A stretch of 64,000 nucleotides of DNA from Clostridiales bacterium (GTDB lineage: Bacteria > Bacillota > Clostridia > Oscillospirales > CAG-272), in the NCBI GenBank assembly GCA_012727435.1, contig JAAYHB010000011.1, positions 3,010 to 67,009 of the forward strand. Reading direction: 5' to 3'. Within the stretch, counting starts at the first letter, position 1. Every line of letters begins with the position of its first letter. The position numbers were made by a program, and so were the translations under genes. Positions 1-64,000 of this stretch are shown in pieces. Under the pieces are notes generated by a model. It saw nothing but the letters and a program-made list of their open reading frames with translations, was not told where the DNA came from and ran no database searches.

Positions 1-1175
1 GTATTCAGTGAAGTGCAATTATGAAAAGCTCTGCTTCCTATCGACCGTATCGTGTCGGGTAAGGTCACTGAAACAAGATCGGTATTGCTGAATGCAAAGG
101 TTTCAATTTTCGTTACATTTTTGCCTTCGATTTGCGCTGGGATTTCGAGCGAGGTATTTTTGCCGGTATAGCCTATAATAGCGATGCTGCCATCCGGGTT
201 TTCAATATACTCAAAACCGTTGTGCGTCTTGTGGTTGTCTTCCTCAGTTCCGATTATTTTTGTCTTATATCCGTTCCAGAGAGGAGTGGTAAATCCCTTA
301 GCGTCTTTGTTAAAATAAACAGTAAATTTTACGTTGGGGGGTGGAGGAAAACCTTCATTGATAAACTTATCTGGAGCATCACCCTCAAAGATAACCCTGG
401 TTAAATTTTTGCATCCGGCGAACACGTCTTCTATAATGCTTTTTACAGATTTCGGAATAATAATTTCCTTTATTTTTGTATCGGCAAACGCTGCATATTC
501 AATGGTAGTTAAGCCTTCGTTAAGGGTTATATTTTCCAAATCATAACACTTTTCAAAAGCAAAAGATTCAATTACGCGTACACTGCTCGGCAAAACCACT
601 TCTTTTATCTTTGTTCCTTTAAAAGCGGCACCCGGGATGGTTTCGACACCTTCTTCAAAGAAAATCACCTCAAGCCCCGAGTTGGCAAACGCTGCATTAT
701 CATACGTGCAATTTGCCTTAATTGTGATTTGTTTTAGTGATGTGCAACCAAGAAAAGCATTCATGCCGACATATGTCAAGGAATCCGGCAGATTTATTTC
801 GGAGAGCAGAGAACATTCAAGAAAAGCCTCGTGCCCTATTTTTGTAATGGTATCGGGTAATGTGTTACCGAGCGTATTTTATCTCTTTTATAATAAAAGC
901 CTTGACTAAGAATTTCCGTTACAACCTTTCCGTCTATTTCCGAAGGTACGACAACATCGCTGTCGTCGCCAACATAACCTATCCAAAGGGTACCGTCCTC
1001 TTTTTCTTCATAGTAAAAATCCTCCGGCGGATTTGCCTTGTTTCTTTTCTGATGTAACTGTTTGGGTGTCAGTGAAAGTAGAGGTCTCGTCGGTATTACT
1101 ATTTGAATTTTTGCACCCGCCAAGAACCGTTAACAGTATGGCTGTAATGAAGATCAAAGCAGATGTTCTTTTCAT
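1..1175 (-). pseudogene. BspA-type leucine-rich-repeat (LRR_5) lipoprotein, interrupted by two frameshifts; runs off the window edge
   Basis: ATG at 1175 with AGGAG RBS gives MKRTSALIFITAILLTVLGGC (lipobox). The frame shifts near 1040-1060 into ORF 836..1123 (YVGDDSDVVVPSEIDG) and near 861-866 back to the original frame, which reads LPDTITKIGHEAF...LPDSLTYVGMNAF...LPDTIRSIGSRAFHNCTSL. Confidence 0.85.
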
Positions 1176-1293
1176 ATGTACTCCTGTTTTTAATTCATAT
1201 GTACTCCTATTTTTTGATATATTGCATTATACACCATATCATGGATTCTGTCAATGATCTCGATTTTTTTTTGATTTTGATTGCACCCGGCAT

Positions 1294-1321
1294 AAAAAAG
1301 AGCAACCCGAAGGTTGCTCTT
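1294..1321 (-). terminator. Intrinsic terminator
   Basis: Hairpin AGAGCAACC-CGAA-GGTTGCTCT with an A-tract on its left, which is the U-tract on the minus strand. Confidence 0.75.
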
Positions 1322-1402
1322 GATAATTAAAGTGCAACATTGTCAATAGTATATACAAATCTATTATGCAAACTTAGCGATAATAGCACCGGTATAAATC
1401 CT

Positions 1403-1489
1403 TCATAGTCGCTCCGTCTGTTTTTTTATCTGCGCATAAATCTGTTCATAAATAGGCAGATTGCTTGCGTTACTTATGATAATATTCAA
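1403..1489 (-). pseudogene. Truncated YtrA-subfamily GntR regulator (N-terminal 28 aa only)
   Basis: TTG start after a GGGGGG RBS translates to MNIIISNASNLPIYEQIYAQIKKQTERL*, matching the characteristic YtrA/GntR N-terminus (I.I...S..PIYEQI..QIK). The HTH is absent. Confidence 0.7.
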
Positions 1490-1512
1490 AACAACCCCCC
1501 GTTTGTTCAAAT

Positions 1513-1537
1513 ACTGTATATAAACAGTATATACAGT
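1513..1537. promoter_or_regulatory. YtrA-type operator palindrome
   Basis: Perfect inverted repeat ACTGTATATA-N5-TATATACAGT, i.e. ACTGTA-N13-TACAGT, directly upstream of the GntR relic. Same geometry as the B. subtilis YtrA site AGTGTA-N13-TACACT. Confidence 0.65.
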
Positions 1538-1824
1538 GTACACGGAAACATGTAAATTGTCAATACAGAAAACATTTTAAAACATAATTGACCGAATCTT
1601 GCCGTGTATAGCCTGGCATAGCTCTGCGGGTAGTCGAGAGGTGTCATACAAAAGGCGATATGAGGTCAATATCGCCAAGTATATGTTTTAGTGGCAAAAC
1701 AATTTTATCTTGCAAACAATCATAAGCTGTATTATAATAATACTGTCATAGTACCGGGAACCTATAACATCAAGGATGCAAAAATAATTATTAATAATAA
1801 ATTATTATTTCAGGAGGTTGACCC

Positions 1825-2769
1825 ATGCGAAAATTTACATTATTCCTTCTTGTTATCGTGATGCTGCTTGCCGTCTCGGCTTGCAACAATGGTGGTTCAG
1901 AAGACACGACGACAAGCGCCCCTGAGACAACCACCGACGCTTCCGGCACGACCAAGGCTCCCGAAACGACCAAAGCCCAGTCTTCCGACACGACCACTAA
2001 ACCCCCGGAGGGAACAACTACGCCCGAGACAACCGCGCCTTCTGTCCAATATGGCGAGAACGAGTACGGAACCCTTCCCGATTCCGAACTGGTGGCCTAT
2101 AAAGTCCTGCTTCCCGCTCAGCTTCCCGACGGGTCGCCTATCGAGAATTTCGTGCGTCCTATGTGCCTTGACGAGACATTTGATTCCGATGGGGTCGGCG
2201 AGCATTACATGATTTCGGGCAACTCGTCGCCTCAGGCAAAGTTTGTCACCATCCAGGAAGGTGCGCTCTACGGCACGGCCCTCAATATCAGCGCCTACGG
2301 CCAGAGCGTCGATAAACGGGCTGAGGTCGAAGTTATGCCGCTCGATCCTGTCTCGCCGGTGGGCGCGAAAGGTGTTCTGTTCTGGGTTGATTTCTCCAAT
2401 ACCGACATTCAGACCGACACATCAAAGGCGTATAAATACTGCGCCTCGGTTACCTTCAACAAAAACGACTTCAGAGCCAACAAGGATAACAACGGCTCCA
2501 TAGGTTACTATTATCAGAACGGCAAGTGGGTTGAGACAAAGAACATCAACGCCTGCCGCATGGAGCTTCCCGATCAGTTCATGGGTTGGGTCTACATCCC
2601 CGCTACCTCTTATATAAGAACCAGCGACAAATCCTCCATCGCTGATGATGAGGGCAGATTCACCGACTTTGCCTTAATCACCAATATGCGCCTCTACACA
2701 GACGGCTATGTTTACACCGATTCGCCTGACAAGTACATTATCTTTGATGAGATTTTGTTCGTATACTGA
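1825..2769 (+). CDS. Lipoprotein of unknown function with Thr/Pro-rich linker
   Basis: AGGAGG RBS; lipobox LAVSAC; PETTT repeats followed by an unassigned globular domain. Confidence 0.85.
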   Translation: MRKFTLFLLVIVMLLAVSACNNGGSEDTTTSAPETTTDASGTTKAPETTKAQSSDTTTKPPEGTTTPETTAPSVQYGENEYGTLPDSELVAYKVLLPAQLPDGSPIENFVRPMCLDETFDSDGVGEHYMISGNSSPQAKFVTIQEGALYGTALNISAYGQSVDKRAEVEVMPLDPVSPVGAKGVLFWVDFSNTDIQTDTSKAYKYCASVTFNKNDFRANKDNNGSIGYYYQNGKWVETKNINACRMELPDQFMGWVYIPATSYIRTSDKSSIADDEGRFTDFALITNMRLYTDGYVYTDSPDKYIIFDEILFVY

Positions 2770-2786
2770 TTAACCGACAATAAAGC

Positions 2787-2821
2787 GCCTCCGGGCCTCA
2801 TGCGAAGCCCGGAGGCTTTTG
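2787..2821 (+). terminator. Intrinsic terminator between convergent genes
   Basis: GCCTCCGGGC-N10-GCCCGGAGGC followed by TTTT. Confidence 0.8.
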
Positions 2822-2907
2822 TCAGCTGGCATAATTTTGATTTGAGCGGAAAGGGAAGCGCAAAACTATAATAAGAAATCAAAAATCTTTTTTCTTTGGC
2901 CGCGCTA

Positions 2908-4455
2908 TCAGAAGCTCATGTTTTTCATGAACAGCTCGGAGAAGCGCGGCAGGGTGTTGAGGTCGAGAACCTCGCTGTGCCGGGCTATATCAGAGATTTC
3001 GTCAACCGCCGCACTGTCGCACAGGCAGGCCTCGGCGCCGGCCAGCGAAGTATTGCCGACAACGCAGAACTTTTCAGGATCAGTATCCGGCAGAAGGCCG
3101 GTGCGCCTGGCGCTTGTGGTATTCAGATAATAACCCAGCCCGCCGGCGATGTAGATTTTTTCGATATCGTCAGTACTGACCCCTGCATGCTCAAGAAGGG
3201 CAGAAAATCCCGAGAATATCGCGCTTTTTGCAAGCTGAAACTCCCGCACATCGCGCTGAGTAAGCCCGATGTGCGGTATTTTATCAAATTGCAGCAGGCG
3301 GCCATTTGATTCGCTCACATGCCGGCCCCGCGCTTCTGGTGTGCCGCAGAGCGAAAAGTCGCCGTCCTCCATATATCCGGTCTCATCAATTGTGCCGGTA
3401 TCAAGCAGTGCCGCCACAAGGTCAACCAGCCCGCTGCCGCAGATGCCAACCGGGGGCAGGTCCCCTATGGTGCTGTAGGTGAGAATCCCGGGGAAATCTT
3501 TTAAGAGGTTGACACGGCTCACGCCACCGGGTATCCCGCCGGTACCGCAGGAGATATTGGCGCCCTCAAGCGCCGGCCCCGCCGCGGCAGAGGCCGCAAT
3601 AAGCCTCATACCCCCTGCTCTGCCGGTGAAGAGGACAATTTCGCCGTTCGTGCCGATGTCCATGAGCACCGAAGGCCGGCTGTGACGTGTCATCCGTGAG
3701 ACATATACCCCGCCGGTGATGTCGCTCCCGATGTATGCCGAAGCCGAGGGGAGCAGAATCACCCGCTCAACCGGCAACCCTAAAGAGGCGCCGTCATAAT
3801 CGCGCCGCTCCGTAAAGACCGGGGTGAAGGGATAGGTCCCGATACCTTCGGGCGAAATACCGCAGAATATATGTAGCATTGTGGTATTGCCGGCGACGCA
3901 AAGACAATCAGGTCTGGCATCCGGATATGCGGAACCGAAATCGCGGATAATTTCTGCGGCCTTCTCGCGCACAAGGCGGCAAAGTTTGTCGAGTCCCCCC
4001 TCCTTGCAGGCCACAATGCGGCTTATGACATCGGCGCCATAGCTGCGCTGAGGGTTAAGACACGACCGGGTTGCGAGAACCTCCCCGGTTGCCCGGTTGA
4101 CCAGCGAGGCGGCCAGCGTGGTGGTGCCGATATCAAGCGCGACACTATAGCCCGCCTCCTTGCCTGCTGCCTGCCTTGCGGCGTGAGTTGTCAGTCCGCT
4201 GCCGCCGTTGTCGGGTAGTGAAATTTCAGCGCCGGCCGGGGTACACACTGCCCGGCAGGCCAGTATCTGCCCGTGCCCGTCGGGCGGGTATTCACTTCCG
4301 TCATAATACAGAAATCTCCCGCTTTTTACATTCACCCGGCATTTGCCGCAGGTCCCCCGCCCGCCGCAGTCGGCGGGAATTTCATAGCCCTGCAAGGTCA
4401 GCCAGTCAATCAGCCTTTTCCCCGCGGCTCCGGGCGGAATATGTATATTTGCCAT
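2908..4455 (-). CDS. ASKHA-family reductive activator of corrinoid proteins (RACo/RamA-like, DUF4445) with N-terminal 2Fe-2S domain
   Basis: CGGRGTCGKC...LAC ferredoxin motif; ALDIGTTT, MDIGTNGE, GICGSG, AGGLG motifs. Confidence 0.9.
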   Translation of the reverse strand: MANIHIPPGAAGKRLIDWLTLQGYEIPADCGGRGTCGKCRVNVKSGRFLYYDGSEYPPDGHGQILACRAVCTPAGAEISLPDNGGSGLTTHAARQAAGKEAGYSVALDIGTTTLAASLVNRATGEVLATRSCLNPQRSYGADVISRIVACKEGGLDKLCRLVREKAAEIIRDFGSAYPDARPDCLCVAGNTTMLHIFCGISPEGIGTYPFTPVFTERRDYDGASLGLPVERVILLPSASAYIGSDITGGVYVSRMTRHSRPSVLMDIGTNGEIVLFTGRAGGMRLIAASAAAGPALEGANISCGTGGIPGGVSRVNLLKDFPGILTYSTIGDLPPVGICGSGLVDLVAALLDTGTIDETGYMEDGDFSLCGTPEARGRHVSESNGRLLQFDKIPHIGLTQRDVREFQLAKSAIFSGFSALLEHAGVSTDDIEKIYIAGGLGYYLNTTSARRTGLLPDTDPEKFCVVGNTSLAGAEACLCDSAAVDEISDIARHSEVLDLNTLPRFSELFMKNMSF

Positions 4456-4493
4456 TGTTCATCCTAAAGCGCCTGCAAAAAACTGCAGCACGT

Positions 4494-5618
4494 TTATATT
4501 TTTATCTTTTTGATTTCTTCGGCGTAATACTGGACAAGCTCGAATTTGGTGCCCGGCATCAGCCTGTGGTCGGGGCAGGGAATGAAACCGCCGAGGGCTA
4601 CAAGCCGCTTTAACCGCTCGATCTCGGCGTCAACCGCCGCCTTGTCGGTGCAGAGCGCCACCTTGTTCATCCCGCCGACCCCGAGCATTCCCGGACCGTA
4701 TTTTTTACGCGCCGCCTCGAACTGGTCGCCCCAGACTCCGACCTCTATCGGAAACATGATATTGACTCCGTTCTCAAACCATATGGGGAGCAGTTTATCC
4801 ACTACCCCGTCACAGTCAAGCGATATCAAATCAATACCGTATCGTCTGAGCAGGTCGTTGAAGCGCTTGTAGTGCTTTCCGCAGAGCTTGTTGAAAATCT
4901 CCGGAGAAATAAGCGGGCCGCCTTTATAGCAGACATCCTCCCAATAGTGCGCGAAATCAAATTTCGCGCCGGTTTTCAGCACCTCCTCAAGGCACTTGTA
5001 CTGCATGTCAGCATATGTGTCCACGATATCGGCCAATAGGTCCTCGTCCTCGTCGTAAATCAGGTAGCTGAGCCCAACAAGAGAGGTCATGTTCCGAATC
5101 GTTCCTAAAATGCTGCCCGCCGAGATGCCTACCGGCACGTCAAGCTTTTCGTACACTTTCTCGTTGAAGGTACGGAAAAAATCATAATTTACCCGCTCGG
5201 GGAAAAACTGCATTCTGGGTTTATACAGTTCTTCAAAGGCTTTTCGGTCTTTGAGCAGATAGTCGTCTTCAGCCGGGATCGAGACCACCCCGGGGCGCAC
5301 CTTTTCAATGACGCCGTAGCTGTTCTGAATACGCTTGGTGCCGTCGGGCAGCACCTCGATAACCTTCTGCTCGAACTCCGGGTAAAGATGCTTTGAGGCG
5401 CCGTATGTGTGCGACCAGTTGTAGTCCCAGCCGATGATCTTGTCAAGCTCTCTGTCATAGGCGTTGCTGTCCCGCACCTTTTGGGCCAGTTCCTGTGAAA
5501 TTTTTCCCTGAGCCGCCCATTCGTACAGCAACTCGCGCCAGTATCCGAAATGAACAGCAGGCAGCCGGTCGGCCGGTTTGTAGTGCAGGATATTCAGAGT
5601 TCTTTCCCGGTTTGTCAT
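4494..5618 (-). CDS. Uroporphyrinogen decarboxylase/MtaA-fold methyltransferase family protein
   Basis: WEDVCYKGGPLISPE, DCDG, GGMNK, GGFIPCPDH motifs; located in a corrinoid cluster. Confidence 0.8.
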   Translation of the reverse strand: MTNRERTLNILHYKPADRLPAVHFGYWRELLYEWAAQGKISQELAQKVRDSNAYDRELDKIIGWDYNWSHTYGASKHLYPEFEQKVIEVLPDGTKRIQNSYGVIEKVRPGVVSIPAEDDYLLKDRKAFEELYKPRMQFFPERVNYDFFRTFNEKVYEKLDVPVGISAGSILGTIRNMTSLVGLSYLIYDEDEDLLADIVDTYADMQYKCLEEVLKTGAKFDFAHYWEDVCYKGGPLISPEIFNKLCGKHYKRFNDLLRRYGIDLISLDCDGVVDKLLPIWFENGVNIMFPIEVGVWGDQFEAARKKYGPGMLGVGGMNKVALCTDKAAVDAEIERLKRLVALGGFIPCPDHRLMPGTKFELVQYYAEEIKKIKI

Positions 5619-6673
5619 ATTTTTTCCCTCCGGTTTTCAGAAAATACGGGACAGGGGGCGATTTCGGTGTCTTTGTGTGTTACAAGCTCCGCATATTCTC
5701 TCAACAGTTTTACATATGTGAAGTAGTTTTCAATGGACACGTCGGGCGGCGTCTGGTGGTCGCAGGACGGGATAAATTTGCCCCGGTGCATGCTGGGCAG
5801 AAGCCGCTCGAACTCAGCCCGCATGGCAGCCTCGCCGTGCTTCATGCACATCTTGTCAAAATGGCCGAGAAAGGCCATTTGCGGCTGCTTGTCAAGGTAA
5901 ACCGAAACATCCACGCCGGCCCGCCTTTCAAGCGGGAACATCCCGTCAGCCCCTACCGAGGCATACCAGTCGAGGGCCAGCGTGATATCCCCGTCCGAGT
6001 CTATGAATACCGGCACGCCGTATTCGTGTATCACCGGTATCACCTTTTTGTAAAAGGGCGCTAAAAATTCGTCAAAAAGCTGCTTTGATATCATAGGCCC
6101 GTTGTTGTAGCTCATGTCCTCGGCAAAGCTCATAAAGTCAAACTGGAATCTCGGTAAAAGATACCGAAAGAGCTCGATAAGCCAGTCGGCATACTCATTG
6201 CAGATTCGACGGTAGAGATCGGGATAGTCATAAAAGCTGTAGAGGTGGTTCTCTATCCCGAAAAGCACACGGGGATACCAGAAGGCGCCCTCCACAGTCA
6301 GAAAATGCAGGGTTTTTCCGTCCTCATGCTGCCGGTGCAGCAGTTCAATACGCTCCTCGGTGACAACAGTCCCGACATCCGGAAAGAGCGTCGGGAGGAT
6401 TTTTTCATAATCGTGCTCGTCGGTTATAATGCCGGCCCCGCGCGCCGGCTCTTTAGGCGTGTTTTTTGTCCGGTTTTTCACCGAGAGCTGCAGGCACCTG
6501 TCAAGCCCGAAATACTCCTGCAGCGAACCGACCGTGGCGGCGGCATTTTTCGGCAGACCTTCACTGAGCCAGCGCTCAACAGTCAGTTTCCACCACGGCG
6601 CCCATTCGATAACCGGCAACCGGTCTACCGGCTTACCTGAGAGCAGATTTCTGAATCTTTCCGAGGCTTTCAT
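5615..6673 (-). CDS. Uroporphyrinogen decarboxylase/MtaA-fold methyltransferase family protein
   Basis: AEDMSYNNGPMIS, IDSDGD, GHFDK, FIPSCDHQTPP motifs; stop overlaps the next start (ATGA). Confidence 0.8.
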   Translation of the reverse strand: MKASERFRNLLSGKPVDRLPVIEWAPWWKLTVERWLSEGLPKNAAATVGSLQEYFGLDRCLQLSVKNRTKNTPKEPARGAGIITDEHDYEKILPTLFPDVGTVVTEERIELLHRQHEDGKTLHFLTVEGAFWYPRVLFGIENHLYSFYDYPDLYRRICNEYADWLIELFRYLLPRFQFDFMSFAEDMSYNNGPMISKQLFDEFLAPFYKKVIPVIHEYGVPVFIDSDGDITLALDWYASVGADGMFPLERRAGVDVSVYLDKQPQMAFLGHFDKMCMKHGEAAMRAEFERLLPSMHRGKFIPSCDHQTPPDVSIENYFTYVKLLREYAELVTHKDTEIAPCPVFSENRREKI

Positions 6674-6691
6674 TACATTCCTCTTGTCAAT

Positions 6692-7696
6692 TTATTTATT
6701 GTAAAAGTCGCGTGCGGCGCTGAAAAACGCCTCGATATTCTCCCACGGGAACCTCGGAGGTATGTCGCAGCCCGACGAGAGCACAAAATTCGGGTACTTC
6801 GAGCAGCGCTCGAGCAGCTCGGTTGTTGCCTTGTATATGCTCTCAGGTGTGCCGCTGAGAAACTGTTCCGTCGGAGATATATTTCCCAGCACCAGTTTAT
6901 CAGGCGGCATTTTACTGAGAATATCCTCAAGATTAATGGCATCCCCGAAGTGGTAGGCCACAGCGCCGTTGGTGCTGAGAGATTCGGTCATGTAAGGGGT
7001 ATTTTGCCCGCAGTTATGATAGAACACGCAGAAACTACTGTCAGAGACGGCCTCAATTATTTTCTTTACATAGGGCGCTGAAAACTCGCGCTCAAGCTCG
7101 GGAGACAGCAAACCGGCCAGCGGCTCGGCCATGAGTATGCCTATTGCTCCGGTAGACTTATAGGTTTTGGCGTACTTAATCAGAAATTCGGTGGTCTTCT
7201 CAAGCACTGCGATGACAAAATCGGGGTCGACAAGGCAGTTTGCCAGTGCTTCGGATACGTCCATGAGCCGCCCGGCCAGCGAGAAGGGGCCTATAATCCC
7301 GGCCAGCACCGGCCGGTCTTTGATGAGTCGGCAGGCCAGCCTTGCCGCCTCAATATAAAGCCCGGTTCTCCCTTCACCTACCTCGGGAACTCTGAGCGCT
7401 TTTGCCTCCTCCCCGTCGCTGATTAGCCTGCCGACAACCGTCGGGATTTCGTTCTCCGAGGCTTTTATCCTGCAGCCGAAGGCCTCAGCCTCAACCGACA
7501 GGTCCATCATTGATAGAGATACAGCCGACTTTACTCTGTCGGCTACTGCCTTCATACCCTTTGCCTGCAATTCGGAGCTGTGTGTAAGCTCATATACAGA
7601 CACTCCCAAAAGCTCAACCGTAGGGAAAGACAATATTGGTAAGGGTTTGCCGCTCTTCGGCAATCCTGCAAGCCAGTCTCCAAGGTTTATATTCAT
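6692..7696 (-). CDS. MtaA/CmuA-family methylcobamide methyltransferase
   Basis: DLSVEAEAFGC, GPFSLAG, Zn ligands HNC and SSGCDIPP. Start set at MNINLG (7696). Confidence 0.85.
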   Translation of the reverse strand: MNINLGDWLAGLPKSGKPLPILSFPTVELLGVSVYELTHSSELQAKGMKAVADRVKSAVSLSMMDLSVEAEAFGCRIKASENEIPTVVGRLISDGEEAKALRVPEVGEGRTGLYIEAARLACRLIKDRPVLAGIIGPFSLAGRLMDVSEALANCLVDPDFVIAVLEKTTEFLIKYAKTYKSTGAIGILMAEPLAGLLSPELEREFSAPYVKKIIEAVSDSSFCVFYHNCGQNTPYMTESLSTNGAVAYHFGDAINLEDILSKMPPDKLVLGNISPTEQFLSGTPESIYKATTELLERCSKYPNFVLSSGCDIPPRFPWENIEAFFSAARDFYNK

Positions 7697-7801
7697 AATT
7701 TCTTTCACTCAAATGTTTTATTCTGCAGACTCACTCTGCCCCGGCGAGGCGGCGAAAGCTCTTTTAGGTCATGCCGATGATTTTTTGAGACCCCGGCAAC
7801 T

Positions 7802-8437
7802 TCATTCCTCGAAGAAGGCGCGGGCCGCTATTGCGGCAGAGGCGGCGTCAGGCGCGTAGCAGTCGGCACCTATTTCGTCGGCAAACTGCTGGGTTATCGG
7901 TGCGCCGCCGACCATCACCTTGACCCGGTCGCGCAGTCCTGCGGCGACCAGCGCGTCAATTATCTCCTTCTGTCCCGTCATTGTCGTGGTAAGCAGGGCC
8001 GAGAGGCAGACCAGCTTTGCCCCGGTCTCGCGCACGGCACAAACCACCTGCTCGGGTCCGACGTCAACACCGAGGTCAATGCACTCGATTCCCTGTCCCT
8101 CAATCATCATCTTCACAAGGTTTTTGCCGATATCGTGCATGTCGCCCTTGACCGTGCAGATAATGGCCTTGCCGAGCGGTTTTACCCCGCTTGAGATGAG
8201 CGCCGGGCGCAGAATTTTAAGCCCCGCGTTCATTGCGCGGGCCGCAACAAGCACCTCGGGCACAAAAACCTCGTTTCGGCGGAACTTCTCGCCTACTTCG
8301 TTCATGCCGGCAATCAGCCCTTGATTCAGAATGTCAGCCGGAGAATAGTTTTCGGCCAATGCCTGTTCGACGAGCACGGATACCTCTTTGGCCCGTCCGC
8401 GCTGAAGTTTTTCGGAGATCTCATTTAAGATGCTCAT
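7802..8437 (-). CDS. Corrinoid (B12-binding) protein of a methyltransferase system
   Basis: N-terminal B12-binding helical cap; GDMHDIGKNLV, SALLTTT, VGGAP motifs. Confidence 0.93.
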   Translation of the reverse strand: MSILNEISEKLQRGRAKEVSVLVEQALAENYSPADILNQGLIAGMNEVGEKFRRNEVFVPEVLVAARAMNAGLKILRPALISSGVKPLGKAIICTVKGDMHDIGKNLVKMMIEGQGIECIDLGVDVGPEQVVCAVRETGAKLVCLSALLTTTMTGQKEIIDALVAAGLRDRVKVMVGGAPITQQFADEIGADCYAPDAASAAIAARAFFEE

Positions 8438-8613
8438 TGTCAGCTCTCCTCGCTATTGGATTTATACCTAATTATACCACACCGCTTTAGCAATATCAAT
8501 GCTTATTCGGATTGTAGCAGCCTAATTTGCAATATTTCACGGCAGGTGATATAAAGTTTGTTTTCCGAAAACGATTGAGGATTCTCAAGAGATTATATTT
8601 TCTGATAAACAAG

Positions 8614-8648
8614 AATGCACGCCTTTGTCGGGTTTTTGGGCGTGCATT
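8614..8648 (-). terminator. Probable terminator downstream of the Gfo/Idh/MocA gene
   Basis: AATGCACGCC ... GGCGTGCATT inverted repeat. Confidence 0.5.
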
Positions 8649-8768
8649 ATGTTGTACGTTCTGTTTTTCATTATCGTCCGGTCGCCTGGGTTGCGATGTA
8701 TCTTATGGGAGCTGTTTATGTATTGACGGCTGTGACTATATAGTTTACTCCGTACAAATTGTTCTGCA

Positions 8769-9935
8769 TTACCAATTTGTATGCCAGCGGCAGGGCTGCC
8801 CCCCGGCATCGGGGAATAGGCGGTTCCTTGGTTTTGAGTTTTTAATCTTTTCCTCGAGCAACGAATCAAAAAGCTTTGTGTCAAGCTCTTTTACGGATAC
8901 CCTTTTGCCTGTCCAGGACGACAGATAGGCGGCGTTTGAGAGGGCAATTTCGTTGATTCCGTCGTATCCCGGCGCAAGAAGCTCCTCTCCGTAAAGCACG
9001 GCGTTTGTAAAATTCTGAATTATTCCGTTATGCGCGGGTTCTTTTTCGGTCTGCTCAAACACCTGCTCCTGAAGATTATACTCTGGGAAGGCGTTCGGAT
9101 CGTTATAGCAGAATTCGCGCTCGTCGCCCTCAAGCAGGTACAAGTTCAGCTTTTTCTTCTCTATGACCAGTTTCCCTCGGCTGCCGCTTATTTCAAGGCG
9201 GTTGGTTCCCGGATATTCTCCGGTTGAAGTAATGAAGGTCGCGGTCGCTCCGTTTTTGTAGTAACCGTTTATAATGGCATCGTCCTCAACCTCGATGTCA
9301 TGCCATTTCCCTACGTCGCAGGTGGCGTAAATTTCATCGGGCATACCGAATATCCACTGCCAGAGGTCAAGATTATGGGGCGCCTGATTGAGCAGCACTC
9401 CTCCTCCTTCGCCCGCCCAGGTTGCCCTCCATGAGGCCGAATTATAGTAGCTCTGGGTGCGGTACCAGTTGGTGATAATCCATACCAGCCGTTTAGGGGT
9501 GCCGAGTGTCCCGTTTCGGATCAGCTCTCTCGCCTTTTGAAACAGGGGATTTGTCCGCTGATTCCACATTATCCCGAACACCCTGCCGCTTTTTTTTGCG
9601 GCGTTGTTCATTTGAATGACATCGCTGACTCTTACGCCCGCAGGCTTTTCGGTCAGCACATTGAGCCCGGCGCCGAAGGCCTCTATTGCAATCGGCGGAT
9701 GCAGGTAATGGGGCGTTGCAATGATCACCGCGTCAATGATTCCCGATCTGATCAGTTCCCTGTAATCTTCAAACACGGCGACATTTGCAAGCTCCGAGGC
9801 TTTTTTGCGTTTTTCGGCGTCAATGTCACATACAGCGGTAAGCTCGGCATCTATTATCTTACCGCTATGTAAGTTTTTTGCGTGGGTCGAGCCCATGTTG
9901 CCGAAACCGACAATACCGAATCTTACTTTGTTCAT
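8769..9935 (-). CDS. Gfo/Idh/MocA-family NAD(P)-dependent sugar/inositol oxidoreductase
   Basis: GIVGFGNMG, IATPHYLH, TEKP, GGGVLLNQAPHNLD motifs. Confidence 0.92.
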   Translation of the reverse strand: MNKVRFGIVGFGNMGSTHAKNLHSGKIIDAELTAVCDIDAEKRKKASELANVAVFEDYRELIRSGIIDAVIIATPHYLHPPIAIEAFGAGLNVLTEKPAGVRVSDVIQMNNAAKKSGRVFGIMWNQRTNPLFQKARELIRNGTLGTPKRLVWIITNWYRTQSYYNSASWRATWAGEGGGVLLNQAPHNLDLWQWIFGMPDEIYATCDVGKWHDIEVEDDAIINGYYKNGATATFITSTGEYPGTNRLEISGSRGKLVIEKKKLNLYLLEGDEREFCYNDPNAFPEYNLQEQVFEQTEKEPAHNGIIQNFTNAVLYGEELLAPGYDGINEIALSNAAYLSSWTGKRVSVKELDTKLFDSLLEEKIKNSKPRNRLFPDAGGQPCRWHTNW

Positions 9936-10015
9936 ATGCACCTTTCCTTCCCGGCGGCGTAAACTTTACCTCAATATTTAAAGAGAGAAAATACCGCTGT
10001 AAACCTCCTTATAGT

Positions 10016-10777
10016 TTATTCAAGTCCTTTAGACCGGAGATATTCGTAGCTCTTTTTTAGCGCGTCAAACGGGTTCTCGCCGTAGCTGTTGTCCTGCTCG
10101 ACCAGAAGGTATTCGGTTCCCGCCGACTCTGCCGCCGAAATGACGGCGTCAAAGTTTATATTGCCGTATCCTACCGGCGCCATTCTCTGTTCCTTTTTGA
10201 ACATGACAAGGTCTTTGAGGTGAATGCACGGCACGCGGCCTTTGAGCTTTATTATCCATTCTGCCGGGTTTCCTCCGCCGACCTGTATCCAATATGTGTC
10301 GAGCGTGAACCCCAAACTGTCGGCGGGAAAAGCTTCAATCATCCTTTCAAGATAAGTCATTTTTGTGTTATATTTGCCGAACTCGAAATGATGGTTGTGG
10401 TACATGAGATACGAGCCGTTGTCCCTTATTGCTTTTGCTACGGGTAAAAATTCTTCGATAAATTCGTCTATTTTGTCAAGGCCATCGCACCCGCCGGGGA
10501 GCGAGCCTATCCCGATATGCCTGCAGCCGAAGACATTGTGTGCCCTGACAACTCCTTCGGGGTCTTTTTGGATTTCGGCGGGGTTTGTATGGGTGATAAC
10601 GCAGGATAACCCGGTCTGTTTTAGCTGTTCGGCAAGCCATTCGGGCTCATATTTACAGGTACCCGAGACCTGAACGGTTGTATACCCTATGTCGGCTATC
10701 TTTTTTAATGTTTCGGCAAAGCCTTCGGTGGTCTGGCAATACTCGCGGACCGTGTATAACTGTGCCCCTATTTTCAT
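10016..10777 (-). CDS. Sugar phosphate isomerase/epimerase (IolE/xylose-isomerase-like TIM barrel)
   Basis: IGAQLYTVR, YHNHHFE, LDTYW, IHLKD, VEQD motifs. Confidence 0.9.
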   Translation of the reverse strand: MKIGAQLYTVREYCQTTEGFAETLKKIADIGYTTVQVSGTCKYEPEWLAEQLKQTGLSCVITHTNPAEIQKDPEGVVRAHNVFGCRHIGIGSLPGGCDGLDKIDEFIEEFLPVAKAIRDNGSYLMYHNHHFEFGKYNTKMTYLERMIEAFPADSLGFTLDTYWIQVGGGNPAEWIIKLKGRVPCIHLKDLVMFKKEQRMAPVGYGNINFDAVISAAESAGTEYLLVEQDNSYGENPFDALKKSYEYLRSKGLE

Positions 10778-10792
10778 GCCCGATAATTCCTT

Positions 10793-11650
10793 TCAATTTA
10801 TGTTATTGATTATGCTTTTCAGCGAATTGACCGCGGTATCGAAAGCTTGTGCGGGTGATGTGAATCGGCGCTCGGCAATATTGCTCCTCTCGCCCTTTTT
10901 TTCAAGTGCAGATAACCCGTGGAAAACCGTGAGATGAGGCTCGATGGTCAGCACCCCGCCGCCGTTATCCCTGTATCGCACAAGAAGCTCTGCGATATTG
11001 CATATCCCTTCGCCGGCAGGGACTATCCTGCCGTTTTCGGCTACGTCTTTTATGTGAAGGTACTTGACATATGGCCTCAGCACCTCCCATGCGTGCAGGA
11101 CCTCTTCGCCGCAGCAGGCAAAATTTGCGGGATCAAAAACCGCGCGGAGTTCGGGCAGAGCCTTATGCATCTCCTCGCATCTTGAGGCGATGTCGTCGAA
11201 TATTCCTTTTTCGTTTTCGTGGCAGAGGGTGATTCCTGACCCCTTCGCGGCCTCGAGAAACCTTGACAGTCTTTCGAGCACTTCGTCGCGCAGGCCGTCG
11301 GAAATGTCAATACCCGTATGGTAGAAGCTGAACAGACGTATGTTCTTTGCTCCGAGTATGTGCGCGATTTCAAGGGTATTTAGAAATTTATCATAGTGGG
11401 GGGCAAAATCATCCGAAATTTCGATTTTCCCAATCGGTGAGCCTGTTGACCATACCGATATGCCTTCATCATCGAGCTTCTGTTTTATCATTCTTGCTTC
11501 TTCGGGCGTCAGGCTTGAGACATTTTTGCCGTCAACTCCCCTTATTTCAAGAAGGCTTATCCCGTTTCGCTTCATGGCTTCTATCTGCCCGGCAAGCGCC
11601 TTGTCGGCTTCGTCGGCAAACGCGGCAAGTCTGAACATATTTTCTGCCAT
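10793..11650 (-). CDS. Sugar phosphate isomerase/epimerase (xylose-isomerase-like TIM barrel)
   Basis: AAFADEA, IRLFSFY, HENEKGIF, FDPANF, HIKD, TIEPHL motifs. Confidence 0.9.
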   Translation of the reverse strand: MAENMFRLAAFADEADKALAGQIEAMKRNGISLLEIRGVDGKNVSSLTPEEARMIKQKLDDEGISVWSTGSPIGKIEISDDFAPHYDKFLNTLEIAHILGAKNIRLFSFYHTGIDISDGLRDEVLERLSRFLEAAKGSGITLCHENEKGIFDDIASRCEEMHKALPELRAVFDPANFACCGEEVLHAWEVLRPYVKYLHIKDVAENGRIVPAGEGICNIAELLVRYRDNGGGVLTIEPHLTVFHGLSALEKKGERSNIAERRFTSPAQAFDTAVNSLKSIINNIN

Positions 11651-11844
11651 ACTTGGTTTATATCCTCCAGAACTCTTTCATGTTAAATTATAGCACATTT
11701 CGTGGGGAAAACCAATAGTTTTATCGGCTCAACAAGCGGAATTTTGCTTCGGTCGTTTTTTTTGTACGACAGTGTCTTTATGTATTGCATCATAGAAGAA
11801 TTTGATATATAATTTAAGAAAACTACTTTAGAGAGGATGGACTT

Positions 11845-13323
11845 ATGAAAAAACTCGGTTTATTTCTGGCAATCATTTTAGCTCTTATGGCTCTTGGTTC
11901 CTGCACACAGACAGGAGTCGACAAGGAAAGCACTGATGTGGACGAAACCACGACTGTCAACACAGGAGAGACGAGCAACGACAGTACATCCGAAACAACA
12001 GAGGACACAACGGAGGACAGGATTTTGACAAACGAAGTGCCGAAAACCCTGAAAGTATTGGCCATAGGCAACAGCTTCAGCACAGACGCCATGCAGTACC
12101 TCTATGATATTGCAAAGAGTGCCGGAGTTGAGGAAATTGTACTCGGAAATCTGTATATCGGCGGGTGCAGCCTTGCAACCCATCTGGCCAATGCAAAGTC
12201 GAACGCCCGGGCGTATACATATTATAAAAACACCAGCGGCACATGGGTGGCAAATAAGGAAAAAACGCTTCTTGAAGGGCTGACCGACGAGAAGTGGGAT
12301 TATATCTCGATGCAGCAGTCAAGCCCGAACAGCGGAATTGCGTCGACATACGGCAACACGCTCACCCAGCTTGTAGCTTTCGTCAAGGAAAACATGACAA
12401 ACCCCGATGCAAAACTTGTCTGGCATATGACCTGGGCTTATCAGTCCGACAGCACGCATTCGGCCTTTGTGAATTATAACAAAGACCAGATGACAATGTA
12501 TAACGCGATAGTTGACGCGGTACGGAGCTGTGTTTTGACGGTTCCCGACTTCACTGCCGTAATACCGTCAGGCACGGCGATACAGAACGCCCGCACAAGT
12601 TTTGCAGGCGACAGACTCACCCGCGACGGGTACCACCTAAACTATAACCTCGGCAGGTATATTGCAGGTCTTACCTGGTACGCCGCAATCACCGGAGCGC
12701 CGCTCGAGGGGGCTACCTACAACCCCGCTCCCTCCGAGATTACCGATGACGTGATGGCAATGGCGAAGGAAGCCGTCAAGAACGCAATAATAAAGCCTTT
12801 TGAGGTCACCGAGTCAACATATAAAACCGGTGTTTGGACCCCGGCGACTATCAGAAATTCCGACCCGGTGGTTCCGGCCGACTGCTTTGAGGCCGATATG
12901 GCGCTGGCGGCGACTATCGGCATTGACCTTAACAATTATGTGCTCTTTGAATATGAGTATCTTGAGAACAGCTACTGGTACTGCACAAAGGGCACCTCGA
13001 TTACAACCCCGGGGAGCAGCGCCAGCACATACCACCAGAATATCTGCTCAGCCAAGATTTACTCAAAAGCCGAAATTCCCGAGAATTCGATTATTATTTG
13101 TGATCCCGGCTGGCAGTTCAGACCCGAGCTTTGGGAGACGCTTGACCAACCCGCCAAGACCAGGCCGGAGCTGACCACGGCAAATATTACCCTGATGGAT
13201 GCAAAGTTCTGGGGGAGCAATAATTATTTCGCTTTCAATATAGCCGCAAGTCCCAAGGCCGATATATCCGAATATTATGCCGCCGCGGCGACACACATCA
13301 GGATTTACATTCCGAAAAACTGA
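11845..13323 (+). CDS. Lipoprotein with DUF4886 (SGNH-hydrolase-like) domain and an extra C-terminal domain
   Basis: Lipobox LGSC; Thr-rich linker; VLAIGNSFS, NLYIGGCSL, WDYISMQQ, RDGYH motifs. Confidence 0.8.
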   Translation: MKKLGLFLAIILALMALGSCTQTGVDKESTDVDETTTVNTGETSNDSTSETTEDTTEDRILTNEVPKTLKVLAIGNSFSTDAMQYLYDIAKSAGVEEIVLGNLYIGGCSLATHLANAKSNARAYTYYKNTSGTWVANKEKTLLEGLTDEKWDYISMQQSSPNSGIASTYGNTLTQLVAFVKENMTNPDAKLVWHMTWAYQSDSTHSAFVNYNKDQMTMYNAIVDAVRSCVLTVPDFTAVIPSGTAIQNARTSFAGDRLTRDGYHLNYNLGRYIAGLTWYAAITGAPLEGATYNPAPSEITDDVMAMAKEAVKNAIIKPFEVTESTYKTGVWTPATIRNSDPVVPADCFEADMALAATIGIDLNNYVLFEYEYLENSYWYCTKGTSITTPGSSASTYHQNICSAKIYSKAEIPENSIIICDPGWQFRPELWETLDQPAKTRPELTTANITLMDAKFWGSNNYFAFNIAASPKADISEYYAAAATHIRIYIPKN

Positions 13324-13392
13324 TATGACAGATTACCCCAGGCGGGTTCATTGAACTACCCGGGGTGAACCTTTAGGCGAACGTCTATATCA

Positions 13393-13432
13393 ATGACATG
13401 GGGAACTAATTGCATGAAGTTCCCCATGTCAT
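13393..13432. terminator. Bidirectional terminator hairpin
   Basis: Perfect 15-bp stem ATGACATGGGGAACT/AGTTCCCCATGTCAT between convergent genes. Confidence 0.8.
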
Positions 13433-13434
13433 AT

Positions 13435-16400
13435 TTAATTAACCCGCACTGTCAGGATTTCAAAGGGCTTGGCGACAAGGCAAAGGGTATTATTCTCAAG
13501 TCTCAGTTCCGAGACAGGGCGCTCGAGAAGGTCGCAGAGGGTTGCCGACCTGACGTCAAAGCCGAAATGAAGACAAAAACGGGTGAGCTTGTTTTTCGCC
13601 TCGTACATTCTAAGAATATATCCGTCGCCGTTCTCTGCTTTTTTCACAGTCTCAAGGAATATATTGTCGGAGTCGACCGAGACGAGCGAATAGCTCTCGG
13701 GCAGCTCGCCGCTCCCGTGTCTTGCGGCGACGGGGCGCAGCGGGTGGTTGAGCAGGTAGGCGAGCTTTTGGGTGTCTGACTCGGCGAGGCTGCCGGCGTG
13801 GGGGTGGAGAGAGTAGGTGAAGACATGGCGGCCCTGGTCGGCGTCGGGGTTCGGGTGGGTCGCGCACTTGATAAGCGAAATGCAGACTGTGTCGCCGTGG
13901 ACATCGTAGCCGTATTTGCAGTCGTTCATGAGACTGATGCCGTAGCCGCCGTCCGACAGGTCGGCGTATTTGTGGGCACAGGTTTCAAATTTCATCCGGT
14001 CCCACGGAGTGTTTTTGTGGGTCGGCCGCTCGATGCTGCCGAACTGAATGTCGAAGGTCGCGCGGTCGGTGTTGACATCGGCCGGGAAGGCGGCGCGAAG
14101 CAGTTGATGATGTTCGTGCCAGTCGGCCTCGGTTTCAAAGTCTATGGTCGGAATGTCGTCGTAGATGCGGATGTTCTGCACTATTGTGCTTGAGCCCCAC
14201 CTGCGCGTGACGCGATACCCGGCGCCTGCCGAATCGGAAAACGGCTCGGCCGACTCAAGCTGGTCGAGCAGATATACCTTGTCGTTGACATACATCGAGA
14301 TATCCCAGGCGTCGTATTTATACGGGAAGTCCTCGTGGACGCGCAGCTCGTTGGCCCGCTTCCCAGCGGGAAGCACCTCGCGGCAGGCCCTCTTGTCATA
14401 AATGCGCGTGATGGTGTAGGTCCGGTCGAATTCAATGAGGAAGAAGTCGTTCTCAAGCCGCCTCTCGCCGATAACGCAGCTTGTTTTCTTTGCCCGTGGG
14501 GTCAGCGCGAGCCAGCCCTTGGCAGGGACCGGGCCGACAAAGAACCTGTCCCCGCCGTGCTCGATTATACCCGAGGCGTCAAAGGAATGCGGGTTGAAGA
14601 CAATCAGCTCCTCATCGGTTTTGATCCTGTCAACAAGGACGGACACAGCGTCGTTTATTATGCCCTCGAGCGCCTCGCGAATCTCATTATACTCCCGGTC
14701 GGTGACCTCATAGACTTCTTTGATTGAGGAGCCGGGGAGGATATCGTGGAACTGGTTTGTGAGTATCATTTCCCAAATCTTGCGCAATTGCCCGGCAGGG
14801 AAGGGGTGGCCGGCGAGCAGCTCGGCCAGGGTTGCGAGGAGTTCGGCGTCGAGCGCGAGAAATTCGGATTTACGGTTATTTCGCTTGTTTTTGGCTATCG
14901 AGGTGTAGGTGCCGCGATGAAACTCGAGGTATAGTTCACCCCTCCACTCGGGCACGCGGGGGTTGTTTGCCATCTTCGCCTCGGTGCGGCGAAGGAAGTC
15001 GCCGGCAAAACCTATCTCGGCCGCCGTCCCGCCGGGCAGTGCGTGTCTGTGGCGGCGCAGGGTCTCGAGCATCTCCTCGTTTGGCCCGCCGCCTCCATCG
15101 CCGTAGCCGAAGGTGAGCAGCGCCTCGTCGATAACGTCCTTCTGCTGAAACCTTTCCCATGTGCCATTTATCTGGGCCGGCGTCGCCTTGCCGTTGTAGG
15201 TCGAGGTTTTTGTGGGCTCCTGCCCGAGCTTTTTATCCTGTGCGGTGAGAAAATATGCGTTGACCGGCGTACCGTCGATTCCCCGCCAGACAAAAAGGTC
15301 ATAGGGCATTTTGTTCAGCTCGTTCCAGCCGATTTTCGAGGTGACAAACCAGTCGACGCCGCTTTTTCTGAGTATCTGCGGCAGAGCGGCCGAGTAACCG
15401 AAGGCATCGGGCAGCCAGAGCACGCGGCTCTCAACCCCGAACTCCTCACGAAAGAACCGCTTTCCGTATATAATCTGCCGGACAAGCGACTCGCCGGTGG
15501 GCAGGTTGTTGTCGGCTTCCACCCACATCGCACCTTCGACCTCCCAGCGCCCGGAGGCTATCATTTTTTTGATTTCGGCGTAGAGCTCCGGGGCTTCCTC
15601 CTTTACCGTCTTGTAAAGATAAGCCTGTGAGGACATGAATTTATACTCTGGATAACGCTTCATCAGCGCGATGACGGTTGCAAAGCTGCGCTGAGCCTTC
15701 TCGCGGGTCTGAGCCACCGTCCATAACCAAGCGATGTCGATATGCGTGTGGCCGATGCAGATTACCTTGTGATCGTCAGTGCGGTTTTTTCGGTAAAGCT
15801 CGGCCTCAAGGTAAGCGCTTGCACGGGCAGCCGAGGCGAGAAATTCGGGCGAGCCGGGGATACGCAGGTCGAGCAGGTTGACCGCGTCGTCAAGAACCCG
15901 CAGTATATTCGCGTACTCGGAGGAATAGGACGGTAGCAGCTCGAGGGTCTGAACCGGGATGAGGAGGTCGTAATAGAGCTTGACAACAGTCTCGTTTACC
16001 GCCCTGAGCGAGAGGATGAAGGTGAGATTGGCCTTCTTCAGGCTCGAATATCCATAAAAATAAAGAGTGACCGGGCCTCTGCTCTCAAGGCGCAGCGAGT
16101 TATGGTTTCTGTCCAGCGCCTGAAGCATGTTCCCGGAGGCGTCATATACGATGAACTCGGGGTTGGTCCCATCCCAGCCGCCGATGCTGGTGTTTACAAA
16201 GAGGTCGTAGGGGGTGCCCGAGTATTCTTCGGGGATTGTGTAATCGACCTTAAACCAGACGTGAGAGTCGGGAGTGGTTCCCCAGATGCCATTCTTTTCG
16301 AAACGGACAAACTCACTCTCATCCGGGGGAGTGTTGTTTGATTTATAGTCGCAGGGACAAAAGGCGATATTAACCGGAGTTTTGATTTCGGTCCAACCGA

Positions 16401-16452
16401 GCGGGGAGATTATTTCGGTAATCCGCTTTACCTTCTTGTGGGTGAATTCCAT
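13435..16452 (-). CDS. Alpha-mannosidase, glycoside hydrolase family 38
   Basis: GHTHIDIAWLW, WLPDAFG, GELYLEFHRGTYTS, NQFHDILPGSSI motifs. Confidence 0.95.
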   Translation of the reverse strand: MEFTHKKVKRITEIISPLGWTEIKTPVNIAFCPCDYKSNNTPPDESEFVRFEKNGIWGTTPDSHVWFKVDYTIPEEYSGTPYDLFVNTSIGGWDGTNPEFIVYDASGNMLQALDRNHNSLRLESRGPVTLYFYGYSSLKKANLTFILSLRAVNETVVKLYYDLLIPVQTLELLPSYSSEYANILRVLDDAVNLLDLRIPGSPEFLASAARASAYLEAELYRKNRTDDHKVICIGHTHIDIAWLWTVAQTREKAQRSFATVIALMKRYPEYKFMSSQAYLYKTVKEEAPELYAEIKKMIASGRWEVEGAMWVEADNNLPTGESLVRQIIYGKRFFREEFGVESRVLWLPDAFGYSAALPQILRKSGVDWFVTSKIGWNELNKMPYDLFVWRGIDGTPVNAYFLTAQDKKLGQEPTKTSTYNGKATPAQINGTWERFQQKDVIDEALLTFGYGDGGGGPNEEMLETLRRHRHALPGGTAAEIGFAGDFLRRTEAKMANNPRVPEWRGELYLEFHRGTYTSIAKNKRNNRKSEFLALDAELLATLAELLAGHPFPAGQLRKIWEMILTNQFHDILPGSSIKEVYEVTDREYNEIREALEGIINDAVSVLVDRIKTDEELIVFNPHSFDASGIIEHGGDRFFVGPVPAKGWLALTPRAKKTSCVIGERRLENDFFLIEFDRTYTITRIYDKRACREVLPAGKRANELRVHEDFPYKYDAWDISMYVNDKVYLLDQLESAEPFSDSAGAGYRVTRRWGSSTIVQNIRIYDDIPTIDFETEADWHEHHQLLRAAFPADVNTDRATFDIQFGSIERPTHKNTPWDRMKFETCAHKYADLSDGGYGISLMNDCKYGYDVHGDTVCISLIKCATHPNPDADQGRHVFTYSLHPHAGSLAESDTQKLAYLLNHPLRPVAARHGSGELPESYSLVSVDSDNIFLETVKKAENGDGYILRMYEAKNKLTRFCLHFGFDVRSATLCDLLERPVSELRLENNTLCLVAKPFEILTVRVN

Positions 16453-16674
16453 TTTGTTGCCCCTTAATTAAAAATGTTCAAGGATATTATACATAAGAAA
16501 GCTAAGTATATCAAGTGTGATAAAAGATAAATCGGTCTAGAATTTCATGATATCCGGTACGCTTTTATTAAATTTTTATATACAGTAGCTTTTTGCGTTT
16601 TTTATGGTAAAATGATGGTCGCGGTTACATTTGGTGATTGTTGCCGAAGGTACAGCCAGGACAGGAGGAATACA

Positions 16675-17703
16675 ATGAAAGCTATTGCTGTAACCGGTGT
16701 AGGGAAGCTTTCGGTTGTTTATGATTGTCCCGAACCGGTTATCGGAGATTATGATGCCTTAGTAAAAATCAAAGCCTGCGGTTTTTGTAACGGCACCGAT
16801 ACAAGAATCGCATTTGACCAGCTTAATGAAGCGCAGCGTCAGGTTCCGTTTCCGACGATCCTCGGGCATGAAGCAACAGGCGTCATTGTCAGTGTCGGGA
16901 AGAAAGTGCGCAATCTTAAAGTCGGTGAAAAACATATAAGAATAAGGGGAACAAACGCTCCGAATAATAAATATACCACAAACAACGGTCAGATGGCCGA
17001 ATACGGGATACTTACCGACTACGGGGCCATGAGGGAAGACGGCCTGCCAACCCCTGCGGACGCTCCGCTGAAACCTATAAGGCTACCTGATGATACCGAC
17101 CTTATTGATGCCGTCATGTACATCACCCTGCTCGAGTGCCTGTCGGCGGTAAAAAACTTCAGGATTGACAAGACAACCGATGTTCTTGTATATGGTGCGG
17201 GTCCTGTGGGCCTTGCGCTGACCAGATTTATGAAGATATGCGGAGTAAAGTCGGTTACGGTCGTCGACTTTGTCCCTGAACGACTTAAGCTTGCCCGGGA
17301 ATTATCGGGAGCCGATGTCACTTTAGACACATCAAAGCAAGACCTCAAAGCAGCTCTCGGGGACAAGCTCTTTGACAGGGTGATTGATGCTGCGGGCGAG
17401 TCTTCTGTTTTCTACGACGGAAGCCGGCGTTTGCGCCCTTACGGGGTGCTTTGCTCGCTCGGGGTGCTGAGAAAGACCGACTCGTCAATTGATCTTTCTC
17501 TGATGAAAAACAACACGCTGATACATATGCTTAATTTCCCGTACGGCAAGTATGAAGCCTTTGACGAGCTTCTCGGCTATATTAAGAGTGGGCAGATAAA
17601 TCCCAAGGACTTTTACTCGCACGTCATGCCGCTCGAATCGGCAGCCGAGGCCATGCGGCTGGTACTTGAAAAGAAAGTATTAAAAATAATTCTTACAGTG
17701 TAA
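16675..17703 (+). CDS. Zinc-dependent medium-chain (polyol/sugar) dehydrogenase
   Basis: AGGAGG RBS before MKAIAV; CGFCNGTD, GHE, GAGPVG motifs. Confidence 0.85.
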   Translation: MKAIAVTGVGKLSVVYDCPEPVIGDYDALVKIKACGFCNGTDTRIAFDQLNEAQRQVPFPTILGHEATGVIVSVGKKVRNLKVGEKHIRIRGTNAPNNKYTTNNGQMAEYGILTDYGAMREDGLPTPADAPLKPIRLPDDTDLIDAVMYITLLECLSAVKNFRIDKTTDVLVYGAGPVGLALTRFMKICGVKSVTVVDFVPERLKLARELSGADVTLDTSKQDLKAALGDKLFDRVIDAAGESSVFYDGSRRLRPYGVLCSLGVLRKTDSSIDLSLMKNNTLIHMLNFPYGKYEAFDELLGYIKSGQINPKDFYSHVMPLESAAEAMRLVLEKKVLKIILTV

Positions 17704-17735
17704 AAATGTTTTATTAATTTAAAAAAGATTTGATT

Positions 17736-17766
17736 AGGCACTCTGCGCAAGTTGTGCAGAGTGCCT
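17736..17766. terminator. Bidirectional terminator hairpin
   Basis: AGGCACTCTGCGCAA/TTGTGCAGAGTGCCT stem between convergent genes. Confidence 0.75.
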
Positions 17767-17910
17767 CAATTGTTTTCGGACCCTGTTTCTATTGAATTTT
17801 TGCATCCCTGGTATAATCGGGTTGGCAGAAGATATGCCGCGGTTTCCTGACAAGAGATAAAATTATGAAAACATTTATTATGGTCAAGAAGGGAAATACG
17901 AGTTTTTTGT

Positions 17911-19731
17911 TCAGTCTCCGATCGGCAGCCAGACAACCATGTCGGTTTCTCCGCGGTTTTCCATTGCAAAATAAGGAATCAGGTGAATCCGGCAGCGAAT
18001 ACCTCTGTCTGTGAGGTCGGGGTAGGGATTATCACCCTCTGCTCTGAGATATCCGTTGGCGCTTATGGTCGGAATCCCGAATTCGGCACAACTGCCTTCT
18101 TTAAAATCAGGCATGCGCGAAATCGTGCAGGCAAAAACCTTATTTTCATTGTCTATCCCCTCGGCGCAGTAAACCAACGGTCCGCGCATTACCGCCGCTT
18201 TCCCGGCACAATCGGCATTGCGGGGATCTGCCGATACAAGGCGTGCAGGCATATCAAAATTAAGTGACACTGTTTCGGGATTATCGAAAACAAGGCATCT
18301 GTTTTCTTCTCTTGTGGGCGTATCGGTTATATATGACCTGCACCATGCCGGAACCCGCACCGAAAGCCGCTTTACACCCTGACAGGTGATTTTTACTTTC
18401 CCCGAAACCGGAAAGTCTGTTTTCATAGTTACCGACCATTCGCTTGTCTTGGCTTCACAGTCAGCAAATTGCCAGATTGAAATACTTCGGTCCATGTCAT
18501 GAGTCATTATGTATTTTTCGACAGAAGGCAAAAGCCTGCAGATATTGGGGGGGCAGCAGGAACAACTGAATATTTCCGATCGGGCAATGCTCGGGAACCG
18601 GTCGCGTTTTGTCGTTGAGGTATTGCGGTAGCGGTCGGAGACCCGGAATTCGAGCGGATTCTCATAAAAGAATTTTGAGCCGTCAAGTGAAATACCCGAA
18701 AGAATACCGTTATACAACTCCCTCTCGATAGTGTCTGCATATTCTGCCGCGTTTTCGGGGTCAAGCTTCATCATCCAAAAACAGAAAAACACCATCCCGA
18801 CAGATGCGCAGGTTTCTGCATACGCGGTTCTGTTGGGAAGGTCGTACGGCAGGGTGAACGCCTCTCCTACCGGAGTAGACCCCAGCCCCCCGGTTACGTA
18901 CATTTTCCGCCGGGTTATATCCCGATACAGGTCAATACAGGCTGTCTTTAGTTTTTCATCACCCGTGACAATCGCCGCATCGGCCATCGCAGAGTAAAGA
19001 TAGGTTGCACGGACGGCGTGACCTACCGCTTCGCGCTGCTCTCGAACGGGCAGGTGGGACTGATTATAAGCCCGGTTCTCGGTCTGCTCTGCAAAGTCAA
19101 TTTCATTGTTGCCCCTCATTTCGAGGAAATATAAGGCGAGCCTGAGATACTTTTCGTTTTTTGACGCGTAATACATCCTGAACAATGCCAGCTCGATTTC
19201 TTCATGTCCCGGCGTGAGAAAGGCCGCCGATTTTTCAATCCGGAAGACCCTGTCGATAAGGTCGGCGTATTTCTCCATAATAGAAATAAACCGGGTTGAG
19301 CCGGTCAGTTCATAATAGGCAACAGCCGCCTCCATCAGATGCCCTGCACAATAAAGCTCATGCTTTGAGCGGTGCGTGTAGCGCTTTTGGGGTTCAACCC
19401 GCTGGAAATACAGGTTGAAATAGCCGTCCTCTGCCTGATAACGCTCAATATGGTCAATCAGAGTCTCAACCTTACCCTGCAGCTGATGGTCGGGGTGCTT
19501 TATCAACTGGTAGCAGGCGCCTTCCATCCACTTTGCAACGTCCGAGTCCCAGAATATATGAGGCGGCCGGTTTTCCGGGTAAGGTGTGCTGAAATCAAAT
19601 GCTCCGATTCTTCCGCTTGCGAGAAACTGCGAGTAAACCGACGGGATTGTTATTTCTTTGCACATCTGCTGTTTCTGAGCCCAGAATCCGCCTTTGATGG
19701 CAATGTCGGAAAGTAAGATTTCTTTTCGCAT
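17911..19731 (-). CDS. Glycoside hydrolase family 127 (beta-L-arabinofuranosidase-like)
   Basis: WDSDVAKW, HELYCAGH, GHEEIE, GHAVR, ETC, CCPPN motifs. Confidence 0.93.
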   Translation of the reverse strand: MRKEILLSDIAIKGGFWAQKQQMCKEITIPSVYSQFLASGRIGAFDFSTPYPENRPPHIFWDSDVAKWMEGACYQLIKHPDHQLQGKVETLIDHIERYQAEDGYFNLYFQRVEPQKRYTHRSKHELYCAGHLMEAAVAYYELTGSTRFISIMEKYADLIDRVFRIEKSAAFLTPGHEEIELALFRMYYASKNEKYLRLALYFLEMRGNNEIDFAEQTENRAYNQSHLPVREQREAVGHAVRATYLYSAMADAAIVTGDEKLKTACIDLYRDITRRKMYVTGGLGSTPVGEAFTLPYDLPNRTAYAETCASVGMVFFCFWMMKLDPENAAEYADTIERELYNGILSGISLDGSKFFYENPLEFRVSDRYRNTSTTKRDRFPSIARSEIFSCSCCPPNICRLLPSVEKYIMTHDMDRSISIWQFADCEAKTSEWSVTMKTDFPVSGKVKITCQGVKRLSVRVPAWCRSYITDTPTREENRCLVFDNPETVSLNFDMPARLVSADPRNADCAGKAAVMRGPLVYCAEGIDNENKVFACTISRMPDFKEGSCAEFGIPTISANGYLRAEGDNPYPDLTDRGIRCRIHLIPYFAMENRGETDMVVWLPIGD

Positions 19732-19784
19732 TTCTTTCCCCTTCGAATTGATTTATGCCTGAGGGTGGAGCAACAAAACTGACT

Positions 19785-20552
19785 TTATACTTCAATTACT
19801 TCGATTCCGAGCAGGCCGAGCTTTGAGACCAGCTCGTTTTTTTCGCTTTTGTTGGTGACGATTACATCGGCCGCGGTGACCGGTGCCACCTTGACGAAGG
19901 TGCTGCGCCCGAGCTTTGAGCTGTCGGCTGCTATTATGACCGTGTCGCTGTTCTCAATCATGGTGCGGACAAGCTCAGCCTCGTTTGCGTAATAAAGCGT
20001 CAGCCCAGACACCGGGTCGATTCCGTCTAATGACAGGATAGACTTGATGGCATGATAGCGCTTTAGCTGCGAGACGGCATCGGTGCCGTAGGTGAACTGA
20101 TATTTGCTGTCAATCTGCCCACCGAGGAGAATGACATTCATGTTTTGGTATGATGCCGCCTCGGTTGCGTTTGTGATTGAATTTGTGATGATGCTTATAT
20201 TCTTTTTGCCGACAATCGCGCGCAGCACATAAGTCAGTGTTGTCCCGGCATTGAGAAAGAGGGTGTCGTTGTCCTCGACTATGTTGCAGATGGCCTCGGC
20301 TATGGCCTTTTTTTGGGCCGCATTTGACATGTAACGCTCGGTGATGTCCATGTCTATATATAGCTTGTCGAGCCCCACCGCTCCGCCGTGGTTCCGGCGG
20401 CAGTGTCCTCCGGCTTCAAGCATCTCAAGGTCGGCGCGTATGGTTACTTCTGAAGTGTCGAAAAGGCGCGCTAGCTCCCGGACGCGAACGCTCCCCTCCC
20501 TGCGGATTATTTCTATTATTTTTTCCCGTCTTTCTTCTGCCGAACCCGCCAT
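19785..20552 (-). CDS. DeoR/GlpR-family transcriptional regulator
   Basis: SEVTIRADL HTH, RNHGGA, LNAGTT, ADSSK motifs. Confidence 0.95.
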   Translation of the reverse strand: MAGSAEERREKIIEIIRREGSVRVRELARLFDTSEVTIRADLEMLEAGGHCRRNHGGAVGLDKLYIDMDITERYMSNAAQKKAIAEAICNIVEDNDTLFLNAGTTLTYVLRAIVGKKNISIITNSITNATEAASYQNMNVILLGGQIDSKYQFTYGTDAVSQLKRYHAIKSILSLDGIDPVSGLTLYYANEAELVRTMIENSDTVIIAADSSKLGRSTFVKVAPVTAADVIVTNKSEKNELVSKLGLLGIEVIEV

Positions 20553-20704
20553 ACCGGACCTCCGTTTTTTACATTAATTATACTACACAACAATATGAAA
20601 TGCAATATCTCCAGTTATGAGGATGGTTAACGGAAGATATAAACAAAAACAAATTTTGGTTTTTGTGCAACATGATGAAAAATGTGCTTATTACAGCGAA
20701 TCAA

Positions 20705-20733
20705 TTGACATATTGCCAAGGGTATGTTACAAT
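20705..20733 (+). promoter_or_regulatory. sigmaA promoter of the sugar kinase operon
   Basis: TTGACA-17-TACAAT with TG extended -10. Confidence 0.7.
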
Positions 20734-20809
20734 ACAGCCAACAATTCGTAATTAATAAGCAATAATAACGAAAGCAAACGAAAGGATGCGCAGGAATCCG
20801 GGTGCCAAA

Positions 20810-22235
20810 ATGAATTTTATCGGGATTGATCTCGGAACAACATCAATAAAGGCTGCCGTCTTTGACGAGACCGGCAGGCGGCTGGCGCTTCGCTCGGTCG
20901 AATATACCCTTGATACCGGCACACCTGGGTTTGTCGAATTTCCGGCCGGGTGGTATGTGGACATCCGCCGGGAGCTTATCGACTCGCTTGCGGCAGAGTA
21001 TCCGGTCGCAGCGCTCGCGGTTGATTCTCAGGGTGAGACACTCGTTCTTGCTGACGGGGAAGGGACCCCGCTTTGCCCCGCGGTGAACTGGACCGATATA
21101 CGCGCGGTTACCGAGGCGGGGATGATTGAAGAGAAATTCGGGCGCCGGAGAGTTTATGAGGTTACGGGGCAGCCAGAAATAACCGGCGGCTGGCCTGCAT
21201 CAAAGCTCCTTTGGTTCGGGCGAAACCGCCCCGACATCTTCTCGCGCACAAAAAAAATTTTCTTGCTTGAAGACTGGATAATATACAAACTCTGCGGTGC
21301 CTTTGTCAGCGAGCCGACCCTGCAGTCCTCAACGATATATTTCGATATCCGCCGACGATGTTGGTGGGATGAAATGCTTGATTTTATCGGCGTGTCGCGC
21401 TCCATGCTGCCCGAGATTGTCCCCTGCGGCAGCATTGTAGGCAAATACAACGGGATTCTGGTCGTGACCGGCGCGCTCGACCAGATTGCAGGTTCTTTGG
21501 GGGGCCGGGGTCGTGTCGCTGGGGAACCTTAGCGAGATGACCGGTACAATAATGGCTATCTGCGCGCCCTGTTCGGAAATTCCCGCGTACAATCCAAATA
21601 GCATTATTCCTTGCCACCTGCACGCTCTTGACGGTATGTATTGCCGCCTTCTCTGGTCCTCGGCGGCGGGAGCAGCGTACAAGTGGTTCAGAGACGAATT
21701 CTGCCCGGGTCTGTCCTACGGCGAGCTTGACGAAATGGCCTCGGCCGTGCCGCCGGGCTGCGAAGGGCTGACCTTTCTGCCTCACCTTTTCGGGTCTGTC
21801 ATACCGGTGAACAACCCGGCTGCAAGAGGGGCGTTTTACGGGATTACCACAGCGCACACAAGGGCGCATTTTGTGCGGGCAATACTTGAATCGGTGGCCT
21901 TCATGCTCAAAAGCTACCTTGATTACATAGGTTTTGCAGGAGAAGGAGAGCTGCGGATAACCGGCGGAGGCGCCAATGGTACGCTCTGGCCGCAGATAAA
22001 GGCTGACGTGACGGGATACAGGCTGGCTTCGCTCAGCGAGAGCGAATGTGCATGCCTTGGTGCCGCGATGCTCGCCGGGCTTGGCACCGGTGCCTACGGT
22101 TCACTCAAGGAGGCCGCCGCGGGAGCGGTTAAGGTCAAGAGGGTGTTTGAGCCGTCGGGTGTTGACTATGATATGGCATACAAGGCCTTTATTGAACTTG
22201 ATAAAAAACTGAATTGGGGGTGCTTGCATGGCTAG
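20810..22235 (+). pseudogene. FGGY-family carbohydrate kinase, split by a +1 G in a G6 run (may be a sequencing error)
   Basis: GIDLGTTSIKA...GALDQ in ORF 20786..21532; LSEMTGT...ITGGGA...CLGAAMLAG in ORF 21486..22235. Removing one G at about 21499-21504 restores LGAGVVSLG. Confidence 0.88.
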
Positions 22236-23577
22236 AGCCGCATTTTTGGGTTTCGGGGAGGTCAATACTCCGCGGGAAGTTATAATCCGCAAGTGCCAAG
22301 CCGCCGAGGCCGCGCTGTTGTCCGAGGGGGTGGTGCTGGTCTCGTGCTATCCTATATCGGATGATTATGAGGAAAAGGACATAGCCAAGGCTCTTGCCGC
22401 CCTTGAAGGGCAGAGTTTTGATTCGATTGTCCTTTGTGTTGCCGGATGGATTCCCTCACACGCGGTGATAAAGATAATCGAGCATTACAGGCACCTGCCG
22501 GTAGTGCTCTGGGGGCTTGCCGGCTGGTACGAAGGCGACCGGTTGGTCACCACGGCCGATCAGGCGGGGACAACTGCGCTGCGCGGGGTGCTGGAGGAGC
22601 TCGGATATAAGTTTATTTATTGCTATGACATAGTCGGCCTACCGCCCTCGGCCCCGCGGGTGGCGGGGTTTTGCAAGGCGGCATCTGCCGCCGCAGAACT
22701 GAGGTTTGCAAGGGCGGGCATGGGTGGATACCGAGACATGCAGCTCTACGGCACTTTGTACGACGGTCTCTCTCTCAAGCGGGTGACCGGTGTTGAGATT
22801 GAGACCTTCGAGTTGCTCGAAGTCGAGCAGAGATATCGGGAAATTGCAGACACGCAAAAACGCGAGGTTATAGAGAGCCGCATAAAGAAATGGCGTTTCC
22901 TCTCGCCTGCCAAAGAGGAGTCGCTCATGAGGGCTGCCGGATATTATCTTGCGGTAAGGTCGATCGCCCTCGAGCGGAATTACTCGGCCATCTCGCTCAA
23001 GGATGTCGATGGCTTTAAAAAGCTGCTCGGTTTCCCGCCTGCGCCGGTATTCATGTTGCTCGCCGAGGACGGGTACTGCACTATCCCCGAGAACGATTCG
23101 CTCGGCTGCGTCACGCAGATAATGATGAAGGCGCTGACCGGTCAGCCGGCGGCTTACCTTGAGTTTTACGAGTTTTTCGCCGACCGGGTGCTTGCCGGAG
23201 TGCCGGATTTCGTCCCGCCCGGGGTGGTGGATGGCGAGATAACCGTCATGCCCGCCACCTTCGGAGAGCTTGCCGAGGGGATCCTGAACGTTTCAAAGGT
23301 AAAGCCGGGCAGGCTGACCATGAGCCGGCTGGTCTGCTCCCACGGCAAATACAGAATGCAGGTTTTGTCCGGAGAGGGAGTTGCTCCGCGGAAATGGGAG
23401 GAATGCGGTTGGACACAGCCGGCCCCGCAGCTTCCCGGGCTCGAGATAATTCTCCCCGACGTGCCGGCATTCGCCTCGGTAGTCGCCAGCCAGCATTATA
23501 TCATCACCTACGGCGACAACCGGCCTGCCATACGCGACCTTTGCCGCATTCTGGATATTGAAGTTGAAGAAATTTAG
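22228..23577 (+). CDS. L-fucose/L-arabinose isomerase-like protein
   Basis: ISLKDVDG, PENDSLG, ASQHYIITYG motifs; overlaps the kinase stop. Confidence 0.75.
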   Translation: MARAAFLGFGEVNTPREVIIRKCQAAEAALLSEGVVLVSCYPISDDYEEKDIAKALAALEGQSFDSIVLCVAGWIPSHAVIKIIEHYRHLPVVLWGLAGWYEGDRLVTTADQAGTTALRGVLEELGYKFIYCYDIVGLPPSAPRVAGFCKAASAAAELRFARAGMGGYRDMQLYGTLYDGLSLKRVTGVEIETFELLEVEQRYREIADTQKREVIESRIKKWRFLSPAKEESLMRAAGYYLAVRSIALERNYSAISLKDVDGFKKLLGFPPAPVFMLLAEDGYCTIPENDSLGCVTQIMMKALTGQPAAYLEFYEFFADRVLAGVPDFVPPGVVDGEITVMPATFGELAEGILNVSKVKPGRLTMSRLVCSHGKYRMQVLSGEGVAPRKWEECGWTQPAPQLPGLEIILPDVPAFASVVASQHYIITYGDNRPAIRDLCRILDIEVEEI

Positions 23578-23601
23578 ATCAGCACAAAGGAGAAAATCAT
23601 C

Positions 23602-24228
23602 ATGGAATTCATAGTCTACCAGAAGGAACTTGAACTGCAGTCGCGCGGCTGGATACCCACCTTTCACGACATAACGCGCGAGGTGGTTGAAATAGTCAGA
23701 ATGTCGGGCGTGAAAAACGGAACAGTTACCGTTGCCTCGCATCATACCACCTGCTCGGTCATGGTTCAGGAGTGCTCGCATGACATCGATTCTTTCGATC
23801 TCGAATACCTGCAGCATGACCTGCTTGACATCATGCGCAAATTGGTTCCCGATTACCGCGAGGAGCCCCAGTACAGGCATCCCGGTCCGATACATGCACA
23901 ATTCGGGCGTTATGTCGGCGAGCCGGGCGATTTTACCAGCATGAACACAGACGCGCACCTGCGCTCGGTCTTTTTCGGCCGCAGTGAAACCATGACCATC
24001 AAGGACGGCGAGCTTGACGGCGGCGAGTTTGCACATATTTATTTTGTCGACTGGGATCAGGTACGTGCCCGCCGCAGGCAGGTAAACGTGACGGTCATGG
24101 GGACGACCGAAGATGTCGGCGACCGCAGGTGGAAGGACGGAAAGGTCATAGACACACTGCATAAATTCACCGACGAAGAGAAGGCGTACGACCCGCGGTT
24201 TGATTTTCAGCTGAAGGACAGAATTTAA
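23602..24228 (+). CDS. YjbQ (UPF0047) family protein with C-terminal extension
   Basis: HHTTCS, NTDAHLRS, DGEL.GG motifs. Confidence 0.85.
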   Translation: MEFIVYQKELELQSRGWIPTFHDITREVVEIVRMSGVKNGTVTVASHHTTCSVMVQECSHDIDSFDLEYLQHDLLDIMRKLVPDYREEPQYRHPGPIHAQFGRYVGEPGDFTSMNTDAHLRSVFFGRSETMTIKDGELDGGEFAHIYFVDWDQVRARRRQVNVTVMGTTEDVGDRRWKDGKVIDTLHKFTDEEKAYDPRFDFQLKDRI

Positions 24229-24233
24229 ACATT

Positions 24234-24845
24234 ATGAAGGAAGCTGCATTTGAAGCGGCACGCCGCTCGATTGAAAAAGAAGCGAAAACCGTCGCCGAAC
24301 TGCTTGATTATCTTGATAAAGAAGCATTCGGGGCTGCAGTCGAGCTGCTTAAAAATGCCGGGCGGGTCATGACAAGCGGCTGCGGTAATTCGGGAATCGC
24401 CGCGAAGAAGTTTGCACACTGCCTCTGCTGCATCGAGAAAAGCGCGGCCTTCATGCCGACCGGGGAAGCGGTGCACGGCGGGATGGGCTTTATTGGCAGG
24501 GGGGACGTTCTTGTTCTTGTCTCGCGCGGGGGCAAGACCGCCGAGCTTTTACCGATGGCCGAAATTGCCCGCAAGCGTGGTGCCGGCATCATTACCTTAA
24601 CCGAGAATGCCGCCTCGCCGCTGGCGGCCTTGTCGGACGTTGTGCTTCTCCTCAAAAACATTGAGGAGAGCGACCCCACCGGGCTTATGGCGACCTCAAG
24701 CTTTTTGGCGCCGGTGGCGCTCTTTGACGCACTGCTCTCGGCGCTGATAGTTGAGACCGGCTTTGCCGGCGGGAAATTCGGCCTGATTCACCCCGGCGGG
24801 GCGGTGGGAGAGAAGCTCAACGCTCGAAAACAGCGGCAAACCTGA
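24234..24845 (+). CDS. SIS-domain sugar-phosphate isomerase (KdsD/GutQ-like, no CBS domains)
   Basis: SGCGNSG, EAVHGGMG, SRGGKT, HPGGAVG motifs. Confidence 0.88.
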   Translation: MKEAAFEAARRSIEKEAKTVAELLDYLDKEAFGAAVELLKNAGRVMTSGCGNSGIAAKKFAHCLCCIEKSAAFMPTGEAVHGGMGFIGRGDVLVLVSRGGKTAELLPMAEIARKRGAGIITLTENAASPLAALSDVVLLLKNIEESDPTGLMATSSFLAPVALFDALLSALIVETGFAGGKFGLIHPGGAVGEKLNARKQRQT

Positions 24846-24894
24846 CTTCCTGATATTCAGGCGCAATTACTTTGAAAGTACATACGGAGACGAA

Positions 24895-25614
24895 ATGTAT
24901 AAGGACTACAGGATAAGCATACCCTTTTTTGAATTCGGGCCTAAGGCCTACCTTTACGGCGAGAGGTTGCTTGCTCTCGTTAAAGAAATAGACCGGCTGG
25001 CTCATAAGTATGATATGGACGTGATAGTTGACCCGCAAACCACCGATCTGCGTCTGATCGCCGAGAACACCTCGGAACGCATACATGTGTTTGCCCAGCA
25101 TATGGACGGAATCACCCCGGGGCCGGGAATGGGGACAATTCTCCCTGAGGCGGTAAAGGCCGCAGGCGCGGTCGGAGTAATACTTAACCATGCCGAAAAG
25201 AAACTGACAATTGACGAGATAGCCAAAATTATCAGGCGTGCAGACATGATCGGACTTGCCACAATGGTCTGTGCCGACACCGAGGAAGAAATCCGGGCGG
25301 TTGCCAGACTTGCCCCGAACATAATCGTTGCCGAGCCGAGCAGGCTTATCGGCACGGGGATTGCCGTGGGGCGAGAATACGCAGAGGCTTGCATGCGGAT
25401 TGTCGCCGAAATAAATCCCGACATACTCGTCTTTCCCTCGGCGGGAATTTCAAGCGGCCGGGACTGTGAGAATATAATACGTGCCGGCTCAGTCGCCGCG
25501 GGCTCGAGCAGTGCCATCTGCAAGGCGGCCGACCCCGTAGCGTTGGCCGAGGAAATGATGTCGGCTGTGCGGCGTACCTGGGATGAGATTCACAAAAAGA
25601 CGGTGAACAGATAA
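24895..25614 (+). CDS. Archaeal-type triosephosphate-isomerase homologue (probable sugar-phosphate isomerase)
   Basis: PKAY (Lys), LNHAE (His), AEP..LIGTG (Glu), SAGI motifs; located in a sugar operon. Confidence 0.85.
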   Translation: MYKDYRISIPFFEFGPKAYLYGERLLALVKEIDRLAHKYDMDVIVDPQTTDLRLIAENTSERIHVFAQHMDGITPGPGMGTILPEAVKAAGAVGVILNHAEKKLTIDEIAKIIRRADMIGLATMVCADTEEEIRAVARLAPNIIVAEPSRLIGTGIAVGREYAEACMRIVAEINPDILVFPSAGISSGRDCENIIRAGSVAAGSSSAICKAADPVALAEEMMSAVRRTWDEIHKKTVNR

Positions 25615-25650
25615 GCTCACATAAAAGAAAAACCGAAGGGAGTTGGTTTT

Positions 25651-26934
25651 ATGAAGGAAGTTTCAGTTGATTTTTCGCGTGTGGTCGGGAAAATCAAGCC
25701 TCTGCACGGGCTGAATGCCGGCCCCCGTAACGGTCCCCATGGCGTATACAATATGGATACCTATCGCGCGGCAGGAATCCCGTATGCCCGCCTGCATGAC
25801 ATCCTCTACCCGTATGGGGCGGGGCATTATGTAGATATTCCCTGCGTTTTTCCGGATTTTTATGCCGACCCCTCAAACCCCGAGAACTATGATTTCCAGC
25901 TTACCGACGATTATCTCAGAAATATAAATGACTGCGGTACAAAAATAATTTACCGTCTCGGTGTCAGCATCGAGCATTTCAGCAAGAAATACCATATATT
26001 CCCACCGGCCGACTATCTGCAGTGGTCGAAAATCTGCGCGGGGATAGTTCGCCACTATACTCAGGGCTGGGCCAACGGTTTTTATTACAAGGACATGATG
26101 TGGGAAATATGGAACGAGCCCGACGGCCACAAAAACATGTGGATAGGCACCGACGAGCAGTATTATGAACTGTATGTCACGGCGGCAAATTACTTGAAAT
26201 CCTGTTTTCCCGACATTGTGGTCGGCGGCCCGGCAGCCACAAGGTGCAATGACTTTGTGAGAAACTTCCTTGCCTATATCACAAAAGACGGCAAAAAAAC
26301 CCCGCTTGACTTCCTCTCGTGGCACCGCTATACCACCAACCCCGAGGAAATTGTCGCGCATGCAAAGCTTGCACGGCAGTGGCTCGACGAGTTCGGCTAT
26401 ACCGAGACACTCAACGTGGTAGACGAGTGGAATTATGTAATCAGCTGGGCTGAGGCCGATGTCACCGAATCCTACCGGGTTATCGAGTCGGCCAAGGGCG
26501 CGGCATACTATGCGGCGGTGGTCTGCGAGCTTCAGGCTGCCCCGGTGGATATCTCGGTTTACTATGGCGCCGAGGTGCACCAGCCCTGGTCGGGGCTCTT
26601 TAACAGATACGCGCAGCCCCTGAAGATGTATTATTCGGCATATGCCTTCAATCAGCTTTATATGCTCGGCGGCGAAGTTCAGGTTAACGGGCTGCCGCAG
26701 GGTTTACGCTGCATTGCCGCGACCGACGGTCTGACGGGCGGTCTCTTGCTGACAAACTACAATTCAGACCATCGGAAGGCTGTGCTGAAGCTTTACGGTG
26801 TGGCCGGCAAGCGGGCCGAAGTGCACCTCCTCGACACAACACACGATATGGAGAAAATCGACGATCTGCCGGCAGAAGAGAGCATAAACCTAAGCCTGCC
26901 CGAGGATTCGGTTGTCTGGATCCGGGTTTGCTGA
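25651..26934 (+). CDS. Glycoside hydrolase family 39 (clan A)
   Basis: ARLHD, WEIWNEPD, FLSWHRY, VDEWN motifs. Confidence 0.85.
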   Translation: MKEVSVDFSRVVGKIKPLHGLNAGPRNGPHGVYNMDTYRAAGIPYARLHDILYPYGAGHYVDIPCVFPDFYADPSNPENYDFQLTDDYLRNINDCGTKIIYRLGVSIEHFSKKYHIFPPADYLQWSKICAGIVRHYTQGWANGFYYKDMMWEIWNEPDGHKNMWIGTDEQYYELYVTAANYLKSCFPDIVVGGPAATRCNDFVRNFLAYITKDGKKTPLDFLSWHRYTTNPEEIVAHAKLARQWLDEFGYTETLNVVDEWNYVISWAEADVTESYRVIESAKGAAYYAAVVCELQAAPVDISVYYGAEVHQPWSGLFNRYAQPLKMYYSAYAFNQLYMLGGEVQVNGLPQGLRCIAATDGLTGGLLLTNYNSDHRKAVLKLYGVAGKRAEVHLLDTTHDMEKIDDLPAEESINLSLPEDSVVWIRVC

Positions 26935-26950
26935 GTGCGGGAGTTTTGTA

Positions 26951-28444
26951 ATGGACAGGATTAAACTCGGTTGGGCTGAGGAGGACATTACTCCAAACAA
27001 GAGAATAAGGCTTGCAGGGCAATTTTATGAGCGGGTTTCGGAATATGTGGAGACGCCGATCTCGGTGACGGCACTGGCTGTCGAGTGCGAAGGGGAACAG
27101 GCGGTCTTCTGTTCCTGCGACCTTGTGGAAATTTACAGCCCGCTTGTGGCAAGTGTCCGCCAAAAGCTCATCGACGCCGGTGCGCAGGGGCTGGGGCTTG
27201 ATGTCGGTAAAGTGATACTGAATGCCATACATACTCATACTTCATATATTTACACCCGTGAGGACACAAGTTCCGGTTCAAGCCTCGGGGTGTTGCGAAG
27301 CCTTCTGCCGACCGTAAAAGAAGAAAGCAGGCCTGTAGCCGACCAGCCCGACATTATGCAGCCTGAGGAGGCACTGGAGTTTTTAGCCGACCGCATTACG
27401 GCGGCCGTGCTGCGTGCATGGTGTGAAAGAAAACCTGCGTTTATTATATTCGGGTTCGGCCGGGTGCCTATCGCACACTGCCGCCGCGTAGTGTATGACG
27501 ATGGCTCGGCGCTAATGTGGGGAGACACAAGCCTGCCGGACTTTTCGGTGTTGGAAGGGGGCACCGACACCGGAATGGAGCTCCTTTTCACCTTTGACGA
27601 GAACAGGAAACTTACCGGCGTGGTTGCCAACACCGCCTGTCCTGCGCAGGTGCTCGAACACAGAAACTTTGTATCCTCAGATTATTGGGGAAAAACGAAA
27701 AAACTGCTCCGCGAAAAGTTTGGCGGGGATTTAAAACTGCTTGCTTTAATTGGCGCCGCAGGCGACCTCTGCCCGCGCGACCTTATTCGCTGGGTCGAAC
27801 CCGAAACTCCAGTAGATGACCCAAACATAATAAGGCACAACCCGCCAGAACGGCTTGCCGACCCTTCCATGTTTGATATTCGGGGCTGCGAGAAGGTTGC
27901 CAAGAGGGTATATAACGAAATAGTTTCGGTTTACGAAGAACTCGACCTGTCGGTCCTCACAGACAAGGCAGTTTTCAGGCATAGCGCTGAGGTCGTGCCG
28001 CTCCCGTTGCGCCGGGTGACCACCGAAGAATATGAATATGCCCTTCGTGTAATTGAAGATTTCGCCAGGTCGGGGGTGGCAGTTGACTTCCGGAAGTGTG
28101 CCGAGTTGCATGTCTACGCCGGCACAGTAGCCCGCTATCGTTATCAGCAGAACCACGACACCTACGGTGCTGAAATGCATTTTCTGCGCCTCGGAGATGC
28201 GGGCTTTGTATCCTTTCCCTTTGAGATTTTCCTCGATTACGGGAATAAAATTCGCGCATGGAGTCCAGCCAAATTGACTTTCCTTATTGAACTGGCTTGC
28301 GGAGCCGGAGGGTACCTTCCGACTCAGCGGGCCGAGCGCGGCGGCCATTACAGTGCCTATGTTTCAAGCGGCAATGTCGGACATGAGGGAGGAGAGGTTC
28401 TTGTGAATCGGGCTGTTGAAGCCCTGAACAAATTCTGGGTATAA
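26951..28444 (+). CDS. Neutral-ceramidase-like hydrolase of unknown substrate
   Basis: DITP, AIHTHTS, GAAGD, FPFEIF, GGYLPT motifs. Confidence 0.65.
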   Translation: MDRIKLGWAEEDITPNKRIRLAGQFYERVSEYVETPISVTALAVECEGEQAVFCSCDLVEIYSPLVASVRQKLIDAGAQGLGLDVGKVILNAIHTHTSYIYTREDTSSGSSLGVLRSLLPTVKEESRPVADQPDIMQPEEALEFLADRITAAVLRAWCERKPAFIIFGFGRVPIAHCRRVVYDDGSALMWGDTSLPDFSVLEGGTDTGMELLFTFDENRKLTGVVANTACPAQVLEHRNFVSSDYWGKTKKLLREKFGGDLKLLALIGAAGDLCPRDLIRWVEPETPVDDPNIIRHNPPERLADPSMFDIRGCEKVAKRVYNEIVSVYEELDLSVLTDKAVFRHSAEVVPLPLRRVTTEEYEYALRVIEDFARSGVAVDFRKCAELHVYAGTVARYRYQQNHDTYGAEMHFLRLGDAGFVSFPFEIFLDYGNKIRAWSPAKLTFLIELACGAGGYLPTQRAERGGHYSAYVSSGNVGHEGGEVLVNRAVEALNKFWV

Positions 28445-28472
28445 CCAACACTTATGAAAGGAGAGAGCCGAG

Positions 28473-29972
28473 ATGAAGAAGATCAGCTTCCCCCATATTT
28501 TGAGCTTTCTGATTATCTTTGCTATGCTGGCGACTACTCTTATGTCCTGTGCAGGCGGCGGGGACAACAAAATCGAAACCGATACTACCACCACCTCTGA
28601 CGGTCCGCCCGGCGAGACAGATAAGCTGCTTGACAATTACGGGCGCGAAATAATCGACCCCGATATACCCGACAATCTTGATTTCGGAGGCAGGGACTTT
28701 GTTGTACATACCCGTGGTAATGTCGAACAGTACGAGTGGAAGGCCGACTTCCCGAACGGCGAAATACTCAATGACACCATTTATGAGCGCAACATGCTTG
28801 TCGAAGAGCTGCTGAATATCAAAATCGTGGTTTTGGCTGAGGGCACCTGGGCTGATTATTCTACAGTCACGCTTCCCAAAATGAAAGCCAGCATCATGTC
28901 GGGCGACTATGCATACGACCTTATTGCGGGCTTCTCGACTCCAATTGCCACATTAGCCACCACAGGCCTTATTTTGAACCTGAACGACGTGCCCTACCTT
29001 GATTTTGACAAGCCCTGGTGGTCACAAAACATTGTCGAGGAACTGACTATCGACGATATTCTCCATTTCGCCGTCGGAAGCCTGTCGCTCTCGATGATCT
29101 ACTCGATGGAGTGCATTTTTGTCAACACCGACATGCTCAAGGACGTTGCGCCGGGATACAACATTTATGACACTGTAAAGAGCGGAAACTGGACATGGGA
29201 TGAGATGCAGAGACTGTCGGCCTCGGCATACTTTGACAATAACGGCAACGGCGTGAAGGACGAGGGCGACCGCTATGGGATGGCTTTCTGTGATAATTCC
29301 AATACTATCCACGGATTCTTATATTCGACCGGCAACAAGCTGATCCTGCGCGATGCCGAAGGCTATCCCAAGATCAATATCGAGACCGAAAAGCTTTCGG
29401 AAATTGTCGATAAGCTTATTGTCCTGCTCTACGAAACCGATTCGGCATATCCTGCCGACAAGACCCCGCTTGATTTTTCAGACGGCAACGTAATGTTCTT
29501 CAACCACTGGCTCTATTGGGGGCAGACCCAATACTCACACCTGATGGAAACCTACGGGATCGTGCCCATGCCCAAATACAATACTCAGCAGGAAAACTAC
29601 TATACCCCGGTCCAGTCTGGGATGCACATGTATTGTATCCCGATAGACGTCAAAAACGTTGAGGAAAACGGAATCATTACCGAAGCGCTGGCGGCACAGT
29701 CATACAGAACCCTGCAACCGGCCTATTATGAGATAGTGCTAAAGACCAAATACGCCAAGGATTCCGATACCTCTCAGATGGTCGACATAATGTACGACAC
29801 GGTTTTCTTTGATTTTGCTCAGATTTTCAATACCGACCTTGGAATTTTGAACAATATAAGCGACGTTGTCAGGAGTAAAAACAACACCCTTGTCTCGATA
29901 CTCAAGGCTACTTCGAGCATTTATGAAAAAAAGCTCGAAGCTTTAATAAAAGGAATTATTGGGCAAACATAA
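28473..29972 (+). CDS. Extracellular sugar solute-binding lipoprotein (family 1-like)
   Basis: Lipobox LMSC; NDTIYERN, LDFDKPWW, YGIVPMPK motifs. Confidence 0.85.
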   Translation: MKKISFPHILSFLIIFAMLATTLMSCAGGGDNKIETDTTTTSDGPPGETDKLLDNYGREIIDPDIPDNLDFGGRDFVVHTRGNVEQYEWKADFPNGEILNDTIYERNMLVEELLNIKIVVLAEGTWADYSTVTLPKMKASIMSGDYAYDLIAGFSTPIATLATTGLILNLNDVPYLDFDKPWWSQNIVEELTIDDILHFAVGSLSLSMIYSMECIFVNTDMLKDVAPGYNIYDTVKSGNWTWDEMQRLSASAYFDNNGNGVKDEGDRYGMAFCDNSNTIHGFLYSTGNKLILRDAEGYPKINIETEKLSEIVDKLIVLLYETDSAYPADKTPLDFSDGNVMFFNHWLYWGQTQYSHLMETYGIVPMPKYNTQQENYYTPVQSGMHMYCIPIDVKNVEENGIITEALAAQSYRTLQPAYYEIVLKTKYAKDSDTSQMVDIMYDTVFFDFAQIFNTDLGILNNISDVVRSKNNTLVSILKATSSIYEKKLEALIKGIIGQT

Positions 29973-29994
29973 TTGAAAGAAAGGAGAATACCGT

Positions 29995-31073
29995 ATGAAA
30001 AAACGATTGTTCATTGTGTCTTTGATTGTTTTGCTGGCCATAACTGCAGGAGTTGCTCCGACATCTGCTGCTGCCGGCAACGAGCCTTATAAATACGCCG
30101 AATACGGCCAGCAGACACTGTATGTCATCACCGGCGGTATTCCCCCTGTTATTGACGGGGTAATAGCCGACGGGGAGTACTACAACACTCTTGTTTTTGA
30201 CAAAAATACCTCGGGTGTCTTTTTCAGCAATGATACCTTCCCGGCATATCCGAACTACATCAAGGTACACATGACGGTCGACGACGATTATATCTACCTT
30301 GGAATTGAAGTCGCCGAGCCCTACTTCAAATACCGTGTCGAGAACACTTCAGGAAGCTACATGGCCTTTTCCTTCGGTTTCAATATGGGAGATACCTTTT
30401 ATCAAAGCATGGACCGACAGACCCTGACTTTTCAGATTTATGAGGATAAAACTCCGTTTTATGCGAATACCGTAATGGTTTACGCCCCTAACGGAACATA
30501 TACGACCTCATATAATTCGGTCATATATGAGGAGGTGTCCTCTTCACGCGATGAAGAAAAAGGTGTAACGTTTTATGAGGCCAAGCTTATAAAAGCCGAG
30601 ATGGCCGCGATTGCGGGAATTGAAAAGCTGCCGAAAACCTGTTACATTCATTTCCTAAATAAAACCTTTATCGCTGCGTGCTCGATGAAATGGCAAAGGC
30701 GATAATCACCGCCTATGATGGCTGGTGCGCTACTTTCGCGCCCCATCTTCTGACCTTCCTTGAGCCGGGCGAGGAACCAGGACCGGTTGAAACCCCCGAG
30801 ACAACCACAGCACCCCCCGATACCACTACGGCAACGCCCGATACCACCGCCACCCCGGATACAACCACATCTGCACCCGAAACAATCACCACCGCTCCCG
30901 AGACGACTACCTCCGCGCCCGAGACGACTACCTCCGCGCCCGATACAACTACCGGTGCAGATACAACCACGGATAAACAAACGGGAGGCTGCAAATCTGC
31001 CGCGACATTTGCAGCATTGCCGCTCATATTCGGCGCCTTCTCGGTAATATTTACCAAGAAACGCGAAAACTAA
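29995..31073 (+). pseudogene. Secreted surface protein (DOMON/CBM9-like N-domain, Thr/Pro stalk, C-terminal anchor), frameshifted by a 31-bp deletion
   Basis: ORFs 29995..30705 and 30678..31073 are collinear with paralogue 32756..34660. The equivalent of 33430-33460 is missing at 30668/30669. Confidence 0.8.
30790..30965 (+). repeat. Coding Thr/Pro-rich tandem repeats (PETTTAP/PDTTTAP)
   Basis: Degenerate 18-21 bp units, with exact 21-bp duplication CCCGAGACGACTACCTCCGCG at 30897-30938. Confidence 0.85.
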
Positions 31074-31078
31074 ACAAT

Positions 31079-31111
31079 TTCGCGCTGGGGAGCAACGCTC
31101 CCCGGCGCGAA
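31079..31111 (+). terminator. Hairpin, probable terminator or processing site
   Basis: TTCGCGCTGGGGAGC-AAC-GCTCCCCGGCGCGAA. Confidence 0.6.
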
Positions 31112-31170
31112 TATTGCTCTGTTGCCGATAACAGAGTGCAATCACAACGGAGCATAAAACGGAGCATAAA

Positions 31171-32538
31171 ATGTATCCACTTAAAAACTACCGAATAATA
31201 CTATCTCAAAATCCGACACCCAACGAGCGCCGTGCGGCCGCATTTTTGCGCGAGAAAATCATGCTGGTGACCGGCAACCTGCTGCCGGTCCTGCATGACG
31301 ACGCGTGTCCGGACAAATATGAGATAATAATAGGGAAAACCCGACGTGAGCAATATGACGGCCTGAGCTTCCCGCGCAGCCGGCAGGGGGTCTGGCAGTA
31401 CAGCCTGCGCATACTTGGCAGTAGGCTGTATCTTACGGGATACGGGGTCCCCGAGACGCCGCCGCAGGAATACACCTCGGCTTACCGTTATGTTGACGAC
31501 GGCGGGCAGGGAACAGTCTTTGCGGCCTACCGTTTTGTCGAGGAGATACTCGGGTATGATTTCCTGCGCGGCGACTTCGAGTTGCCGCCCTTTCGGCCTG
31601 ATGCGGCAATACCTGGGGACTTGCGCATTGATTATACAACCGAATCGCTGCGCTCGGCAAAGCTCCCGGGCTTTTCGGGGGACGCCATCTACATGCTTCC
31701 GGTGACTGCACAGCTTGACTGGAATATTATGTCCTTTGTCATAAGAACAAAAGGGGGCAGATATGCGGTGATAGACGGCGGACACCCCGAGGAGACCGGA
31801 TTTTTGCTCGACACACTCAGCCGGCTTGCCGGGGGAAATGTGCCTGTAGTGGATGCGTGGTTTCTGACGCATCTTCATGCCGACCATTACGGCGTGATAG
31901 CCGAGCTCTGCGGCAACCCTGATAGATATAGAAGCTGCGTTGTGGTAAAAACAGTTTATCATGCGCTCCTGCCGCGAGAGTTCTACCCCAACATATCGCG
32001 GGAGAGGAACCCGGCGTTTGCCGGAGTATACGATACGATATGTAATGCTCAAACGGCGCTCGGCTGCGATGTGGTCAGGCTTGCCGAGGGCGATACAGTC
32101 AATGTTGGTGGTCTTGTCTTCCGTGTTATACATACCCCTGACTGCGTTGAGGAGTCGCTGCTGCCCAAAATGAATATCAACGATTCAAGCATGGTGCTGC
32201 GGCTTGAAGCAGGTGGCCAGAGGATTTTGTTCTTATCCGACAGCGAGTGGATCTGCAACAGGCAACTTCTCAGAAAACACCGCGATGAGCTGCCTGCCGA
32301 CATTGTGCAGATTGCCCACCACGGCTGCGGGAATGTGTCGGAGGAGTGCTACGAGGCAATAGCGGCGAAAAAGTACCTCATGCAGGCCGGCAACCACTTT
32401 TATTACAGCGACAGGGGTGAAGGACTCAATTCCCACAACACCGGCATGATACGTACCCGTCGATATCTCTGCCGCATCGGTGTAAAGGAGATATGCGACC
32501 GGTACGGAGTGGTGGCCTTTGAGTTGCCGGTTCCGTAG
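31171..32538 (+). CDS. Metallo-beta-lactamase-fold hydrolase with a GH20/GH67-N-terminal-like domain
   Basis: THLHADHYG, NDSSMV, QIAHHGC motifs; N-terminus ERRAAAFLREKI...YEIIIG. Confidence 0.75.
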   Translation: MYPLKNYRIILSQNPTPNERRAAAFLREKIMLVTGNLLPVLHDDACPDKYEIIIGKTRREQYDGLSFPRSRQGVWQYSLRILGSRLYLTGYGVPETPPQEYTSAYRYVDDGGQGTVFAAYRFVEEILGYDFLRGDFELPPFRPDAAIPGDLRIDYTTESLRSAKLPGFSGDAIYMLPVTAQLDWNIMSFVIRTKGGRYAVIDGGHPEETGFLLDTLSRLAGGNVPVVDAWFLTHLHADHYGVIAELCGNPDRYRSCVVVKTVYHALLPREFYPNISRERNPAFAGVYDTICNAQTALGCDVVRLAEGDTVNVGGLVFRVIHTPDCVEESLLPKMNINDSSMVLRLEAGGQRILFLSDSEWICNRQLLRKHRDELPADIVQIAHHGCGNVSEECYEAIAAKKYLMQAGNHFYYSDRGEGLNSHNTGMIRTRRYLCRIGVKEICDRYGVVAFELPVP

Positions 32539-32755
32539 CCCGAGCGACACGGATGGCCTGTTCTTGTTTGTGCAATATGCTGAATTTGAGATATCTATAA
32601 TAAGGATGAAATGACACATGCCGGAGCACATGGTTTAATTCAAACACAACAAAACGAAATGAAAAAATAAAATCAAAAAAAGAAATTACAAACGCGACCG
32701 GGTTCCGACTCATATGCGTTGCATTACCAGTTAATTTTGGAGAAAGGGAACGGCT

Positions 32756-34660
32756 ATGAAAAAAAGATTAATCACCGTGCTGTTGATTCTTGTGCTGATC
32801 ATGTCTGCAGGAATAGTCCCGGCAGGCGCGGCTGGGGGCAGCAAACCTTATGACTATGCTAAATATGGACAGCAGACGCTTTCGGTGGCTTTTGGCGGCG
32901 CCACACCTATTATTGACGGCAAAGTGGGGGTCAAAGAGTATGCCAACACTCTCGTGTTTGACAAGGATACCCCCGGTGTCAGTTTCAGCGATTCCGCTTT
33001 TACCGCCTACCCTACTGATATCAAAGTACATATGACGGTCGACGAGCAGTATATTTACCTCGGGATTGAAGTTGATGAGCCGTACTACAGGTACCGCGTC
33101 GGAAGTACGGCGGGCAGTTACATGGCTTTCTCTTTCGGCTTCAATATGGGTGATATCTTTTACCATTGCATGGACCGGCAAACCCTGACCTTTCAGGTAT
33201 ATCAGGATAATACCCCGTTTTATGCAAACACGATTATGGTCTACAAACCCGACGGGACATATACGTCCACATATAACTCGGTGGTATATGCCGATGTTGC
33301 CGTAATGCGCGATGACACAAATCAGGTCACGGTTTATGAGGCCAGGCTTATAAAAGCCGAGCTGGCCGCTCTGTCGGGACTTGAAAAACTGCCGGATACC
33401 TGCTACATCCATTTTCTCAATAAATGCTTCGACTCGGCGGGAAACACGGCTGAGTTCCGTTACCGCTGCTTGCTTGACAGTGCGGCAAGGGCAGAAATTA
33501 CTGCGCAGGACGGCTGGGTCGCCACATTCGCGCCTCATCTTCTGACCTTCCTTCCCCCCAGTGACGGCACGCCATTGAGAATGGTGGATTCCTTCGGTAA
33601 TCGCATTTATAATCTAAAGGAAATTGCCTCCCCCTCGGTTTCATTCGCCAATGCTGAAAGCCATCCCCGCTTCTTGAATGACGGTAGCGAGGCGCGCTGG
33701 AGCGCGGCCGGCTATACCGGCCAAGATAAGCCCTGGGTGCAGTATGAATTCCCCTGCCGGATATCGGCTGAAGGCATCGTCATAAAGTGGTATGACGACG
33801 GCAGCGGCAACAGGGTACCGAAGGAAATCGACATTCAGTACTGGAACGGCTCTGAATTTGTTTCGGTTGTCAAAAAGGGAACATACTCCTATCCGGCAAA
33901 TACCAGAACCCTATATAAATTCAACGCAGTAGAGACTACCATCCTTCGTGTTGTCATTACACCGACCGGTACGCTTGGCGGCGACGGAAAGGGCATGCCG
34001 GCAATTGCCGAGTGGAATGTGGTGGGTTCGCTGGCCGAGGGAGCCGTGGTGCCGAAACCCGAGATGACCGGCATTTCAAGAATTGCTGTGCCCTCTGCAG
34101 CCTTTGCCTACAAGACCGACTTCGTATACAACCTCAACGACAACACCGATGCATACTGGAGTGCATACGGTTACACCGACACAAACAAGCCCTGGGTTCA
34201 GTATAAGTTACCGGTTGAAGTAGCATTGAACGGCTGTGTGGTCAGGTGGTATGATGACGGCAGCAATATCAGGGCACCGAAGTCAATCGACATACAGTAC
34301 TGGAACGGCACCGAGTTCGTGTCGGTCAATAAGATCGGAGCATATTCCTATGTCCCGAATCAGGACAACACCTATAAGTTTGAAAGTATAAACACCAGGA
34401 TACTTAGAATAGTCATAACTCCTGCCGGTGAGCTCGGCGGTGACGGAAAGGGCATGCCTGGCATTGTCGAATGGAATGTTATAGGTTACCTGCTCATGGA
34501 GTACACAAAGAACGACCTTGAGAAGACCTATATTACTTCACTCGAAAAGGAGCCAGCCACCGGTGACACTGCTGTTTTTGTCGTGGCTGTGATGGAAGTT
34601 TCCGCGGTTTCACTGGCTGCTCTGATTATCCGTCGCAGAAAGCGCTGCCGGAGCAACTGA
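32756..34660 (+). CDS. Sortase-anchored surface protein: DOMON/CBM9-like domain plus two discoidin (F5/8C, CBM32-like) repeats
   Basis: Signal peptide; two near-identical KPWVQY...WYDDG...IDIQYWNG...GDGKGMP repeats; EPATGD + hydrophobic helix + RRRKR. Confidence 0.8.
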   Translation: MKKRLITVLLILVLIMSAGIVPAGAAGGSKPYDYAKYGQQTLSVAFGGATPIIDGKVGVKEYANTLVFDKDTPGVSFSDSAFTAYPTDIKVHMTVDEQYIYLGIEVDEPYYRYRVGSTAGSYMAFSFGFNMGDIFYHCMDRQTLTFQVYQDNTPFYANTIMVYKPDGTYTSTYNSVVYADVAVMRDDTNQVTVYEARLIKAELAALSGLEKLPDTCYIHFLNKCFDSAGNTAEFRYRCLLDSAARAEITAQDGWVATFAPHLLTFLPPSDGTPLRMVDSFGNRIYNLKEIASPSVSFANAESHPRFLNDGSEARWSAAGYTGQDKPWVQYEFPCRISAEGIVIKWYDDGSGNRVPKEIDIQYWNGSEFVSVVKKGTYSYPANTRTLYKFNAVETTILRVVITPTGTLGGDGKGMPAIAEWNVVGSLAEGAVVPKPEMTGISRIAVPSAAFAYKTDFVYNLNDNTDAYWSAYGYTDTNKPWVQYKLPVEVALNGCVVRWYDDGSNIRAPKSIDIQYWNGTEFVSVNKIGAYSYVPNQDNTYKFESINTRILRIVITPAGELGGDGKGMPGIVEWNVIGYLLMEYTKNDLEKTYITSLEKEPATGDTAVFVVAVMEVSAVSLAALIIRRRKRCRSN

Positions 34661-34674
34661 AAAGAATAAAGTTG

Positions 34675-34710
34675 GCTGCCGCAAATCAAGCGATTTGCGG
34701 CAGCTTTTTT
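34675..34710 (+). terminator. Intrinsic terminator (same stem family as 56376-56410)
   Basis: GCTGCCGCAAATC-AAGC-GATTTGCGGCAGC followed by TTTTTT. Confidence 0.85.
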
Positions 34711-34805
34711 GTCCTTTGCCGTCCGGGGACAAGCTTGACAAAAAATATCCTGCGCTCTATAATGGGGGTGACGGGTTACCGAGGATTTATTGGCGGGTGG
34801 ACATT

Positions 34806-35201
34806 ATGGAGAGGGGCAAAGGCCGGGGATACCGCGATGCCGAACTTGCATTTCGGCGTTATGCCGAATACGGGCTTGACAGGCGAAGGCTTGATATGTT
34901 TGAGATCCGTGACGCCATACGCGGGTGCTGCAGCGGTCAGAGCGCATACGATATGCTGGCGGTTTACGATACCCTGCGGTTGCTTGAGGCAATCGGCCAA
35001 AAAGAGTGCGCCGATGCGGTCCGGGCGGTTTACTTTGCCGGCGGCGGGCGCAGACCCCGGCGAAATGACGTCACCTTCAGGGTCAGGCGCCATGCATATG
35101 AAAGAAACTATGACGAGAGGACCATCTACCGGCAGCTTCGGCGTGCAAAGGAAATATACCGCCTGCTCAGGTACGGCAGTTTTGTCTTTGGGCGGAGCTA
35201 G
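34806..35201 (+). CDS. Small basic protein with possible C-terminal HTH (RinA/ArpU-like)
   Basis: MERGKG...RVRRHAYERNYDERTIYRQLRRAKE resembles the sigma-region-4-like YSERT.YR helix. Confidence 0.55.
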   Translation: MERGKGRGYRDAELAFRRYAEYGLDRRRLDMFEIRDAIRGCCSGQSAYDMLAVYDTLRLLEAIGQKECADAVRAVYFAGGGRRPRRNDVTFRVRRHAYERNYDERTIYRQLRRAKEIYRLLRYGSFVFGRS

Positions 35202-35352
35202 GAAATACCGGCGGCAAAGCCGGCGCAGGAATTTCCGGCCGGGATTATTCCCGCCGGAGCTTGCGCCGGTGGCCTTGATGTGATAAAATATAAAAAACCC
35301 GCCGGTGTTTTCACACTCAACGCCGCGGGACTTGTGACGGGGAGGGGAGAGC

Positions 35353-36750
35353 ATGCTGTACGCATCGGCGGCTTTTTTGTTTTTGTTCCTGCCGCTGGCG
35401 CTCGGTATATATATGCTGGTTTCGGAACGCGCCAAAAAGTACGTGCTCCTCTCGACCGGCTTGCTTTTTTATGTTTTAGCAAACCTCGCCTCCCCGCCTG
35501 CCATTCCGGTATTTGGCGCGGTTCTTGCCCTGACCTGTCTTGCCGGCTGGGTTGTTGCCCGCACCGGCAGCCGGGTGGTGCCGCTTTGCGTGGCGGTCTT
35601 TGATATTGCCGCATTTGTGGTGCTGCGGGTGCTATATGAGGCGCCGGGTGTGAATTTCATGTTCCCGCTCGGTGCCGCGATATATATATTTGCCTCGGTG
35701 TCCTATCTTTTCGACATTCGCCGGGGCGACTGCAGGCCGGGCAGCCTAATTGACACCCTGCTTTTTCTCAGCTTTTTCCCGGTCATTGTGGCAGGCCCGG
35801 TGGTAAAATATAAGGATTTTGCAAAATACATAGGCGAGGCAAAAGTAAGCATCTTTAGCTTTGCCGGCGGGGCGCGGCTTTTTATGACCGGTTTTATCGA
35901 GACGGTCGCGGTTGCCGGGGTGACGGGCGAAGCCTACAAAACCATCATCGAGTTGAGCGGGCACAGCATTAATATCGTCCTCGGAATACTTGCCGCGGCG
36001 CTGGCGCTGCTTTCGGCATTTTTCACGATTGCAGGCTGGACCGACATGGGCGCGGGTATTTCGATGATGTTCGGGATTATGATTCCGAGAGACTGCGGCT
36101 TTGCCCCAGGGGCGCTGACCCCGCTCGGGCATTTTAACCGGATATTCCGCGGGCTCTCGGGCTGGCTTGACGATTATCTGATTTTTCCCCTGTCCCGGGT
36201 GCTCAAGCTGAGAGGAAAGCCTGCCGAATCTCTCGGGGTGTTTCTGCAGGTTGTCTTGATGTCGCTCTGGATCAGAACCACACCGGCGATGCTTATTGCC
36301 GCTTCTGTCGTGGCCTGTGCGGCCGCACTCCTTAAGCTGACCCGGGCAGATGAGGCCATTGAGCAAAAGCGTTATCTGCGGCCGCTCGGCTGGCTGCTTA
36401 CCACCGTGATCATGTCGGTTTTCTGGAGTGCGGCGACACTCGGGGGCGCGGACGAGCTTGTGTCGCTGTTCGGCAAGCTGAACCTTGCCGAGGATTTTAG
36501 GACCTACTATATCTACATTTCGCTTTCGGGCTGGGAGTTTATATCGGTTGCGGCCGCCGCGCTGCTTGTGGTCGCCCCGTTGTCCTTTTATCATGATTCC
36601 ATATTGTCGCTTATGCCGAAAAAATTCAGGACAAGCCTTGAGGCACTCTTTATGCTGGTGCTGCTCTTTGTCTTTGTATTTTGTGTCCTGTACTTCATGC
36701 CACAGTATCCGCAATATGCCGTGAGGGTATCCGATTATTTTGTGTTTTAA
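35353..36750 (+). CDS. AlgI-like MBOAT membrane protein with degenerate active site
   Basis: FLFLFLP, PLG...SYLFD.RRG, FFP...AGP, GWTDM, W..DYL.FPL are retained; FWRRWH becomes FNRIFR and LWHG becomes LWIR. Confidence 0.85.
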   Translation: MLYASAAFLFLFLPLALGIYMLVSERAKKYVLLSTGLLFYVLANLASPPAIPVFGAVLALTCLAGWVVARTGSRVVPLCVAVFDIAAFVVLRVLYEAPGVNFMFPLGAAIYIFASVSYLFDIRRGDCRPGSLIDTLLFLSFFPVIVAGPVVKYKDFAKYIGEAKVSIFSFAGGARLFMTGFIETVAVAGVTGEAYKTIIELSGHSINIVLGILAAALALLSAFFTIAGWTDMGAGISMMFGIMIPRDCGFAPGALTPLGHFNRIFRGLSGWLDDYLIFPLSRVLKLRGKPAESLGVFLQVVLMSLWIRTTPAMLIAASVVACAAALLKLTRADEAIEQKRYLRPLGWLLTTVIMSVFWSAATLGGADELVSLFGKLNLAEDFRTYYIYISLSGWEFISVAAAALLVVAPLSFYHDSILSLMPKKFRTSLEALFMLVLLFVFVFCVLYFMPQYPQYAVRVSDYFVF

Positions 36751-36770
36751 CGGCCAAAGGAGGGTGGGAC

Positions 36771-39005
36771 ATGTATAAATCCAAGTCTGTCTCGGTTGTC
36801 TGCGCCACCCTGTTTGTCGGGGTGCTCCTGTCCTGCGCCGTATATTTCGGAATAACCGCGATTATGCAGCGGGGGGACAAGGCTGACGGTATCTCGCGGG
36901 CAGAGGGCATAACCTTTTCGGTATTTTCTGATTCCTTTTATGACAACGCAAACCTGAAAAACTTCATCGGCAGGTGCGAGTACCTGCTTTTCGGCAGTCT
37001 GGGCAGTCCCGACATAATTCTCGGCAAGGACGGCTTTTTGTTTGACGCCGGAACCGAGGAGAACGGGTACAATTACCTTGAGGACTATCTCGGCCTCGGC
37101 CGGTTTTACGAGCTTGAGGCGCTGGCAAACACCATAAACATGAGATACCTCGCCTACAAAAATCAGGGGACCGACTACCTGCTTGTAGTGATACCCAACG
37201 CCCAGACGGTGTACTCTGACTATATGCCTTCTTACATCGGGCCGATGAGCGGCAGCACCAACCTGAGCCTTCTCACGGCGTATCTCAGTGACCGCGGTTA
37301 TGACTTTTTCTTAAATGCCGCGGGCGCGCTTGCTGCCGCCCGGCAGACCGACATGCGGGCGCCGCTCTACAACAATACCGAAAACTCGCTCAACTCGCTG
37401 GGCATGGGTTACCTTTTCACGGCGGTCTGCGAAAAGCTGAAAACTCTCTACGGGGTGGAGTGCAGTTATGTCGATGTACGGGCGATGGGGCTTTATACCG
37501 GCCTTACCGACGGTAAGACGCTTGCCCGCCGGGCAGGGCTTGAGTCGATAATTAAAAACAGGACGGTATCTCTCTGGGGCAGTGAGGCCGCAGGGTATTC
37601 AAGCGAGAATTATTACGGCAGCATGACAAGGACCCGACTGGATGAAAAACGGGTTACAGAGGCAAACGACAAGACCTTCTTGCTCGAATTTACCGACGAG
37701 TGGGACAAAATCCAGCTCATGTCCTTCTTCTCCAACACCTTCGGCGAGGTGATATACAAGTCAAACCAGCAGTACAGCAGCATAATTGTCAGGGACCTGC
37801 AGCCCGATATCGTAGTTCAGTTCATTCACGAGTATGAGCTCTACAACCTCATCGACTCCAATGTCACCCAGACCTACAACGCCGGGCTGCGGCTCGACAT
37901 AAATCCCCACGAAACTTCAAAGCCTATCTGCGTGGCCCAGATTGAGACCTCCGAGGGCAGGTTCTGCATTGCCGGGCAGACCGAGAACAACGCAAAGATA
38001 ACGATATCCGGCGACAATATCGTAACTGTCAGCCAGAATGCCGTCGGAAACCTGTTCTTTATTGAGGTTGACATCGGCGAGAGCCTCACCGAAACGGTGA
38101 AAATCACCGCGACGGTTGAGGGGAAAACCCCAAGCGAACCGGTCTACCTCAGGCTCAGCCGCAGCGGCGACGTGAAGCCGAGGACGGTTGCGGTAGGGAA
38201 AAATTCGGAGCTCTATTCCTCTGATTATTCATGGCTGAACTTTCTCTCCGAGACACAGCTTGAGGCGCTGCGTGCCGGGCTTGAAGAGAGGATTGCCAAA
38301 GCAAGGGAGCTCAGCGGGAAGGACACCGAGTTTATATATGTCATAGTTCCCGACAAACTGGCGGTCTACCCCGATAACGCGCCCGACTCGCTTCTTGAGG
38401 TCAGAGAGTCGGTCGAGAGATATAAGGCAATGGCAAAGGGCCTGTATGAGAGCGCCGGGATGACGGTTATCGACCTAACCCGCGGGCTGCAGGACCGCAC
38501 TGTGCTCGGCCGGCTTTTCTATCAGACCGATACCCTCTGGACCGATTTCGGCGCCTATATCGGATACAACTCGCTGGCAAGCAGAATTGCTGAGAAATTT
38601 ACGGATGTGAAGGTCATAAACCCGAACAGCTTCGGATACACAACCAAGGAAACCATCGGGGGCGAGCTGGTGAGCAGGCTGGGCATCGACGGGGCGGTTA
38701 TCAGCGAGTCATACCTTGAGATGACGCCAAGTCCTGAAATATATAAGGGTGTACAATACGCCTACAGCGGCGAGGGTGGCTTTGACATCAAGCGGGCCTT
38801 CATCACCTACGGCAGCGACAGCTCGCTCCCGGTGGCGGTGATAATGCGCGATGCCTACGGGACCGAGATGCTCGAGAATCTTGCGATGCACTTCAGCAAA
38901 ATGATAGTTCTTGCCGAGGGGCAGTTCAGCGTCGGCGACGAGCTGATAGCCGGGCAAAAACCCGATTATATAATCACCATACGCTGCAACGGCGAGCTAT
39001 CATAA
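36771..39005 (+). CDS. Membrane-anchored protein with two AlgJ/AlgX-like SGNH domains lacking catalytic residues
   Basis: AAGGAGG RBS; N-terminal TM helix; GKDGFLF, IPNAQTVY, TENSL (domain 1); VPDKLAVYP, TDTLW, RDAY (domain 2). Confidence 0.8.
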   Translation: MYKSKSVSVVCATLFVGVLLSCAVYFGITAIMQRGDKADGISRAEGITFSVFSDSFYDNANLKNFIGRCEYLLFGSLGSPDIILGKDGFLFDAGTEENGYNYLEDYLGLGRFYELEALANTINMRYLAYKNQGTDYLLVVIPNAQTVYSDYMPSYIGPMSGSTNLSLLTAYLSDRGYDFFLNAAGALAAARQTDMRAPLYNNTENSLNSLGMGYLFTAVCEKLKTLYGVECSYVDVRAMGLYTGLTDGKTLARRAGLESIIKNRTVSLWGSEAAGYSSENYYGSMTRTRLDEKRVTEANDKTFLLEFTDEWDKIQLMSFFSNTFGEVIYKSNQQYSSIIVRDLQPDIVVQFIHEYELYNLIDSNVTQTYNAGLRLDINPHETSKPICVAQIETSEGRFCIAGQTENNAKITISGDNIVTVSQNAVGNLFFIEVDIGESLTETVKITATVEGKTPSEPVYLRLSRSGDVKPRTVAVGKNSELYSSDYSWLNFLSETQLEALRAGLEERIAKARELSGKDTEFIYVIVPDKLAVYPDNAPDSLLEVRESVERYKAMAKGLYESAGMTVIDLTRGLQDRTVLGRLFYQTDTLWTDFGAYIGYNSLASRIAEKFTDVKVINPNSFGYTTKETIGGELVSRLGIDGAVISESYLEMTPSPEIYKGVQYAYSGEGGFDIKRAFITYGSDSSLPVAVIMRDAYGTEMLENLAMHFSKMIVLAEGQFSVGDELIAGQKPDYIITIRCNGELS

Positions 39006-39007
39006 AA

Positions 39008-39060
39008 AAGCGGGGCAATATGCCCCGAAAGCAAAAGGGCGGAGTTATCCGTCCTTTCCT
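39008..39060. terminator. Twin hairpins between convergent genes
   Basis: CGGGGCA-ATA-TGCCCCG and AAAGGGCGGA-GTTA-TCCGTCCTTT. Confidence 0.6.
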
Positions 39061-39080
39061 GCTTTATGGCTTGCCCGACA

Positions 39081-39404
39081 TCAGAGACCGAGGGCGCCAA
39101 GAAGACTTGCCTTGTCGCGGTATCCCACCGACTTTGCTGTTGGCTGGCCGCCTTTGAAGAGAATCACGGTGGGGATACTGTAAACCGCGTATTTGTTGGC
39201 AAGCTCGGGCTCGTTGTCGACATTGACCTTGCCGACCTTGATATCGCTGCGCTCTGCGGCGATTTCCTCAATTATCGGTCCCAGCATGCGGCAGGGTCCG
39301 CACCAGGGTGCCCAGAAGTCGACCAGCACCGGCTTATCCGAATTTATCACCTCGGCCTCGAAATTAGCGTTTGTTATTGTCAGTTCTGTTTTTGTTCCTT
39401 CCAT
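39081..39404 (-). CDS. trxA: Thioredoxin (an in-frame ATG near 39563 could add about 53 aa)
   Basis: VLVDFWAPWCGPC, SIPT motifs; AAAGGA upstream of ATG 39404. Confidence 0.92.
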   Translation of the reverse strand: MEGTKTELTITNANFEAEVINSDKPVLVDFWAPWCGPCRMLGPIIEEIAAERSDIKVGKVNVDNEPELANKYAVYSIPTVILFKGGQPTAKSVGYRDKASLLGALGL

Positions 39405-39555
39405 TTCATTTACATCCTTTTCTTTTATTTGGCTTTCTTTGGCATCTGTCAGGGTTCCGGGTTTATTCCCGTCGCCCGTACCGCTGTCATTGCGGCTGCC
39501 CATTCCCAAGAGCCGCAGGACCCCGGCAAGCAATTCTGATATTCTGCCCATGTCA

Positions 39556-39756
39556 TCATTCATTGTATTTGTAGTACAGCATGCAGTGGCAGAAACCCTC
39601 AAACTCGGGGTCGGCCATCTGCTCGCGGAATTCGCGGCATATGCACTTTGTGTCCTCGGTCCGCTCCCTCCTGCAGGGGCAGTAGCCGCCGGTGCGCTTA
39701 AGCCCCTCCCGCACAACCCGCACAATGTCCTTATTTTCGTTGAGTTTAATCGGCAT
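39556..39756 (-). CDS. Ferredoxin:thioredoxin reductase catalytic-subunit-like protein
   Basis: GYCPC...KCIC...CHCMLY cysteine pattern; AAAGGAG RBS. Confidence 0.85.
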   Translation of the reverse strand: MPIKLNENKDIVRVVREGLKRTGGYCPCRRERTEDTKCICREFREQMADPEFEGFCHCMLYYKYNE

Positions 39757-39902
39757 AGTATGGGCTCCTTTCATGTATTATTGCCGCGCCGGGCTCTCCC
39801 GATGCGCGCCGCAGGCACGGCACGGCAGCTGCCCGCCTCTTTTTACTAATTTATGCGCTGTCGGGCTGATTGTATCCTGATTTCCGTATGTATCAAAGCT
39901 GC

Positions 39903-40718
39903 TCAGGCACATATTACGGTAATTCCCGCGTTGCGCAGGCGCGAGGCGACCTCAGCGGGTATTGCCGTGTCGGTGACAATGCAGTTTATGCTTGTTATCG
40001 GCGAGATGCTGACCTGAGGGGTTTTCCCCAGCTTAGAGGAATCTACAAGCAGGATTTTCTGTGCGGAATTTTTGATGGCAAGCTGGTTTATCCGGGCGGT
40101 GCTGAAATCGGCGGCAAGTATTCCGTCCTCTTCACTGAAACCGTCTGCCCCGATAAAGCATTTTGTAAACCTCAGACTGCGCAGCACCTCTTCGGCCATG
40201 TACCCGTAAAAATCGCGCTTGGTTTCGCGGTATTCCCCGCCGATAAGGTGAATTTTCATATGGTTTTTCAGCATTTCAAAGTTGGCGAGCGAATGTGTGA
40301 ATACCGTGATGCCCGAGTATTTTTGGCTAAGCTCGTCGTACAGCCGGGAGGAGGCGTCGCGTGCCTCGGTTATCATCCGGTCGATCTCGACCGCAAGTGC
40401 CATAACCGTGGTACCCGAGTCGAGGAAAATAATGTCCCCCGGTTTGATAAGCTGTTCCGCGGCATGGCCGATGCGCACTTTTTCGTCGGGATTTTTGAAC
40501 CTCTTGGGTTCAAAATAGCCGCCGGCCAAAAGCGAATCGTTGTAGCATATCCCGCCGTACACCCGGATTGCCAGACCCTCGTTTTCAAGCTGGGCGAAAA
40601 GCCGCCGGACGGTCGACTCCGACACGTCAAGGACCTCCATCGCCTTTGAGATCGTCAGCCTTTTGGCGGTGCGCAGCATCTGCAGGACCGTTTGTTTTCT
40701 CAGCTCGCTGTGCTTCAT
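39903..40718 (-). CDS. DeoR/GlpR-family transcriptional regulator
   Basis: VSESTVRR HTH, FLDSGTT, VDSSK motifs. Confidence 0.92.
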   Translation of the reverse strand: MKHSELRKQTVLQMLRTAKRLTISKAMEVLDVSESTVRRLFAQLENEGLAIRVYGGICYNDSLLAGGYFEPKRFKNPDEKVRIGHAAEQLIKPGDIIFLDSGTTVMALAVEIDRMITEARDASSRLYDELSQKYSGITVFTHSLANFEMLKNHMKIHLIGGEYRETKRDFYGYMAEEVLRSLRFTKCFIGADGFSEEDGILAADFSTARINQLAIKNSAQKILLVDSSKLGKTPQVSISPITSINCIVTDTAIPAEVASRLRNAGITVICA

Positions 40719-40975
40719 GGCGGTGAATCGTCCTTTTTATAAACTCCGTGGCATAAACCGGTCAAAAAATCCGCTTTGTCTGATTGTATTATAACACCTG
40801 CCTTGCGGGATGTCAATATAATCATAATCGTGGCGGGGTCGCAGATTTTTCAGGCAAAATTTAATGAAACACCGGCAAAATTTCTGTTTTTGTGATAAAA
40901 GTACGGAACATAAAAGCCGGAATGTGATAGAATTCTATTATAAACAGCATGTTTCGGGGCCGGAGGTGTGGCAGG

Positions 40976-43255
40976 GTGAAGAAAATAAGGTATAGTGTTG
41001 AGGGTATGAGCTGTGCTTCCTGCGTGGCTCATGTCGAGCGCGCCGCCGGGCGGGTTCTGGGCAGGGAAAACGTCACTGTGAGCCTTCTGACAAACACGCT
41101 TACGGTTACCGTCCCCGACGACGCCAGAGAGGACAAGCTGTTCGGCTCGCTCAGCCGCGCCATAAAGGCCGCCGGCTACTCAATCAAAAGGATTGACGAG
41201 GCCGGTCCCCCCGAGACTAAAACCGGCCAGCGGGGGCTGTACTGGTCGGCTGCACTGACGGCGCTTCTCATGTATGTTTCAATGGGGAGCATGATTGGCC
41301 TGCCGGTCCCGGAAGTATTTGAGCAGCCGCTTATCTTTGCGGCAGTCCAGCTTGCCCTCACCGTCCCGGTACTGATAATTAATTTCCATTTCTTCAGGGA
41401 CAGCTTTGCCGCGCTCGCAAGGCTTGCCCCCAATATGGACTCGCTGATAGCCCTCGGCTCGGGCGCCGCTCTTGTCTTTGGGCTGTATGCCGTGATTGTA
41501 ATCGCATACGGCAGCGCTACAGGCGACCATGAGCTGGTGCATACCCACTCTCATGATTTGTATTTTGAATCCGCGGCGGCAATACTGACGCTGGTGACCC
41601 TCGGCAAGACGCTTGAAGGGCGCGCAAAGGACCGCGCCGCCGGGGCGGTGAGAAAGCTCGCCGGAATGATGCCCGAGCGCGCGCTTGTCGAGCGCGACGG
41701 TGTCGAGGTGACTGTCCCGGTGTCGGACATCGCCGTCGGCGATATTGTCATCGTGCGCGAGGGCGACACGATACCGGTTGACGGCAGGATTGTGTCGGGG
41801 AGCGGCTCGGTCAACGAGTCGGCACTCACCGGCGAGAGCCTGCCGGTTGAGAAGGGTGAGGGCGAACGGGTCAGCGCGGTGACCGTTCTTGTCGGGGGAT
41901 ATCTTAAGATAGAGGCCGAGAGGGTAGGCCGTGAGACATCTCTCTACCGGATAATCGGCCTGCTTGAGGAGGCCGCCGCCTCGCGGGCGCCGATAGCAAG
42001 GCTGGCCGACAAGGTAAGCGCTGTTTTCGTGCCGGTAGTCATCGGGATTGCCGCGGTGACCGCGGCGGGCTGGCTTCTGGCGGGAGCAGGCGCCGGACAG
42101 GCGCTCCGCTCGGCGGTGTCGGTGCTGGTTATATCCTGCCCCTGCGCGCTCGGACTTGCCACGCCGATCGCCATCATGGTTGGCACCGGGCGGGGGGCCG
42201 AGCTGGGTATTCTGATAAAGAGCGCCGAGGCGCTTGAGAAACTCCATTCGGTAAAATACTTTTTCACCGACAAGACCGGAACGCTGACCGAGGGCCGGCC
42301 CGAGGTCACCGATATCATTCCTTTCGGCACGACAGAGGAGGAGGTTTTGAGGTGGGCATATGCCGCCGAGGCGCTCTCCTCCCACCCGCTGGCCGGTGCG
42401 ATCTGCCGCGAGGCTGAAAACAGGATAATCGAGCGCCCAGACGCCGGAGACTATCAGGCAGCCCGCGGGAAGGGAATCAGCGTAAATACCGTGCTCGGAC
42501 GGGTCTATGTCGGCAAGCCCGGATATCTTGCCGAAAACGGCCTTGCCGATATCGGCGGCGAGGTTGCGGCCCGGGTGGAGGAGCTTGAGAGCAAGGGCAA
42601 AACCGCGGTCTGCGTAGCCCTTGGCAATAAGACCATCGGGGTTATCGGAATTGCCGACAGGCTCAGGGACGACAGCGCCGAGGCGGTTTCGGAGTTAAAA
42701 GCACGGGGCATTAAAACCATAATGCTGACAGGCGACAACGAGAGGACCGCCGCGGCGATTGCCGGGATGTGCGGTATAGAGGAGTACTACGCGGGGCTTA
42801 TGCCCGAGGACAAGGAGAGGATAATCCGCGAGCGCTCAAAGCTTGGCATCACCGCCATGGCGGGGGACGGAATCAACGACTCCCCGGCGCTGGCCGCGGC
42901 GGATGTCGGTATTGCGGTAGGAGCCGGGACCGAGGTCGCCATTGACTGCGCCGACGTGGTGCTCTCCGAAAACTCGCTGTGCGATGCCGTCACGGCGATA
43001 AGCCTTTCGTCAGCGACCATGAGAAACATCCGCGAAAACCTGTTTTGGGCTTTTATCTACAATACGATTTGCATTCCCGTGGCGGCCGGCGCGCTCTACC
43101 CGGCTTTCGGGATTTCACTCTCTCCCATGATAGCGGCGGCGTCTATGAGCTTCTCCTCGCTCTGTGTCGTGCTCAACTCGCTGCGGCTTCGCAGGATGAA
43201 AATTTATACCCGGAAAAATAAGCCGGCAAAACCCGGCAGAAAACGGAGGAAATGA
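40976..43255 (+). CDS. copA: Copper-translocating P1B-type ATPase
   Basis: GMSCASC, TGES, CPCALG, DKTGT, HP, GDGIND, YN, MSFSS motifs; GTG start chosen after GGAGG. Confidence 0.93.
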
Positions 43256-43473
43256 ATATGTTCGGCAAAACTGTTGAGTTTGAATTTGCGGTGGGCGGCA
43301 TGAGCTGCGCGCACTGCAAGGCGGCCGTCGAGCGGGCGCTGCGCTCGGTCAAGGGTGTGAAGTCGGCCGTGGCCGACCTTGAGAGCGGCTCGGTGAAGGT
43401 GACGGCAAAGGCGGGCATTGACCACGAGAGCCTCAAGCAGGCTGTAAGAGACGCGGGGTATGATGTGAATTGA
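43252..43473 (+). CDS. copZ: Heavy-metal-associated domain copper chaperone
   Basis: GMSCAHC; own GGAGG RBS. Confidence 0.85.
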
Positions 43474-43501
43474 AAAAATATTTGAAAAAGGAGTGACAGG
43501 A

Positions 43502-43690
43502 ATGAAAGCGACCATTGAACGTGAGGGCTGCATTGCCTGCGGGCTGTGCACCGAGCTTTGCCCCGAGGTTTTCCGCATGGCCGACGACGGGCTGGCCGAG
43601 GTTTATACCGACCCGGTGCCGGCAGAGGCCGAGGATACCGCGCGAGAGGCAGAGGAAAGCTGTCCGGTTTCGGTTATCAAGGTGGAATAA
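43502..43690 (+). CDS. Single-cluster [4Fe-4S] ferredoxin
   Basis: CIACGLC...CP...SCPV; AAGGAG RBS. Confidence 0.9.
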   Translation: MKATIEREGCIACGLCTELCPEVFRMADDGLAEVYTDPVPAEAEDTAREAEESCPVSVIKVE

Positions 43691-43700
43691 CAAATAAAAC

Positions 43701-43732
43701 AGAGGAACATCGCCGGTGTTCCTCTTTTCTTT
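43701..43732 (+). terminator. Intrinsic terminator
   Basis: AGAGGAACA-TCGCCGG-TGTTCCTCT followed by TTTCTTT. Confidence 0.8.
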
Positions 43733-43847
43733 AGTAATGCCTGTCGGCTTGTGCCCTGCTTGCGGTACTCAAGCGGGGTCGGGTAAACAATCTGCACGAA
43801 ATGTAACATTCGGGTAGCCGGCGATCCGGAATATTTGCATAATGGTA

Positions 43848-43877
43848 TTGACAAGTTATACTTGCGGTGACTATAAT
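43848..43877 (+). promoter_or_regulatory. sigmaA promoter
   Basis: TTGACA-18-TATAAT upstream of the solute-binding protein gene. Confidence 0.65.
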
Positions 43878-44044
43878 ATACACAAGGACAAAACCTTTAT
43901 AATTTGCAGCAGTGCAAGATATATATTATTATTCCGGGTTATGGCAGAACCGTAATATAAACCACGCCGGGTACATAAACGGCAGAAAATATTGTTGCGC
44001 GTGGTGCATCCGGCTCATTTTAGCTCAGAATGGGGGAGTAGGGC

Positions 44045-45514
44045 ATGAAGAGATTTTTATGCTTTGTTTTTGCAGTGATGCTGCTGTTTACCACTGTAGC
44101 CTGCGTAAACCAGCCCGAGGATGAAAGCGATACCGCCACCACGACTGCCGCACCCGAGAGCACAACCGGACCCGAAGAACCCGAGTTTTTGGCTTTCGAT
44201 ACTGTTGAGCGGGTAGATTATAACGGGTATACCTTCCGCATACTCTACCCTCAAGCCGACCAGTGCTATACAGATTTCTATGCCCCGCAGCTCAACGGCG
44301 CGATAACCAATGACGCTATTTTCGAGCGCAACCTGATGGTTAAGGATGCTTTCGGAATAGAAATCGATATAAAGTGGCAGAGCTACACTCAGGTCAATAC
44401 CGACCTGCAGACACAGGTGACCTCCGGCCTTACCGACTACGACATGTACGGAGGCCACCGGACTTCGCTGGCATTGAGCTACGGCGGGTACCTTTATGAC
44501 TTTTATGACATGAGCGCGATTAACCTTGACGGCGAATGGTGGGACCCGGCCTGGGTAAAAACCATGTCATATGACGGCTCGATTTACACGCTGGTCGGGG
44601 ATATAAGCATATCCAGCCTGCTTTTTGTGTCCTCGCTCTGCTTCAACAAGCAGCTCTTTGACGACTACGGCCTTGAATACCCGTATGAGCTGGTTCGGAA
44701 CAAAAAGTGGACATATGATGTGCTGTACAACATGATAAAGGACTACGGTTCCGACCTCAACGGTGACGGGAAAATGACCTATGACCAGGACAGGTACGGG
44801 ATTGTCGGCTGGGGAACCGAAGCCGGCTACTCACTGTTTTACGCCTCGGGCTTTACCTTTGTTTCAAAAACCCGGGACGACAAGTTTGAAATCAACTTCA
44901 ATACCGAGCGCCTGACTTCGATCATGAACCGGGTGTTTGAAACCTGGACCACCAGCGGTTCATATTTCAACAATTCGGGCAGCGCCGCCGAGCACCCCTA
45001 CCCCTTTTCGGTATTCACAGACAACCGCGCGCTTTTCTGCGACTCTGTGCTCTCAAAGATAGGCACATTCATCGCCGGTATGGAATCTGATTACGGCATT
45101 CTGCCGCAACCGATGTTTGACGAGTTTCAGGAGAATTATTATTCCTACACCGGATACACCATTCCGGTCACAATGGTGCCGGCCAACTGCCCCGATCCCG
45201 ATCGCACCGGCAGGATTATTGAGGCCTTCTGCACCGCTTCGTACGACGAGGTGACCCCCGATATGTACGAGATAGTCACCTCTGTTAAGAACGCGCGCGA
45301 CGCCGAATCGAGCGAGATGATTCAAATTATAATACGCAACAAGTTCTTCGACCCGGCGCACTGGTATGTCTTACAGGGATACGGGACCTTGTCACGCGAT
45401 ATCATAGCAAGCGGGAACAACAACATTACCTCAAGGCTTAAGGCAATTCAAAAGGTGGCGCAGAATAATCTTGACACCATAACAGCTGCTTTTGAGGAGC
45501 TAAAGAAAAAATAA
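44045..45514 (+). CDS. Extracellular solute-binding lipoprotein, paralogue of 28473..29972
   Basis: Lipobox TVAC; NDAIFERN, GEWWD, YGILPQP motifs. Confidence 0.85.
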   Translation: MKRFLCFVFAVMLLFTTVACVNQPEDESDTATTTAAPESTTGPEEPEFLAFDTVERVDYNGYTFRILYPQADQCYTDFYAPQLNGAITNDAIFERNLMVKDAFGIEIDIKWQSYTQVNTDLQTQVTSGLTDYDMYGGHRTSLALSYGGYLYDFYDMSAINLDGEWWDPAWVKTMSYDGSIYTLVGDISISSLLFVSSLCFNKQLFDDYGLEYPYELVRNKKWTYDVLYNMIKDYGSDLNGDGKMTYDQDRYGIVGWGTEAGYSLFYASGFTFVSKTRDDKFEINFNTERLTSIMNRVFETWTTSGSYFNNSGSAAEHPYPFSVFTDNRALFCDSVLSKIGTFIAGMESDYGILPQPMFDEFQENYYSYTGYTIPVTMVPANCPDPDRTGRIIEAFCTASYDEVTPDMYEIVTSVKNARDAESSEMIQIIIRNKFFDPAHWYVLQGYGTLSRDIIASGNNNITSRLKAIQKVAQNNLDTITAAFEELKKK

Positions 45515-45519
45515 AAACA

Positions 45520-45546
45520 AAAGAGGCTCTTCAGATGGGCCTCTTT
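45520..45546 (+). terminator. Terminator hairpin
   Basis: AAAGAGGC ... GCCTCTTT. Confidence 0.6.
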
Positions 45547-45631
45547 GCGAATTTGTCCCGAGGGCTATTGAATATCGCTGCCGGGCATATTATACTAAGC
45601 TCGGAATATCAAACAAGGTGAGTTTTGGCAT

Positions 45632-46492
45632 ATGGCATATGTAAGCACATCGCAAATGCTCAAAGCCGCTCTTGAGGGCGGGTACGCCATCGGCGCGTTC
45701 AATATTGAAAATATGGAGACGGCACTCGCGGTCGTCGCCGCCGCCGAGGAGCTGAAATCTCCGGTAATACTGCAGACCACGCCCTCGACCGTAAAGTATG
45801 CCGGGCTTGATATGTTGCGGGCGATCGGCTTTACGGCGGCAGCCCGCGCCTCGGTTCCGGTGGCGCTGCACCTTGACCACGGGGAGAGCTATGAGCTGGC
45901 CGCCTCGGCAATAGCCGCGGGGTATTCTTCGGTGATGATCGACGGCTCCAAACTGAGCCTCAAGGAGAATATCTCGCTCACCCGCCGCGTGGTGAACGCC
46001 GCCCGGCAGGCGGGAGTGCCGGTTGAGGCCGAGCTGGGGCGGGTAGGCGGCAAGGAGGACGATTATGACGGTGGCGCGGGCGGGTATACCGACCCTGACG
46101 ACGCGGCGGAGTTCGTGCGTGCGACGGGTGTCGGCTCGCTTGCCGTCGGAATCGGCACGGCGCACGGATTTTATAAATCGGCACCACGTCTCGATACGGC
46201 GCGGCTGCGCGAGATAAGAGCGCGGCTGGCATCGGCAGGGCTCCTCTTGCCGCTGGTGCTCCACGGCGCCTCGGGGCTGTCGGATGACGCGATAGTAGAG
46301 TGCATTGCCGGGGGGATATGCAAGGTCAACTTTGCCACAGAGCTGCGCGAGGCCTACACGAAGGGTGTAAGGCAGGTGCTTGCCGACCCGGCGGTATATG
46401 ACCCGAAAAAGTTCGGCAGGGCAGGAATGGAGAAACTCAAAGAAGCGGTTATGGCCAGAATACATATCTGCGGCTCTGCCGGGCGGGCGTAA
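45632..46492 (+). CDS. Class II fructose/tagatose-1,6-bisphosphate aldolase
   Basis: HLDHG, MIDGS, EAELG, GTAHG, LVLHGASG, KVNFAT motifs. Confidence 0.93.
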   Translation: MAYVSTSQMLKAALEGGYAIGAFNIENMETALAVVAAAEELKSPVILQTTPSTVKYAGLDMLRAIGFTAAARASVPVALHLDHGESYELAASAIAAGYSSVMIDGSKLSLKENISLTRRVVNAARQAGVPVEAELGRVGGKEDDYDGGAGGYTDPDDAAEFVRATGVGSLAVGIGTAHGFYKSAPRLDTARLREIRARLASAGLLLPLVLHGASGLSDDAIVECIAGGICKVNFATELREAYTKGVRQVLADPAVYDPKKFGRAGMEKLKEAVMARIHICGSAGRA

Positions 46493-46522
46493 ACCACCGG
46501 GGGAATACTTTAAAGCCGGGGT

Positions 46523-47389
46523 TTATTGCATCGCCTCGGCCAATAGTTCCGCCATTTTCTTAAGGTTGTCTATATAATCGGCTGCCAGCGGGGAGAGTTT
46601 AATAGCCACACCTCCGATTTCCTCGGCAAAGGCGGCCGACTGGCTGTTGTCTATTTCCTCTTGGTAGAAAATTACCTTGATGTTTTCAGCGCGGGCAAGC
46701 TCGACCATCTCGGCCAGGCGCTTGGCGGTCGCCTCCTTGCCCTCTTCCTCAAGCGCATACATAGTGAGCCCGTAGTCCTCGGCGAGATAACCGAAAGCCG
46801 GGTGATATACAATTATTTTACGGTTTTTAACCCCTTCGAGCACCGACACAATTTCCGAGTCAAGCCCCTCAAGTTGGCCTTGATAGGCGGCGGCGTTTTG
46901 ACTGTAGACCCCGGCGTTATCGGGGTCAAGCAGGCTCAACTCGCGCGTGATTACCTCTATCATCACCTTCACGCGCTTTGGCGAGAGCCAGATGTGCGGG
47001 TCGCGGTCGCCCGAGGCAAAGGTCAGCTCGGGATAAACTTCGGCCACCTCCTCATGAAGGGCCACGATTTTCACGCTTTTCGGCACGTGCGGCAGTATGC
47101 CGGCCTCGGCCGGAACGCCGATTGTAAAATATAGCGAAGCCTCTTCAAATCTCATCATGTCGCCCGGCGTCGGCTCGTAGTTTTCGGGGCTGTATCCCGG
47201 CGGGATCAGGGTGACAACCTCGGCAAGCCCGCCGCAGACCGCCCTGACGAATGTAGCCTCGGGCACAATGCTCACGGCAATGACAGGCTTGCCGCTGTCT
47301 GCCTGCTTTTTGTCGCACGACACAAGCAGAAACCCTGTTGCCAGCAGAATTGCAAGAGCCAGAGCTGCAATGTGTATTGCTTTTTTCAT
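46523..47389 (-). CDS. Zn/Mn ABC-type solute-binding lipoprotein (ZnuA/AdcA-like)
   Basis: Lipobox LVSC; SPENYEP, DPHIWLSP, YHPAFGY motifs. Confidence 0.9.
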   Translation of the reverse strand: MKKAIHIAALALAILLATGFLLVSCDKKQADSGKPVIAVSIVPEATFVRAVCGGLAEVVTLIPPGYSPENYEPTPGDMMRFEEASLYFTIGVPAEAGILPHVPKSVKIVALHEEVAEVYPELTFASGDRDPHIWLSPKRVKVMIEVITRELSLLDPDNAGVYSQNAAAYQGQLEGLDSEIVSVLEGVKNRKIIVYHPAFGYLAEDYGLTMYALEEEGKEATAKRLAEMVELARAENIKVIFYQEEIDNSQSAAFAEEIGGVAIKLSPLAADYIDNLKKMAELLAEAMQ

Positions 47390-47428
47390 GATAACTCCTT
47401 GTTTTTTTAACGTCTTAGCGCCTTCTGA

Positions 47429-48217
47429 TCATCCCAGCGCGACGTCAAGCACCATCATCAGCGAGAAGCCTAAGGCGGTACTCAGAGTGCCGATGTCGCT
47501 GTGATCTCCGGTCTGCGCCTCGGGAATCAGCTCCTCGACCACGACATAAATCATGGCGCCCGCCGCAAAGGCAAGTATGTAGGGCAGGGCGGGGGTAACG
47601 AGGGAGGTGAGCAGGATGGTGATAATTCCCCCGACCGGCTCGACGACGCCCGACAAAAAGCCGTAGCTGAAAGCGCGGGCCCGGGGAATACCGCTGCCCA
47701 CCAGCGGCATCGAGATTATCGCGCCTTCGGGGAGGTTCTGCAGCGCGATTCCGATTGAGAGAACCAAAGCGCCTCCGGCTGAAATGGCGGCGTCGCCCGA
47801 GAGCATTCCCGCGAAGACCACCCCGACGGCCATTCCCTCCGGCAGGTTGTGGAGGGTTACCGCCAGCACCAGCATCAGCGACCGGCCGGCCTTTGAATGT
47901 ACGCCTTCGGGTTTGTCGGAATCGGCATGGAGGTGGGGGATTAACATATCAAGCAGAAGCAGAAAGCCGACCCCGGCCCAGAATCCGATAAGCGGGGGAA
48001 CCCATCGGGGTAGTGTTCCCTCACCCGACATCTCGATAGCGGGGATGAGCAGCGACCAGACCGAGGCCGCAATCATGACCCCCGAGGCGAACCCGAGCAG
48101 CGCCTTGCGCACGGGTATGCTCATTTCTTTCTTGAGAAAAAAGACGGCCGCCGAGCCGAGCGTTGTGCCGGCAAGGGGAATGAAAAGGCCGAGAAGGATT
48201 ATCAGTGCATCACTCAT
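47429..48217 (-). CDS. ZIP-family divalent metal transporter (ZupT/GufA-like)
   Basis: GFASGVM, LHNLPEG, QNLPEG, AGAMIYVV motifs. Confidence 0.93.
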   Translation of the reverse strand: MSDALIILLGLFIPLAGTTLGSAAVFFLKKEMSIPVRKALLGFASGVMIAASVWSLLIPAIEMSGEGTLPRWVPPLIGFWAGVGFLLLLDMLIPHLHADSDKPEGVHSKAGRSLMLVLAVTLHNLPEGMAVGVVFAGMLSGDAAISAGGALVLSIGIALQNLPEGAIISMPLVGSGIPRARAFSYGFLSGVVEPVGGIITILLTSLVTPALPYILAFAAGAMIYVVVEELIPEAQTGDHSDIGTLSTALGFSLMMVLDVALG

Positions 48218-48333
48218 ATTCTCACTCCGAAAGCCTGTGGCTTATATTATCATTTTACCATAAAGGTATAATAAATCAAGCGTTTTATATTCGCCGGAAT
48301 TAAGTAAAACAAAAGAAGTAACGGAGAGCCAAA

Positions 48334-49194
48334 ATGGAACAGAAACCACTTACGCCCGGCGCCGACCTGCGCATTATGACCTCAAACGCCCTCTTTGACA
48401 AAACTGCCGAAGCGCGCGCCGGATTGCTTTATGAGAACATCAGGTATTACAACCCCGACATCATCGGATTTCAGGAGATTAACGAGGTTCTGCACAAGGT
48501 TCTGATAAGCCGACTTATTGAAGAGCTCGGATATGACATGGTCAGCGCCTGGCCTGATGAGGGCCGGCGGCGGGATTTTGAGCTTCAATCGTTGTCCCCC
48601 AAATACCCGAGCGTCAATTATTTCCCGATTCTCTACAAAAAGAGCAGGTTTTGCGAGCTTGAGTCGGGCTTTTATATGTACCGCTCAACCTGGACCCAGA
48701 CAAAGGGGGTTACATATGCGATTCTGTCCGAGAGCTCAAGCGGCAGGCGTTTTGCGCATATAAACACGCATGCAGCGGTCATAACAAGCTGGTATAAGAT
48801 AGAAAATCTCACTCCCGACCTTGACGAGCAGTGGCGGCTCGACAACAGCAGACAGATTTTGGAAACCAAAGCCGAAATAATCGAAAAATACGGCAACATT
48901 CCGATTTTCCTCACCGGGGACTTCAACAGCAACGAAAAATCAGCCTCATATGCCGCATACATTGCGGGGGGATTTGAAAACTCAAAGTACAAGGCAGAGC
49001 GCTCGGCCTCCCGCAATATCGGAAGCTTTCACAAAGTAGGCGAAATGCCGCCGCAAGGCGAGGACACCCTGCCGATAGACCATATATTCGTCACGCCCGA
49101 CATCAGGGTACTGGTCCACAGCATTGAGACTACTCAAAGCGTGCTCGACTCCAGCGACCACTGCATGGTGTATGCAGATGTTCTGCCGCCATAG
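48334..49194 (+). CDS. Endonuclease/exonuclease/phosphatase family protein
   Basis: MTSN, GFQE, NTH, TGDFNS, IDHIF, SDH motifs. Confidence 0.9.
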   Translation: MEQKPLTPGADLRIMTSNALFDKTAEARAGLLYENIRYYNPDIIGFQEINEVLHKVLISRLIEELGYDMVSAWPDEGRRRDFELQSLSPKYPSVNYFPILYKKSRFCELESGFYMYRSTWTQTKGVTYAILSESSSGRRFAHINTHAAVITSWYKIENLTPDLDEQWRLDNSRQILETKAEIIEKYGNIPIFLTGDFNSNEKSASYAAYIAGGFENSKYKAERSASRNIGSFHKVGEMPPQGEDTLPIDHIFVTPDIRVLVHSIETTQSVLDSSDHCMVYADVLPP

Positions 49195-49360
49195 CTCGCG
49201 TGGTTTTGCGATCAGACAGGCCGCATGTAACGGATTTTGCAGAGAAGGGTGAGCCTGAAATTTTGCGACAGCGCTCCGGAACATTTACGGTTTTTAACGC
49301 GTCATGTAATATAAGGTTTTACAGAGTTTTGACAATGAGTTATTGAAAGGACGGCTGAAT

Positions 49361-52300
49361 ATGAATACTTCTTTATATAATAACCGATACTTTTACCGTA
49401 CCCTGTGCATTATATTATGCATGACAATGTTTTTGGGTGTGCTTTCCTCGTGCAAATCCTGGCGGGGGCAAGAGGGGTTCAGCTTTAAGGGCAGCGCATA
49501 TACGTCCGACAGCGTCACCGACCTGCCCGAAGCACTATCCGAGGTGTCGATTACGGCGACCGGCTCGCGCTCCTGTATTATTCCGACCAACGCAACCTTT
49601 ACTATCAAGACTTCAGGGAAAACTAATGCCGAGACCCTTTCGCGCTATATTACAGTTACGCCGGCGCTTGATTTTACGGTCAGCGCCAAGTCCGGGACCG
49701 AGTTTCTGCTCACCCCTCTTTCGGGAAGCCTTGAGAAGGGTAAGGTTTACCGCTTTACGGTGGGGAACCCAGAAAACCCGGTCTACAGCTTTGCCTTTCA
49801 GACAGAGAGCGAGCTGGTTGTACGCAGCGTGCTGCCGGCCGACCTTGCGACAGGCGTCCCGCTCAACACAGGTATTGAAATTGCCTTTACCGAGGTTGTC
49901 GGGAATGTAAATTTCAAGGATTACATCACTATATCTCCCAAAACTGCCGGGCGCTTCGAGCTTTACCCCGACGGCAGGACGGTAGTTTTCATCCCCGAGA
50001 AAAACCTTGAAGAGAACACGGTTTATACCGTCAGGGTGAAAAGCGGCTTGAAATCTGAGTCGGGAAAGCGGCTTGAGGCCGACTTTGAGTCAAAATTCCG
50101 CACCGGTGTGACGGTTGCAGACCAGAATGACAAAACAATTACGATATATCAGAATTCTGGGACGACCATATTTGCTACCAGCGAATACCCTACGATTTAT
50201 TACAACATTAATAACCTTAACAAAATCGAGCCGAAGCTCGACGATGTCTCGGCCACGCTTTACCGCTATTCAGATGCCAAAGACGCGATTGAAGCAATGA
50301 AGGCATACGAGGCGGTCCGCGCCGACTATTTTCAGACCGGCGAGAGTTATATCTTCCCGACCCGGGGGCTTGATAAGGCCGGCGAGTATAAAATCACGCC
50401 GGCTGCTGAACACCGCGGGCCTAACTAATGGCAGATGTATTTCTCGCTCCCGAAAATCGGGACGGGGATTTATCTTGTAAACTATACCGTCTCGGGCACT
50501 TGGAACCGCACTGAGTTTGAAAAAACTTTTCAACTGATATTTCAGGTCACCGACCTGCGCGTGCACACCCAAAGCTGCGACGGCGGCACCCTCTTTTGGG
50601 TAAATAATCTCTCGGGCACCCCGGTAGCAGGGGCGCAAATTGAGGCTGAGTGCTTTACCCGCATTGAGTCCTGGAATACCGAGGGCGGCAGGAGCGCCTT
50701 TACGAAAATTTCCGGCAAAACCGACGCCGACGGCCTCTATTTTTTGAGCAACGGGAAGGCTAACGCGGCGTATGTGAGGGTATCTGCCGGCGGCGATGAG
50801 ACGATTATTACCCTGCTCTGCGCCGAAGATACTGTTCAGAAGTATTACTGCAAATATATTTATACCGACCGCGAGGTTTACTTTAAAAACGACACCGTGA
50901 ACTATTGGGGGGTCATCACCCCGGGCGGCGAGGAAACCCTGCCGGCGCGGCTTTATGTCTATGTCGGCAGCATACCCTACGGGAGCGTGGCGGTAGCGCC
51001 CGACGGCAGCTTTTCGGGCAGCCTGCCTGTCGAGGACTATACCGGGTCGGGCTATTATATCAGGTTCTGCAAGGACGACGGCACGCTTATCACCTCGAAG
51101 TACATCAGGGTGACGCAGAAGGATAAGCCGGTTTACCGGGGGACGATTGCCTTTGACAAGCTCTTTTATGAGTACGGCGACACCATGACCGCGACTCTTA
51201 CCGCTTCTTTCTTCGACGGCACGCCGGCCCCGGGGCTGCGCTTTAGCGCATGGATAAACGCCGCGCAGCCGGAGCAGGAGTTCGAAGTGGTGACCGGGGC
51301 CGACGGCACGGCAAAGATTACCCTGAGCAACTCGAAATTTACGTCAAGCAACAGCACATATCCGATAACCGTCCATATCGGCGCCCAGCTTATAGGATTT
51401 GAGACGACAAGCCTTAGCATGCACAATTCGGTTTTATACTTCCACAGCGACGTCCAGCTGCGTGCGGCCCGAAAGAGTGATGATTATTCTGAGGTTTACT
51501 TAAACAAAACCGACACATCAAAAATCAAGACCGCCGCCGACCGCAATAATCTCTCAAACCTCATATACGGCGAGCCAGCCGGGGGCAGCGTGACAATAAG
51601 CCTTATCAAGTGCGAGTTTGTCAGGGTCAGCCTTGGTACCGAATACAACCCGATAACCAAGACCACATATCAGCGTTATGTTACCGAACAGAGAGAAACA
51701 ACCATTCAAACCTATACAGAGAATTTCAAGGACGGTATAATCCGCCTTGAGCACCGCGAGGTTTCGGGTTTTGAGGGCTACTATTACTACAGAGTAGAGT
51801 ATTATCATGCCAAAAACAACACCATTTATACTGTCAATATAAATGCCGTTCAGAGTAAGTCTGCAAGTAAAAACGAGTTCCCGGAAAACTGGAACACCTA
51901 CTCCTTAAGCCTCAATGACTCGGCTTATTCGGTGGGAGAGAATGTAACCGCAAGCTTTCTATATAACAAACAGCCGGTGACCGGCAGGGTGCTCTTTACG
52001 GTATATGACTCAAAGGGGCTGGCACACAAAAGGATTGTGACCGACGGGAAGATTTCGTTTACCTTTACCGAGGACATGGTGTTTTTCTGCCGGATATATG
52101 CCGCCGCGCTGGACGCGGGGGAGTATCTGATCAGAAGCACCACGCTGACATACGATTACGCCTCGGACAACACGCTGAATATCGAAATACTCCCCGACAA
52201 GAACACATACAAGCCCGGGGAGCGCGCGACGGTTACAATCAAAGTCACCGATAAGAAAGGTCGGCCGGTTGGCGGCACTGCTCTGCTCTCGGTGGTGGAC

Positions 52301-54547
52301 GAAGCCTGCTTTGCATTGGGAGACCAGTATCTTGGCCCGGTGGAGGAATACTTCTCTCCGACCGTAAATGGCATTTATTACCTGCCATATTATTACAGCC
52401 TTATCACGTCGTATGAATATTTTTATCGGTCCGACGGCCCGATTGTGTCGGTTCTGGTTGACAGCCGCTTCAATATTTTCAATGAGGGAAGTCTGAGGGG
52501 TGGAACTAATAAAGCAGTGGACAATGAAGCGCCCTCAGAGAATGGAAATTCCTATGTTGACTCGGCAGAAACCGGGGTCTATATACGCGAGGTCTTTCTC
52601 GACAACCCGGTATTCAAGGCAATCAGCGTCGGGGAGGACGGTGTGGCGGTGCTCAGCTTCACTGTGCCCGACAACATCACCGAGTGGCGGCTCACCGTGC
52701 TGGCGACAAGCAACATAAATTCATCGCAGCCCTCGCGCCGGATGCTCGGGAGCGCGGTCAGCGGGGTAATCTGCACGCAGCCCTACTTTATCAATGTCTC
52801 GGCCTGCAGCTATTACCTTGTGGGGGACGACATCACGGTCTCGGCCCGCTCATACGGAAACGCACTGAACGAAGACAAACCTGTCAGATACCACGCGGTC
52901 ATAACAGACGAGACCGGCAGAACAGTCAAGTCAAATCAGACCGAACTGAAGCCCGGGGACACGGCCTGGTTTAACTTCGGCAGCCTTTCGGCCGGTGACT
53001 ACAGCGTGACAATCACCGCCACCTGCGGGGAGTACAGCGACGGTGTGAAGCTTAGCTTTGACGTGCGGGAGAGCGGCAACGTAGTGGATATCCGCAGCGA
53101 TATTTCGGTTGACGAGATAAAGAGCATCAAGCCGCTCGCCTATCCGGTGGTACTTTCCTTCTACGATTCAACCTTTGAGCTGTATCTTAAGGCGGTGGAC
53201 TTTATAAGATGGAATAATGTCCTCAGCAGAAGCGACGCTCAGGCGGCCCGCTATGTTGCGATTTCTGCCTCAGAAGTCCTCTTCGGCTCAAACCGCACCG
53301 AAGACCTTGCCAACATAAAGGAGCGGCTCTCGGAAAACCACGGGCTGATACCCCTGCTTGAGTACAGCGAGGGCGACATCGCGCTGACCGCAAAAATCTG
53401 CGCGATTGCCCCTGAGGCACTGACAGAGCAGCTCAAAGCCAGTATAATCGGGGTGTTGCAGGCATATATCGGCGGCGGGGAATACCCCGACGATGCCGAG
53501 CTCTGCGCCGCGCTGCTCGGGCTTGCGGCGCTCGGAGAACCGGTGCTCGATATGCTCTACAATGTAGCCTCGGATGCCGGGGACTATTCTGTCGAAGCCA
53601 GGCTCTACCTTGCGGCGGCATTTGCCTATATCGGCGACTTCCCGGCGGCAAACACGATGTACTCGGAAATCAAATCCAAGTATGGTACAACGAACGAGTA
53701 CCGGGATCTGTATGTCAGGGGAGCCGACATTGACGAGCAGATAAAACTTACCGCGCTGGCGCTGATATCGGCCTCGAGGCTCAGCCGCACAGACGCCGAG
53801 GTGATGGTGAAATACCTGCTTGAGCATGTCTCGCGCTCCGAGTATTACGGGCTCGAGATGGCGGCCTATGTGAAATTCTATATGCCGACCGGGCGGGTGG
53901 AGTCAACCTTCTCGTACCGCTTCGGCAACGATAAGGTCGAGACCGTGACCCTGAAGGCCGGCGGCACATATGCGCTGACCCTGACGAGGAGCGGGTTTGA
54001 GACGCTTCAAATTATCAGCGCCGACCCGAATATCCGCGTCCGCGCCGCATATTTTGGCAGCCCGGCCGACGCTGTCAAGGACAATAGAAAAACCGAAGGT
54101 ATCAAAGTTGAAAAAACCATAGCCCCGTATGACGAGAAGCTGGGACTGTATGTGGTTACCCTGAGCTTCAGCGGCTGGTCAGACCGGCCGTACATGAGCT
54201 TTGATATCTCGGACAGTATTCCGACAGGCGCGAGATACGTGTCGAACTACGGATACAGAGTTGTCGCAAAACGCGGCGACAAGACATCGGCTTGGATCTA
54301 TAATGCAGGTGGTCAGCAAATGTACGGCTCTATCTCAGTATGGACAAAGGCCAAGAAATGGAACGATAAACTCGATCCCTTCGAATTTTCGGGCAGTGTT
54401 TCATACCTTATCCGTGGTGCGGTGACCGGCGATTTCATCGTCGAGGAGGCGCTGATCCGTAATAATCTCACCGGCAATTACGCCACCAGCAAACGTATGC
54501 AGGTTACAATCAAAGAGGATACATGGGTTATCAAGACGATGCAATAA
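49361..54547 (+). pseudogene. Alpha-2-macroglobulin-like lipoprotein with Big_5 Ig-like domains, split by one in-frame TAA
   Basis: Lipobox LSSC; Ig-like repeats; YIYTDREVY, PDNITEWR, QPYF...VGDD hallmarks. ORFs 49343..50428 and 50435..54547 are in the same frame (AAC TAA TGG CAG ATG). Confidence 0.8.
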
Positions 54548-54562
54548 ACCCAAAAAACACCG

Positions 54563-54588
54563 GCCCGGCGGAATTTCCGCCGGGCTTT
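54563..54588 (+). terminator. Intrinsic terminator
   Basis: GCCCGGCGGA-ATT-TCCGCCGGGC followed by TTT. Confidence 0.8.
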
Positions 54589-54625
54589 AATTATGGAAAT
54601 TAATGGGTAAGAATGCAAAAAGGGT

Positions 54626-54654
54626 TTGACATTTCACCTGGCCTATGGTATAAT
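54626..54654 (+). promoter_or_regulatory. Consensus sigmaA promoter of citrate synthase
   Basis: TTGACA-17-TATAAT with TG extension. Confidence 0.85.
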
Positions 54655-54758
54655 AAAAAACCACCGGAGAGTAACACAGGCGTTTTGTCCGGAAATATAA
54701 AGCTGATTTAAACCCTCCCGACTATGGAAGGGTTATATTATATTCAAGGAGGAGTTTA

Positions 54759-56132
54759 ATGGCAGGAGAGAAAAGAAACTATTCTGAAATTACGCCCGAG
54801 ATAAAGAAACTGAGCGAGCTTTGCCTTCGCGACAGCTACATCGATCCGTCAATGTATCAGAAATACAATGTCTTTCGCGGGCTCCGCAATCTTGAGGGCA
54901 AGGGTGTTCTGACCGGACTTACCGAAATATCCGAGGTGTATGCGAAAAAGGTTGTGGGGGATAAGGAAATACCCTGCCGCGGCAAGCTCTATTACTGCGG
55001 ATATGATATAGAGGACCTGGTCTCCGGGTTTATGAAGGAGAAGCGCTTCGGCTTCGAGGAGATAACCTACCTTTTGCTTTTCGGCGAGTTGCCGAATGCT
55101 GCTGAGCTGGAGGAGTTTTGCCGGATTCTGTCAGGTTACCGCTCGCTGCCCACCTCTTTTGTGCGCGACCTTATCATGAAGGCGCCGAGCGAGAACGTGA
55201 TGAATTCTATGGCGCGCAGCGTGCTGACCATGTATTCCTACGACCGCAATCCCGAGGACACCTCGATACCGAATGTGCTGCGCCAGTGCCTGCAGCTTAT
55301 TGCAGTATTCCCGATGCTGGCGATATACGGCTATCAGGCTTATGACTATTACATCGACGGCAGCCGGAGCTTCTTTATCCATGAGCCCGACCCGGCGCTC
55401 TCGACCGCCGAGAACATACTTCACATGCTACGCATTGACAAAAAATACACAAAGCTTGAGGCCACTGTGCTCGATTTGGCTTTGGTGCTGCACGCCGAAC
55501 ACGGCGGCGGCAACAACTCGACCTTCACGACCCGGGTGGTTTCCTCCTCGGGAACCGATACATATTCTGCCATCGCCGCTGCCCTCGGCTCGCTCAAAGG
55601 CCCGAAGCACGGAGGGGCGAACATCAAGGTTGTACAGATGTTTGACGACATCATGAAAAACGTAAGAAACTGGGAGGATTGCGAGGAGATTGAAAACTAC
55701 CTGCGGAAAATACTGAACAAGGAGGCCTTTGATAGAAGCGGTCTGATTTACGGTATCGGGCACGCCGTGTATTCGGTATCCGACCCGAGGGCGGTTATCT
55801 TCCGCCGCTTTGTCAGGAAACTGTCGCGCGAAAAGGGAAGGCAGGAGGAGTTCAAACTCTATGCCGCGGTCGAAAAGATTGCGCCGAAACTCATCGCCAG
55901 CGAGCGGAAGATGTATAAAGGGGTCAGCGCCAATGTGGACTTCTTCTCGGGATTCGTGTATGATATGCTCGGGCTTCCCGTCGAGCTGTATACCCCGATT
56001 TTTGCAATCGCCCGAGTGGCGGGCTGGAGCGCCCACCGGCTCGAAGAGCTGATTAACGGAAGCAAAATCATCCGCCCGTCCTACATGAACGTGCACCCGA
56101 GAAGGGAATATATACCGATGTCGCAGCGTTGA
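54759..56132 (+). CDS. gltA: Citrate synthase (citrate/2-methylcitrate synthase family)
   Basis: LHAEHGGGNNSTF, GPKHGGAN, GIGHAVY..SDPR, ANVDFFSG, ARVAGW motifs. Confidence 0.93.
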   Translation: MAGEKRNYSEITPEIKKLSELCLRDSYIDPSMYQKYNVFRGLRNLEGKGVLTGLTEISEVYAKKVVGDKEIPCRGKLYYCGYDIEDLVSGFMKEKRFGFEEITYLLLFGELPNAAELEEFCRILSGYRSLPTSFVRDLIMKAPSENVMNSMARSVLTMYSYDRNPEDTSIPNVLRQCLQLIAVFPMLAIYGYQAYDYYIDGSRSFFIHEPDPALSTAENILHMLRIDKKYTKLEATVLDLALVLHAEHGGGNNSTFTTRVVSSSGTDTYSAIAAALGSLKGPKHGGANIKVVQMFDDIMKNVRNWEDCEEIENYLRKILNKEAFDRSGLIYGIGHAVYSVSDPRAVIFRRFVRKLSREKGRQEEFKLYAAVEKIAPKLIASERKMYKGVSANVDFFSGFVYDMLGLPVELYTPIFAIARVAGWSAHRLEELINGSKIIRPSYMNVHPRREYIPMSQR

Positions 56133-56142
56133 GTGTGCTGCT

Positions 56143-56292
56143 CCGGGGGTGCTGCCCCCGAGCCTCGCTTTCTTTTCGGGGCTCCGCCCCGCACCCTGCT
56201 CAAGGGGCTTTTTTGAAAAAAGCCCCTTGAGAATCCCCAAAAACTTCCCAACCTATCGCAAATAAAGTAGCGCGGGAGCCCATATCCCGCGC
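56143..56292 (-). repeat. ~150-bp palindromic intergenic repeat, copy 1
   Basis: Reverse complement of 62007-62160; core palindrome CTCAAGGGGCTTTTTT-G-AAAAAAGCCCCTTGAG at 56199-56231. Confidence 0.9.
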
Positions 56293-56375
56293 TTTTCTCT
56301 ACATATAGCCCGTTCATTTTCACGGGAAAGCCTTTTGGCATAGGTAAAGCATCACTGCTGAGCAAAAAAACGGCG

Positions 56376-56410
56376 GGGCTGACGCAAATCAACCCGATTT
56401 GCGTCAGCCC
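56376..56410. terminator. Bidirectional terminator (same stem family as 34675-34704)
   Basis: Perfect 15-bp stem GGGCTGACGCAAATC/GATTTGCGTCAGCCC. Confidence 0.8.
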
Positions 56411-56430
56411 TGGATTTTTGCATGGAGCAA

Positions 56431-58323
56431 TCAGCCGTGATAAGCGCCCGGCAGAATCTCGTCGCCGTATTTTTCCTTGGCGGCGGCAATCTTTGCAATG
56501 GCCGCATCCCAGTAGTCGAATATTTCTTTCGGCGTGTTGGGGTCTGTCTTGGCATAGAATGCCTTGGTACGCTCAAGTTTGGCTATCCACTTGGAGCAGC
56601 GGAAGGTGAAGAGGTAATCGTATGTCTCCTTGGAGAAGTCCTCATTCAGATACTTTTTGAAGAGCATCACAAGGTCTTCATATTTCGGAATCCGGCCGGT
56701 GGGGGTTTCATAGGCGTCAAACTCGCCGTGAATCCTGCCCTCGGCCCAGTGCAGCCACACCTTCTTGGCAAGCTTGCTGGTTATAAATTTCCCGTCACGG
56801 CCGCGCATGAAGTAATTTGTGCTGAAAATCTTCGGAACCTCGCGCATCCCATCGACGAATCTTATATTGTTGATTGTATACTGTCCGAGCGGGTATGATA
56901 CAAAGTCTATGTTGGCCATGGGGTTCGAGACCCGCACGCCCTCGGCGCCGAGCGTGGCACTGGTGGTCTCGGACTCAAGGGTGCAGGCCTTGAGGAGAAT
57001 GCCGTCCTTCCAGTTTGGCGACTCCTCAATCGGGACGGTGGTGTCGCTGTCGCGGCCGCCGTAGAGTATGCCCTCGACCTTCACGCCGGTTTTGGATTCG
57101 AAGCCTTCTTTATCTATGTTGTCAAGGTAATCAAGCCGCATGGTGTAGCGGGCATTGGGATGGGCGATGTCGACCACATTGCCGTCCGAATCCTTGACGC
57201 CCCGGTGCCACTTGCCGAAGTGGTTGCGGCCCTCGTCGGGCGCCTCGACGCCCATCCCCAGCCAGTAGGGCATACCGTCGGGTCCTACCAGCACGTTCGA
57301 GAAAATGACCTCCTGATCCTTCATCAGGTTCTTGAAAATCACCGGGTCGTCCTTGGCGTTGACGTCCTTGATGATGCCGAACATCCCGTTTTCGACGTTG
57401 ACCGCGCGGAACTCGCCGTTTATGTTGCGGAAGTATGCTATGTCGTCGCCGACAATCAGCTCGCCTGGAATCATGGCGGTTGAGGTCTTGCCGCAGGCCG
57501 AGGGGTATGCGCCGCAGAAATAGGTCTTGCGGTTCTTTTCCTCGTTGACCGCTGCCATGATGAACATATGCTCGCAGAGCCAGCCTTCCTGCCCCGACTT
57601 GTTGATGGCAAGACGCATGGAGTGCTTCTTCAGGCCTACCGAGTTGCCGGCGTACTGGTTGTTCATCGAATAGACAATGTTGTTCTGGGTGTCGATGTAG
57701 ACCCTTCTCTTGTCAAGGTCAACAGAGTTGTTGTTCTCATCGAGCCGGCCGGCCGAGTGGATGAAGCGGAAGAAGTCGTCCTTCTCGGAGTCCTTCATCT
57801 TCAGAAAATGGTTGTATGCCGAACGGTAGAGGATATACTCCGAGTGAGCGACATACCAGCTGTCGGTAAACTGAACACAGGGTATGGTGAAGGGACTCTC
57901 TGTCGGACCTTCGGCGAAAAAGAGCACGACTGCCTGCTTGCCCCTCATAATGCCGGCGGAAATGTCGAGGATTTCCTTTATGCCGGTTTCATACTCGATT
58001 GAGTTGAGGGCCTTCATGCGCTCAAGGTTTTCTTTATATACAAGATACTTTGTGGCATTTTTGTCGCGGCCCTGGTCGTAGTAGCTGTCCCAGTGGACTG
58101 TATGGTTCGGATAGCGCATGGGCCACTCCTCGCCGAGTGCCAGCGCCTGCTGCCGTACATACTTCATGTCTTCTTCGCTGTCGGTGCAGACATATATCGA
58201 GTCGGGGTCGCAATGCTCGGCGAAGAAGCCTACAAATTCCATGACCTTCGGGTTTTTCAGTGCGGCAAGCCTTTCAAAGCTCTCGGCGCTCATTTTGCTT
58301 TTCAGCAGCTTTTCATATTTCAT
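56431..58323 (-). CDS. pckG: Phosphoenolpyruvate carboxykinase (GTP)
   Basis: YAGNSVGLKK, WLCEHM, YPSACGKTS, VGDDIA, HPNARY, YGGR motifs. Confidence 0.95.
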   Translation of the reverse strand: MKYEKLLKSKMSAESFERLAALKNPKVMEFVGFFAEHCDPDSIYVCTDSEEDMKYVRQQALALGEEWPMRYPNHTVHWDSYYDQGRDKNATKYLVYKENLERMKALNSIEYETGIKEILDISAGIMRGKQAVVLFFAEGPTESPFTIPCVQFTDSWYVAHSEYILYRSAYNHFLKMKDSEKDDFFRFIHSAGRLDENNNSVDLDKRRVYIDTQNNIVYSMNNQYAGNSVGLKKHSMRLAINKSGQEGWLCEHMFIMAAVNEEKNRKTYFCGAYPSACGKTSTAMIPGELIVGDDIAYFRNINGEFRAVNVENGMFGIIKDVNAKDDPVIFKNLMKDQEVIFSNVLVGPDGMPYWLGMGVEAPDEGRNHFGKWHRGVKDSDGNVVDIAHPNARYTMRLDYLDNIDKEGFESKTGVKVEGILYGGRDSDTTVPIEESPNWKDGILLKACTLESETTSATLGAEGVRVSNPMANIDFVSYPLGQYTINNIRFVDGMREVPKIFSTNYFMRGRDGKFITSKLAKKVWLHWAEGRIHGEFDAYETPTGRIPKYEDLVMLFKKYLNEDFSKETYDYLFTFRCSKWIAKLERTKAFYAKTDPNTPKEIFDYWDAAIAKIAAAKEKYGDEILPGAYHG

Positions 58324-58552
58324 CACAGATACTCCTTTGGTTTTTTACCTGTATAAATTATACATTCCGGCGGTGTGTCTTGTCAATTATTATAATATGA
58401 GAAAAGCCGGCTGTTTGGGTGCCATTATTTATGGAAAATGAATATTAAAATTAAAATTCCTGCAAAACTTCAGGTTGTCGGGCAGCTTTTTGCGCTAATT
58501 TCAATTATATCATGAAAAATAAGCATGCTAAAGCTGCACGAAGTGAATCGGG

Positions 58553-59749
58553 CTAAAAGTCGGGAACATCACTTCGCGGCAGGAAATCGCCGAAGATATT
58601 TGAGAACAGCTCGCGACAGTAGGCATATGAAAAGAGAGGGTCGCGCTCGCGCACGAAGGTATTGGCGACCGCCAGCGCTTCGGAGTAATCCGAGAAGGGG
58701 TATACGGTTATCCCGGCATAGCCGCCTGTCAGGTGGGTGACAAGCGGGATGACGCAGGCGTCCTTGATAGACACAAACCCCTCCTCGTCCTTTTCGATTG
58801 TAACCTTGGCCATGCCTCCGAGCATCCGGCTGCAGACCCCTGCCCCGCGCTCGGCGGTAGAATTGACAAAATTGCCGAGCGAAAAATAGACCAGCATTTT
58901 GTGTCCGTCCTCTCTTGAATACCATTTTACCGGCTGGATTACATGCGGGTGTGTGCCGATGACAAGATCGGCGCCGCACTCAAGAAAAATCCGGCACCAG
59001 TAATCCTGTTCCTCCGAGGGCTTGTGCATGTATTCGGTTCCCCAGTGCGGGCAGATGACAACAAAGTCGGCTATCTCCCGCGCCCGCGCAGTGTCGGCTC
59101 TGACCTTTTCTTCATCGAGCAGGCTGACGATGTAGGGCATGCCGTCGGGCAGGGGTATCTCGTTTGTGCCGTAAGTATAGTTCAGCACCGCAACCCTGAT
59201 GCCCGAACGCTCGACAATCAAGATTTCCGAAGCCTCCTTCTCGCACAGCGCGGTGCCGGCAATTTTGACTTCGGGGAAATGCCCGGCCCAGTATTCGCGG
59301 CAGAGGCGCACGCCCTCGGCGCCCCGGTCGAGCGTGTGGTTGGTTGCCTGAAGCACAATGTCAAAGCCGGCTTTTGCCACCGCGTCGGCGACCTCTTGCG
59401 GGGCGTTGAACATGGGGTAGCCCGACAGCCCCAGTTTCTCCCCGGCGAGCGGGGTCTCCTGATTGATTATGGCTATGTCGGCCGCCGATATTTCGCTTTT
59501 TACGCAGGCGAAAAGGTGGTCGAAGTTATAGCTGCCGTCGGGGGCTTTGCCGCTCTGCTGTACCAGCCGGTGCATTAGCAGGTCTCCGACCATGACAATT
59601 GTGACCTGTTCGTCGTTAAACTCATCTGCCGGCATCTCGGTTCTAATCGTTTCGGGCCGGGGCGCCGGGAGGCTGTTTGCGCCGGCGGCACAGGCGCAAA
59701 GGCAGGCCACAAGAAGTATCATGCAAAAAAGCTTTATTACGGCTTTCAT
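58553..59749 (-). CDS. CapA/PgsA-family metallophosphoesterase lipoprotein
   Basis: VGDLLMH, NQETP, ATNH.LD, PHWG.EY, GTHPHV, SLGNF motifs. Confidence 0.9.
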   Translation of the reverse strand: MKAVIKLFCMILLVACLCACAAGANSLPAPRPETIRTEMPADEFNDEQVTIVMVGDLLMHRLVQQSGKAPDGSYNFDHLFACVKSEISAADIAIINQETPLAGEKLGLSGYPMFNAPQEVADAVAKAGFDIVLQATNHTLDRGAEGVRLCREYWAGHFPEVKIAGTALCEKEASEILIVERSGIRVAVLNYTYGTNEIPLPDGMPYIVSLLDEEKVRADTARAREIADFVVICPHWGTEYMHKPSEEQDYWCRIFLECGADLVIGTHPHVIQPVKWYSREDGHKMLVYFSLGNFVNSTAERGAGVCSRMLGGMAKVTIEKDEEGFVSIKDACVIPLVTHLTGGYAGITVYPFSDYSEALAVANTFVRERDPLFSYAYCRELFSNIFGDFLPRSDVPDF

Positions 59750-59882
59750 TTTTCACTCCGTTTTTGTCGTTGATAATAGTATCCTCAAGCGTATAATATT
59801 CCGGCTAAGTGAAATAATTATACTGAATTATTTACGGGAAAAGATGTGTGCATTTTCGGCGCGGTACTAAAGAGGATGAAAA

Positions 59883-60332
59883 ATGAATATCAGCAAAGAG
59901 AATTATAGAAAATATGCCGATGCGCGGGCGCCCAAATCGCCCGTGGTAAAAAACTGCATCAAGGCCTTTCTTGTCGGCGGGCTTATTTGCCTTTTCGGAG
60001 AGGCGCTCATTCAGATGTTCACCGGCCTGTGCGGGGTGTCGCGCGACGACGCTGGCACACTGAGCGCGGTTACCCTGATTTTTATCACCGTATTACTTAC
60101 CGGGCTCGGAATATTTGATAAGATTGCCAAATTCGGCGGCGCCGGAACGCTTGTGCCCATCACAGGCTTTGCCAACGCCGTTGTTTCCCCGGCAATAGAC
60201 AGCTTTACCGAAGGTCCGCTGATTGGCGTGGGCGCGAAGATATTCACGGTTGCCGGCCCGGTACTGCTTTACGGCATGCTGTCAGGGGCGATTTACGGGG
60301 TTATCCTTTGGATATGCGGCCTTTTTAAATAA
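59883..60332 (+). CDS. spoVAC: Stage V sporulation protein AC
   Basis: AFLVGG.IC, GAGTLVPITGFAN, KIFTVAGPV motifs. Confidence 0.92.
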   Translation: MNISKENYRKYADARAPKSPVVKNCIKAFLVGGLICLFGEALIQMFTGLCGVSRDDAGTLSAVTLIFITVLLTGLGIFDKIAKFGGAGTLVPITGFANAVVSPAIDSFTEGPLIGVGAKIFTVAGPVLLYGMLSGAIYGVILWICGLFK

Positions 60333-60378
60333 AAAACGGCCGCTTTTGCAGCCGTCAGTTATAAATATGAGTTTTTTA

Positions 60379-60453
60379 AGTTTTTTTGAAGATTCTTAAG
60401 GAACCTTTTTTATTAAAAAAGCTCCTCATGCAGGGTGCGGGGCGGAGCCCCGC
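60379..60453 (+). repeat. Degenerate partial copy 3 of the palindromic repeat
   Basis: AGTTTTTTTGAAGATTCTTAAGGAACCTTTTTTATTAAAAAAGCTCCTCATGCAGGGTGCGGGGCGGAGCCCCGC aligns with the core of copy 2. Confidence 0.75.
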
Positions 60454-61130
60454 TTTTTCAATGTCTGGCCGGCGCCGTGGATTGCATCAAAATCCCTTGC
60501 GAAGGCTTCGACTGCGGCGTTAATGCTCGGCATACCGAGGGCGGCCTTTATAATATCCACGCCGACGGTAGCCCCTTTTGCGCCACTTGCAAAGGCGCTT
60601 GTCACCTGGGATATGTTTCTGAAGCTTGCCGCCAGGATTTTCGACCGGCTGTTCATGCCGTCAAGAAAGCTGCGTATCTCGCTGATGACAACGAACGGGT
60701 CTATGCAGTTGTTCTCCATGCGGTTGACGTAGATGGCTATATATTCGGCGCCCGCAAGCCCTGCAAGTATGCCCTGCATGGTGGTGTATATCGCGGTGGC
60801 GGTCACCTTCACGCCTTCATTCACAAGCGCTTTTATGGCAGGGAGCCCGGCGGCGCTGACCGGGATTTTAACGTATATATCAGAACCCAGCTTGTCGAGT
60901 ATGAAATGCGCCTCGTCGATTATTTCCTGAGTGGTGGTGGAGACGGTCTGGACATGCAGGCTGCGCTGGTTCCCGCACAGCTTTTTTATTTCGGCCAGCC
61001 GGGCGTAGACGTCAATATTCCCCTCTTTTCTGAGTATGCTGGGATTTGTGGTCACCCCGCTAATAGGCCATGCGGCGAGACCTTCCCTTATCTCGTTTAT
61101 ATTTGCGGTATCGAGCATCAGTTCGTACAT
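60426..61130 (-). CDS. Transaldolase-family protein, fructose-6-phosphate aldolase type
   Basis: LDTAN, GVTTNP, YVKIP (Schiff-base Lys), HVQ and IYVNR (FSA-type Gln/Tyr), ASFR motifs. Confidence 0.88.
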   Translation of the reverse strand: MYELMLDTANINEIREGLAAWPISGVTTNPSILRKEGNIDVYARLAEIKKLCGNQRSLHVQTVSTTTQEIIDEAHFILDKLGSDIYVKIPVSAAGLPAIKALVNEGVKVTATAIYTTMQGILAGLAGAEYIAIYVNRMENNCIDPFVVISEIRSFLDGMNSRSKILAASFRNISQVTSAFASGAKGATVGVDIIKAALGMPSINAAVEAFARDFDAIHGAGQTLKKRGSAPHPA

Positions 61131-61364
61131 TTTACAGATTCCTCTTTCAGCAAAGCTTTCTTGATATTTTGCCGCCGACATTGTATCACACATCGATGTA
61201 AAGTTCAATGTCTTAACTGGCTAAAAATAGCCTGTCCCGGGCAGCTTTTATTGTTAATTTTTCGTCAAATTGCGCCGCGCCGGCAGGGAATAATATCGGC
61301 ATATCGGAGTATAATAAAAGACGAGAAACCAAATGCCGCCTCTGGCGGCGGAAAGGATACTGAA

Positions 61365-61817
61365 ATGCAGTTTAACCAAAAAGAAACCGAATTACTCAAG
61401 GACCTCAAGGGTCAGGAAAAGCTTTGTGCGGACAAGTATTCAAAGCACGCGCAGGCGGCGTCCGACCCGCAGCTTAAGGACCTGCTCGGAAGTATTGCAA
61501 AGGTTGAATACGGCCATTACGATACGATAACCCAGATTGAGAGCGGCAACGTCCCGCAGCCCGGGCAGGGCAGCCAGCAGCAGCCGACATTCAAGGCGGT
61601 TTACGGCACGACCGAGGACGAAAAGAAGAAAAACGACTGCTATATCTGCACCGACCTGTTGTCGATGGAAAAGCATGTCTCGCATATGTACGATACCTGC
61701 ATTTTCGAGTTCAGGGATCAGAATGTCCGGAACATGCTAAACCATATTCAAAAAGAAGAACAGAACCACGGCAAGATGATATACGACTATATGCAGACAA
61801 ACAACATGTATTCTTAA
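61365..61817 (+). CDS. Ferritin-like spore coat protein (Coat F-related)
   Basis: AAAGGA RBS; QE.LC..KY...DPQLK.L...E..H; DLLSMEKH..HIQKEEQNHG. Confidence 0.75.
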   Translation: MQFNQKETELLKDLKGQEKLCADKYSKHAQAASDPQLKDLLGSIAKVEYGHYDTITQIESGNVPQPGQGSQQQPTFKAVYGTTEDEKKKNDCYICTDLLSMEKHVSHMYDTCIFEFRDQNVRNMLNHIQKEEQNHGKMIYDYMQTNNMYS

Positions 61818-61836
61818 TGTGCAAGCCTTTTGCATA

Positions 61837-61862
61837 AAGCCCGTCCGGGTCCGGACGGGCTT
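61837..61862 (+). terminator. Terminator hairpin
   Basis: AAGCCCGTCCGG-GT-CCGGACGGGCTT. Confidence 0.65.
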
Positions 61863-62006
61863 GTGCTGTTTTTTAGAGTCTGCATATATGGGTTGGTGTC
61901 CTTCCTGTTTGCGGGCACTCTTATTGTTTCTCGTAGGGGCGACCTGTGGTCGCCCGCGGGTATCCCGCGCCCCTCTCCAGGTCTGCCAGCAGACTTATGG
62001 CAGCAT

Positions 62007-62160
62007 AGCGCGGGACATGGGGCCTGCGCTACTTCATTTGCGATATAGGTTGGAAAGTTTTTGGGGATTCTCAAGGGGCTTTTTTTAAAAAAGCCCCTTG
62101 AGCGGGGTGTGGGGCGGAGCCCCGCAAGTAAAGCGGGGGCATGGGGGCAGAGCTCCCCCG
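62007..62160 (+). repeat. ~150-bp palindromic intergenic repeat, copy 2
   Basis: Core palindrome at 62070-62102; GGGGCGGAGCCCC and GGGGGCAGAGCTCCCCC hairpins. Confidence 0.9.
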
Positions 62161-62164
62161 TAGA

Positions 62165-62201
62165 AAAACCGTGGTGTGGGGTTTCCCCACACCACGGTTT
62201 T
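62165..62201. terminator. Perfect 17-bp hairpin, probable spoVT terminator
   Basis: AAAACCGTGGTGTGGGG-TTT-CCCCACACCACGGTTTT. Confidence 0.8.
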
Positions 62202-62214
62202 ACCGGCCGTTTTT

Positions 62215-62772
62215 TCAGCTCTCAAGCTGCTTGCCGAGGAAGCCTGCGGCGGTCTGAATCAGTTTCGACTCGACCTCGCTGCTGATAATGTCGCGCGGAC
62301 GCTCACCGTTTACATCTGCGACCGAGGCCACGCAGCCGATCAGATCCCCTTCGCTCAAAATCGGCATGGCGCAGCTGATATAATAGTTGTCGCTGTCGGC
62401 AATGACCGGAAGTCTCTCGGCTCCTTCGCGCCACATGTAGAGCGCGCGGCTCTCGATAATGGCCTCCATTTCGTCCGACAGCTGTTTGTCGTTGAACTCC
62501 TTCTTGGGAACACCCGCAGAAGCGATAACGGCATCCCTGTCACATATAACCACCGCAAGTGAGCAGGTTTTATGGAGGGTGTCGGCATACTGGGCGGCAA
62601 AGGCGGCCAGCTCGCCTATTGGCGAGTACTTCTTGAATATTACCTCCCCTTCGCGGTCGGTATATATTTCAAGCGGATCGCCCTCACGTATCCTCATTGT
62701 GCGGCGGATTTCCTTGGGGATGACTACACGTCCCAGATCATCAATGCGACGAACAATTCCTGTTGCTTTCAT
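62215..62772 (-). CDS. spoVT: Stage V sporulation protein T (AbrB-type regulator)
   Basis: MKATGIVRRIDDLGRVVIPKEIRRT...KKYSPIGEL...AAGFLGKQLE. Confidence 0.97.
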   Translation of the reverse strand: MKATGIVRRIDDLGRVVIPKEIRRTMRIREGDPLEIYTDREGEVIFKKYSPIGELAAFAAQYADTLHKTCSLAVVICDRDAVIASAGVPKKEFNDKQLSDEMEAIIESRALYMWREGAERLPVIADSDNYYISCAMPILSEGDLIGCVASVADVNGERPRDIISSEVESKLIQTAAGFLGKQLES

Positions 62773-62893
62773 ACATTTTTGACCATTCCTTTCTTGCATC
62801 TCGGGCTTTGGCACCACGGCCGGGCAGACTGCGGCGGTAAACCCGGCGCGGGGCTGTTGCCCATGTCTTTTAACGCGGTTCTGCTTGCTTTGT

Positions 62894-62922
62894 TAGTGTT
62901 TGTATATAACGGGGATTTATGC
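62894..62922 (-). promoter_or_regulatory. Possible sigmaG-type promoter for spoVT
   Basis: Minus strand GCATA-17-AACACTA; spoVT is sigmaG-dependent in Bacillus. Confidence 0.35.
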
Positions 62923-63163
62923 GCCCGGGCAAAAAATTTAAGTGCCTTATATGCCGTATCGTGTCAGAAAAAGTCATTTTTCTCGCCGCGCGCCGCATAA
63001 CACAGTCAAGCGTCTCCCCAAAAGCAGCAAGCGCCCGCAGCCGTTCTGTTCATTTTCTAACATCATTATTGCACGGTACCGCCGGTCTTTATGCGCCTGT
63101 CCGGCATTTGTGATATATATGATGTGTCTGACGTCGTTATTTTTGTGAAATGATTTTTCGGTA

Positions 63164-63192
63164 TTGACTTATATAATAATTAGTTATACAAT
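63164..63192 (+). promoter_or_regulatory. sigmaA promoter
   Basis: TTGACT-17-TACAAT. Confidence 0.6.
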
Positions 63193-63251
63193 TAACCAAT
63201 AAGGAGCAGGAGCCTTGAGGCAATTCAATCCGCTTCTTTTTATGGAGAGTA

Positions 63252-64000
63252 ATGAAGCTGTCAAATACGATTTCCTATATCGAGCGGCGCTTCGGGATTG
63301 AGAAGGCCGTCTCTCTTATGAAAAATGCCGGTTTTACGGCAATGGACTACATGCTCAATCAACTCTGCAATGACGACAGCCCGCTCTCGGGTGAGATGTA
63401 CCGCGAGCGTGCGGAGTACATCAGAAAATGCGCCGATGAGGCGGGGATCTGTTTCAACCAGACCCATGCTCCCTTCAAATTCACCGACTGGGACACCAGC
63501 TTTGACGAGGTTGTCTTTCCGAAATTCATCCGCGCGCTTGAGATAAGCGCCATTCTCGGCGCAGAAATTGCGGTTGTTCACCCGCTTCACCACTTTGTGT
63601 ATGCGGGGCATGAAGAAGAGATATTCGAGCTCAATATGAATTACTACCGCCGCTTAATCCCGTATGCCCGGGAGTACGGGGTGAAGATTGCTATTGAGAA
63701 CATGTGGCAGACCGACCCCCTTCGGCGGCATCCGGTAGACGACACCTGCTCGCGCGCCGAGGAGTTTATCAGGTACATAGACACGCTTGACAGCGAGTAC
63801 ATTGTCGCCTGCCTTGATTTGGGCCATGTCGGGCTGATTGCAGGCGCCGGTGAGGCTGAGGATATGATACGCGCACTGGGGCATGACCGGCTGAAGTCGC
63901 TTCACGTCCACGACAACAACTACCGCGACGACCAGCATCTAATCCCGGGCATGGGGAAAATGCACTGGGATAAAATCGCGGAGGCTCTCGGCGAGATTGA
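63252..64000 (+). CDS. Sugar phosphate isomerase/epimerase (partial, runs off the window)
   Basis: MKLSNTIS...QTHAPF...VVHP...IAIENM...CLDLGH...LHVHDN...DQHLIPG (not in the supplied ORF track). Confidence 0.9.
   Translation, partial: MKLSNTISYIERRFGIEKAVSLMKNAGFTAMDYMLNQLCNDDSPLSGEMYRERAEYIRKCADEAGICFNQTHAPFKFTDWDTSFDEVVFPKFIRALEISAILGAEIAVVHPLHHFVYAGHEEEIFELNMNYYRRLIPYAREYGVKIAIENMWQTDPLRRHPVDDTCSRAEEFIRYIDTLDSEYIVACLDLGHVGLIAGAGEAEDMIRALGHDRLKSLHVHDNNYRDDQHLIPGMGKMHWDKIAEALGEI

Follow-up and report, generated by a model that had tools for sequence, protein, structure and literature searches.

The locus described here raises the question of how a corrinoid methyl-transfer operon could serve a gut-type Clostridia genome that holds no pterin-binding MT2 gene. 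Herbivore and human guts are rich in methoxy groups, which occur on lignin-derived phenolics, flavonoids, drugs and plant-wall sugars, and to our knowledge the anaerobic O-demethylases are acetogen enzymes that pass the methyl group to folate. We examined the operon in its window, the whole stretch of 64,000 nucleotides that was analysed, and in the genome of that window (1.78 Mb, 94% complete). The sequence evidence leads us to propose, at about even odds, that the operon encodes a self-contained, folate-independent, O-demethylase-like corrinoid methyl-transfer system with a thiol or sulfide as acceptor.

Operon structure and core components

Sequence and domain annotation identified a five-gene operon on the minus strand at window positions 2908-8437, with its own promoter and terminator. 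All five genes that the initial annotation had placed there were found on that strand and at those positions. The genes are tightly spaced in the order corrinoid protein, MtaA-like enzyme, U2, U1 and RACo, and the start of U1 overlaps the stop of U2 by 4 nt. The features are as follows.

8614..8648, minus strand, perfect inverted repeat of 10 nt with a 15-nt loop, followed by CTTGTTTATC on the minus strand
8471..8499, minus strand, promoter-like site (TTGATA, 17 nt, TATAAT, with an extended -10 TG), about 30 nt 5' of the corrinoid-protein start codon
7802..8437, minus strand, corrinoid (B12-binding) methyl-carrier protein, 211 aa (Pfam B12-binding_2 and B12-binding)
6692..7708, minus strand, MtaA-like URO-D-fold methyltransferase, 338 aa from GTG, or 334 aa from ATG at 7696
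5615..6673, minus strand, U2, divergent URO-D-fold protein, 352 aa (URO-D 55.8 bits)
4494..5618, minus strand, U1, very divergent URO-D-fold protein, 374 aa (URO-D 24.8 bits)
2908..4455, minus strand, RACo-type ATP-dependent reductive activase of corrinoid enzymes, 515 aa (Fer2, Raco_middle and RACo_C_ter)
2787..2816, minus strand, intrinsic-terminator-like hairpin with a 13-bp stem (10 G-C pairs), about 90 nt 3' of the RACo stop codon

The promoter-like site matches the consensus at 11 of 12 positions and is the top site within 2600-12000. The hairpin downstream of RACo is common to the operon and a convergent lipoprotein gene. The inverted repeat at 8614..8648 is possibly the terminator of an upstream GFO-TIM-TIM unit, which it would part from the corrinoid operon.

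The presence of a RACo activator and a corrinoid protein, claimed at the outset, was borne out by their domains and, for the corrinoid protein, also by its motif. In profile searches the latter matched B12-binding_2 (81 bits), B12-binding (94 bits) and TIGR02370 (208.8 bits); its DxHxxG motif reads GDMHDIGKN, and it is one of just two B12-binding proteins genome-wide. RACo is single copy in the genome and has an N-terminal 2Fe-2S domain, a middle domain and an ASKHA domain (Fer2, 31.5 bits; Raco_middle, 144.9 bits; RACo_C_ter, 219.6 bits). An AcsV-type profile scored 309 bits against it, under the cut-off.

Ligand sites of the three URO-D-fold enzymes

The MtaA-like enzyme (URO-D 168.8 bits; motifs FYHNCG ... 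SSGCD) aligned over nearly its full length with Methanosarcina mazei MtaA (4ay7, 1e-18). It has the same fold and H-x-C...C zinc triad as the MtaA/MtbA/MtsA methylcobamide:coenzyme M methyltransferases of methanogens, and its triad, His231-x-Cys233 ... Cys314, was invariant in 121 MtaA-like sequences. Identity with MtaA or MtbA as an equivalog was ruled against by scores below all curated NCBIfam cut-offs (PRK06252, 146.8 vs 244; TIGR01463, 132.6 vs 235.4; MtbA and MtaA equivalogs, 116.2 vs 600 and 106.5 vs 400). Unlike the methanogens that have those enzymes, the host is a fermentative bacterium, which makes coenzyme M an unlikely acceptor.

U1 is the weakest member of the family, its URO-D score of 24.8 bits lying barely over the 23.9 cut-off. 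Its AlphaFold2 model (pLDDT 93.6) had UROD 2eja and MtaA 4ay8 as best Foldseek matches (TM 0.63, probability 1.0), and this predicted structure confirmed the URO-D/MtaA fold. The motifs are LDCDG ... PCPDH in U1 and IDSDGD ... SCDHQ in U2. Residues D268/D270/H351 were invariant in 121 U1 sequences, and D225/D227/H306 were kept in 120-121 of 121 U2 sequences. This Asp-x-Asp...His set occupies the zinc-ligand columns held by His-Cys-Cys in the MtaA-like enzyme. The split between DxDG...DH and HxC...C paralogues, first noticed in the single sequences, thus holds across families of about 121 sequences each.

A further feature distinguishes U1, in which the whole stretch Asp268-Cys269-Asp270 ... 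Cys348-x-Asp350-His351 was invariant, including cysteines 269 and 348. The cysteine of the U2 'SCDH' motif is not conserved, being Val in 107 of 121 U2 sequences. With two cysteines beside its ligand columns, U1 may have a softer metal site.

Homologues of both proteins are numerous. U1 has 3943, the best 120 of them at 70% identity or more, a level kept across Oscillospiraceae, Acutalibacteraceae and Lachnospiraceae. U2 has 5912, with 65-89% identity among the 120 listed. Against CdmB (9rui), from the O-demethylase clade, U1 and U2 gave a weak and partial profile match (3e-8). They are as far from CdmB as from UROD, and a U1-only profile had no match in the PDB; the O-demethylase label is therefore an analogy. 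We propose U1 and U2 as candidate donor-side methyltransferases (MT1). A rule separating His-Cys-Cys from carboxylate sites has been described for S- and O-methyltransferases, respectively, of the UroD superfamily (PMC10418091).

Distribution, proposed methyl transfer and gene neighbourhood

Many Clostridia from guts, rumen and digesters carry the module. Sampling of 301 genomes of the order found one or more of the three methyltransferase families in 73 (about a quarter), and metagenomic homologues of the module proteins run to thousands. Where U1 was called (65 loci), the MtaA-like enzyme was found in 53 loci, the corrinoid protein in 52 and RACo in 44; 21 of those 52 corrinoid proteins are AraC fusions. 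The smallest versions pair the MtaA-like enzyme with a single non-HCC URO-D paralogue, a pairing also seen in one full version (G046). One locus (L034) has the run corrinoid protein-MtaA-like-U1, and two (L043 and L075) have the run MtaA-like-U1-RACo, being truncated by the contig with no corrinoid protein seen.

The MtaA-like enzyme was present in 52 of the 301 genomes, 27 of which have other paralogues in place of U1. Eleven of the 13 genomes with U1 orthologues (at least 62% identity) have it, and 17 genomes carry a U1-like protein (45-52% identity) with no MtaA-like match at E<=1e-40. Judged by these co-occurrences, the MtaA-like enzyme is the shared component of the module, and its URO-D partners of the carboxylate type are interchangeable. 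A shared partner of this kind fits an acceptor-side role. We propose it as a candidate methyl-corrinoid:thiol methyltransferase (MT2 role); an earlier suggestion that one URO-D paralogue might act on the acceptor side agrees with the comparative data for this His-Cys-Cys enzyme.

In the proposed mechanism, RACo would draw on ATP and its 2Fe-2S cluster to reduce inactive Co(II) in the corrinoid protein to Co(I). U1 and U2, with Asp/Asp/His in place of His/Cys/Cys, would activate O-methyl donors of the ether type, a different one for each enzyme, and the methyl group would be accepted by Co(I) to give the CH3-Co(III) corrinoid protein. The MtaA-like zinc enzyme would then transfer the methyl group from CH3-Co(III) to a thiolate, with sulfide or methanethiol, homocysteine or another small thiol as candidates. 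The operon structure and its gene content, the fold and ligand patterns, the conservation across loci and the lack of a pterin-type MT2 are direct findings. We infer the direction of transfer, the enzyme roles and the nature of donor and acceptor; donor and acceptor roles were assigned solely from ligand chemistry and co-occurrence.

The initial annotation had looked to the surrounding genes for the donor. Sugar genes near the cluster are real: the window is rich in them and includes a GFO/IDH/MocA oxidoreductase, two xylose-isomerase-like TIM barrels, DUF4886, GH38, GH127 and GH39, together with DeoR, an FGGY kinase, a FucI-like protein, SIS and solute-binding proteins. U1 and U2 might accordingly be B12-dependent demethylases of O-methylated sugars or cyclitols (4-O-methyl-glucuronate, 2-O-methyl-fucose or -xylose, or pinitol, for example) that work by the mechanism proposed above, the freed sugar feeding the neighbouring oxidoreductase, isomerase and glycosidase genes. 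An Asp/Asp/His site, being hard, would be well placed to activate an aliphatic alkoxide as leaving group. The full-text literature searches on carbohydrate demethylation gave cytochrome P450 enzymes only. In 46 related loci, the 83 neighbours that are tightly linked and on the same strand include 4 GH2, 3 MFS_2, 3 DUF5722 and 2 sulfatase genes, with GH95, UxaC and UxuA (glucuronate catabolism) once each, and locus L024 has GH127-like genes as this window does.

The neighbourhood argued against such donors in most respects. The GFO/TIM/TIM/DUF4886 genes of this window adjoin the module in 0 of 92 related loci (80 U1 loci and 12 further), including one in a genome of the same family, and the nearest relative (84% identity) sits amid unrelated genes with no sugar genes nearby. 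No non-core family flanked more than 7 of the related loci, and none was a conserved sugar kinase, isomerase or transporter; nor did these loci share a transporter or downstream catabolic gene hinting at a substrate. The flanks consist for the most part of unrelated genes (MFS_1, AraC, radical SAM, GNAT and others). A strong promoter of its own and a hairpin between it and the GFO gene set the operon apart as a transcription unit. These genomes are in any case rich in glycan genes, and GH2, GH106 and sulfatase suit conjugated phenolics equally. The upstream GFO and TIM-barrel genes were also compared with myo-inositol catabolism (iol), which was rejected, as IolG (131.2 bits vs 355) and IolE (39.7 bits vs 290) fell far under the equivalog cut-offs.

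Homologous clusters free of sugar genes, named beforehand as evidence against a sugar substrate, were thus found as regards the window's own genes, but a minority of loci do keep GH2, MFS_2, DUF5722, GH127, GH106, GH95, sulfatase or UxaC/UxuA beside the module. The link to sugars is weak, being loose and confined to that minority. We consider methyl-ether sugars or cyclitols as the substrates of U1 and U2 unlikely. A carbohydrate- or glycoside-linked substrate is possible, and methoxylated aromatics or their glycosides are the more likely donors.

Direction of transfer, methyl acceptor and related systems

The His-Cys-Cys enzyme could instead methylate the corrinoid protein at the expense of a methylated sulfur or selenium compound (methanethiol, dimethyl sulfide or methylselenol), with U1 and U2 passing the methyl group to oxygen or other acceptors. 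MtsA-type enzymes work in either direction. The purpose would then be sulfur or selenium salvage and not methoxy use. We regard this reversed polarity as quite improbable; some support comes from the closest published cluster type. Type 1 mlp clusters (Kountz and Balskus preprint, PMC10418091) are proposed to act on methyl-S/Se compounds, and ClMlp2 performed methylcobalamin:selenide transfer in vitro. They likewise contain a corrinoid protein, a RACE/RACo activase and several UroD-superfamily proteins; a tetrahydrofolate methyltransferase is missing from the cluster and, for some hosts, from the whole genome. They occur in obligate anaerobes, mostly Firmicutes, and were apparently transferred as a unit (PMC10418091).

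Those clusters are defined by at least one Mlp2 plus Mlp3, both with His-Cys-Cys and about 30% identity to MtaA/MtbA, and sit amid sulfur or selenium genes (PMC10418091). Here, in contrast, only the 338-aa protein has His-Cys-Cys, where type 1 calls for two or more Mlps of that kind, and U1 and U2 have Asp/Asp/His and are about 14-15% identical to MtaA-type enzymes. No genes of sulfur or selenium metabolism were seen among about 30 annotated window genes or the 25 commonest flanking families listed for related loci. The operon departs from the type 1 definition: the gene set without an H4folate methylase fits, but the pair of His-Cys-Cys Mlps is missing and no S/Se association was seen among those genes and families. 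Transfer from a thioether donor to an oxygen acceptor would also be thermodynamically unattractive.

The operon had been said to lack a pterin-binding MT2, MtaB and MttB, and a search of the genome extended this: there was no MtrH, no match to MttB (MTTB, PF06253) or MtaB (PF12176), and no stand-alone Pterin_bind gene, the sole Pterin_bind match lying inside an 814-aa MetH. Since there is no MttB, the question of a pyrrolysine codon is moot. Pterin_bind was absent from 10 of 28 other genomes with U1 and/or the MtaA-like enzyme, and MetF from 11 of 29 (the 28 others and this genome). Folate is therefore unlikely to be the methyl acceptor of the module. Homocysteine would bring little evident benefit here, as the genome already carries MetH and two copies of MetF.

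Least probable of all is that a divergent URO-D paralogue, with U1 as the candidate, is a new non-pterin-fold MT2 that makes methyl-THF for MetH/MetF: the unusual conservation of U1 across three families would fit a universal co-substrate, MetH and MetF are present, and the URO-D fold is related to the methyl-folate binder MetE (Foldseek matches to MetE), but carriers that lack MetF, or lack Pterin_bind and hence MetH, would have no use for methyl-THF, U1 is missing from 27 of the 52 genomes with the MtaA-like enzyme, and a folate-binding motif was not identified.

We tentatively suggest, with less confidence than for the thiol-acceptor system proposed above, that non-acetogenic Clostridia of gut and rumen carry a portable, folate-independent O-demethylation module. 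In it, an Asp/Asp/His clade of URO-D enzymes would cleave dietary methyl ethers, which could include 4-O-methyl-glucuronate-type sugars or methoxylated phenolic glycosides, and the MtaA-type enzyme would methylate sulfide or a thiol. The module is not known to have been characterised. As part of the same tentative suggestion, its Asp/Asp/His enzymes would form a deep, previously undescribed clade, and the module would define a clade of new function within the URO-D superfamily. Corrinoid-dependent demethylation would be extended to sugar fermenters without the Wood-Ljungdahl pathway, many of them without folate methyl metabolism. With sulfide or a thiol as acceptor, the module would link dietary methoxy compounds to volatile sulfur compounds or to the supply of methionine. 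Culturable carriers exist (Eisenbergiella porci WCA-389-WT-23B and Lachnotalea sp. AF33-28), so the idea is directly testable.

Among characterised systems, the aryl methyl ether O-demethylases of acetogens and Desulfitobacterium (OdmABCD/Vdm and MtvABC) share a UroD-superfamily MT-I, a corrinoid protein and COG3894/RACo with this operon (PMC13222342), and the related chloromethane system CdmBCA has the same kinds of component (PMC12915777). Their logic is also shared, a methyl donor alkylating Co(I) and CH3-Co(III) passing the group to an acceptor (PMC13222342; PMC12915777). Of the four-component features, the corrinoid protein, RACo and the URO-D fold are present here and the pterin-binding MT-II is absent; in the O-demethylases MT-II forms methyl-THF for the Wood-Ljungdahl pathway, and neither is found in this genome. 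U1 and U2 are themselves remote from CdmB 9rui, the single solved structure of that clade. The overall reaction that we propose, from methoxy methyl to sulfide bypassing folate, is that of Parasporobacterium paucivorans, which also belongs to the Clostridia, a likeness in physiology alone. According to Lomans et al. (2001), as cited in PMC7374477, this bacterium degrades methoxylated aromatics only with sulfide, giving methanethiol and dimethyl sulfide. If our suggestion of a portable module is true, it would provide the missing genetic basis of such sulfide-dependent O-demethylation, and one gut route to methanethiol and dimethyl sulfide.

Operon structure and the three URO-D-fold proteins

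The initial annotation had described a five-gene cluster of corrinoid and URO-D-fold proteins, and our analysis confirmed it: five closely spaced genes lie on the minus strand at window positions 2908-8437.

Genes and borders of the operon (window coordinates)
8614-8648: perfect 10-nt hairpin between the upstream GFO (GFO/IDH/MocA oxidoreductase) gene and the operon promoter
8499..8471, minus strand: promoter-like site TTGATA-17-TATAAT with extended -10 TG (11/12 matches, the region's best), just upstream of the corrinoid protein gene
8437..7802, minus strand: corrinoid protein, 211 aa; Pfam B12-binding_2 and B12-binding; motif GDMHDIGKN
7708..6692, minus strand: MtaA-like protein, 338 aa; URO-D, 168.8 bits
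6673..5615, minus strand: U2, 352 aa; URO-D, 55.8 bits
5618..4494, minus strand: U1, 374 aa; URO-D, 24.8 bits (cut-off 23.9)
4455..2908, minus strand: RACo activase, 515 aa; Fer2, Raco_middle and RACo_C_ter
2816..2787, minus strand: terminator with a 13-bp stem, downstream of the RACo gene

The start of U1 overlaps the stop of U2 by 4 nt. As the genes have their own promoter-like site, a terminator on the RACo side and a hairpin on the GFO side, they are most simply read as one separate operon. No riboswitch or other Rfam family was detected in an Rfam scan of window positions 1-20000. The GC content of the module (54.9%, vs 53.4 +/- 2.3% for the genome) gave no compositional signal of recent horizontal transfer.

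The MtaA-like protein could be aligned to MtaA along almost its entire sequence (1e-18) and scored well under every NCBIfam cut-off. When PDB sequences were searched with U1 alone, U2 alone or a U1-only profile, nothing significant was found, which for U1 was due to extreme divergence. Among the PDB sequence searches with these two proteins, only a mixed profile of U1, U2 and paralogues reached MtaA (4ay7, 1e-13), UROD (3e-10) and the chloromethane MT-I CdmB (9rui, 3e-8). For an AlphaFold2 model of U1 (pLDDT 93.6, pTM 0.91), the top Foldseek matches were uroporphyrinogen decarboxylases and M. mazei MtaA (TM ~0.63, probability 1.0), with MetE barrels lower in the list.

Two of the paralogues had initially been described as carrying DxDG...DH in place of the HxC...C site of the third. 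Conservation at the columns of the MtaA zinc ligands bore this out.

Residues at the zinc-ligand columns of MtaA
MtaA-like protein: H231, C233 and C314, invariant in 121 homologues
U1: D268, D270 and H351, invariant in 121
U2: D225, D227 and H306, invariant in 120-121 of 121

The contrast was refined in that Cys269 and Cys348 of U1 are also invariant, while the cysteine of 'SCDH' in U2 shows no conservation. Columns were assigned in the MAFFT register, which was kept because paralogues in related loci form a series that supports it, running from HxCG (HSCG) through HxDG (HSDG/HTDG) to DxDG (DSDG/DCDG). An hhalign register of U1 against the MtaA-like protein, one residue off MAFFT, had a probability of only 5% and was set aside. 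In the UroD superfamily, S-methyltransferases have His-Cys-Cys, and in O-methyltransferases the cysteines are swapped for carboxylates or non-ligands (Kountz and Balskus, PMC10418091).

Distribution and composition of the module

Homologues of U1, U2 and the MtaA-like protein number in the thousands each. The best 120 listed per protein had 62-95% identity, except for three identical or 99% U1 entries, and the named matches among those listed were Clostridia MAGs. Matching genome loci came mostly from animal gut; rumen, digester and human-gut MAGs contributed a few. Eisenbergiella porci WCA-389-WT-23B and Lachnotalea sp. AF33-28 are carriers in culture. Flanking ORFs were clustered by BLAST for 80 genome loci found with U1; a crude ORF caller recovered U1 itself in 65 of the 80, and partner counts use these 65.

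Partners of U1 (loci out of 65)
MtaA-like protein: 53
RACo: 44
DUF2284 protein: 39
Stand-alone corrinoid protein: 31
Corrinoid protein fused to an AraC regulator: 21

Additional divergent URO-D paralogues were also present in U1 loci. One recurrent layout is that of the window (corrinoid protein, MtaA-like, U2, U1, RACo), sometimes followed by DUF2284; another runs U1, (AraC-)corrinoid protein, DUF2284, MtaA-like, RACo and then a 318-aa URO-D paralogue. Shorter runs with one His-Cys-Cys and one carboxylate-type enzyme were found at loci cut by contig ends: MtaA-like, U1, RACo (L043, L075) and corrinoid protein, MtaA-like, U1 (L034).

When 301 genomes were sampled evenly across the order, the U1 family was present in 45, the MtaA-like family in 52, the U2 family in 35, and at least one of the three in 73. 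An MtaA-like protein accompanied 11 of the 13 U1 orthologues (at least 62% identity), counted by genome, and U2 orthologues (at least 65%) were confined to four of the sampled genomes. Where all three genes shared one contig (G015, G021), their order was MtaA-like, U2, U1. The MtaA-like family occurred without any U1 in 27 of the sampled genomes; at the loci retrieved from two of these (G031, G046), the MtaA-like gene stood with genes for a corrinoid protein, RACo and another URO-D paralogue, in G046 also for DUF2284. Near the MtaA-like genes of G131 and G225, which belong to the family of the present genome and have no U1, no such partner was detected, corrinoid protein and RACo included. The pattern of a constant His-Cys-Cys enzyme with interchangeable carboxylate-type enzymes is reasonably well supported.

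Several variants of the module were observed. An AraC-type HTH domain is fused to the module corrinoid protein (~505-525 aa; HTH_18, B12-binding_2 and B12-binding called as one gene) at L085:11151-12665 and 20 further loci (e.g. L078:7254-8831). The closest relative (L083/L084) has a separate PocR-AraC gene between the corrinoid protein and MtaA-like genes; the window operon has neither arrangement. DUF2284 is a predicted metal-binding protein of ~187 aa with the motif SWSCPP (e.g. L033:11116-11679, L086). At three loci with the window gene order (L080:3512-6519, L073, L081), two genes immediately precede that of the corrinoid protein on its strand, one for DUF5722 (483 aa, 360 bits) and one for a protein of 524 aa without a Pfam match. 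G131 (C2:385079-386116) and G225 (C13:15200-16249), of genus g7 in the same family, carry U2-like genes of 45% identity with one in-frame TGA each, which could be decaying remnants, alignment read-through or recoded codons.

Neighbouring genes and the proposed sugar substrate

The initial annotation proposed B12-dependent demethylation of O-methylated sugars or cyclitols. The window is indeed rich in sugar genes: upstream of the operon on the same strand lie the GFO gene and two genes for xylose-isomerase-like TIM barrels, and further along are DUF4886, GH38, Zn-ADH, GH127, DeoR, FGGY kinase, FucI-like, SIS, TIM-like, GH39 and solute-binding proteins. IolG and IolE scores of the upstream GFO and TIM genes were far under cut-off. 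However, the GFO, TIM, TIM, DUF4886 and lipoprotein genes adjoined the module at none of the 80 U1 loci and none of 12 further loci, a genome of the same family included, and no non-core family exceeded 7 loci. Apart from its PocR-AraC gene, the closest relative (84% identity) has polysaccharide deacetylases beside the operon, and its remaining neighbours are unrelated. With none of 92 loci sharing these neighbours, the idea that the window's sugar genes and the operon form one pathway was dropped.

A broader link to glycoside or uronate utilisation recurs in a minority of loci. By Pfam, the commonest families among 119 flanking ORFs were MFS_1 and AraC (6 each), radical SAM (4), MFS_2 and GH2 (3 each), with GH127, GH106, CE4 and sulfatase at 2 each. 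A second tally, restricted to ORFs closely linked to the module on the same strand (83 ORFs, 46 loci), gave GH2 and MFS_1 (4 each), DUF5722 and MFS_2 (3 each), sulfatase (2), and GH95, UxaC and UxuA (1 each). Comparison of homologous neighbourhoods found GH2, MFS_2, GH127, UxaC and UxuA in a minority of loci, but not the genes immediately beside the operon in the window. This link is so weak and varied that no particular sugar can be singled out as substrate, and it is equally compatible with conjugated methoxy-phenolics (glucuronides, rhamnosides, sulfates). Corrinoid-dependent demethylation of sugars or pinitol did not come up in full-text literature searches, where cytochrome P450 enzymes were the only carbohydrate demethylases encountered. 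We therefore consider a sugar or cyclitol substrate unlikely, while another part of the original interpretation, a corrinoid methyl-transfer system without a pterin-binding MT2, is supported.

Other features were noted in the window. The FGGY carbohydrate kinase is split into overlapping ORFs (20786-22235, plus strand; FGGY_N 20786-21532, FGGY_C 21486-22235), attributable to a frameshift in a pseudogene or to misassembly, within a DeoR-regulated sugar operon that includes FucI-like, UPF0047, SIS and TIM-like genes. At 35353-39005 (plus strand), an MBOAT-like membrane O-acyltransferase (24.2 bits, weak; cut-off 27) precedes a 774-aa AlgX-type SGNH protein, a pair that looks like a polysaccharide O-acetylation system. 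A 1370-aa alpha-2-macroglobulin-like protein (A2M_BRD, A2M, MG2) is encoded at 50435-54547 (plus strand). The fragment of a BspA-type leucine-rich-repeat protein at 1-1123 (minus strand) lies in a stretch of ~40% GC (genome 53%); after it, AT-rich intergenic DNA extends to ~1800.

Methyl acceptor, proposed mechanism and relation to known systems

The absence of a pterin-binding MT2 held across the whole assembly (1.78 Mb, 27 contigs, 94% complete). No MtrH, MttB or MtaB was found in it, and its single Pterin_bind match lies within MetH. With this gene set, the organism is not an acetogen. Judged from sequence, a recognisable methyl-corrinoid:folate methyltransferase is missing from this genome. 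All three URO-D matches are inside the operon. HMMs from related loci detected one RACo in the genome and, as B12-binding proteins, only MetH and the operon corrinoid protein; DUF2284 was not detected. MetH (C12:117321-120655; L001:679-3123) is short, at 814 aa, with S-methyl_trans, Pterin_bind and B12 domains and without the AdoMet reactivation domain; one of the two MetF copies adjoins it. As the operon RACo is the genome's sole reductive activase, one might speculate that it also reactivates MetH. With MetF and MetH encoded side by side in this genome, the module was rejected here as the cell's sole methionine synthase.

Pterin_bind was also surveyed in 28 further carriers of U1, the MtaA-like protein or both. 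It occurred in a MetH-sized frame only in 15 and in a small frame in 3 (one of these, at 237 bits, probably FolP), and was wholly absent from 10. MetF was missing from 11 of 29 carriers, the present genome included. A module moving between such genomes must carry its own donor-side and acceptor-side enzymes, and methyl-THF is implausible as its product. Folate independence of the module is reasonably well supported.

In the mechanism we propose, for which we infer roles, direction and substrates, RACo would re-reduce Co(II) to Co(I), U1 and U2 would each activate an O-methyl donor and so methylate the corrinoid protein, and the His-Cys-Cys (MtaA-like) enzyme would discharge the methyl group onto a thiolate. 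Homocysteine would be an alternative acceptor, since MetE has the same H-x-C...C type of site, although MetF and MetH are already encoded in this genome. For the proposed overall reaction, Parasporobacterium paucivorans, also of the Clostridia, is a known physiological counterpart: as summarised in PMC7374477 from Lomans 2001, it degrades methoxylated aromatics only with sulfide, yielding methanethiol and dimethyl sulfide.

Among corrinoid methyl-transfer systems, the operon represents a real, widespread variant that is as yet uncharacterised. Of the systems described in the literature, type 1 mlp gene clusters (PMC10418091) come nearest to it; they have, by definition, at least two His-Cys-Cys Mlps, and they stand in a sulfur/selenium gene context, whereas the window operon has a single His-Cys-Cys enzyme and no such context. 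The proposed scheme follows the classical logic of MT-I, corrinoid protein and MT-II, but the acceptor-side MT-II would here be MtaA-type, in contrast to the pterin-binding MT-II of classical O-demethylases (PMC13222342, PMC12915777), which the window operon lacks.

Follow-up and report, generated by a model that had tools for sequence, protein, structure and literature searches.

The locus described here raises the question of what an MBOAT-SGNH gene pair may do once the residues of acyl transfer are missing from it. MBOAT-SGNH pairs are the standard bacterial route for acylating wall and matrix polymers: AlgI/AlgJ/AlgX act in alginate O-acetylation (Pseudomonas), PatA/PatB act in peptidoglycan O-acetylation (Gram-negative bacteria), and PatA1/PatB1 and CcsH/CcsI are MBOAT and DHHW-type SGNH-like O-acetyltransferase pairs of Gram-positive bacteria. 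The His-Tyr-Ser relay of such pairs was resolved only recently: acyl-CoA hands the acyl group to the MBOAT His, from where it moves by way of a C-terminal Tyr and the SGNH Ser to the polymer, and in PatA/PatB both the MBOAT His and the Tyr of FxYxxF are needed (PMC12148441). The window, i.e., the whole stretch of 64,000 nucleotides that was analysed, comes from an uncultured anaerobic-digester Clostridium known as a MAG.

Organisation of the locus

The locus is a three-gene module encoding a small arginine-rich protein, a His-less MBOAT-fold protein and a two-domain AlgX/DHHW-like partner (Table 1). The upstream hairpin marks its left border, and the bidirectional hairpins are its right border. 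As the initial annotation had it, the pair consists of two full-length open reading frames; 20 nt separate the two, and a GGAGG-type ribosome-binding site precedes each start. The third gene (34806-35201) had been overlooked.

Table 1. Features of the module (nucleotide positions refer to the window, residue numbers to the partner protein)
Feature	Position	Strand	Remarks
Strong hairpin and T-run terminator	34674..34705	+	14-bp stem, 8 GC pairs; ends upstream F5/8-type-C-domain gene
Sigma-70-type promoter, perfect TTGACA-17-TATAAT	34735..34763	+	12/12 matches; precedes 131-aa protein gene
131-aa arginine-rich protein gene	34806..35201	+	
Second promoter-like site, TTGCGC-17-TATAAAAT-type, extended -10 (TGTGATAAAAT)	35261..35289	+	Directly 5' of MBOAT-like gene; from sequence
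His-less MBOAT-fold protein gene	35353..36750	+	465 aa
Membrane-anchored partner gene	36771..39005	+	744 aa; ATG at 36771
TM helix	residues ~5-24		
AlgX/DHHW-like domain 1	residues ~75-378		
Domain 1 motif N201-N202-T203-E204-N-S206-L-N208-S-L-G211	37371..37403	+	Replaces (R/K)TD(T/H)HWxxxGA; nearly invariant, 86 homologues
Domain 1 D309-E310-W311-D312-K313	37695..37709	+	Replaces xDS(F/Y) nucleophile block
Ig-like beta-sandwich spacer	residues ~385-465		
AlgX/DHHW-like domain 2	residues ~475-744		
Domain 2 T586-D-T-L589-W590	38526..38540	+	His position variable across family: M, L, R, G, T
Domain 2 R693-D694-A695-Y-G	38847..38861	+	Ser position Glu, Ala or Ser across family
Bidirectional terminator hairpins	39011..39057	.	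Between partner gene and convergent thioredoxin gene (minus strand)

Both hexamers of the promoter preceding the 131-aa protein gene are kept in the orthologous loci L014, L015 and L016. The same loci carry a counterpart of the second element, TTGC(G/A)(C/A)...TGnnA(T/A)A(A/G)AAT, which is a putative promoter. No sign of sporulation-specific control was seen, the promoters at the locus being of the sigma-70 type. There are no dltA, dltC or dltD genes at the locus, and the DltA-like gene of the genome lies on contig C23 beside another, canonical MBOAT. The AlgI/AlgJ/AlgX and PatA/PatB systems share the two folds and the gene logic with the pair, but, in contrast to them, genes for a polysaccharide synthase or for export are absent from its vicinity.

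The conserved gene for the 131-aa arginine-rich, soluble protein belongs to the module, and in many genomes it is found together with the pair. This linkage is supported by tblastn; there are 49 homologue clusters, several of them on contigs equal in size to pair-bearing contigs, and in loci L012, L025, L029, L036, L037 and L043 the gene flanks the pair, either upstream or downstream. Its dN/dS is 0.10-0.20. Other lineages have an Rrf2 or MarR gene beside the pair instead of the small gene. The C-terminal part of the protein, RVRRxAxExxxDERTVYRRLxxAKxLY, looks by eye like a helix-turn-helix; the protein has no family or PDB match, and HMM and PDB searches gave the helix-turn-helix no support.

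Residues of the acyl relay in the two proteins

The MBOAT fold of the 465-aa protein is supported by its AF2 model (pLDDT 77.8), for which Foldseek gave DltB as the best match (6bug, E 3e-9), followed by PORCN and HHAT. The best NCBIfam match is TIGR04091 (DltB) at 62 bits, with a cut-off of 375 bits, and the Pfam family MBOAT (PF03062) scores 24.2 bits over residues 131-244 only, under its gathering cut-off of 27 bits; orthologues bear the precomputed PF03062 label, some of them flagged as weak.

DltB, the MBOAT of teichoic acid D-alanylation, is the nearest fold, but both of its histidines are missing from the window protein. The catalytic His of WHG is replaced by I307 (ATC at 36271; the motif reads W-I307-R), and the second family His, that of FWRRWH, is replaced by F265 (36145; RWH reads R-I-F265). 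In the alignment with DltB (PDB 6bug), NRIF stands opposite NRWH, and the alignment with canonical relatives pairs xWHGAxW with LWIRTT, FWRRWHISLS with HFNRIFRGLS, and ENFNYPY with RDCGFAP. The alignments bear out the loss of the MBOAT active-site set (LWIR, DCGFAP, FNRIFR) claimed in the initial annotation, whose coordinates all match, including TENSL from 37377, TDTLW from 38526 and, at 38853, the codon of A695 in RDAYG. The two positions are His in 66/66 full-length canonical representatives examined, and the WHG His occurs in 0/58 rows of the His-less clade described below. In this clade, constraint is relaxed at about 35 positions that canonical MBOATs conserve, and the fold-type motifs FFP..AGP, DM..G and DY..P are retained.

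The invariant His has also been lost from a conserved MBOAT fold in HHATL, a eukaryotic MBOAT paralogue that lacks the catalytic His and yet is conserved. HHATL differs from the window protein in being eukaryotic, in having no SGNH partner and in belonging to an unrelated lineage, and the loss in the bacterial clade is independent of it.

The tail of the window protein reads SDYFVF, in which Tyr462 is kept and the first Phe of FxYxxF is lost; the initial annotation had missed the retention of Tyr462. Tyr at position -4 occurs in 65/66 canonical proteins versus 10/53 members of the His-less clade. Judging from these tails, the clade has largely lost the acyl-shuttle Tyr, and the window protein, together with 11/13 of its closest orthologue clusters, is an exception. 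Such a Tyr would be unnecessary in a pure scaffold, and its presence counts against that reading.

The retained Tyr bears directly on the possibility that the pair is still an O-acyltransferase with non-canonical residues, in which Tyr462 would be acylated with the help of a different base, or in trans by a canonical MBOAT, and the acyl group would then pass to a rebuilt site in domain 1 of the partner. This is also in keeping with the persistence of polar residues common to canonical MBOATs (S117, D121, R124, Y138, K183, D231, D274 and Y275) and with the three canonical MBOATs of the genome. We nevertheless regard it as improbable, because the His-less clade has no conserved His, Cys or Lys replacement, because 43/53 of its members lack the Tyr, and because neither partner domain has Ser at the nucleophile position. 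Moreover, changing the His of PatA to Ala abolishes its auto-acetylation, and DltB and other MBOATs likewise need the corresponding His (PMC12148441); this residue is Ile in the window protein.

The best match of the partner, in both sequence and fold, is AlgJ (4o8v); its model also matches a DHHW protein (4nzk), PatB1 (5v8d, 5v8e) and AlgX, and Pfam ALGX (PF16822) scores 66.7 bits in two stretches, above the gathering cut-off of 26.5 bits. As in PatA1/PatB1 of Bacillus cereus and the clostridial CcsH/CcsI, an MBOAT of about 465 aa is adjacent to, and followed by, an N-terminally anchored extracellular AlgX/DHHW-fold protein. Unlike in those systems, the MBOAT is without its catalytic His and the partner without an Asp-His-Ser triad, the partner is duplicated, with two AlgX-like domains and an Ig-like spacer, and the gene for a dedicated small arginine-rich protein is attached.

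That neither partner domain has the triad, as claimed earlier, agrees with the profile alignments. In domain 1, YNNTENSLNaLGA aligns to FLRTDTHWTPMGA of AlgJ (4o8v), so that Asp corresponds to E204 and His to S206; E310 (TDEWD) is assigned to the Ser position on motif order and predicted geometry (strand 302-307, then a helix from 310), an assignment that rests on no significant alignment. Domain 2, aligned with the canonical DHHW protein of the same genome, places TDTLW on TDHHW and RDAYG on KDSYA; D587 is present, His is replaced by L589 and Ser by A695. The signature motifs of AlgJ are hhhPxK and (R/K)TDTHW (PMC9487903). Domain 1 has lost both (VVIPNAQ, NNTENSL) and has Glu for the nucleophile Ser; domain 2 keeps the PxK signature (VIVPDK) but reads QTDTLW, with Ala for the Ser.

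Read from their sequences, the two domains are in unequal states: domain 2 is degenerate at its catalytic positions, which vary across the family, and domain 1 is rebuilt. Of 40 invariant partner columns, 32 fall in domain 1, where the motif set YNNTE[N/D]S..LG, EWD[K/R] and QFI[H/R]E is nearly invariant. The near-invariant residues are N201, N202, T203, E204, S206, N208, E306, E310, W311, D312, K/R313, S321, Y329, K/R330, Q350, H/R353 and E354; among 86 homologues, W311 is found in 86, D312 in 83, and Glu or Asp at position 310 in 81, while position 353 is His in 72 and Arg in 11. Single-domain relatives of the partner retain domain 1 only. W311-D312 is not retained in the wider family, where variants such as SENER and SEKYV occur. 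The initial annotation had missed the unequal state of the two domains.

Descent and maintenance of the pair

The 58 representatives of the His-less MBOATs (at 50% identity) fall into a single deep clade with an SH-like support of 100; in substitutions per site, its stem measures 0.74 and its tips about 0.7-1.0. For the MBOAT, dN/dS lies at 0.23-0.27; the partner has 0.13-0.15, with the lowest values in domain 1 (0.09-0.12); synonymous changes are observed at the codons of E204 and E310. Full-length frames of the pair genes occur in dozens of lineages, and the two genes are adjacent in 23/30 loci inspected, the window included. On these data, the ancestor of the pair was an ordinary MBOAT-SGNH polymer O-acyltransferase system that underwent one ancient loss of the acyl relay, and purifying selection has maintained the pair since that loss. 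Loss of catalytic residues, purifying selection and phylogenetic depth, the hallmarks of a pseudoenzyme, thus appear together in these sequences.

Four digester metatranscriptomes contain contigs of at least 99% identity that together tile the operon, among them pieces across 35143-35426 and 36548-36897, at low depth and with DNA carry-over possible. That the genes were recently inactivated and are now decaying pseudogenes is hardly credible: only the absent catalytic residues speak for it, against the full-length frames in dozens of lineages, the single deep clade, a dN/dS of 0.09-0.27, the conserved promoters and the RNA contigs. Recent decay of the pair is refuted by the conservation data and was rejected. 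The earlier proposal that the substitutions are conserved and do not reflect decay therefore holds, and the orthologue comparison suggested with it found the His retained in 0/58 members of the clade and dN/dS well below 1 in every domain.

The module is carried by 24/151 genomes of its family and is an accessory trait there. In some relatives that carry the same NNTE[N/D]S motif, no MBOAT lies within about 5-7 kb, and the ectodomain therefore plays a role by itself.

Possible functions of the module

The pair is probably a repurposed envelope module in which acyl transfer by the known route is gone. Since the whole relay was shed on both proteins and the clade is nonetheless old, selected and transcribed, a second use of the scaffold is indicated, whether glycan binding, sensing or new chemistry in domain 1. 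Domain 1 would be the functional centre, because it is the most constrained part, is the sole part present in single-domain relatives and carries rebuilt polar and aromatic motifs; its pocket would bind, rather than acylate, a cell-surface glycan. Domain 2 and the Ig-like domain may be spacers or auxiliary binding modules. The MBOAT-like protein would provide a platform in the membrane and probably still docks on the partner through its conserved Pro-rich C-terminal segment and its hydrophobic tail; the small arginine-rich protein would be a dedicated regulator or cytoplasmic partner, with Rrf2 or MarR in its place in other lineages. This explanation as a whole, a repurposed MBOAT platform with a putative glycan-binding domain 1 and a small-protein regulator or partner, is held with moderate confidence.

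The near-invariant polar set of domain 1 (E204, S206, E310, D312, S321, Y329, K/R330, Q350, H/R353 and E354) is, however, what one would expect of an enzyme active site no less than of a binding pocket. Therefore, of the earlier description of the pair as non-catalytic, the loss of the relay residues stands, but the absence of catalysis is not established, domain 1 having gained a nearly invariant alternative set. Tentatively, and with clearly less confidence, domain 1 may be a new enzyme on the AlgX/DHHW scaffold, anchored or fed by the MBOAT-like protein, for example a carboxylate-based glycan hydrolase, a lyase, a transglycosylase or a re-wired Ser-His-Glu esterase. Its site would comprise Glu204, Ser206 and Glu310 at the old triad positions, with Asp312, His/Arg353 and Glu354 also conserved. 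Exactly these polar residues are strongly conserved across sequences just 30-35% identical, H353 and E354 lie in the model at a strand end as in the SGNH block, and the dN/dS of domain 1, the lowest measured, together with the synonymous substitutions in the codons of E204 and E310, likewise favours it. On the other hand, the His/Arg switch at position 353 speaks more for a role in charge or hydrogen bonding than for a general base, the wider family lacks W311-D312, and the site resembles that of no known glycoside hydrolase or lyase.

A further, unlikely possibility is that a dead acyltransferase has been made into a novel type of transmembrane sensor. The rebuilt pocket of domain 1 would bind a glycan of the wall or matrix, and the His-less MBOAT would relay this signal across the membrane; on the cytoplasmic side it would hold or release the dedicated 131-aa arginine-rich, DNA-binding-like protein in the manner of an anti-sigma/sigma factor pair, and that protein would then act on the conserved promoter before the MBOAT gene. 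An adjacent Rrf2 or MarR regulator would substitute for it in lineages without the small protein.

The genome also holds, besides its canonical MBOATs, a canonical DHHW protein (TDHHW, KDSY), so that the search for active-looking counterparts elsewhere, which the initial annotation had suggested, was positive. Their presence, together with the accessory distribution of the module, would suit a modulator, i.e., a dominant-negative partner or decoy that competes with genuine MBOAT/DHHW systems for polymer or partner proteins, as HHATL has been reported to do with HHAT. Co-occurrence is, however, uninformative, as DHHW proteins are found in 46/48 family genomes with or without the module; the module is never adjacent to canonical genes, and the conserved remodelling of domain 1 exceeds what a decoy needs. 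Such a role is accordingly thought rather improbable.

A literature search found no published description of such a pair or of a bacterial pseudo-MBOAT system, as the initial annotation had surmised. The labels 'alginate O-acetyltransferase' and 'DltB' now borne by genes of this clade are probably wrong as statements of function. Simple markers by which such proteins may be told from active enzymes are available in the rebuilt motifs NNTE[N/D]S, EWD[K/R] and W[ILF][RK]T.

Residue replacements in the MBOAT-like protein and its partner

The Pfam MBOAT profile matches the MBOAT-like protein weakly (24.2 bits, below the cut-off of 27), and in NCBIfam it has a far sub-threshold match to DltB. Its AlphaFold2 model (pLDDT 77.8) resembles DltB most closely, followed by PORCN and HHAT. 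Compared with DltB and canonical relatives, i.e., those retaining the catalytic His, FWRRWH is replaced by HFNRIF, with F265 at the His position, and xWHGA by LWIRT, with I307 (ATC at 36271) at the position of the catalytic His; RDCGFAP aligns with ENFNYPY of the canonical relatives.

The partner gene follows after a gap of 20 nt. Its product has a clear Pfam ALGX match (66.7 bits) in two stretches, and in its AlphaFold2 model (pLDDT 87.5) an N-terminal TM helix precedes two AlgX-like domains with an Ig-like sandwich between them (see table). The fold matches are AlgJ (4o8v), a DHHW protein (4nzk), PatB1 (5v8d) and AlgX (4knc); AlgX and DHHW members are handled as triad enzymes in a review of SGNH proteins. 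The profile of domain 1 places YNNTENSLNxLGA on AlgJ FLRTDTHWTPMGA, with E204 at the Asp position and S206 at the His position, and motif order together with the strand-then-helix geometry of the model would put E310 (TDEWD) at the Ser position. In domain 2, TDTLW falls on TDHHW and RDAYG on KDSYA of the canonical DHHW protein of the same genome, so that L589 stands at the His position and A695 at the Ser position. The coordinates given for these substitutions in the initial annotation were all correct on re-checking.

Positions of features in the window and in related sequences (C, other contigs of the window's MAG; L, loci of relatives in other genomes; MBOAT-free, no MBOAT gene within ~5-7 kb)
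Feature	Sequence	Position	Strand	Remark
Gene for 634-aa protein	window	32756-34660		two F5/8 type C (discoidin, galactose-binding-like) domains
Terminator	window	34674-34705		strong; of upstream gene, ahead of module
Promoter	window	34735-34763		perfect TTGACA-17-TATAAT; before 131-codon gene
131-codon gene	window	34806-35201		product Arg-rich, no TM segment
Promoter-like element	window	35261-35289		second, conserved; ahead of MBOAT-like gene
MBOAT-like ORF	window	35353-36750	+	465 codons; GGAGG-type ribosome-binding site upstream
Partner ORF	window	36771 (ATG)-39005	+	744 codons; GGAGG-type ribosome-binding site upstream
AlgX-like domain 1	partner model	residues ~75-378
Ig-like sandwich	partner model	residues ~385-465
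AlgX-like domain 2	partner model	residues ~475-744
Hairpins	window	39011-39057		end of unit, before convergent thioredoxin gene
Canonical MBOAT, first contig end	C23	1-977
Canonical MBOAT, second contig end	C15	26133-26749
Gene for ~76-80 aa protein	L010	6070-6300	-
Gene for ~76-80 aa protein	L014	4727-4957	-
Gene for ~76-80 aa protein	L016	3579-3809	-
Gene for ~76-80 aa protein	L012	5122-5364	+
Rrf2-family gene	L008	10355-11356		directly downstream of pair
Rrf2-family gene	L010	10502-11571		directly downstream of pair
Rrf2-family gene	L014	9257-9703		directly downstream of pair
Rrf2-family gene	L023	8647-9084		directly downstream of pair
Rrf2-family gene	L027, L028, L030			directly downstream of pair
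Two-domain NNTE[N/D]S relative	L034	6722-11123		MBOAT-free
Two-domain NNTE[N/D]S relative	L042	5790-10221		MBOAT-free
Two-domain NNTE[N/D]S relative	L038-L041, L044			MBOAT-free

Age, conservation and distribution

All 13 orthologue clusters of the MBOAT-like protein (lowest identity 26%) and all 86 partner homologues (lowest 30%) have the same substitution pattern, and in an exhaustive profile search canonical FWRRWH/WHG proteins appear only below about 200 bits. In a FastTree tree of 136 MBOAT representatives, the His-less proteins of the window's type group in one clade of 58 members with an SH-like support of 100. None of the 58 has the WHG His; the stem of the clade measures 0.74 and its tips about 0.7-1.0 substitutions per site. 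Such depth and support indicate one old loss of the His, followed by long diversification. In comparisons with two orthologous loci, the MBOAT-like gene has a dN/dS of 0.23-0.27 and the partner gene one of 0.13-0.15 (domain 1, 0.09-0.12; Ig-like domain, 0.14-0.20; domain 2, 0.12-0.16), and synonymous changes are present at the E204 and E310 codons. Recent decay is therefore rejected, and decay of any kind is left with next to no probability in view of dN/dS values of 0.09-0.27, the one deep clade and the uniform pattern among homologues. The view of the initial annotation that the loss of catalytic residues is not decay is borne out, also by the canonical genes found elsewhere in the genome.

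A second, unrelated His-less MBOAT type carries RWN...LWYG, with both His replaced by Asn and Tyr (P0181, P0195, P0206, P0212, P0217, P0244 and P0248 of the representatives search); some of these retain an FRF-type tail. They are nested among canonical MBOATs on the tree, and the catalytic His has therefore been lost several times independently.

In the PatA/PatB relay, the acyl group is first placed on the Tyr of a C-terminal FxYxxF motif, a step catalysed by an invariant His, and this Tyr passes it on to the SGNH Ser (PMC12148441). A Tyr at position -4 is present in 65 of 66 canonical representatives versus 10 of 53 members of the His-less clade. Of the positions with ≥ 80% conservation among canonical MBOATs, about 35 are relaxed in the His-less clade, among them N29, S109, W212, Q221, D225, the ENFxxPY, WRRWH and GG.R blocks, N295, WHG, W316-G317 and E327. 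Fold-type motifs are kept (P105-x-G107, S117..D121..R124, Y138..FFP..GP149, G173, G180, K183, G228..DM..G235 and D274-Y275..P279), and R92 and a P450-Q-x-P453 insertion ahead of the tail are newly conserved. The shuttle Tyr is retained in the window's protein (tail SDYFVF) and in 11 of the 13 orthologue clusters closest to it, and cryptic acyl transfer through this Tyr is conceivable but improbable; in the comparison with canonical MBOATs, no His, Cys or other residue conserved in the His-less clade stood out as a substitute base.

A survey with the domain 1 profile, taken as the marker of the module, found it in 24 of 151 genomes and 15 of 97 genera of its own GTDB family. Strong matches occur in 3 of 201 genomes of an order-wide sample, all in that family and including the window's own, and in one further genome among 399 of a class-wide sample. 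This patchy spread identifies the module as an accessory trait. The DNA runs holding the locus come from anaerobic digesters, sludge and biofilm. In four digester metatranscriptomes, contigs at ≥ 99% identity tile all three genes of the module (the 131-codon gene and the pair) and span both gene junctions, at a low depth comparable with that of neighbouring genes; this is consistent with transcription of the module, DNA carry-over being an alternative source of the contigs. One contig, from run X27 (depth 2.6), has two extra nucleotides (TA) after 35405, which would put the MBOAT gene out of frame from about codon 18; absent from the other three runs, the insertion may reflect strain variation or faulty assembly.

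Taken as sequences, these genes show that the locus derives from an MBOAT-SGNH pair, is old, under selection and probably expressed, and is predicted to be unable to run the known His-Tyr-Ser relay. No such system was described in the literature covered by full-text searches on MBOAT pseudoenzymes, His-less bacterial MBOATs and DHHW proteins.

Domain 1 and the possible role of the module

Domain 1 accounts for 32 of the partner's 40 invariant columns. Its near-invariant motifs are Y200-N-N-T-E204-[N/D]-S206-[L/I]-N208..G211, E306..[D/N]-E310-W311-D312-[K/R]313, P-Y-F-S321-N-T323, Y329-[K/R]330 and Q350-F-I-[H/R]353-E354-x-E356. Domain 2 keeps the AlgJ PxK motif as VIVPDK, and among homologues its His position varies (M/L/R/G/T), as does its Ser position (E/A/S). 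Single-domain relatives of 414-436 aa retain domain 1 alone, still adjoining a His-less MBOAT, and for some more distant two-domain relatives with NNTE[N/D]S, no MBOAT lies within about 5-7 kb. The invariance, the rebuilt motifs and these relatives point to domain 1 as the functional centre and suggest a separate function for the ectodomain. Tandem copies of two-domain relatives (genes of about 720-750 aa each) occur in two loci.

In the reading preferred here, to which an even chance is given, the module would not carry out acyl transfer. A putative pocket of domain 1, rebuilt with polar and aromatic residues, would bind a glycan of the cell surface, the Ig-like domain and domain 2 would be accessory parts, the MBOAT-like protein may serve as a platform in the membrane, and the 131-aa protein may be a dedicated regulator or partner. 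That domain 1 instead houses a new enzyme site is unlikely, though clearly less so than the other alternatives.

The module might also be a decoy or modulator of canonical systems, which the MAG (1.78 Mb) does possess: three canonical MBOATs, one adjoining a DltA-like ligase gene, and one DHHW protein with TDHHW and KDSY. This role is considered to have a slim chance; a co-occurrence test of it was uninformative, because DHHW proteins are near-ubiquitous (46 of 48 family genomes). Another of the three MBOATs, with FWARWH, LWHG and the tail FIYFQF, is divided between two contig ends; downstream of it on C15 lies a gene for a 481-aa SGNH/DltD-type partner-like protein with a C-terminal leucine-rich-repeat-like extension.

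The 131-codon gene and the flanking regions

The 131-codon gene was absent from the initial annotation. Its product has nothing significant in Pfam, NCBIfam, PHROGs or a PDB profile search, and an HMM scan of the whole genome gave no significant sigma-like relatives. Judged by eye, its C-terminal RVRRxAxExxxDERTVYRRLxxAKxLY may form a helix-turn-helix. There are 49 homologue clusters, several of them on contigs equal in length to contigs of the pair or with neighbouring locus tags. In other family genomes the gene lies upstream of the pair, and in one locus (L012) downstream; occurrence on either side argues for functional linkage and against mere synteny.

Both promoter-like elements persist between loci with partner proteins of just 52% identity. 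They are conserved and of sigma-70 type, and the sporulation-linked control considered earlier finds no support. An Rfam search of the 150-nt gap before the MBOAT-like gene gave no riboswitch or known RNA at E ≤ 1. Peptidase_S55 genes neighbour the pair in two loci and are not conserved elsewhere.

No conserved polysaccharide-synthesis neighbours were found among the loci inspected, and the flanks differ except for the small gene, Rrf2 (sometimes with rubrerythrin) or MarR. Where the small gene is lacking, many loci have Rrf2 as the next gene after the pair, in some cases with rubrerythrin behind it, and one has MarR instead. The Rrf2 gene, often followed by rubrerythrin, occurs in several distant lineages, one of them basal; the window has a convergent thioredoxin gene. 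Such neighbours may reflect a redox-linked regulon or plain synteny. The F5/8 type C gene upstream is cut off from the module by the strong terminator, and it is not conserved beside the pair elsewhere. Several loci have, immediately ahead of the module, a conserved gene whose product of about 76-80 aa reads MKxVxIxLSTIxDVxxFVxI...GRYxVDxKSIxGIFSLDL; the copy of the window's genome is elsewhere, on contig C4.

Follow-up and report, generated by a model that had tools for sequence, protein, structure and literature searches.

Three copies of a hairpin repeat at convergent gene junctions

The 64,000-nucleotide stretch of DNA that was analyzed (the window) contains three copies of a hairpin-rich repeat, each at a junction where two genes converge. 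Pfam matches support the identity of the flanking genes, which are citrate synthase and PEPCK_GTP (pckG) for copy 1, SpoVAC and a TAL_FSA aldolase for copy 3, and Coat_F and SpoVT for copy 2. The copies and their parts are as follows.

56134..56299, minus strand: copy 1, full-length A-B-C (nhmmer E 5e-42, model positions 9-176)
56144..56160, minus strand: copy 1 module C hairpin, CGGGGG-N5-CCCCCG
56178..56190, minus strand: copy 1 core GC hairpin, GGGGCGGAGCCCC unit
56199..56231, no strand assigned: copy 1 core palindrome, 15-bp stem with 3-nt loop
56270..56292, minus strand: copy 1 module A hairpin, GCGCGGGA-N7-TCCCGCGC, T-rich tails on both strands
56374..56412, no strand assigned: conserved bidirectional intrinsic terminator outside the element, serving pckG
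60370..60454, plus strand: copy 3, consisting of the core (B) alone with a decayed palindrome (nhmmer E 1e-16, model positions 55-134)
60426..60455, minus strand: final nine codons and stop codon of the aldolase gene (TAL_FSA; KRGSAPHPA-stop), read from copy 3
61933..61955, plus strand: GTAG-headed REP hairpin, GTAGGGGCGACC-TGT-GGTCGCCC; it belongs to a different family, with 7 copies, and precedes copy 2 by 38 nt
61993..62167, plus strand: copy 2, full-length A-B-C (nhmmer E 6.5e-48, model positions 1-175)
62007..62030, plus strand: copy 2 module A hairpin
62070..62102, no strand assigned: copy 2 core palindrome
62111..62123, plus strand: copy 2 core GC hairpin, GGGGCGGAGCCCC
62143..62159, plus strand: copy 2 module C hairpin, GGGGGCAGAGCTCCCCC

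Copy 1 has the citrate synthase stop (56132) on one side and on the other the terminator at 56374..56412, which also serves citrate synthase after read-through of the element. Copies 2 and 3 sit between the neighboring genes' own terminators, which for copy 2 are those of Coat_F (61837-61862) and spoVT (about 62166-62215). As the original prediction had it, copies 1 and 2 are inverted relative to each other; over 158 nt they share 86% identity, with 91% complementarity across an ungapped 94-nt stretch, and the pair includes a perfect match of 31 nt. Both contain the predicted 33-bp palindrome CTCAAGGGGC-T6/7-N-A6-GCCCCTTGAG, the GGGGCGGAGCCCC motif and the GGGGGC..CCCCC and GCGCGGG..CCCGCGC hairpins. 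The proposal that a degraded third copy supplies the 3' end of the aldolase gene also agrees with the sequence, as the ORF at 60426-61208 (minus strand) stops inside copy 3 with the tail KRGSAPHPA-stop, compared with ...GAGQTMMTIAK-stop in a sister species. The single-strand folds of the copies were far more stable than those of shuffled sequences, with z-scores from -3.1 to -6.9 and 0 of 200 shuffles as good.

A modular family with covarying stems

When the genome was searched with nhmmer at a threshold of E<1e-6, about 131 non-overlapping copies were found on nearly all contigs, the window trio being three of them, and together they occupy 0.9% of the 1.78-Mb genome. The universal core, module B, runs from the unpaired motif GTTTTTGRGGATT through a perfect palindrome with a stem of 15-16 bp (CTYAAG-NNN-C-T5-6 / A5-6-G-N'N'N'-CTTRAG) and the unpaired motif CGGGG to a GGGGCNGNGCCCC hairpin in which a paired base varies. 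At the 5' end a GC hairpin with its T-rich spacer, module A, may or may not be present, and module C consists of zero to four further GC hairpins of the type found in the core. These modules are combined as AB (35 copies), ABC (34), B (32) and BC (18). The hairpin units span 13-33 nt, the GC-hairpin units succeed one another in direct orientation, and mosaics are present; head-to-head pairs of cores were seen in some other genomes. Around the hairpins the unpaired motifs GTTTTTGRGGATT and CGGGG are invariant.

The stems covary strongly. Among 60 diverse cores, 94.5% of cells were paired compared with 83.3% in shuffles, and both sides change in 17 of 20 pairs, a count reached by 0 of 500 shuffles. 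The covariation score was 0.340 versus 0.127 for shuffled alignments, with slid controls reaching at most 0.143, and in 275 copies the stem pairs show three to four Watson-Crick types. A multi-hairpin fold with covariation is what would be expected of structured RNA genes or motifs acting as RNA (an sRNA, a ribozyme or a 3'-UTR element), the alternative to a mobile repeat that the original prediction had offered. Mismatches within the palindrome, however, show no strand asymmetry (about 66 G:T and about 62 A:C), and therefore neither strand is favored. An Rfam covariance scan of positions 55500-63000 at E<=1 returned chance miRNA matches to the palindrome only, which scored about 24 bits where the gathering scores are 80-94. 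The copies also occur in both orientations relative to flanking genes, several lie beyond both terminators, and orthologous copies decay, being conserved no better than background. We consider a function as RNA very improbable.

Position relative to genes and terminators

The family is strongly biased toward gene 3' ends, as the position in the window had suggested. Copies are present in 60 of 196 convergent junctions (31%), 54 of 1044 tandem junctions (5%) and 2 of 192 divergent junctions (1%), giving an odds ratio of 8.1 for convergent versus tandem (p 2.5e-22) and of 0.19 for divergent versus tandem (p 0.007). All but four of the 131 copies (127) lie outside genes, and those four overlap gene ends. 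Orientation relative to genes showed no preference in tandem junctions (26 versus 31), nor was there a bias relative to the local gene-strand majority, used as a proxy for replication direction (25 versus 32, p 0.43).

Such strict placement, together with very stable, covarying hairpins and the invariant motifs GTTTTTGRGGATT and CGGGG, would also suit a cis-element selected by the host at gene 3' ends and kept for its function, whether as a terminator or insulator, a stabilizer of mRNA 3' ends, or a site for a chromosome-organizing protein. T-rich tails are found on module A and some GC hairpins only, and of the 59 convergent junctions that carry an element, 31 have a terminator-like hairpin inside it. 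Both strands are served by independent terminators at 27% of such junctions versus 40%, a deficit that leaves room for a host function, the census being ambiguous. Against this explanation, the two main hairpins lack a T-tract, the core palindrome being followed by CGGGG and the core GC hairpin by an A-rich stretch, which does not match the GC-rich hairpin with a U/T tract directly behind it that makes an intrinsic terminator. The equal frequency of both orientations and the position of copies 2 and 3 between the genes' own terminators argue in the same direction, as do the comparisons with related genomes described below.

Decay and rearrangement at orthologous sites

Orthologous copies are 84.8% identical to those in the sister species G004 and 85.5% identical to those in a further species, G003, with many indels, where genome-wide identities are about 90% and 82-85%, respectively. 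The copies thus decay at about the genome-average rate and are under no in-situ constraint. In 2 of 15 orthologous copies the whole inner triplet had been swapped on both arms, and modules were gained and lost. G003 has copy 1 at this site too, with unchanged orientation. The copy 2 site holds a different variant in G004 and only the GC-hairpin part in G003. Copy 3 is intact in G004, where it is followed by a 47-nt terminator stretch that has been lost here, and its site is empty in G003. Neither the comparison of empty and filled copy 3 sites nor that at a second locus (L086) showed a target duplication, extra sequence blurring the ends at both, and no clean pair of filled and empty sites with defined ends was recovered at the polymorphic sites, where the differences are modular indels. 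Conservation no better than the genome average, the decay of copy 3 here and its absence from G003, and the loss of modules from copy 2 in G003 are difficult to reconcile with an element that the host maintains, as is the lack of the family in most relatives within the genus, family and order. We therefore regard host selection as unlikely, though it deserves more weight than an RNA function.

The copies are associated with rearrangement. At loci picked for containing a copy, 8 of 11 real synteny breakpoints relative to G003 and G004 fall at a copy, where about 26% would be expected (p 0.0016), and G003 and G004 differ in the orientation of a segment of roughly 0.4 kb that has an inverted pair of copies at its ends. 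The original prediction had proposed that recombination between copies 1 and 2 could invert the 5.7-kb block that they enclose; the flip of the 0.4-kb segment supports this in principle, but no inversion of this block was seen. Across the copy 2 junction, the reference arrangement was found in three conspecific contigs of independent metagenomic origin (99-99.9% identical) and in G004. A search of other contigs for exact matches to the SpoVT protein returned none. In G003 the inverted segment is another one, which spans 8 kb, overlaps the block and has an element at one end only, and the inserted gene at its junction, considered as a recombinase, proved to be a MerR/TipAS regulator. A programmed switch for the pckG-capA-spoVAC-aldolase-Coat_F block could draw on the 86% identity and 31-nt perfect match of the inverted pair and on the inversion observed at such a pair elsewhere. 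Yet the four sequences crossing the copy 2 junction all keep one arrangement, a recombinase gene is absent nearby, and the pair is just two of about 131 dispersed copies, so that we give this explanation almost no credence.

Occurrence in other genomes and recent amplification

Within the order the family is patchy, being found in 7 of 401 genomes and 6 of 179 genera with zero control matches, and it is entirely missing from most relatives within the genus, the family and the order. Carriers include many Clostridia metagenome-assembled genomes (MAGs) from guts and digesters, the cultured Acutalibacter caecimuris (M00118), and one Desulfovibrio chromosome (4 matches); the 5' module varies between lineages. 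No copy was found in the phage, plasmid and viral-contig collections searched. Amplification has been recent in some carriers. A horse-gut MAG (G042, JAKSPU) has 81 exact matches to the core pattern in three to four subfamilies with identical palindromes, and its median nearest-neighbor identity is 0.97, compared with 0.86 here. Similar bursts are present in JAZRIF (G049) and in rabbit MAGs (CANRFY). A literature search on the motifs and on REP-like repeats in Clostridia returned no description of the family, which appears to be undescribed in the searchable literature.

Search for a mobilizing enzyme

A cognate HUH (RAYT-like) transposase, which the original prediction had led us to look for, is absent both from this genome and from the lineages with the most recent amplification. 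Across this genome and 12 carriers the Y1 HUH transposase (PF01797) is absent or weak: it is lacking here and in 6 of the carriers, which include the burst genomes G042 and G049 and the cultured Acutalibacter. Nearly all genomes compared are MAGs, prone to losing IS copies and to misjoining at repeats. In carriers that do have Y1 matches, no repeat or GC hairpin was present within 1.5 kb of them, and the Desulfovibrio RAYT has hairpins of its own on its flanks, which are of the TAGGGGGAC type and unrelated. The IS110 DEDD and IS91 Y2 transposases were considered as mobilizers and rejected, their distributions bearing no relation to carriers or burst genomes. No autonomous parent or IS-like multi-copy gene was found among the 1452 predicted proteins, which include one paralogue pair only. 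Genes bracketed by copies were, as judged by eye, ordinary, and in the loci fetched from the burst genome the core always directly follows the 5' module.

An abundant repeat that is built of hairpins, lies outside genes and forms mosaic clusters would be consistent with a true REP/REPIN system of the REP/BIME/RAYT type (PMC2817692), whose RAYT (Y1 HUH) has been lost from the lineage and whose copies are fossils. The separate GTAG-headed REP family fits such a history, as five of its seven copies are followed, after 14-40 nt and in collinear orientation, by the module A of an element or its remnant, and a degenerate trace of a Y1 gene, scoring 19.9 bits and interrupted by two stops, persists in G004 within DNA that this genome has lost. 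The hairpins of the family itself have no GTAG head, however, and the lack of Y1 in the genomes with the youngest copies and in cultured Acutalibacter, together with the lack of repeats around the Y1 genes of carriers, makes a lost RAYT improbable, more so than host selection.

Discussion

Comparison with known repeat systems. The REP and BIME sequences of E. coli and other Proteobacteria are short, GC-rich extragenic hairpins present in more than 100 copies per genome, often in mosaic clusters with other motifs; they are located at gene 3' ends and convergent junctions in both orientations and serve as substrates for recombination. With RAYT, the hairpin has a conserved GTAG-type tetranucleotide at its 5' foot, and the Y1 transposase is typically encoded once, with REPs on its flanks. 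The present family resembles them in its short extragenic palindromes, more than 100 copies, mosaics, 3'-end bias, use of both orientations and service as a recombination substrate. It differs in that a GTAG head is missing from the consensus of all three modules, GTAG being confined to the separate 7-copy family; in a core of about 80 nt composed of an AT-tipped 33-bp perfect palindrome and a GC hairpin; in GC hairpins that are repeated directly in tandem, whereas the REPs of a BIME alternate in orientation; and in the absence of a cognate Y1 transposase from its most active carrier genomes. BOX elements of Streptococcus pneumoniae, with the structure boxA-boxB(n)-boxC, are present in about 100-130 intergenic copies with stable folds, and no transposase is known for them. 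The likeness is architectural only, and comprises a Firmicute host and a modular A-B-C organization with one module in variable number; the module repeated here, unlike in BOX, is the 3' GC hairpin, and the hosts are gut and digester Clostridia and one Desulfovibrio.

MITEs, such as the Correia elements of Neisseria, RUP and ERIC/IRU, are small, non-coding, dispersed intergenic sequences that can carry terminators and alter neighboring genes. The family is likewise small, non-coding, dispersed, structured and intergenic. It has no terminal inverted repeats, though, but folds into four local hairpins with ends that do not pair with each other, the consensus ends being unrelated, and neither a parent insertion sequence with matching ends nor a target-site duplication was seen. 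Of the original description as a non-autonomous REP/MITE-like element, the dispersed, non-autonomous character and 3'-end bias thus hold, and a classical MITE is not supported. Integron attC sites were also considered and rejected: such sites form a one-way cassette array, and the copies here are dispersed among housekeeping genes in both orientations.

Origin and maintenance of the family. We conclude that these sequences constitute a large, modular, non-coding family of hairpin repeats, REP/BIME- or BOX-like in kind, which is probably selfish and non-autonomous and is now quiescent in this genome. We infer that a trans-acting enzyme would copy the element in bursts, requiring the hairpins and the invariant motifs that flank them; new copies would always have intact, covarying stems because the enzyme would need the hairpins. 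Survival only downstream of genes may reflect harm done by insertions elsewhere, or terminator hairpins may themselves be the target. In this genome the family is old, its copies decaying, losing or gaining modules, and occasionally being overwritten from other copies. As side effects, it provides dispersed homology for ectopic recombination, resulting in breakpoints and small inversions, sometimes adds terminator-like hairpins, and in copy 3 has been turned into the 3' end of the aldolase gene.

A more specific proposal, tentative and less likely than not, is that the family is the substrate of a hairpin-recognizing copying system other than Y1/RAYT, IS110 or IS91. Such a system might still operate in some Clostridia of horse, rabbit and ruminant guts, and might have the capacity to pass between phyla, reaching Desulfovibrio. 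Candidate recognition sites for its enzyme would be the unpaired, invariant motifs at the two hairpins, and the 3-bp stem segments, variable yet always complementary, might be free to vary because only their shape is read.

Small hairpin repeats have been well studied in Proteobacteria and streptococci, but very little in the uncultured Clostridia, which are dominant in animal guts and digesters. The family described here breaks assemblies, lies at most of the breakpoints where sister species were seen to be rearranged, and is able to alter the ends of genes, the aldolase tail being an example, and it has been amplified in some lineages that have no recognizable transposase. The cultured carrier Acutalibacter caecimuris makes the copying agent, and any effects on termination or mRNA stability, approachable by experiment, and a family model for use in annotation would prevent spurious ORF calls and explain many of the contig ends in MAGs.

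Three hairpin repeats at convergent junctions

Three repeats were delimited in the window:

56134-56299, minus strand: copy 1
61993-62167, plus strand: copy 2
60370-60454: copy 3, core only, with a decayed palindrome

As originally predicted, copies 1 and 2 are inverted with respect to each other; they are reverse complements with 86% identity over 158 nt, with an ungapped stretch of 94 nt at 91% and a longest shared perfect identity of 31 nt. The hairpins reported for both were found (the 33-bp palindrome, the GGGGCGGAGCCCC hairpin, a second GC hairpin and a GCGCGGG..CCCGCGC hairpin), and as single strands both copies fold into four separate hairpins, with a stability far above that of shuffled sequences (z -3.1 to -6.9). 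Genes converge at all three junctions, and their identities agree with those first proposed: citrate synthase/GTP-PEPCK for copy 1, SpoVAC/TAL_FSA aldolase for copy 3, and Coat_F protein/SpoVT for copy 2. Copy 3 does supply the 3′ end of the aldolase gene, contributing the last nine codons and the stop (protein terminus ...GAGQTLKKRGSAPHPA); in the sister species, G004, the protein ends in ...GAGQTMMTIAK, and an extra 47-nt terminator stretch is present that was lost from the window. Copies 2 and 3 each lie between the own terminators of their two flanking genes, and copy 1 has the citrate synthase stop on one side and a conserved bidirectional terminator (56374-56412) on the other.

Copy number, modules and genomic position

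The assembly holding the window at C26:3010-67009 (1.78 Mb, 27 contigs, 94% complete) contains 131 non-overlapping copies at E<1e-6 after three rounds of nhmmer, amounting to 0.9% of the genome, so that the repeats are not a local trio. The copies are modular. Module A consists of a GC hairpin and a spacer rich in T. Module B is the core and is present in nearly all copies; it comprises GTTTTTGRGGATT, the palindrome CTYAAG-NNN-C-T5-6/A5-6-G-N'N'N'-CTTRAG, CGGGG, and a GGGGCNGNGCCCC hairpin in which one paired base is variable. Module C is one or more additional GC hairpins of the same type as that of the core. The combinations observed were AB (35 copies), ABC (34), B (32) and BC (18).

Using our own simple codon-usage gene caller (1459 genes, 87% coding), we found a copy in 60 of 196 convergent, 54 of 1044 tandem and 2 of 192 divergent junctions, corresponding to odds ratios of 8.1 for convergent versus tandem (p 2.5e-22) and 0.19 for divergent versus tandem (p 0.007); four copies overlap gene ends. 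Copies show no orientation preference, whether judged against the genes (26 vs 31) or against the strand carrying most of the local genes (25 vs 32, p 0.43). The proposed reading as a REP/MITE-like dispersed repeat is upheld: all three belong to a family of non-autonomous hairpin repeats that is REP/BIME/BOX-like and for which no published description was found in the literature searched.

Module A and some GC hairpins look terminator-like, and the core hairpins lack T-tracts. Independent terminators on both strands were identified at 27% of element-bearing convergent junctions compared with 40% of element-free ones, with 110 nt and 184 nt of other spacer, respectively, and at least one terminator lies outside the element in 58% of the element-bearing junctions. 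Copies may have been co-opted as terminators at a minority of sites.

Structure and covariation

Pairing holds in 94.5% of stem cells among 60 diverse cores (83.3% in shuffles), and 17 of 20 pairs have changed on both sides, a level reached by none of 500 shuffles; the covariation score was 0.340, while shuffles scored 0.127 and slid controls no higher than 0.143. Three to four Watson-Crick types occur across 275 copies at each of the inner three palindrome pairs and at the base of the GC hairpin, and in other lineages the palindrome apex has also covaried, with TTCTT..AAGAA or CCTCTT..AGAGG replacing T6..A6. The original prediction had offered a structured RNA as the alternative to a mobile repeat. 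Palindrome mismatches in the 275 copies are equally often G:T (~66) and A:C (~62), which favors neither of the strands and hence no RNA; Rfam returned no match for the repeat. The dispersed-repeat reading is retained.

Orthologous sites in related species

We compared ~191 kb of loci from G004 and a second related species, G003, with the genome of the window. Most sites are filled in both species with orientation unchanged. Orthologous copies are 84.8% (G004) and 85.5% (G003) identical, against genome-wide values of ~90% and 82-85%, and carry many indels, and thus show no conservation beyond that of the genome at large. Differences consist mainly of whole modules gained or lost. At the copy 3 site, G003 has one common bidirectional terminator and no element; in the genome of the window and in G004, the element sits between the stem and the T-tract of that terminator. 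Copy 2 is full-length in the window, while G003 keeps only the GC-hairpin part and G004 carries another variant, with AAACCCC..GGGGTTT in place of AAGGGGC..GCCCCTT, despite flanks that are ~95% identical. In 2 of 15 orthologous pairs the whole triplet was swapped on both arms, which suggests that these copies were overwritten by others and did not change by stepwise mutation.

Rearrangements at repeat copies

Seventeen raw synteny breaks resolved into three contig-end joins, three small indels and 11 real breaks. These 11 are drawn from loci chosen for carrying a copy, and nearly all genomes are MAGs, in which misjoins at repeats are possible. In eight of them the sister genome carries a copy where the break falls (expected ~26%, p 0.0016), and four have copies at both mapped ends in the genome of the window.

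The suggestion that inverted copies could allow inversion held for the family but not for the segment originally named. A ~0.4-kb segment with a small gene is inverted between G003 and G004, with collinear flanks on both sides and, in both species, an inverted copy pair at its two junctions. The pckG-to-Coat_F block between copies 1 and 2 was unflipped where compared: gene order in G004 matches the window, and independent metagenomes supply three conspecific contigs, 99-99.9% identical, whose order agrees with the window from pckG or capA through copy 3 and copy 2 to spoVT. Given the 31-nt maximum perfect identity, recombination between copies 1 and 2 is possible but should be rare.

A further inversion, of ~8 kb, was found in G003 relative to both other genomes (loci L005, L122 and L126). 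It runs from spoVAC through spoVT (window 59883 to the window end) into C10:1-3589. One of its junctions has an element copy, and at the other an extra 944 nt encode a MerR/TipAS regulator; a fourth metagenome contig (FZPS01000135) independently shows the same junction. The end of C26, the contig of the window (window 64221), is joined directly to the start of C10 in G004, G003 and two conspecific metagenome contigs, indicating that C26 and C10 are adjacent in the chromosome.

Distribution and age

Distribution was scanned with a structure-agnostic core pattern that catches 29 of the 131 copies in the genome of the window. With one genome per species, it matched more than 109 loci, nearly all in gut or digester Clostridia/Eubacteriales/Oscillospiraceae MAGs, together with the cultured Acutalibacter caecimuris M00118. 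Within the genus, the pattern was confined to two close relatives, G003 (DURE01, a digester MAG) and G004 (JBMNUI01); within the order, it occurred in 7 of 401 genomes and 6 of 179 genera, with no control matches. No copies were found among 50,697 phage records, 72,556 plasmids and 2.9 million viral contigs.

The complete chromosome of Desulfovibrio caledoniensis (CP195092; deltaproteobacterial, 63% GC) has four matches, which suggest transfer across phyla. The one inspected (L058 4450-4518, ~2.052 Mb) is an intact core with its own compensated apex, flanked by convergent housekeeping-type genes (EAL/GGDEF and ABC-F).

Nearest-neighbor identity of cores within a genome is 0.86 in the genome of the window and 0.97 in a horse-gut MAG, where 81 matches fall into three or four subfamilies whose palindromes are identical; JAZRIF and rabbit MAGs have comparable runs of identical copies. 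The family has therefore undergone recent amplification in some lineages; in the genome of the window it is old, quiescent and decaying.

A. caecimuris M00118 carries tandem core arrays of four (L048 6344-6819) and three (L043 3913-4252) with a period of ~125 nt; such arrays are absent from the genome of the window save a single tandem pair (C12:363520-363672). A hairpin, AAAAAGGTGGG..CCCACC(TTTTT), which resembles a terminator on one or both strands, adjoins the repeat as a further module and recurs in two distant lineages (horse-gut MAG, e.g., L017 ~2380-2420 and L053 ~90-130; L006 ~4355-4385). The mosaic may carry terminator hairpins along with it.

Search for a mobilizer

A cognate HUH/RAYT transposase, as originally envisaged, was not found. 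PF01797 (Y1/RAYT/IS200) is missing from the genome of the window. It is likewise missing from 6 of 12 carriers, among which are Acutalibacter and the burst genomes; matches in the remaining carriers are weak, partial or pseudogenes, and neither the repeat nor its GC hairpin lies within 1.5 kb of any match. The Desulfovibrio RAYT has its own hairpins, unrelated to the family. IS110 and IS91-Y2 transposases were rejected as mobilizers because their presence does not track carriers. In the genome of the window, none of the genes bracketed by copies resembles a recombinase by eye, and only one paralog pair occurs among 1452 proteins. At the loci retrieved from the burst genome, the core always directly follows the 5′ module.

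The sole IS-like signal found in the assembly is an IS110-type transposase fragment (37.9 bits) at a contig end (C14:1-129). G004 carries a degenerate Y1-transposase remnant (L120 1501-1746, on G004:C55; 19.9 bits, two stops); the stretch measures 540 nt there and 193 nt in the genome of the window (C12:6435-6628), from which the remnant was thus deleted. GTAG-headed REP hairpins (TAGGGGCGAYC-N3-GRTCGCCC) make up a separate, small family of seven copies, at window 61933-61955, C2:40607, C12:104013, C23:48170, C21:53792, C4:111727 and C24:44368. Five of them, including that in the window, lie 14-40 nt upstream of and collinear with module A of the large family, or beside its remnant, a thin lead toward a RAYT link.

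The movement of this family, recent in other lineages, is explained by nothing known, and the missing mobilizer is its most interesting point.
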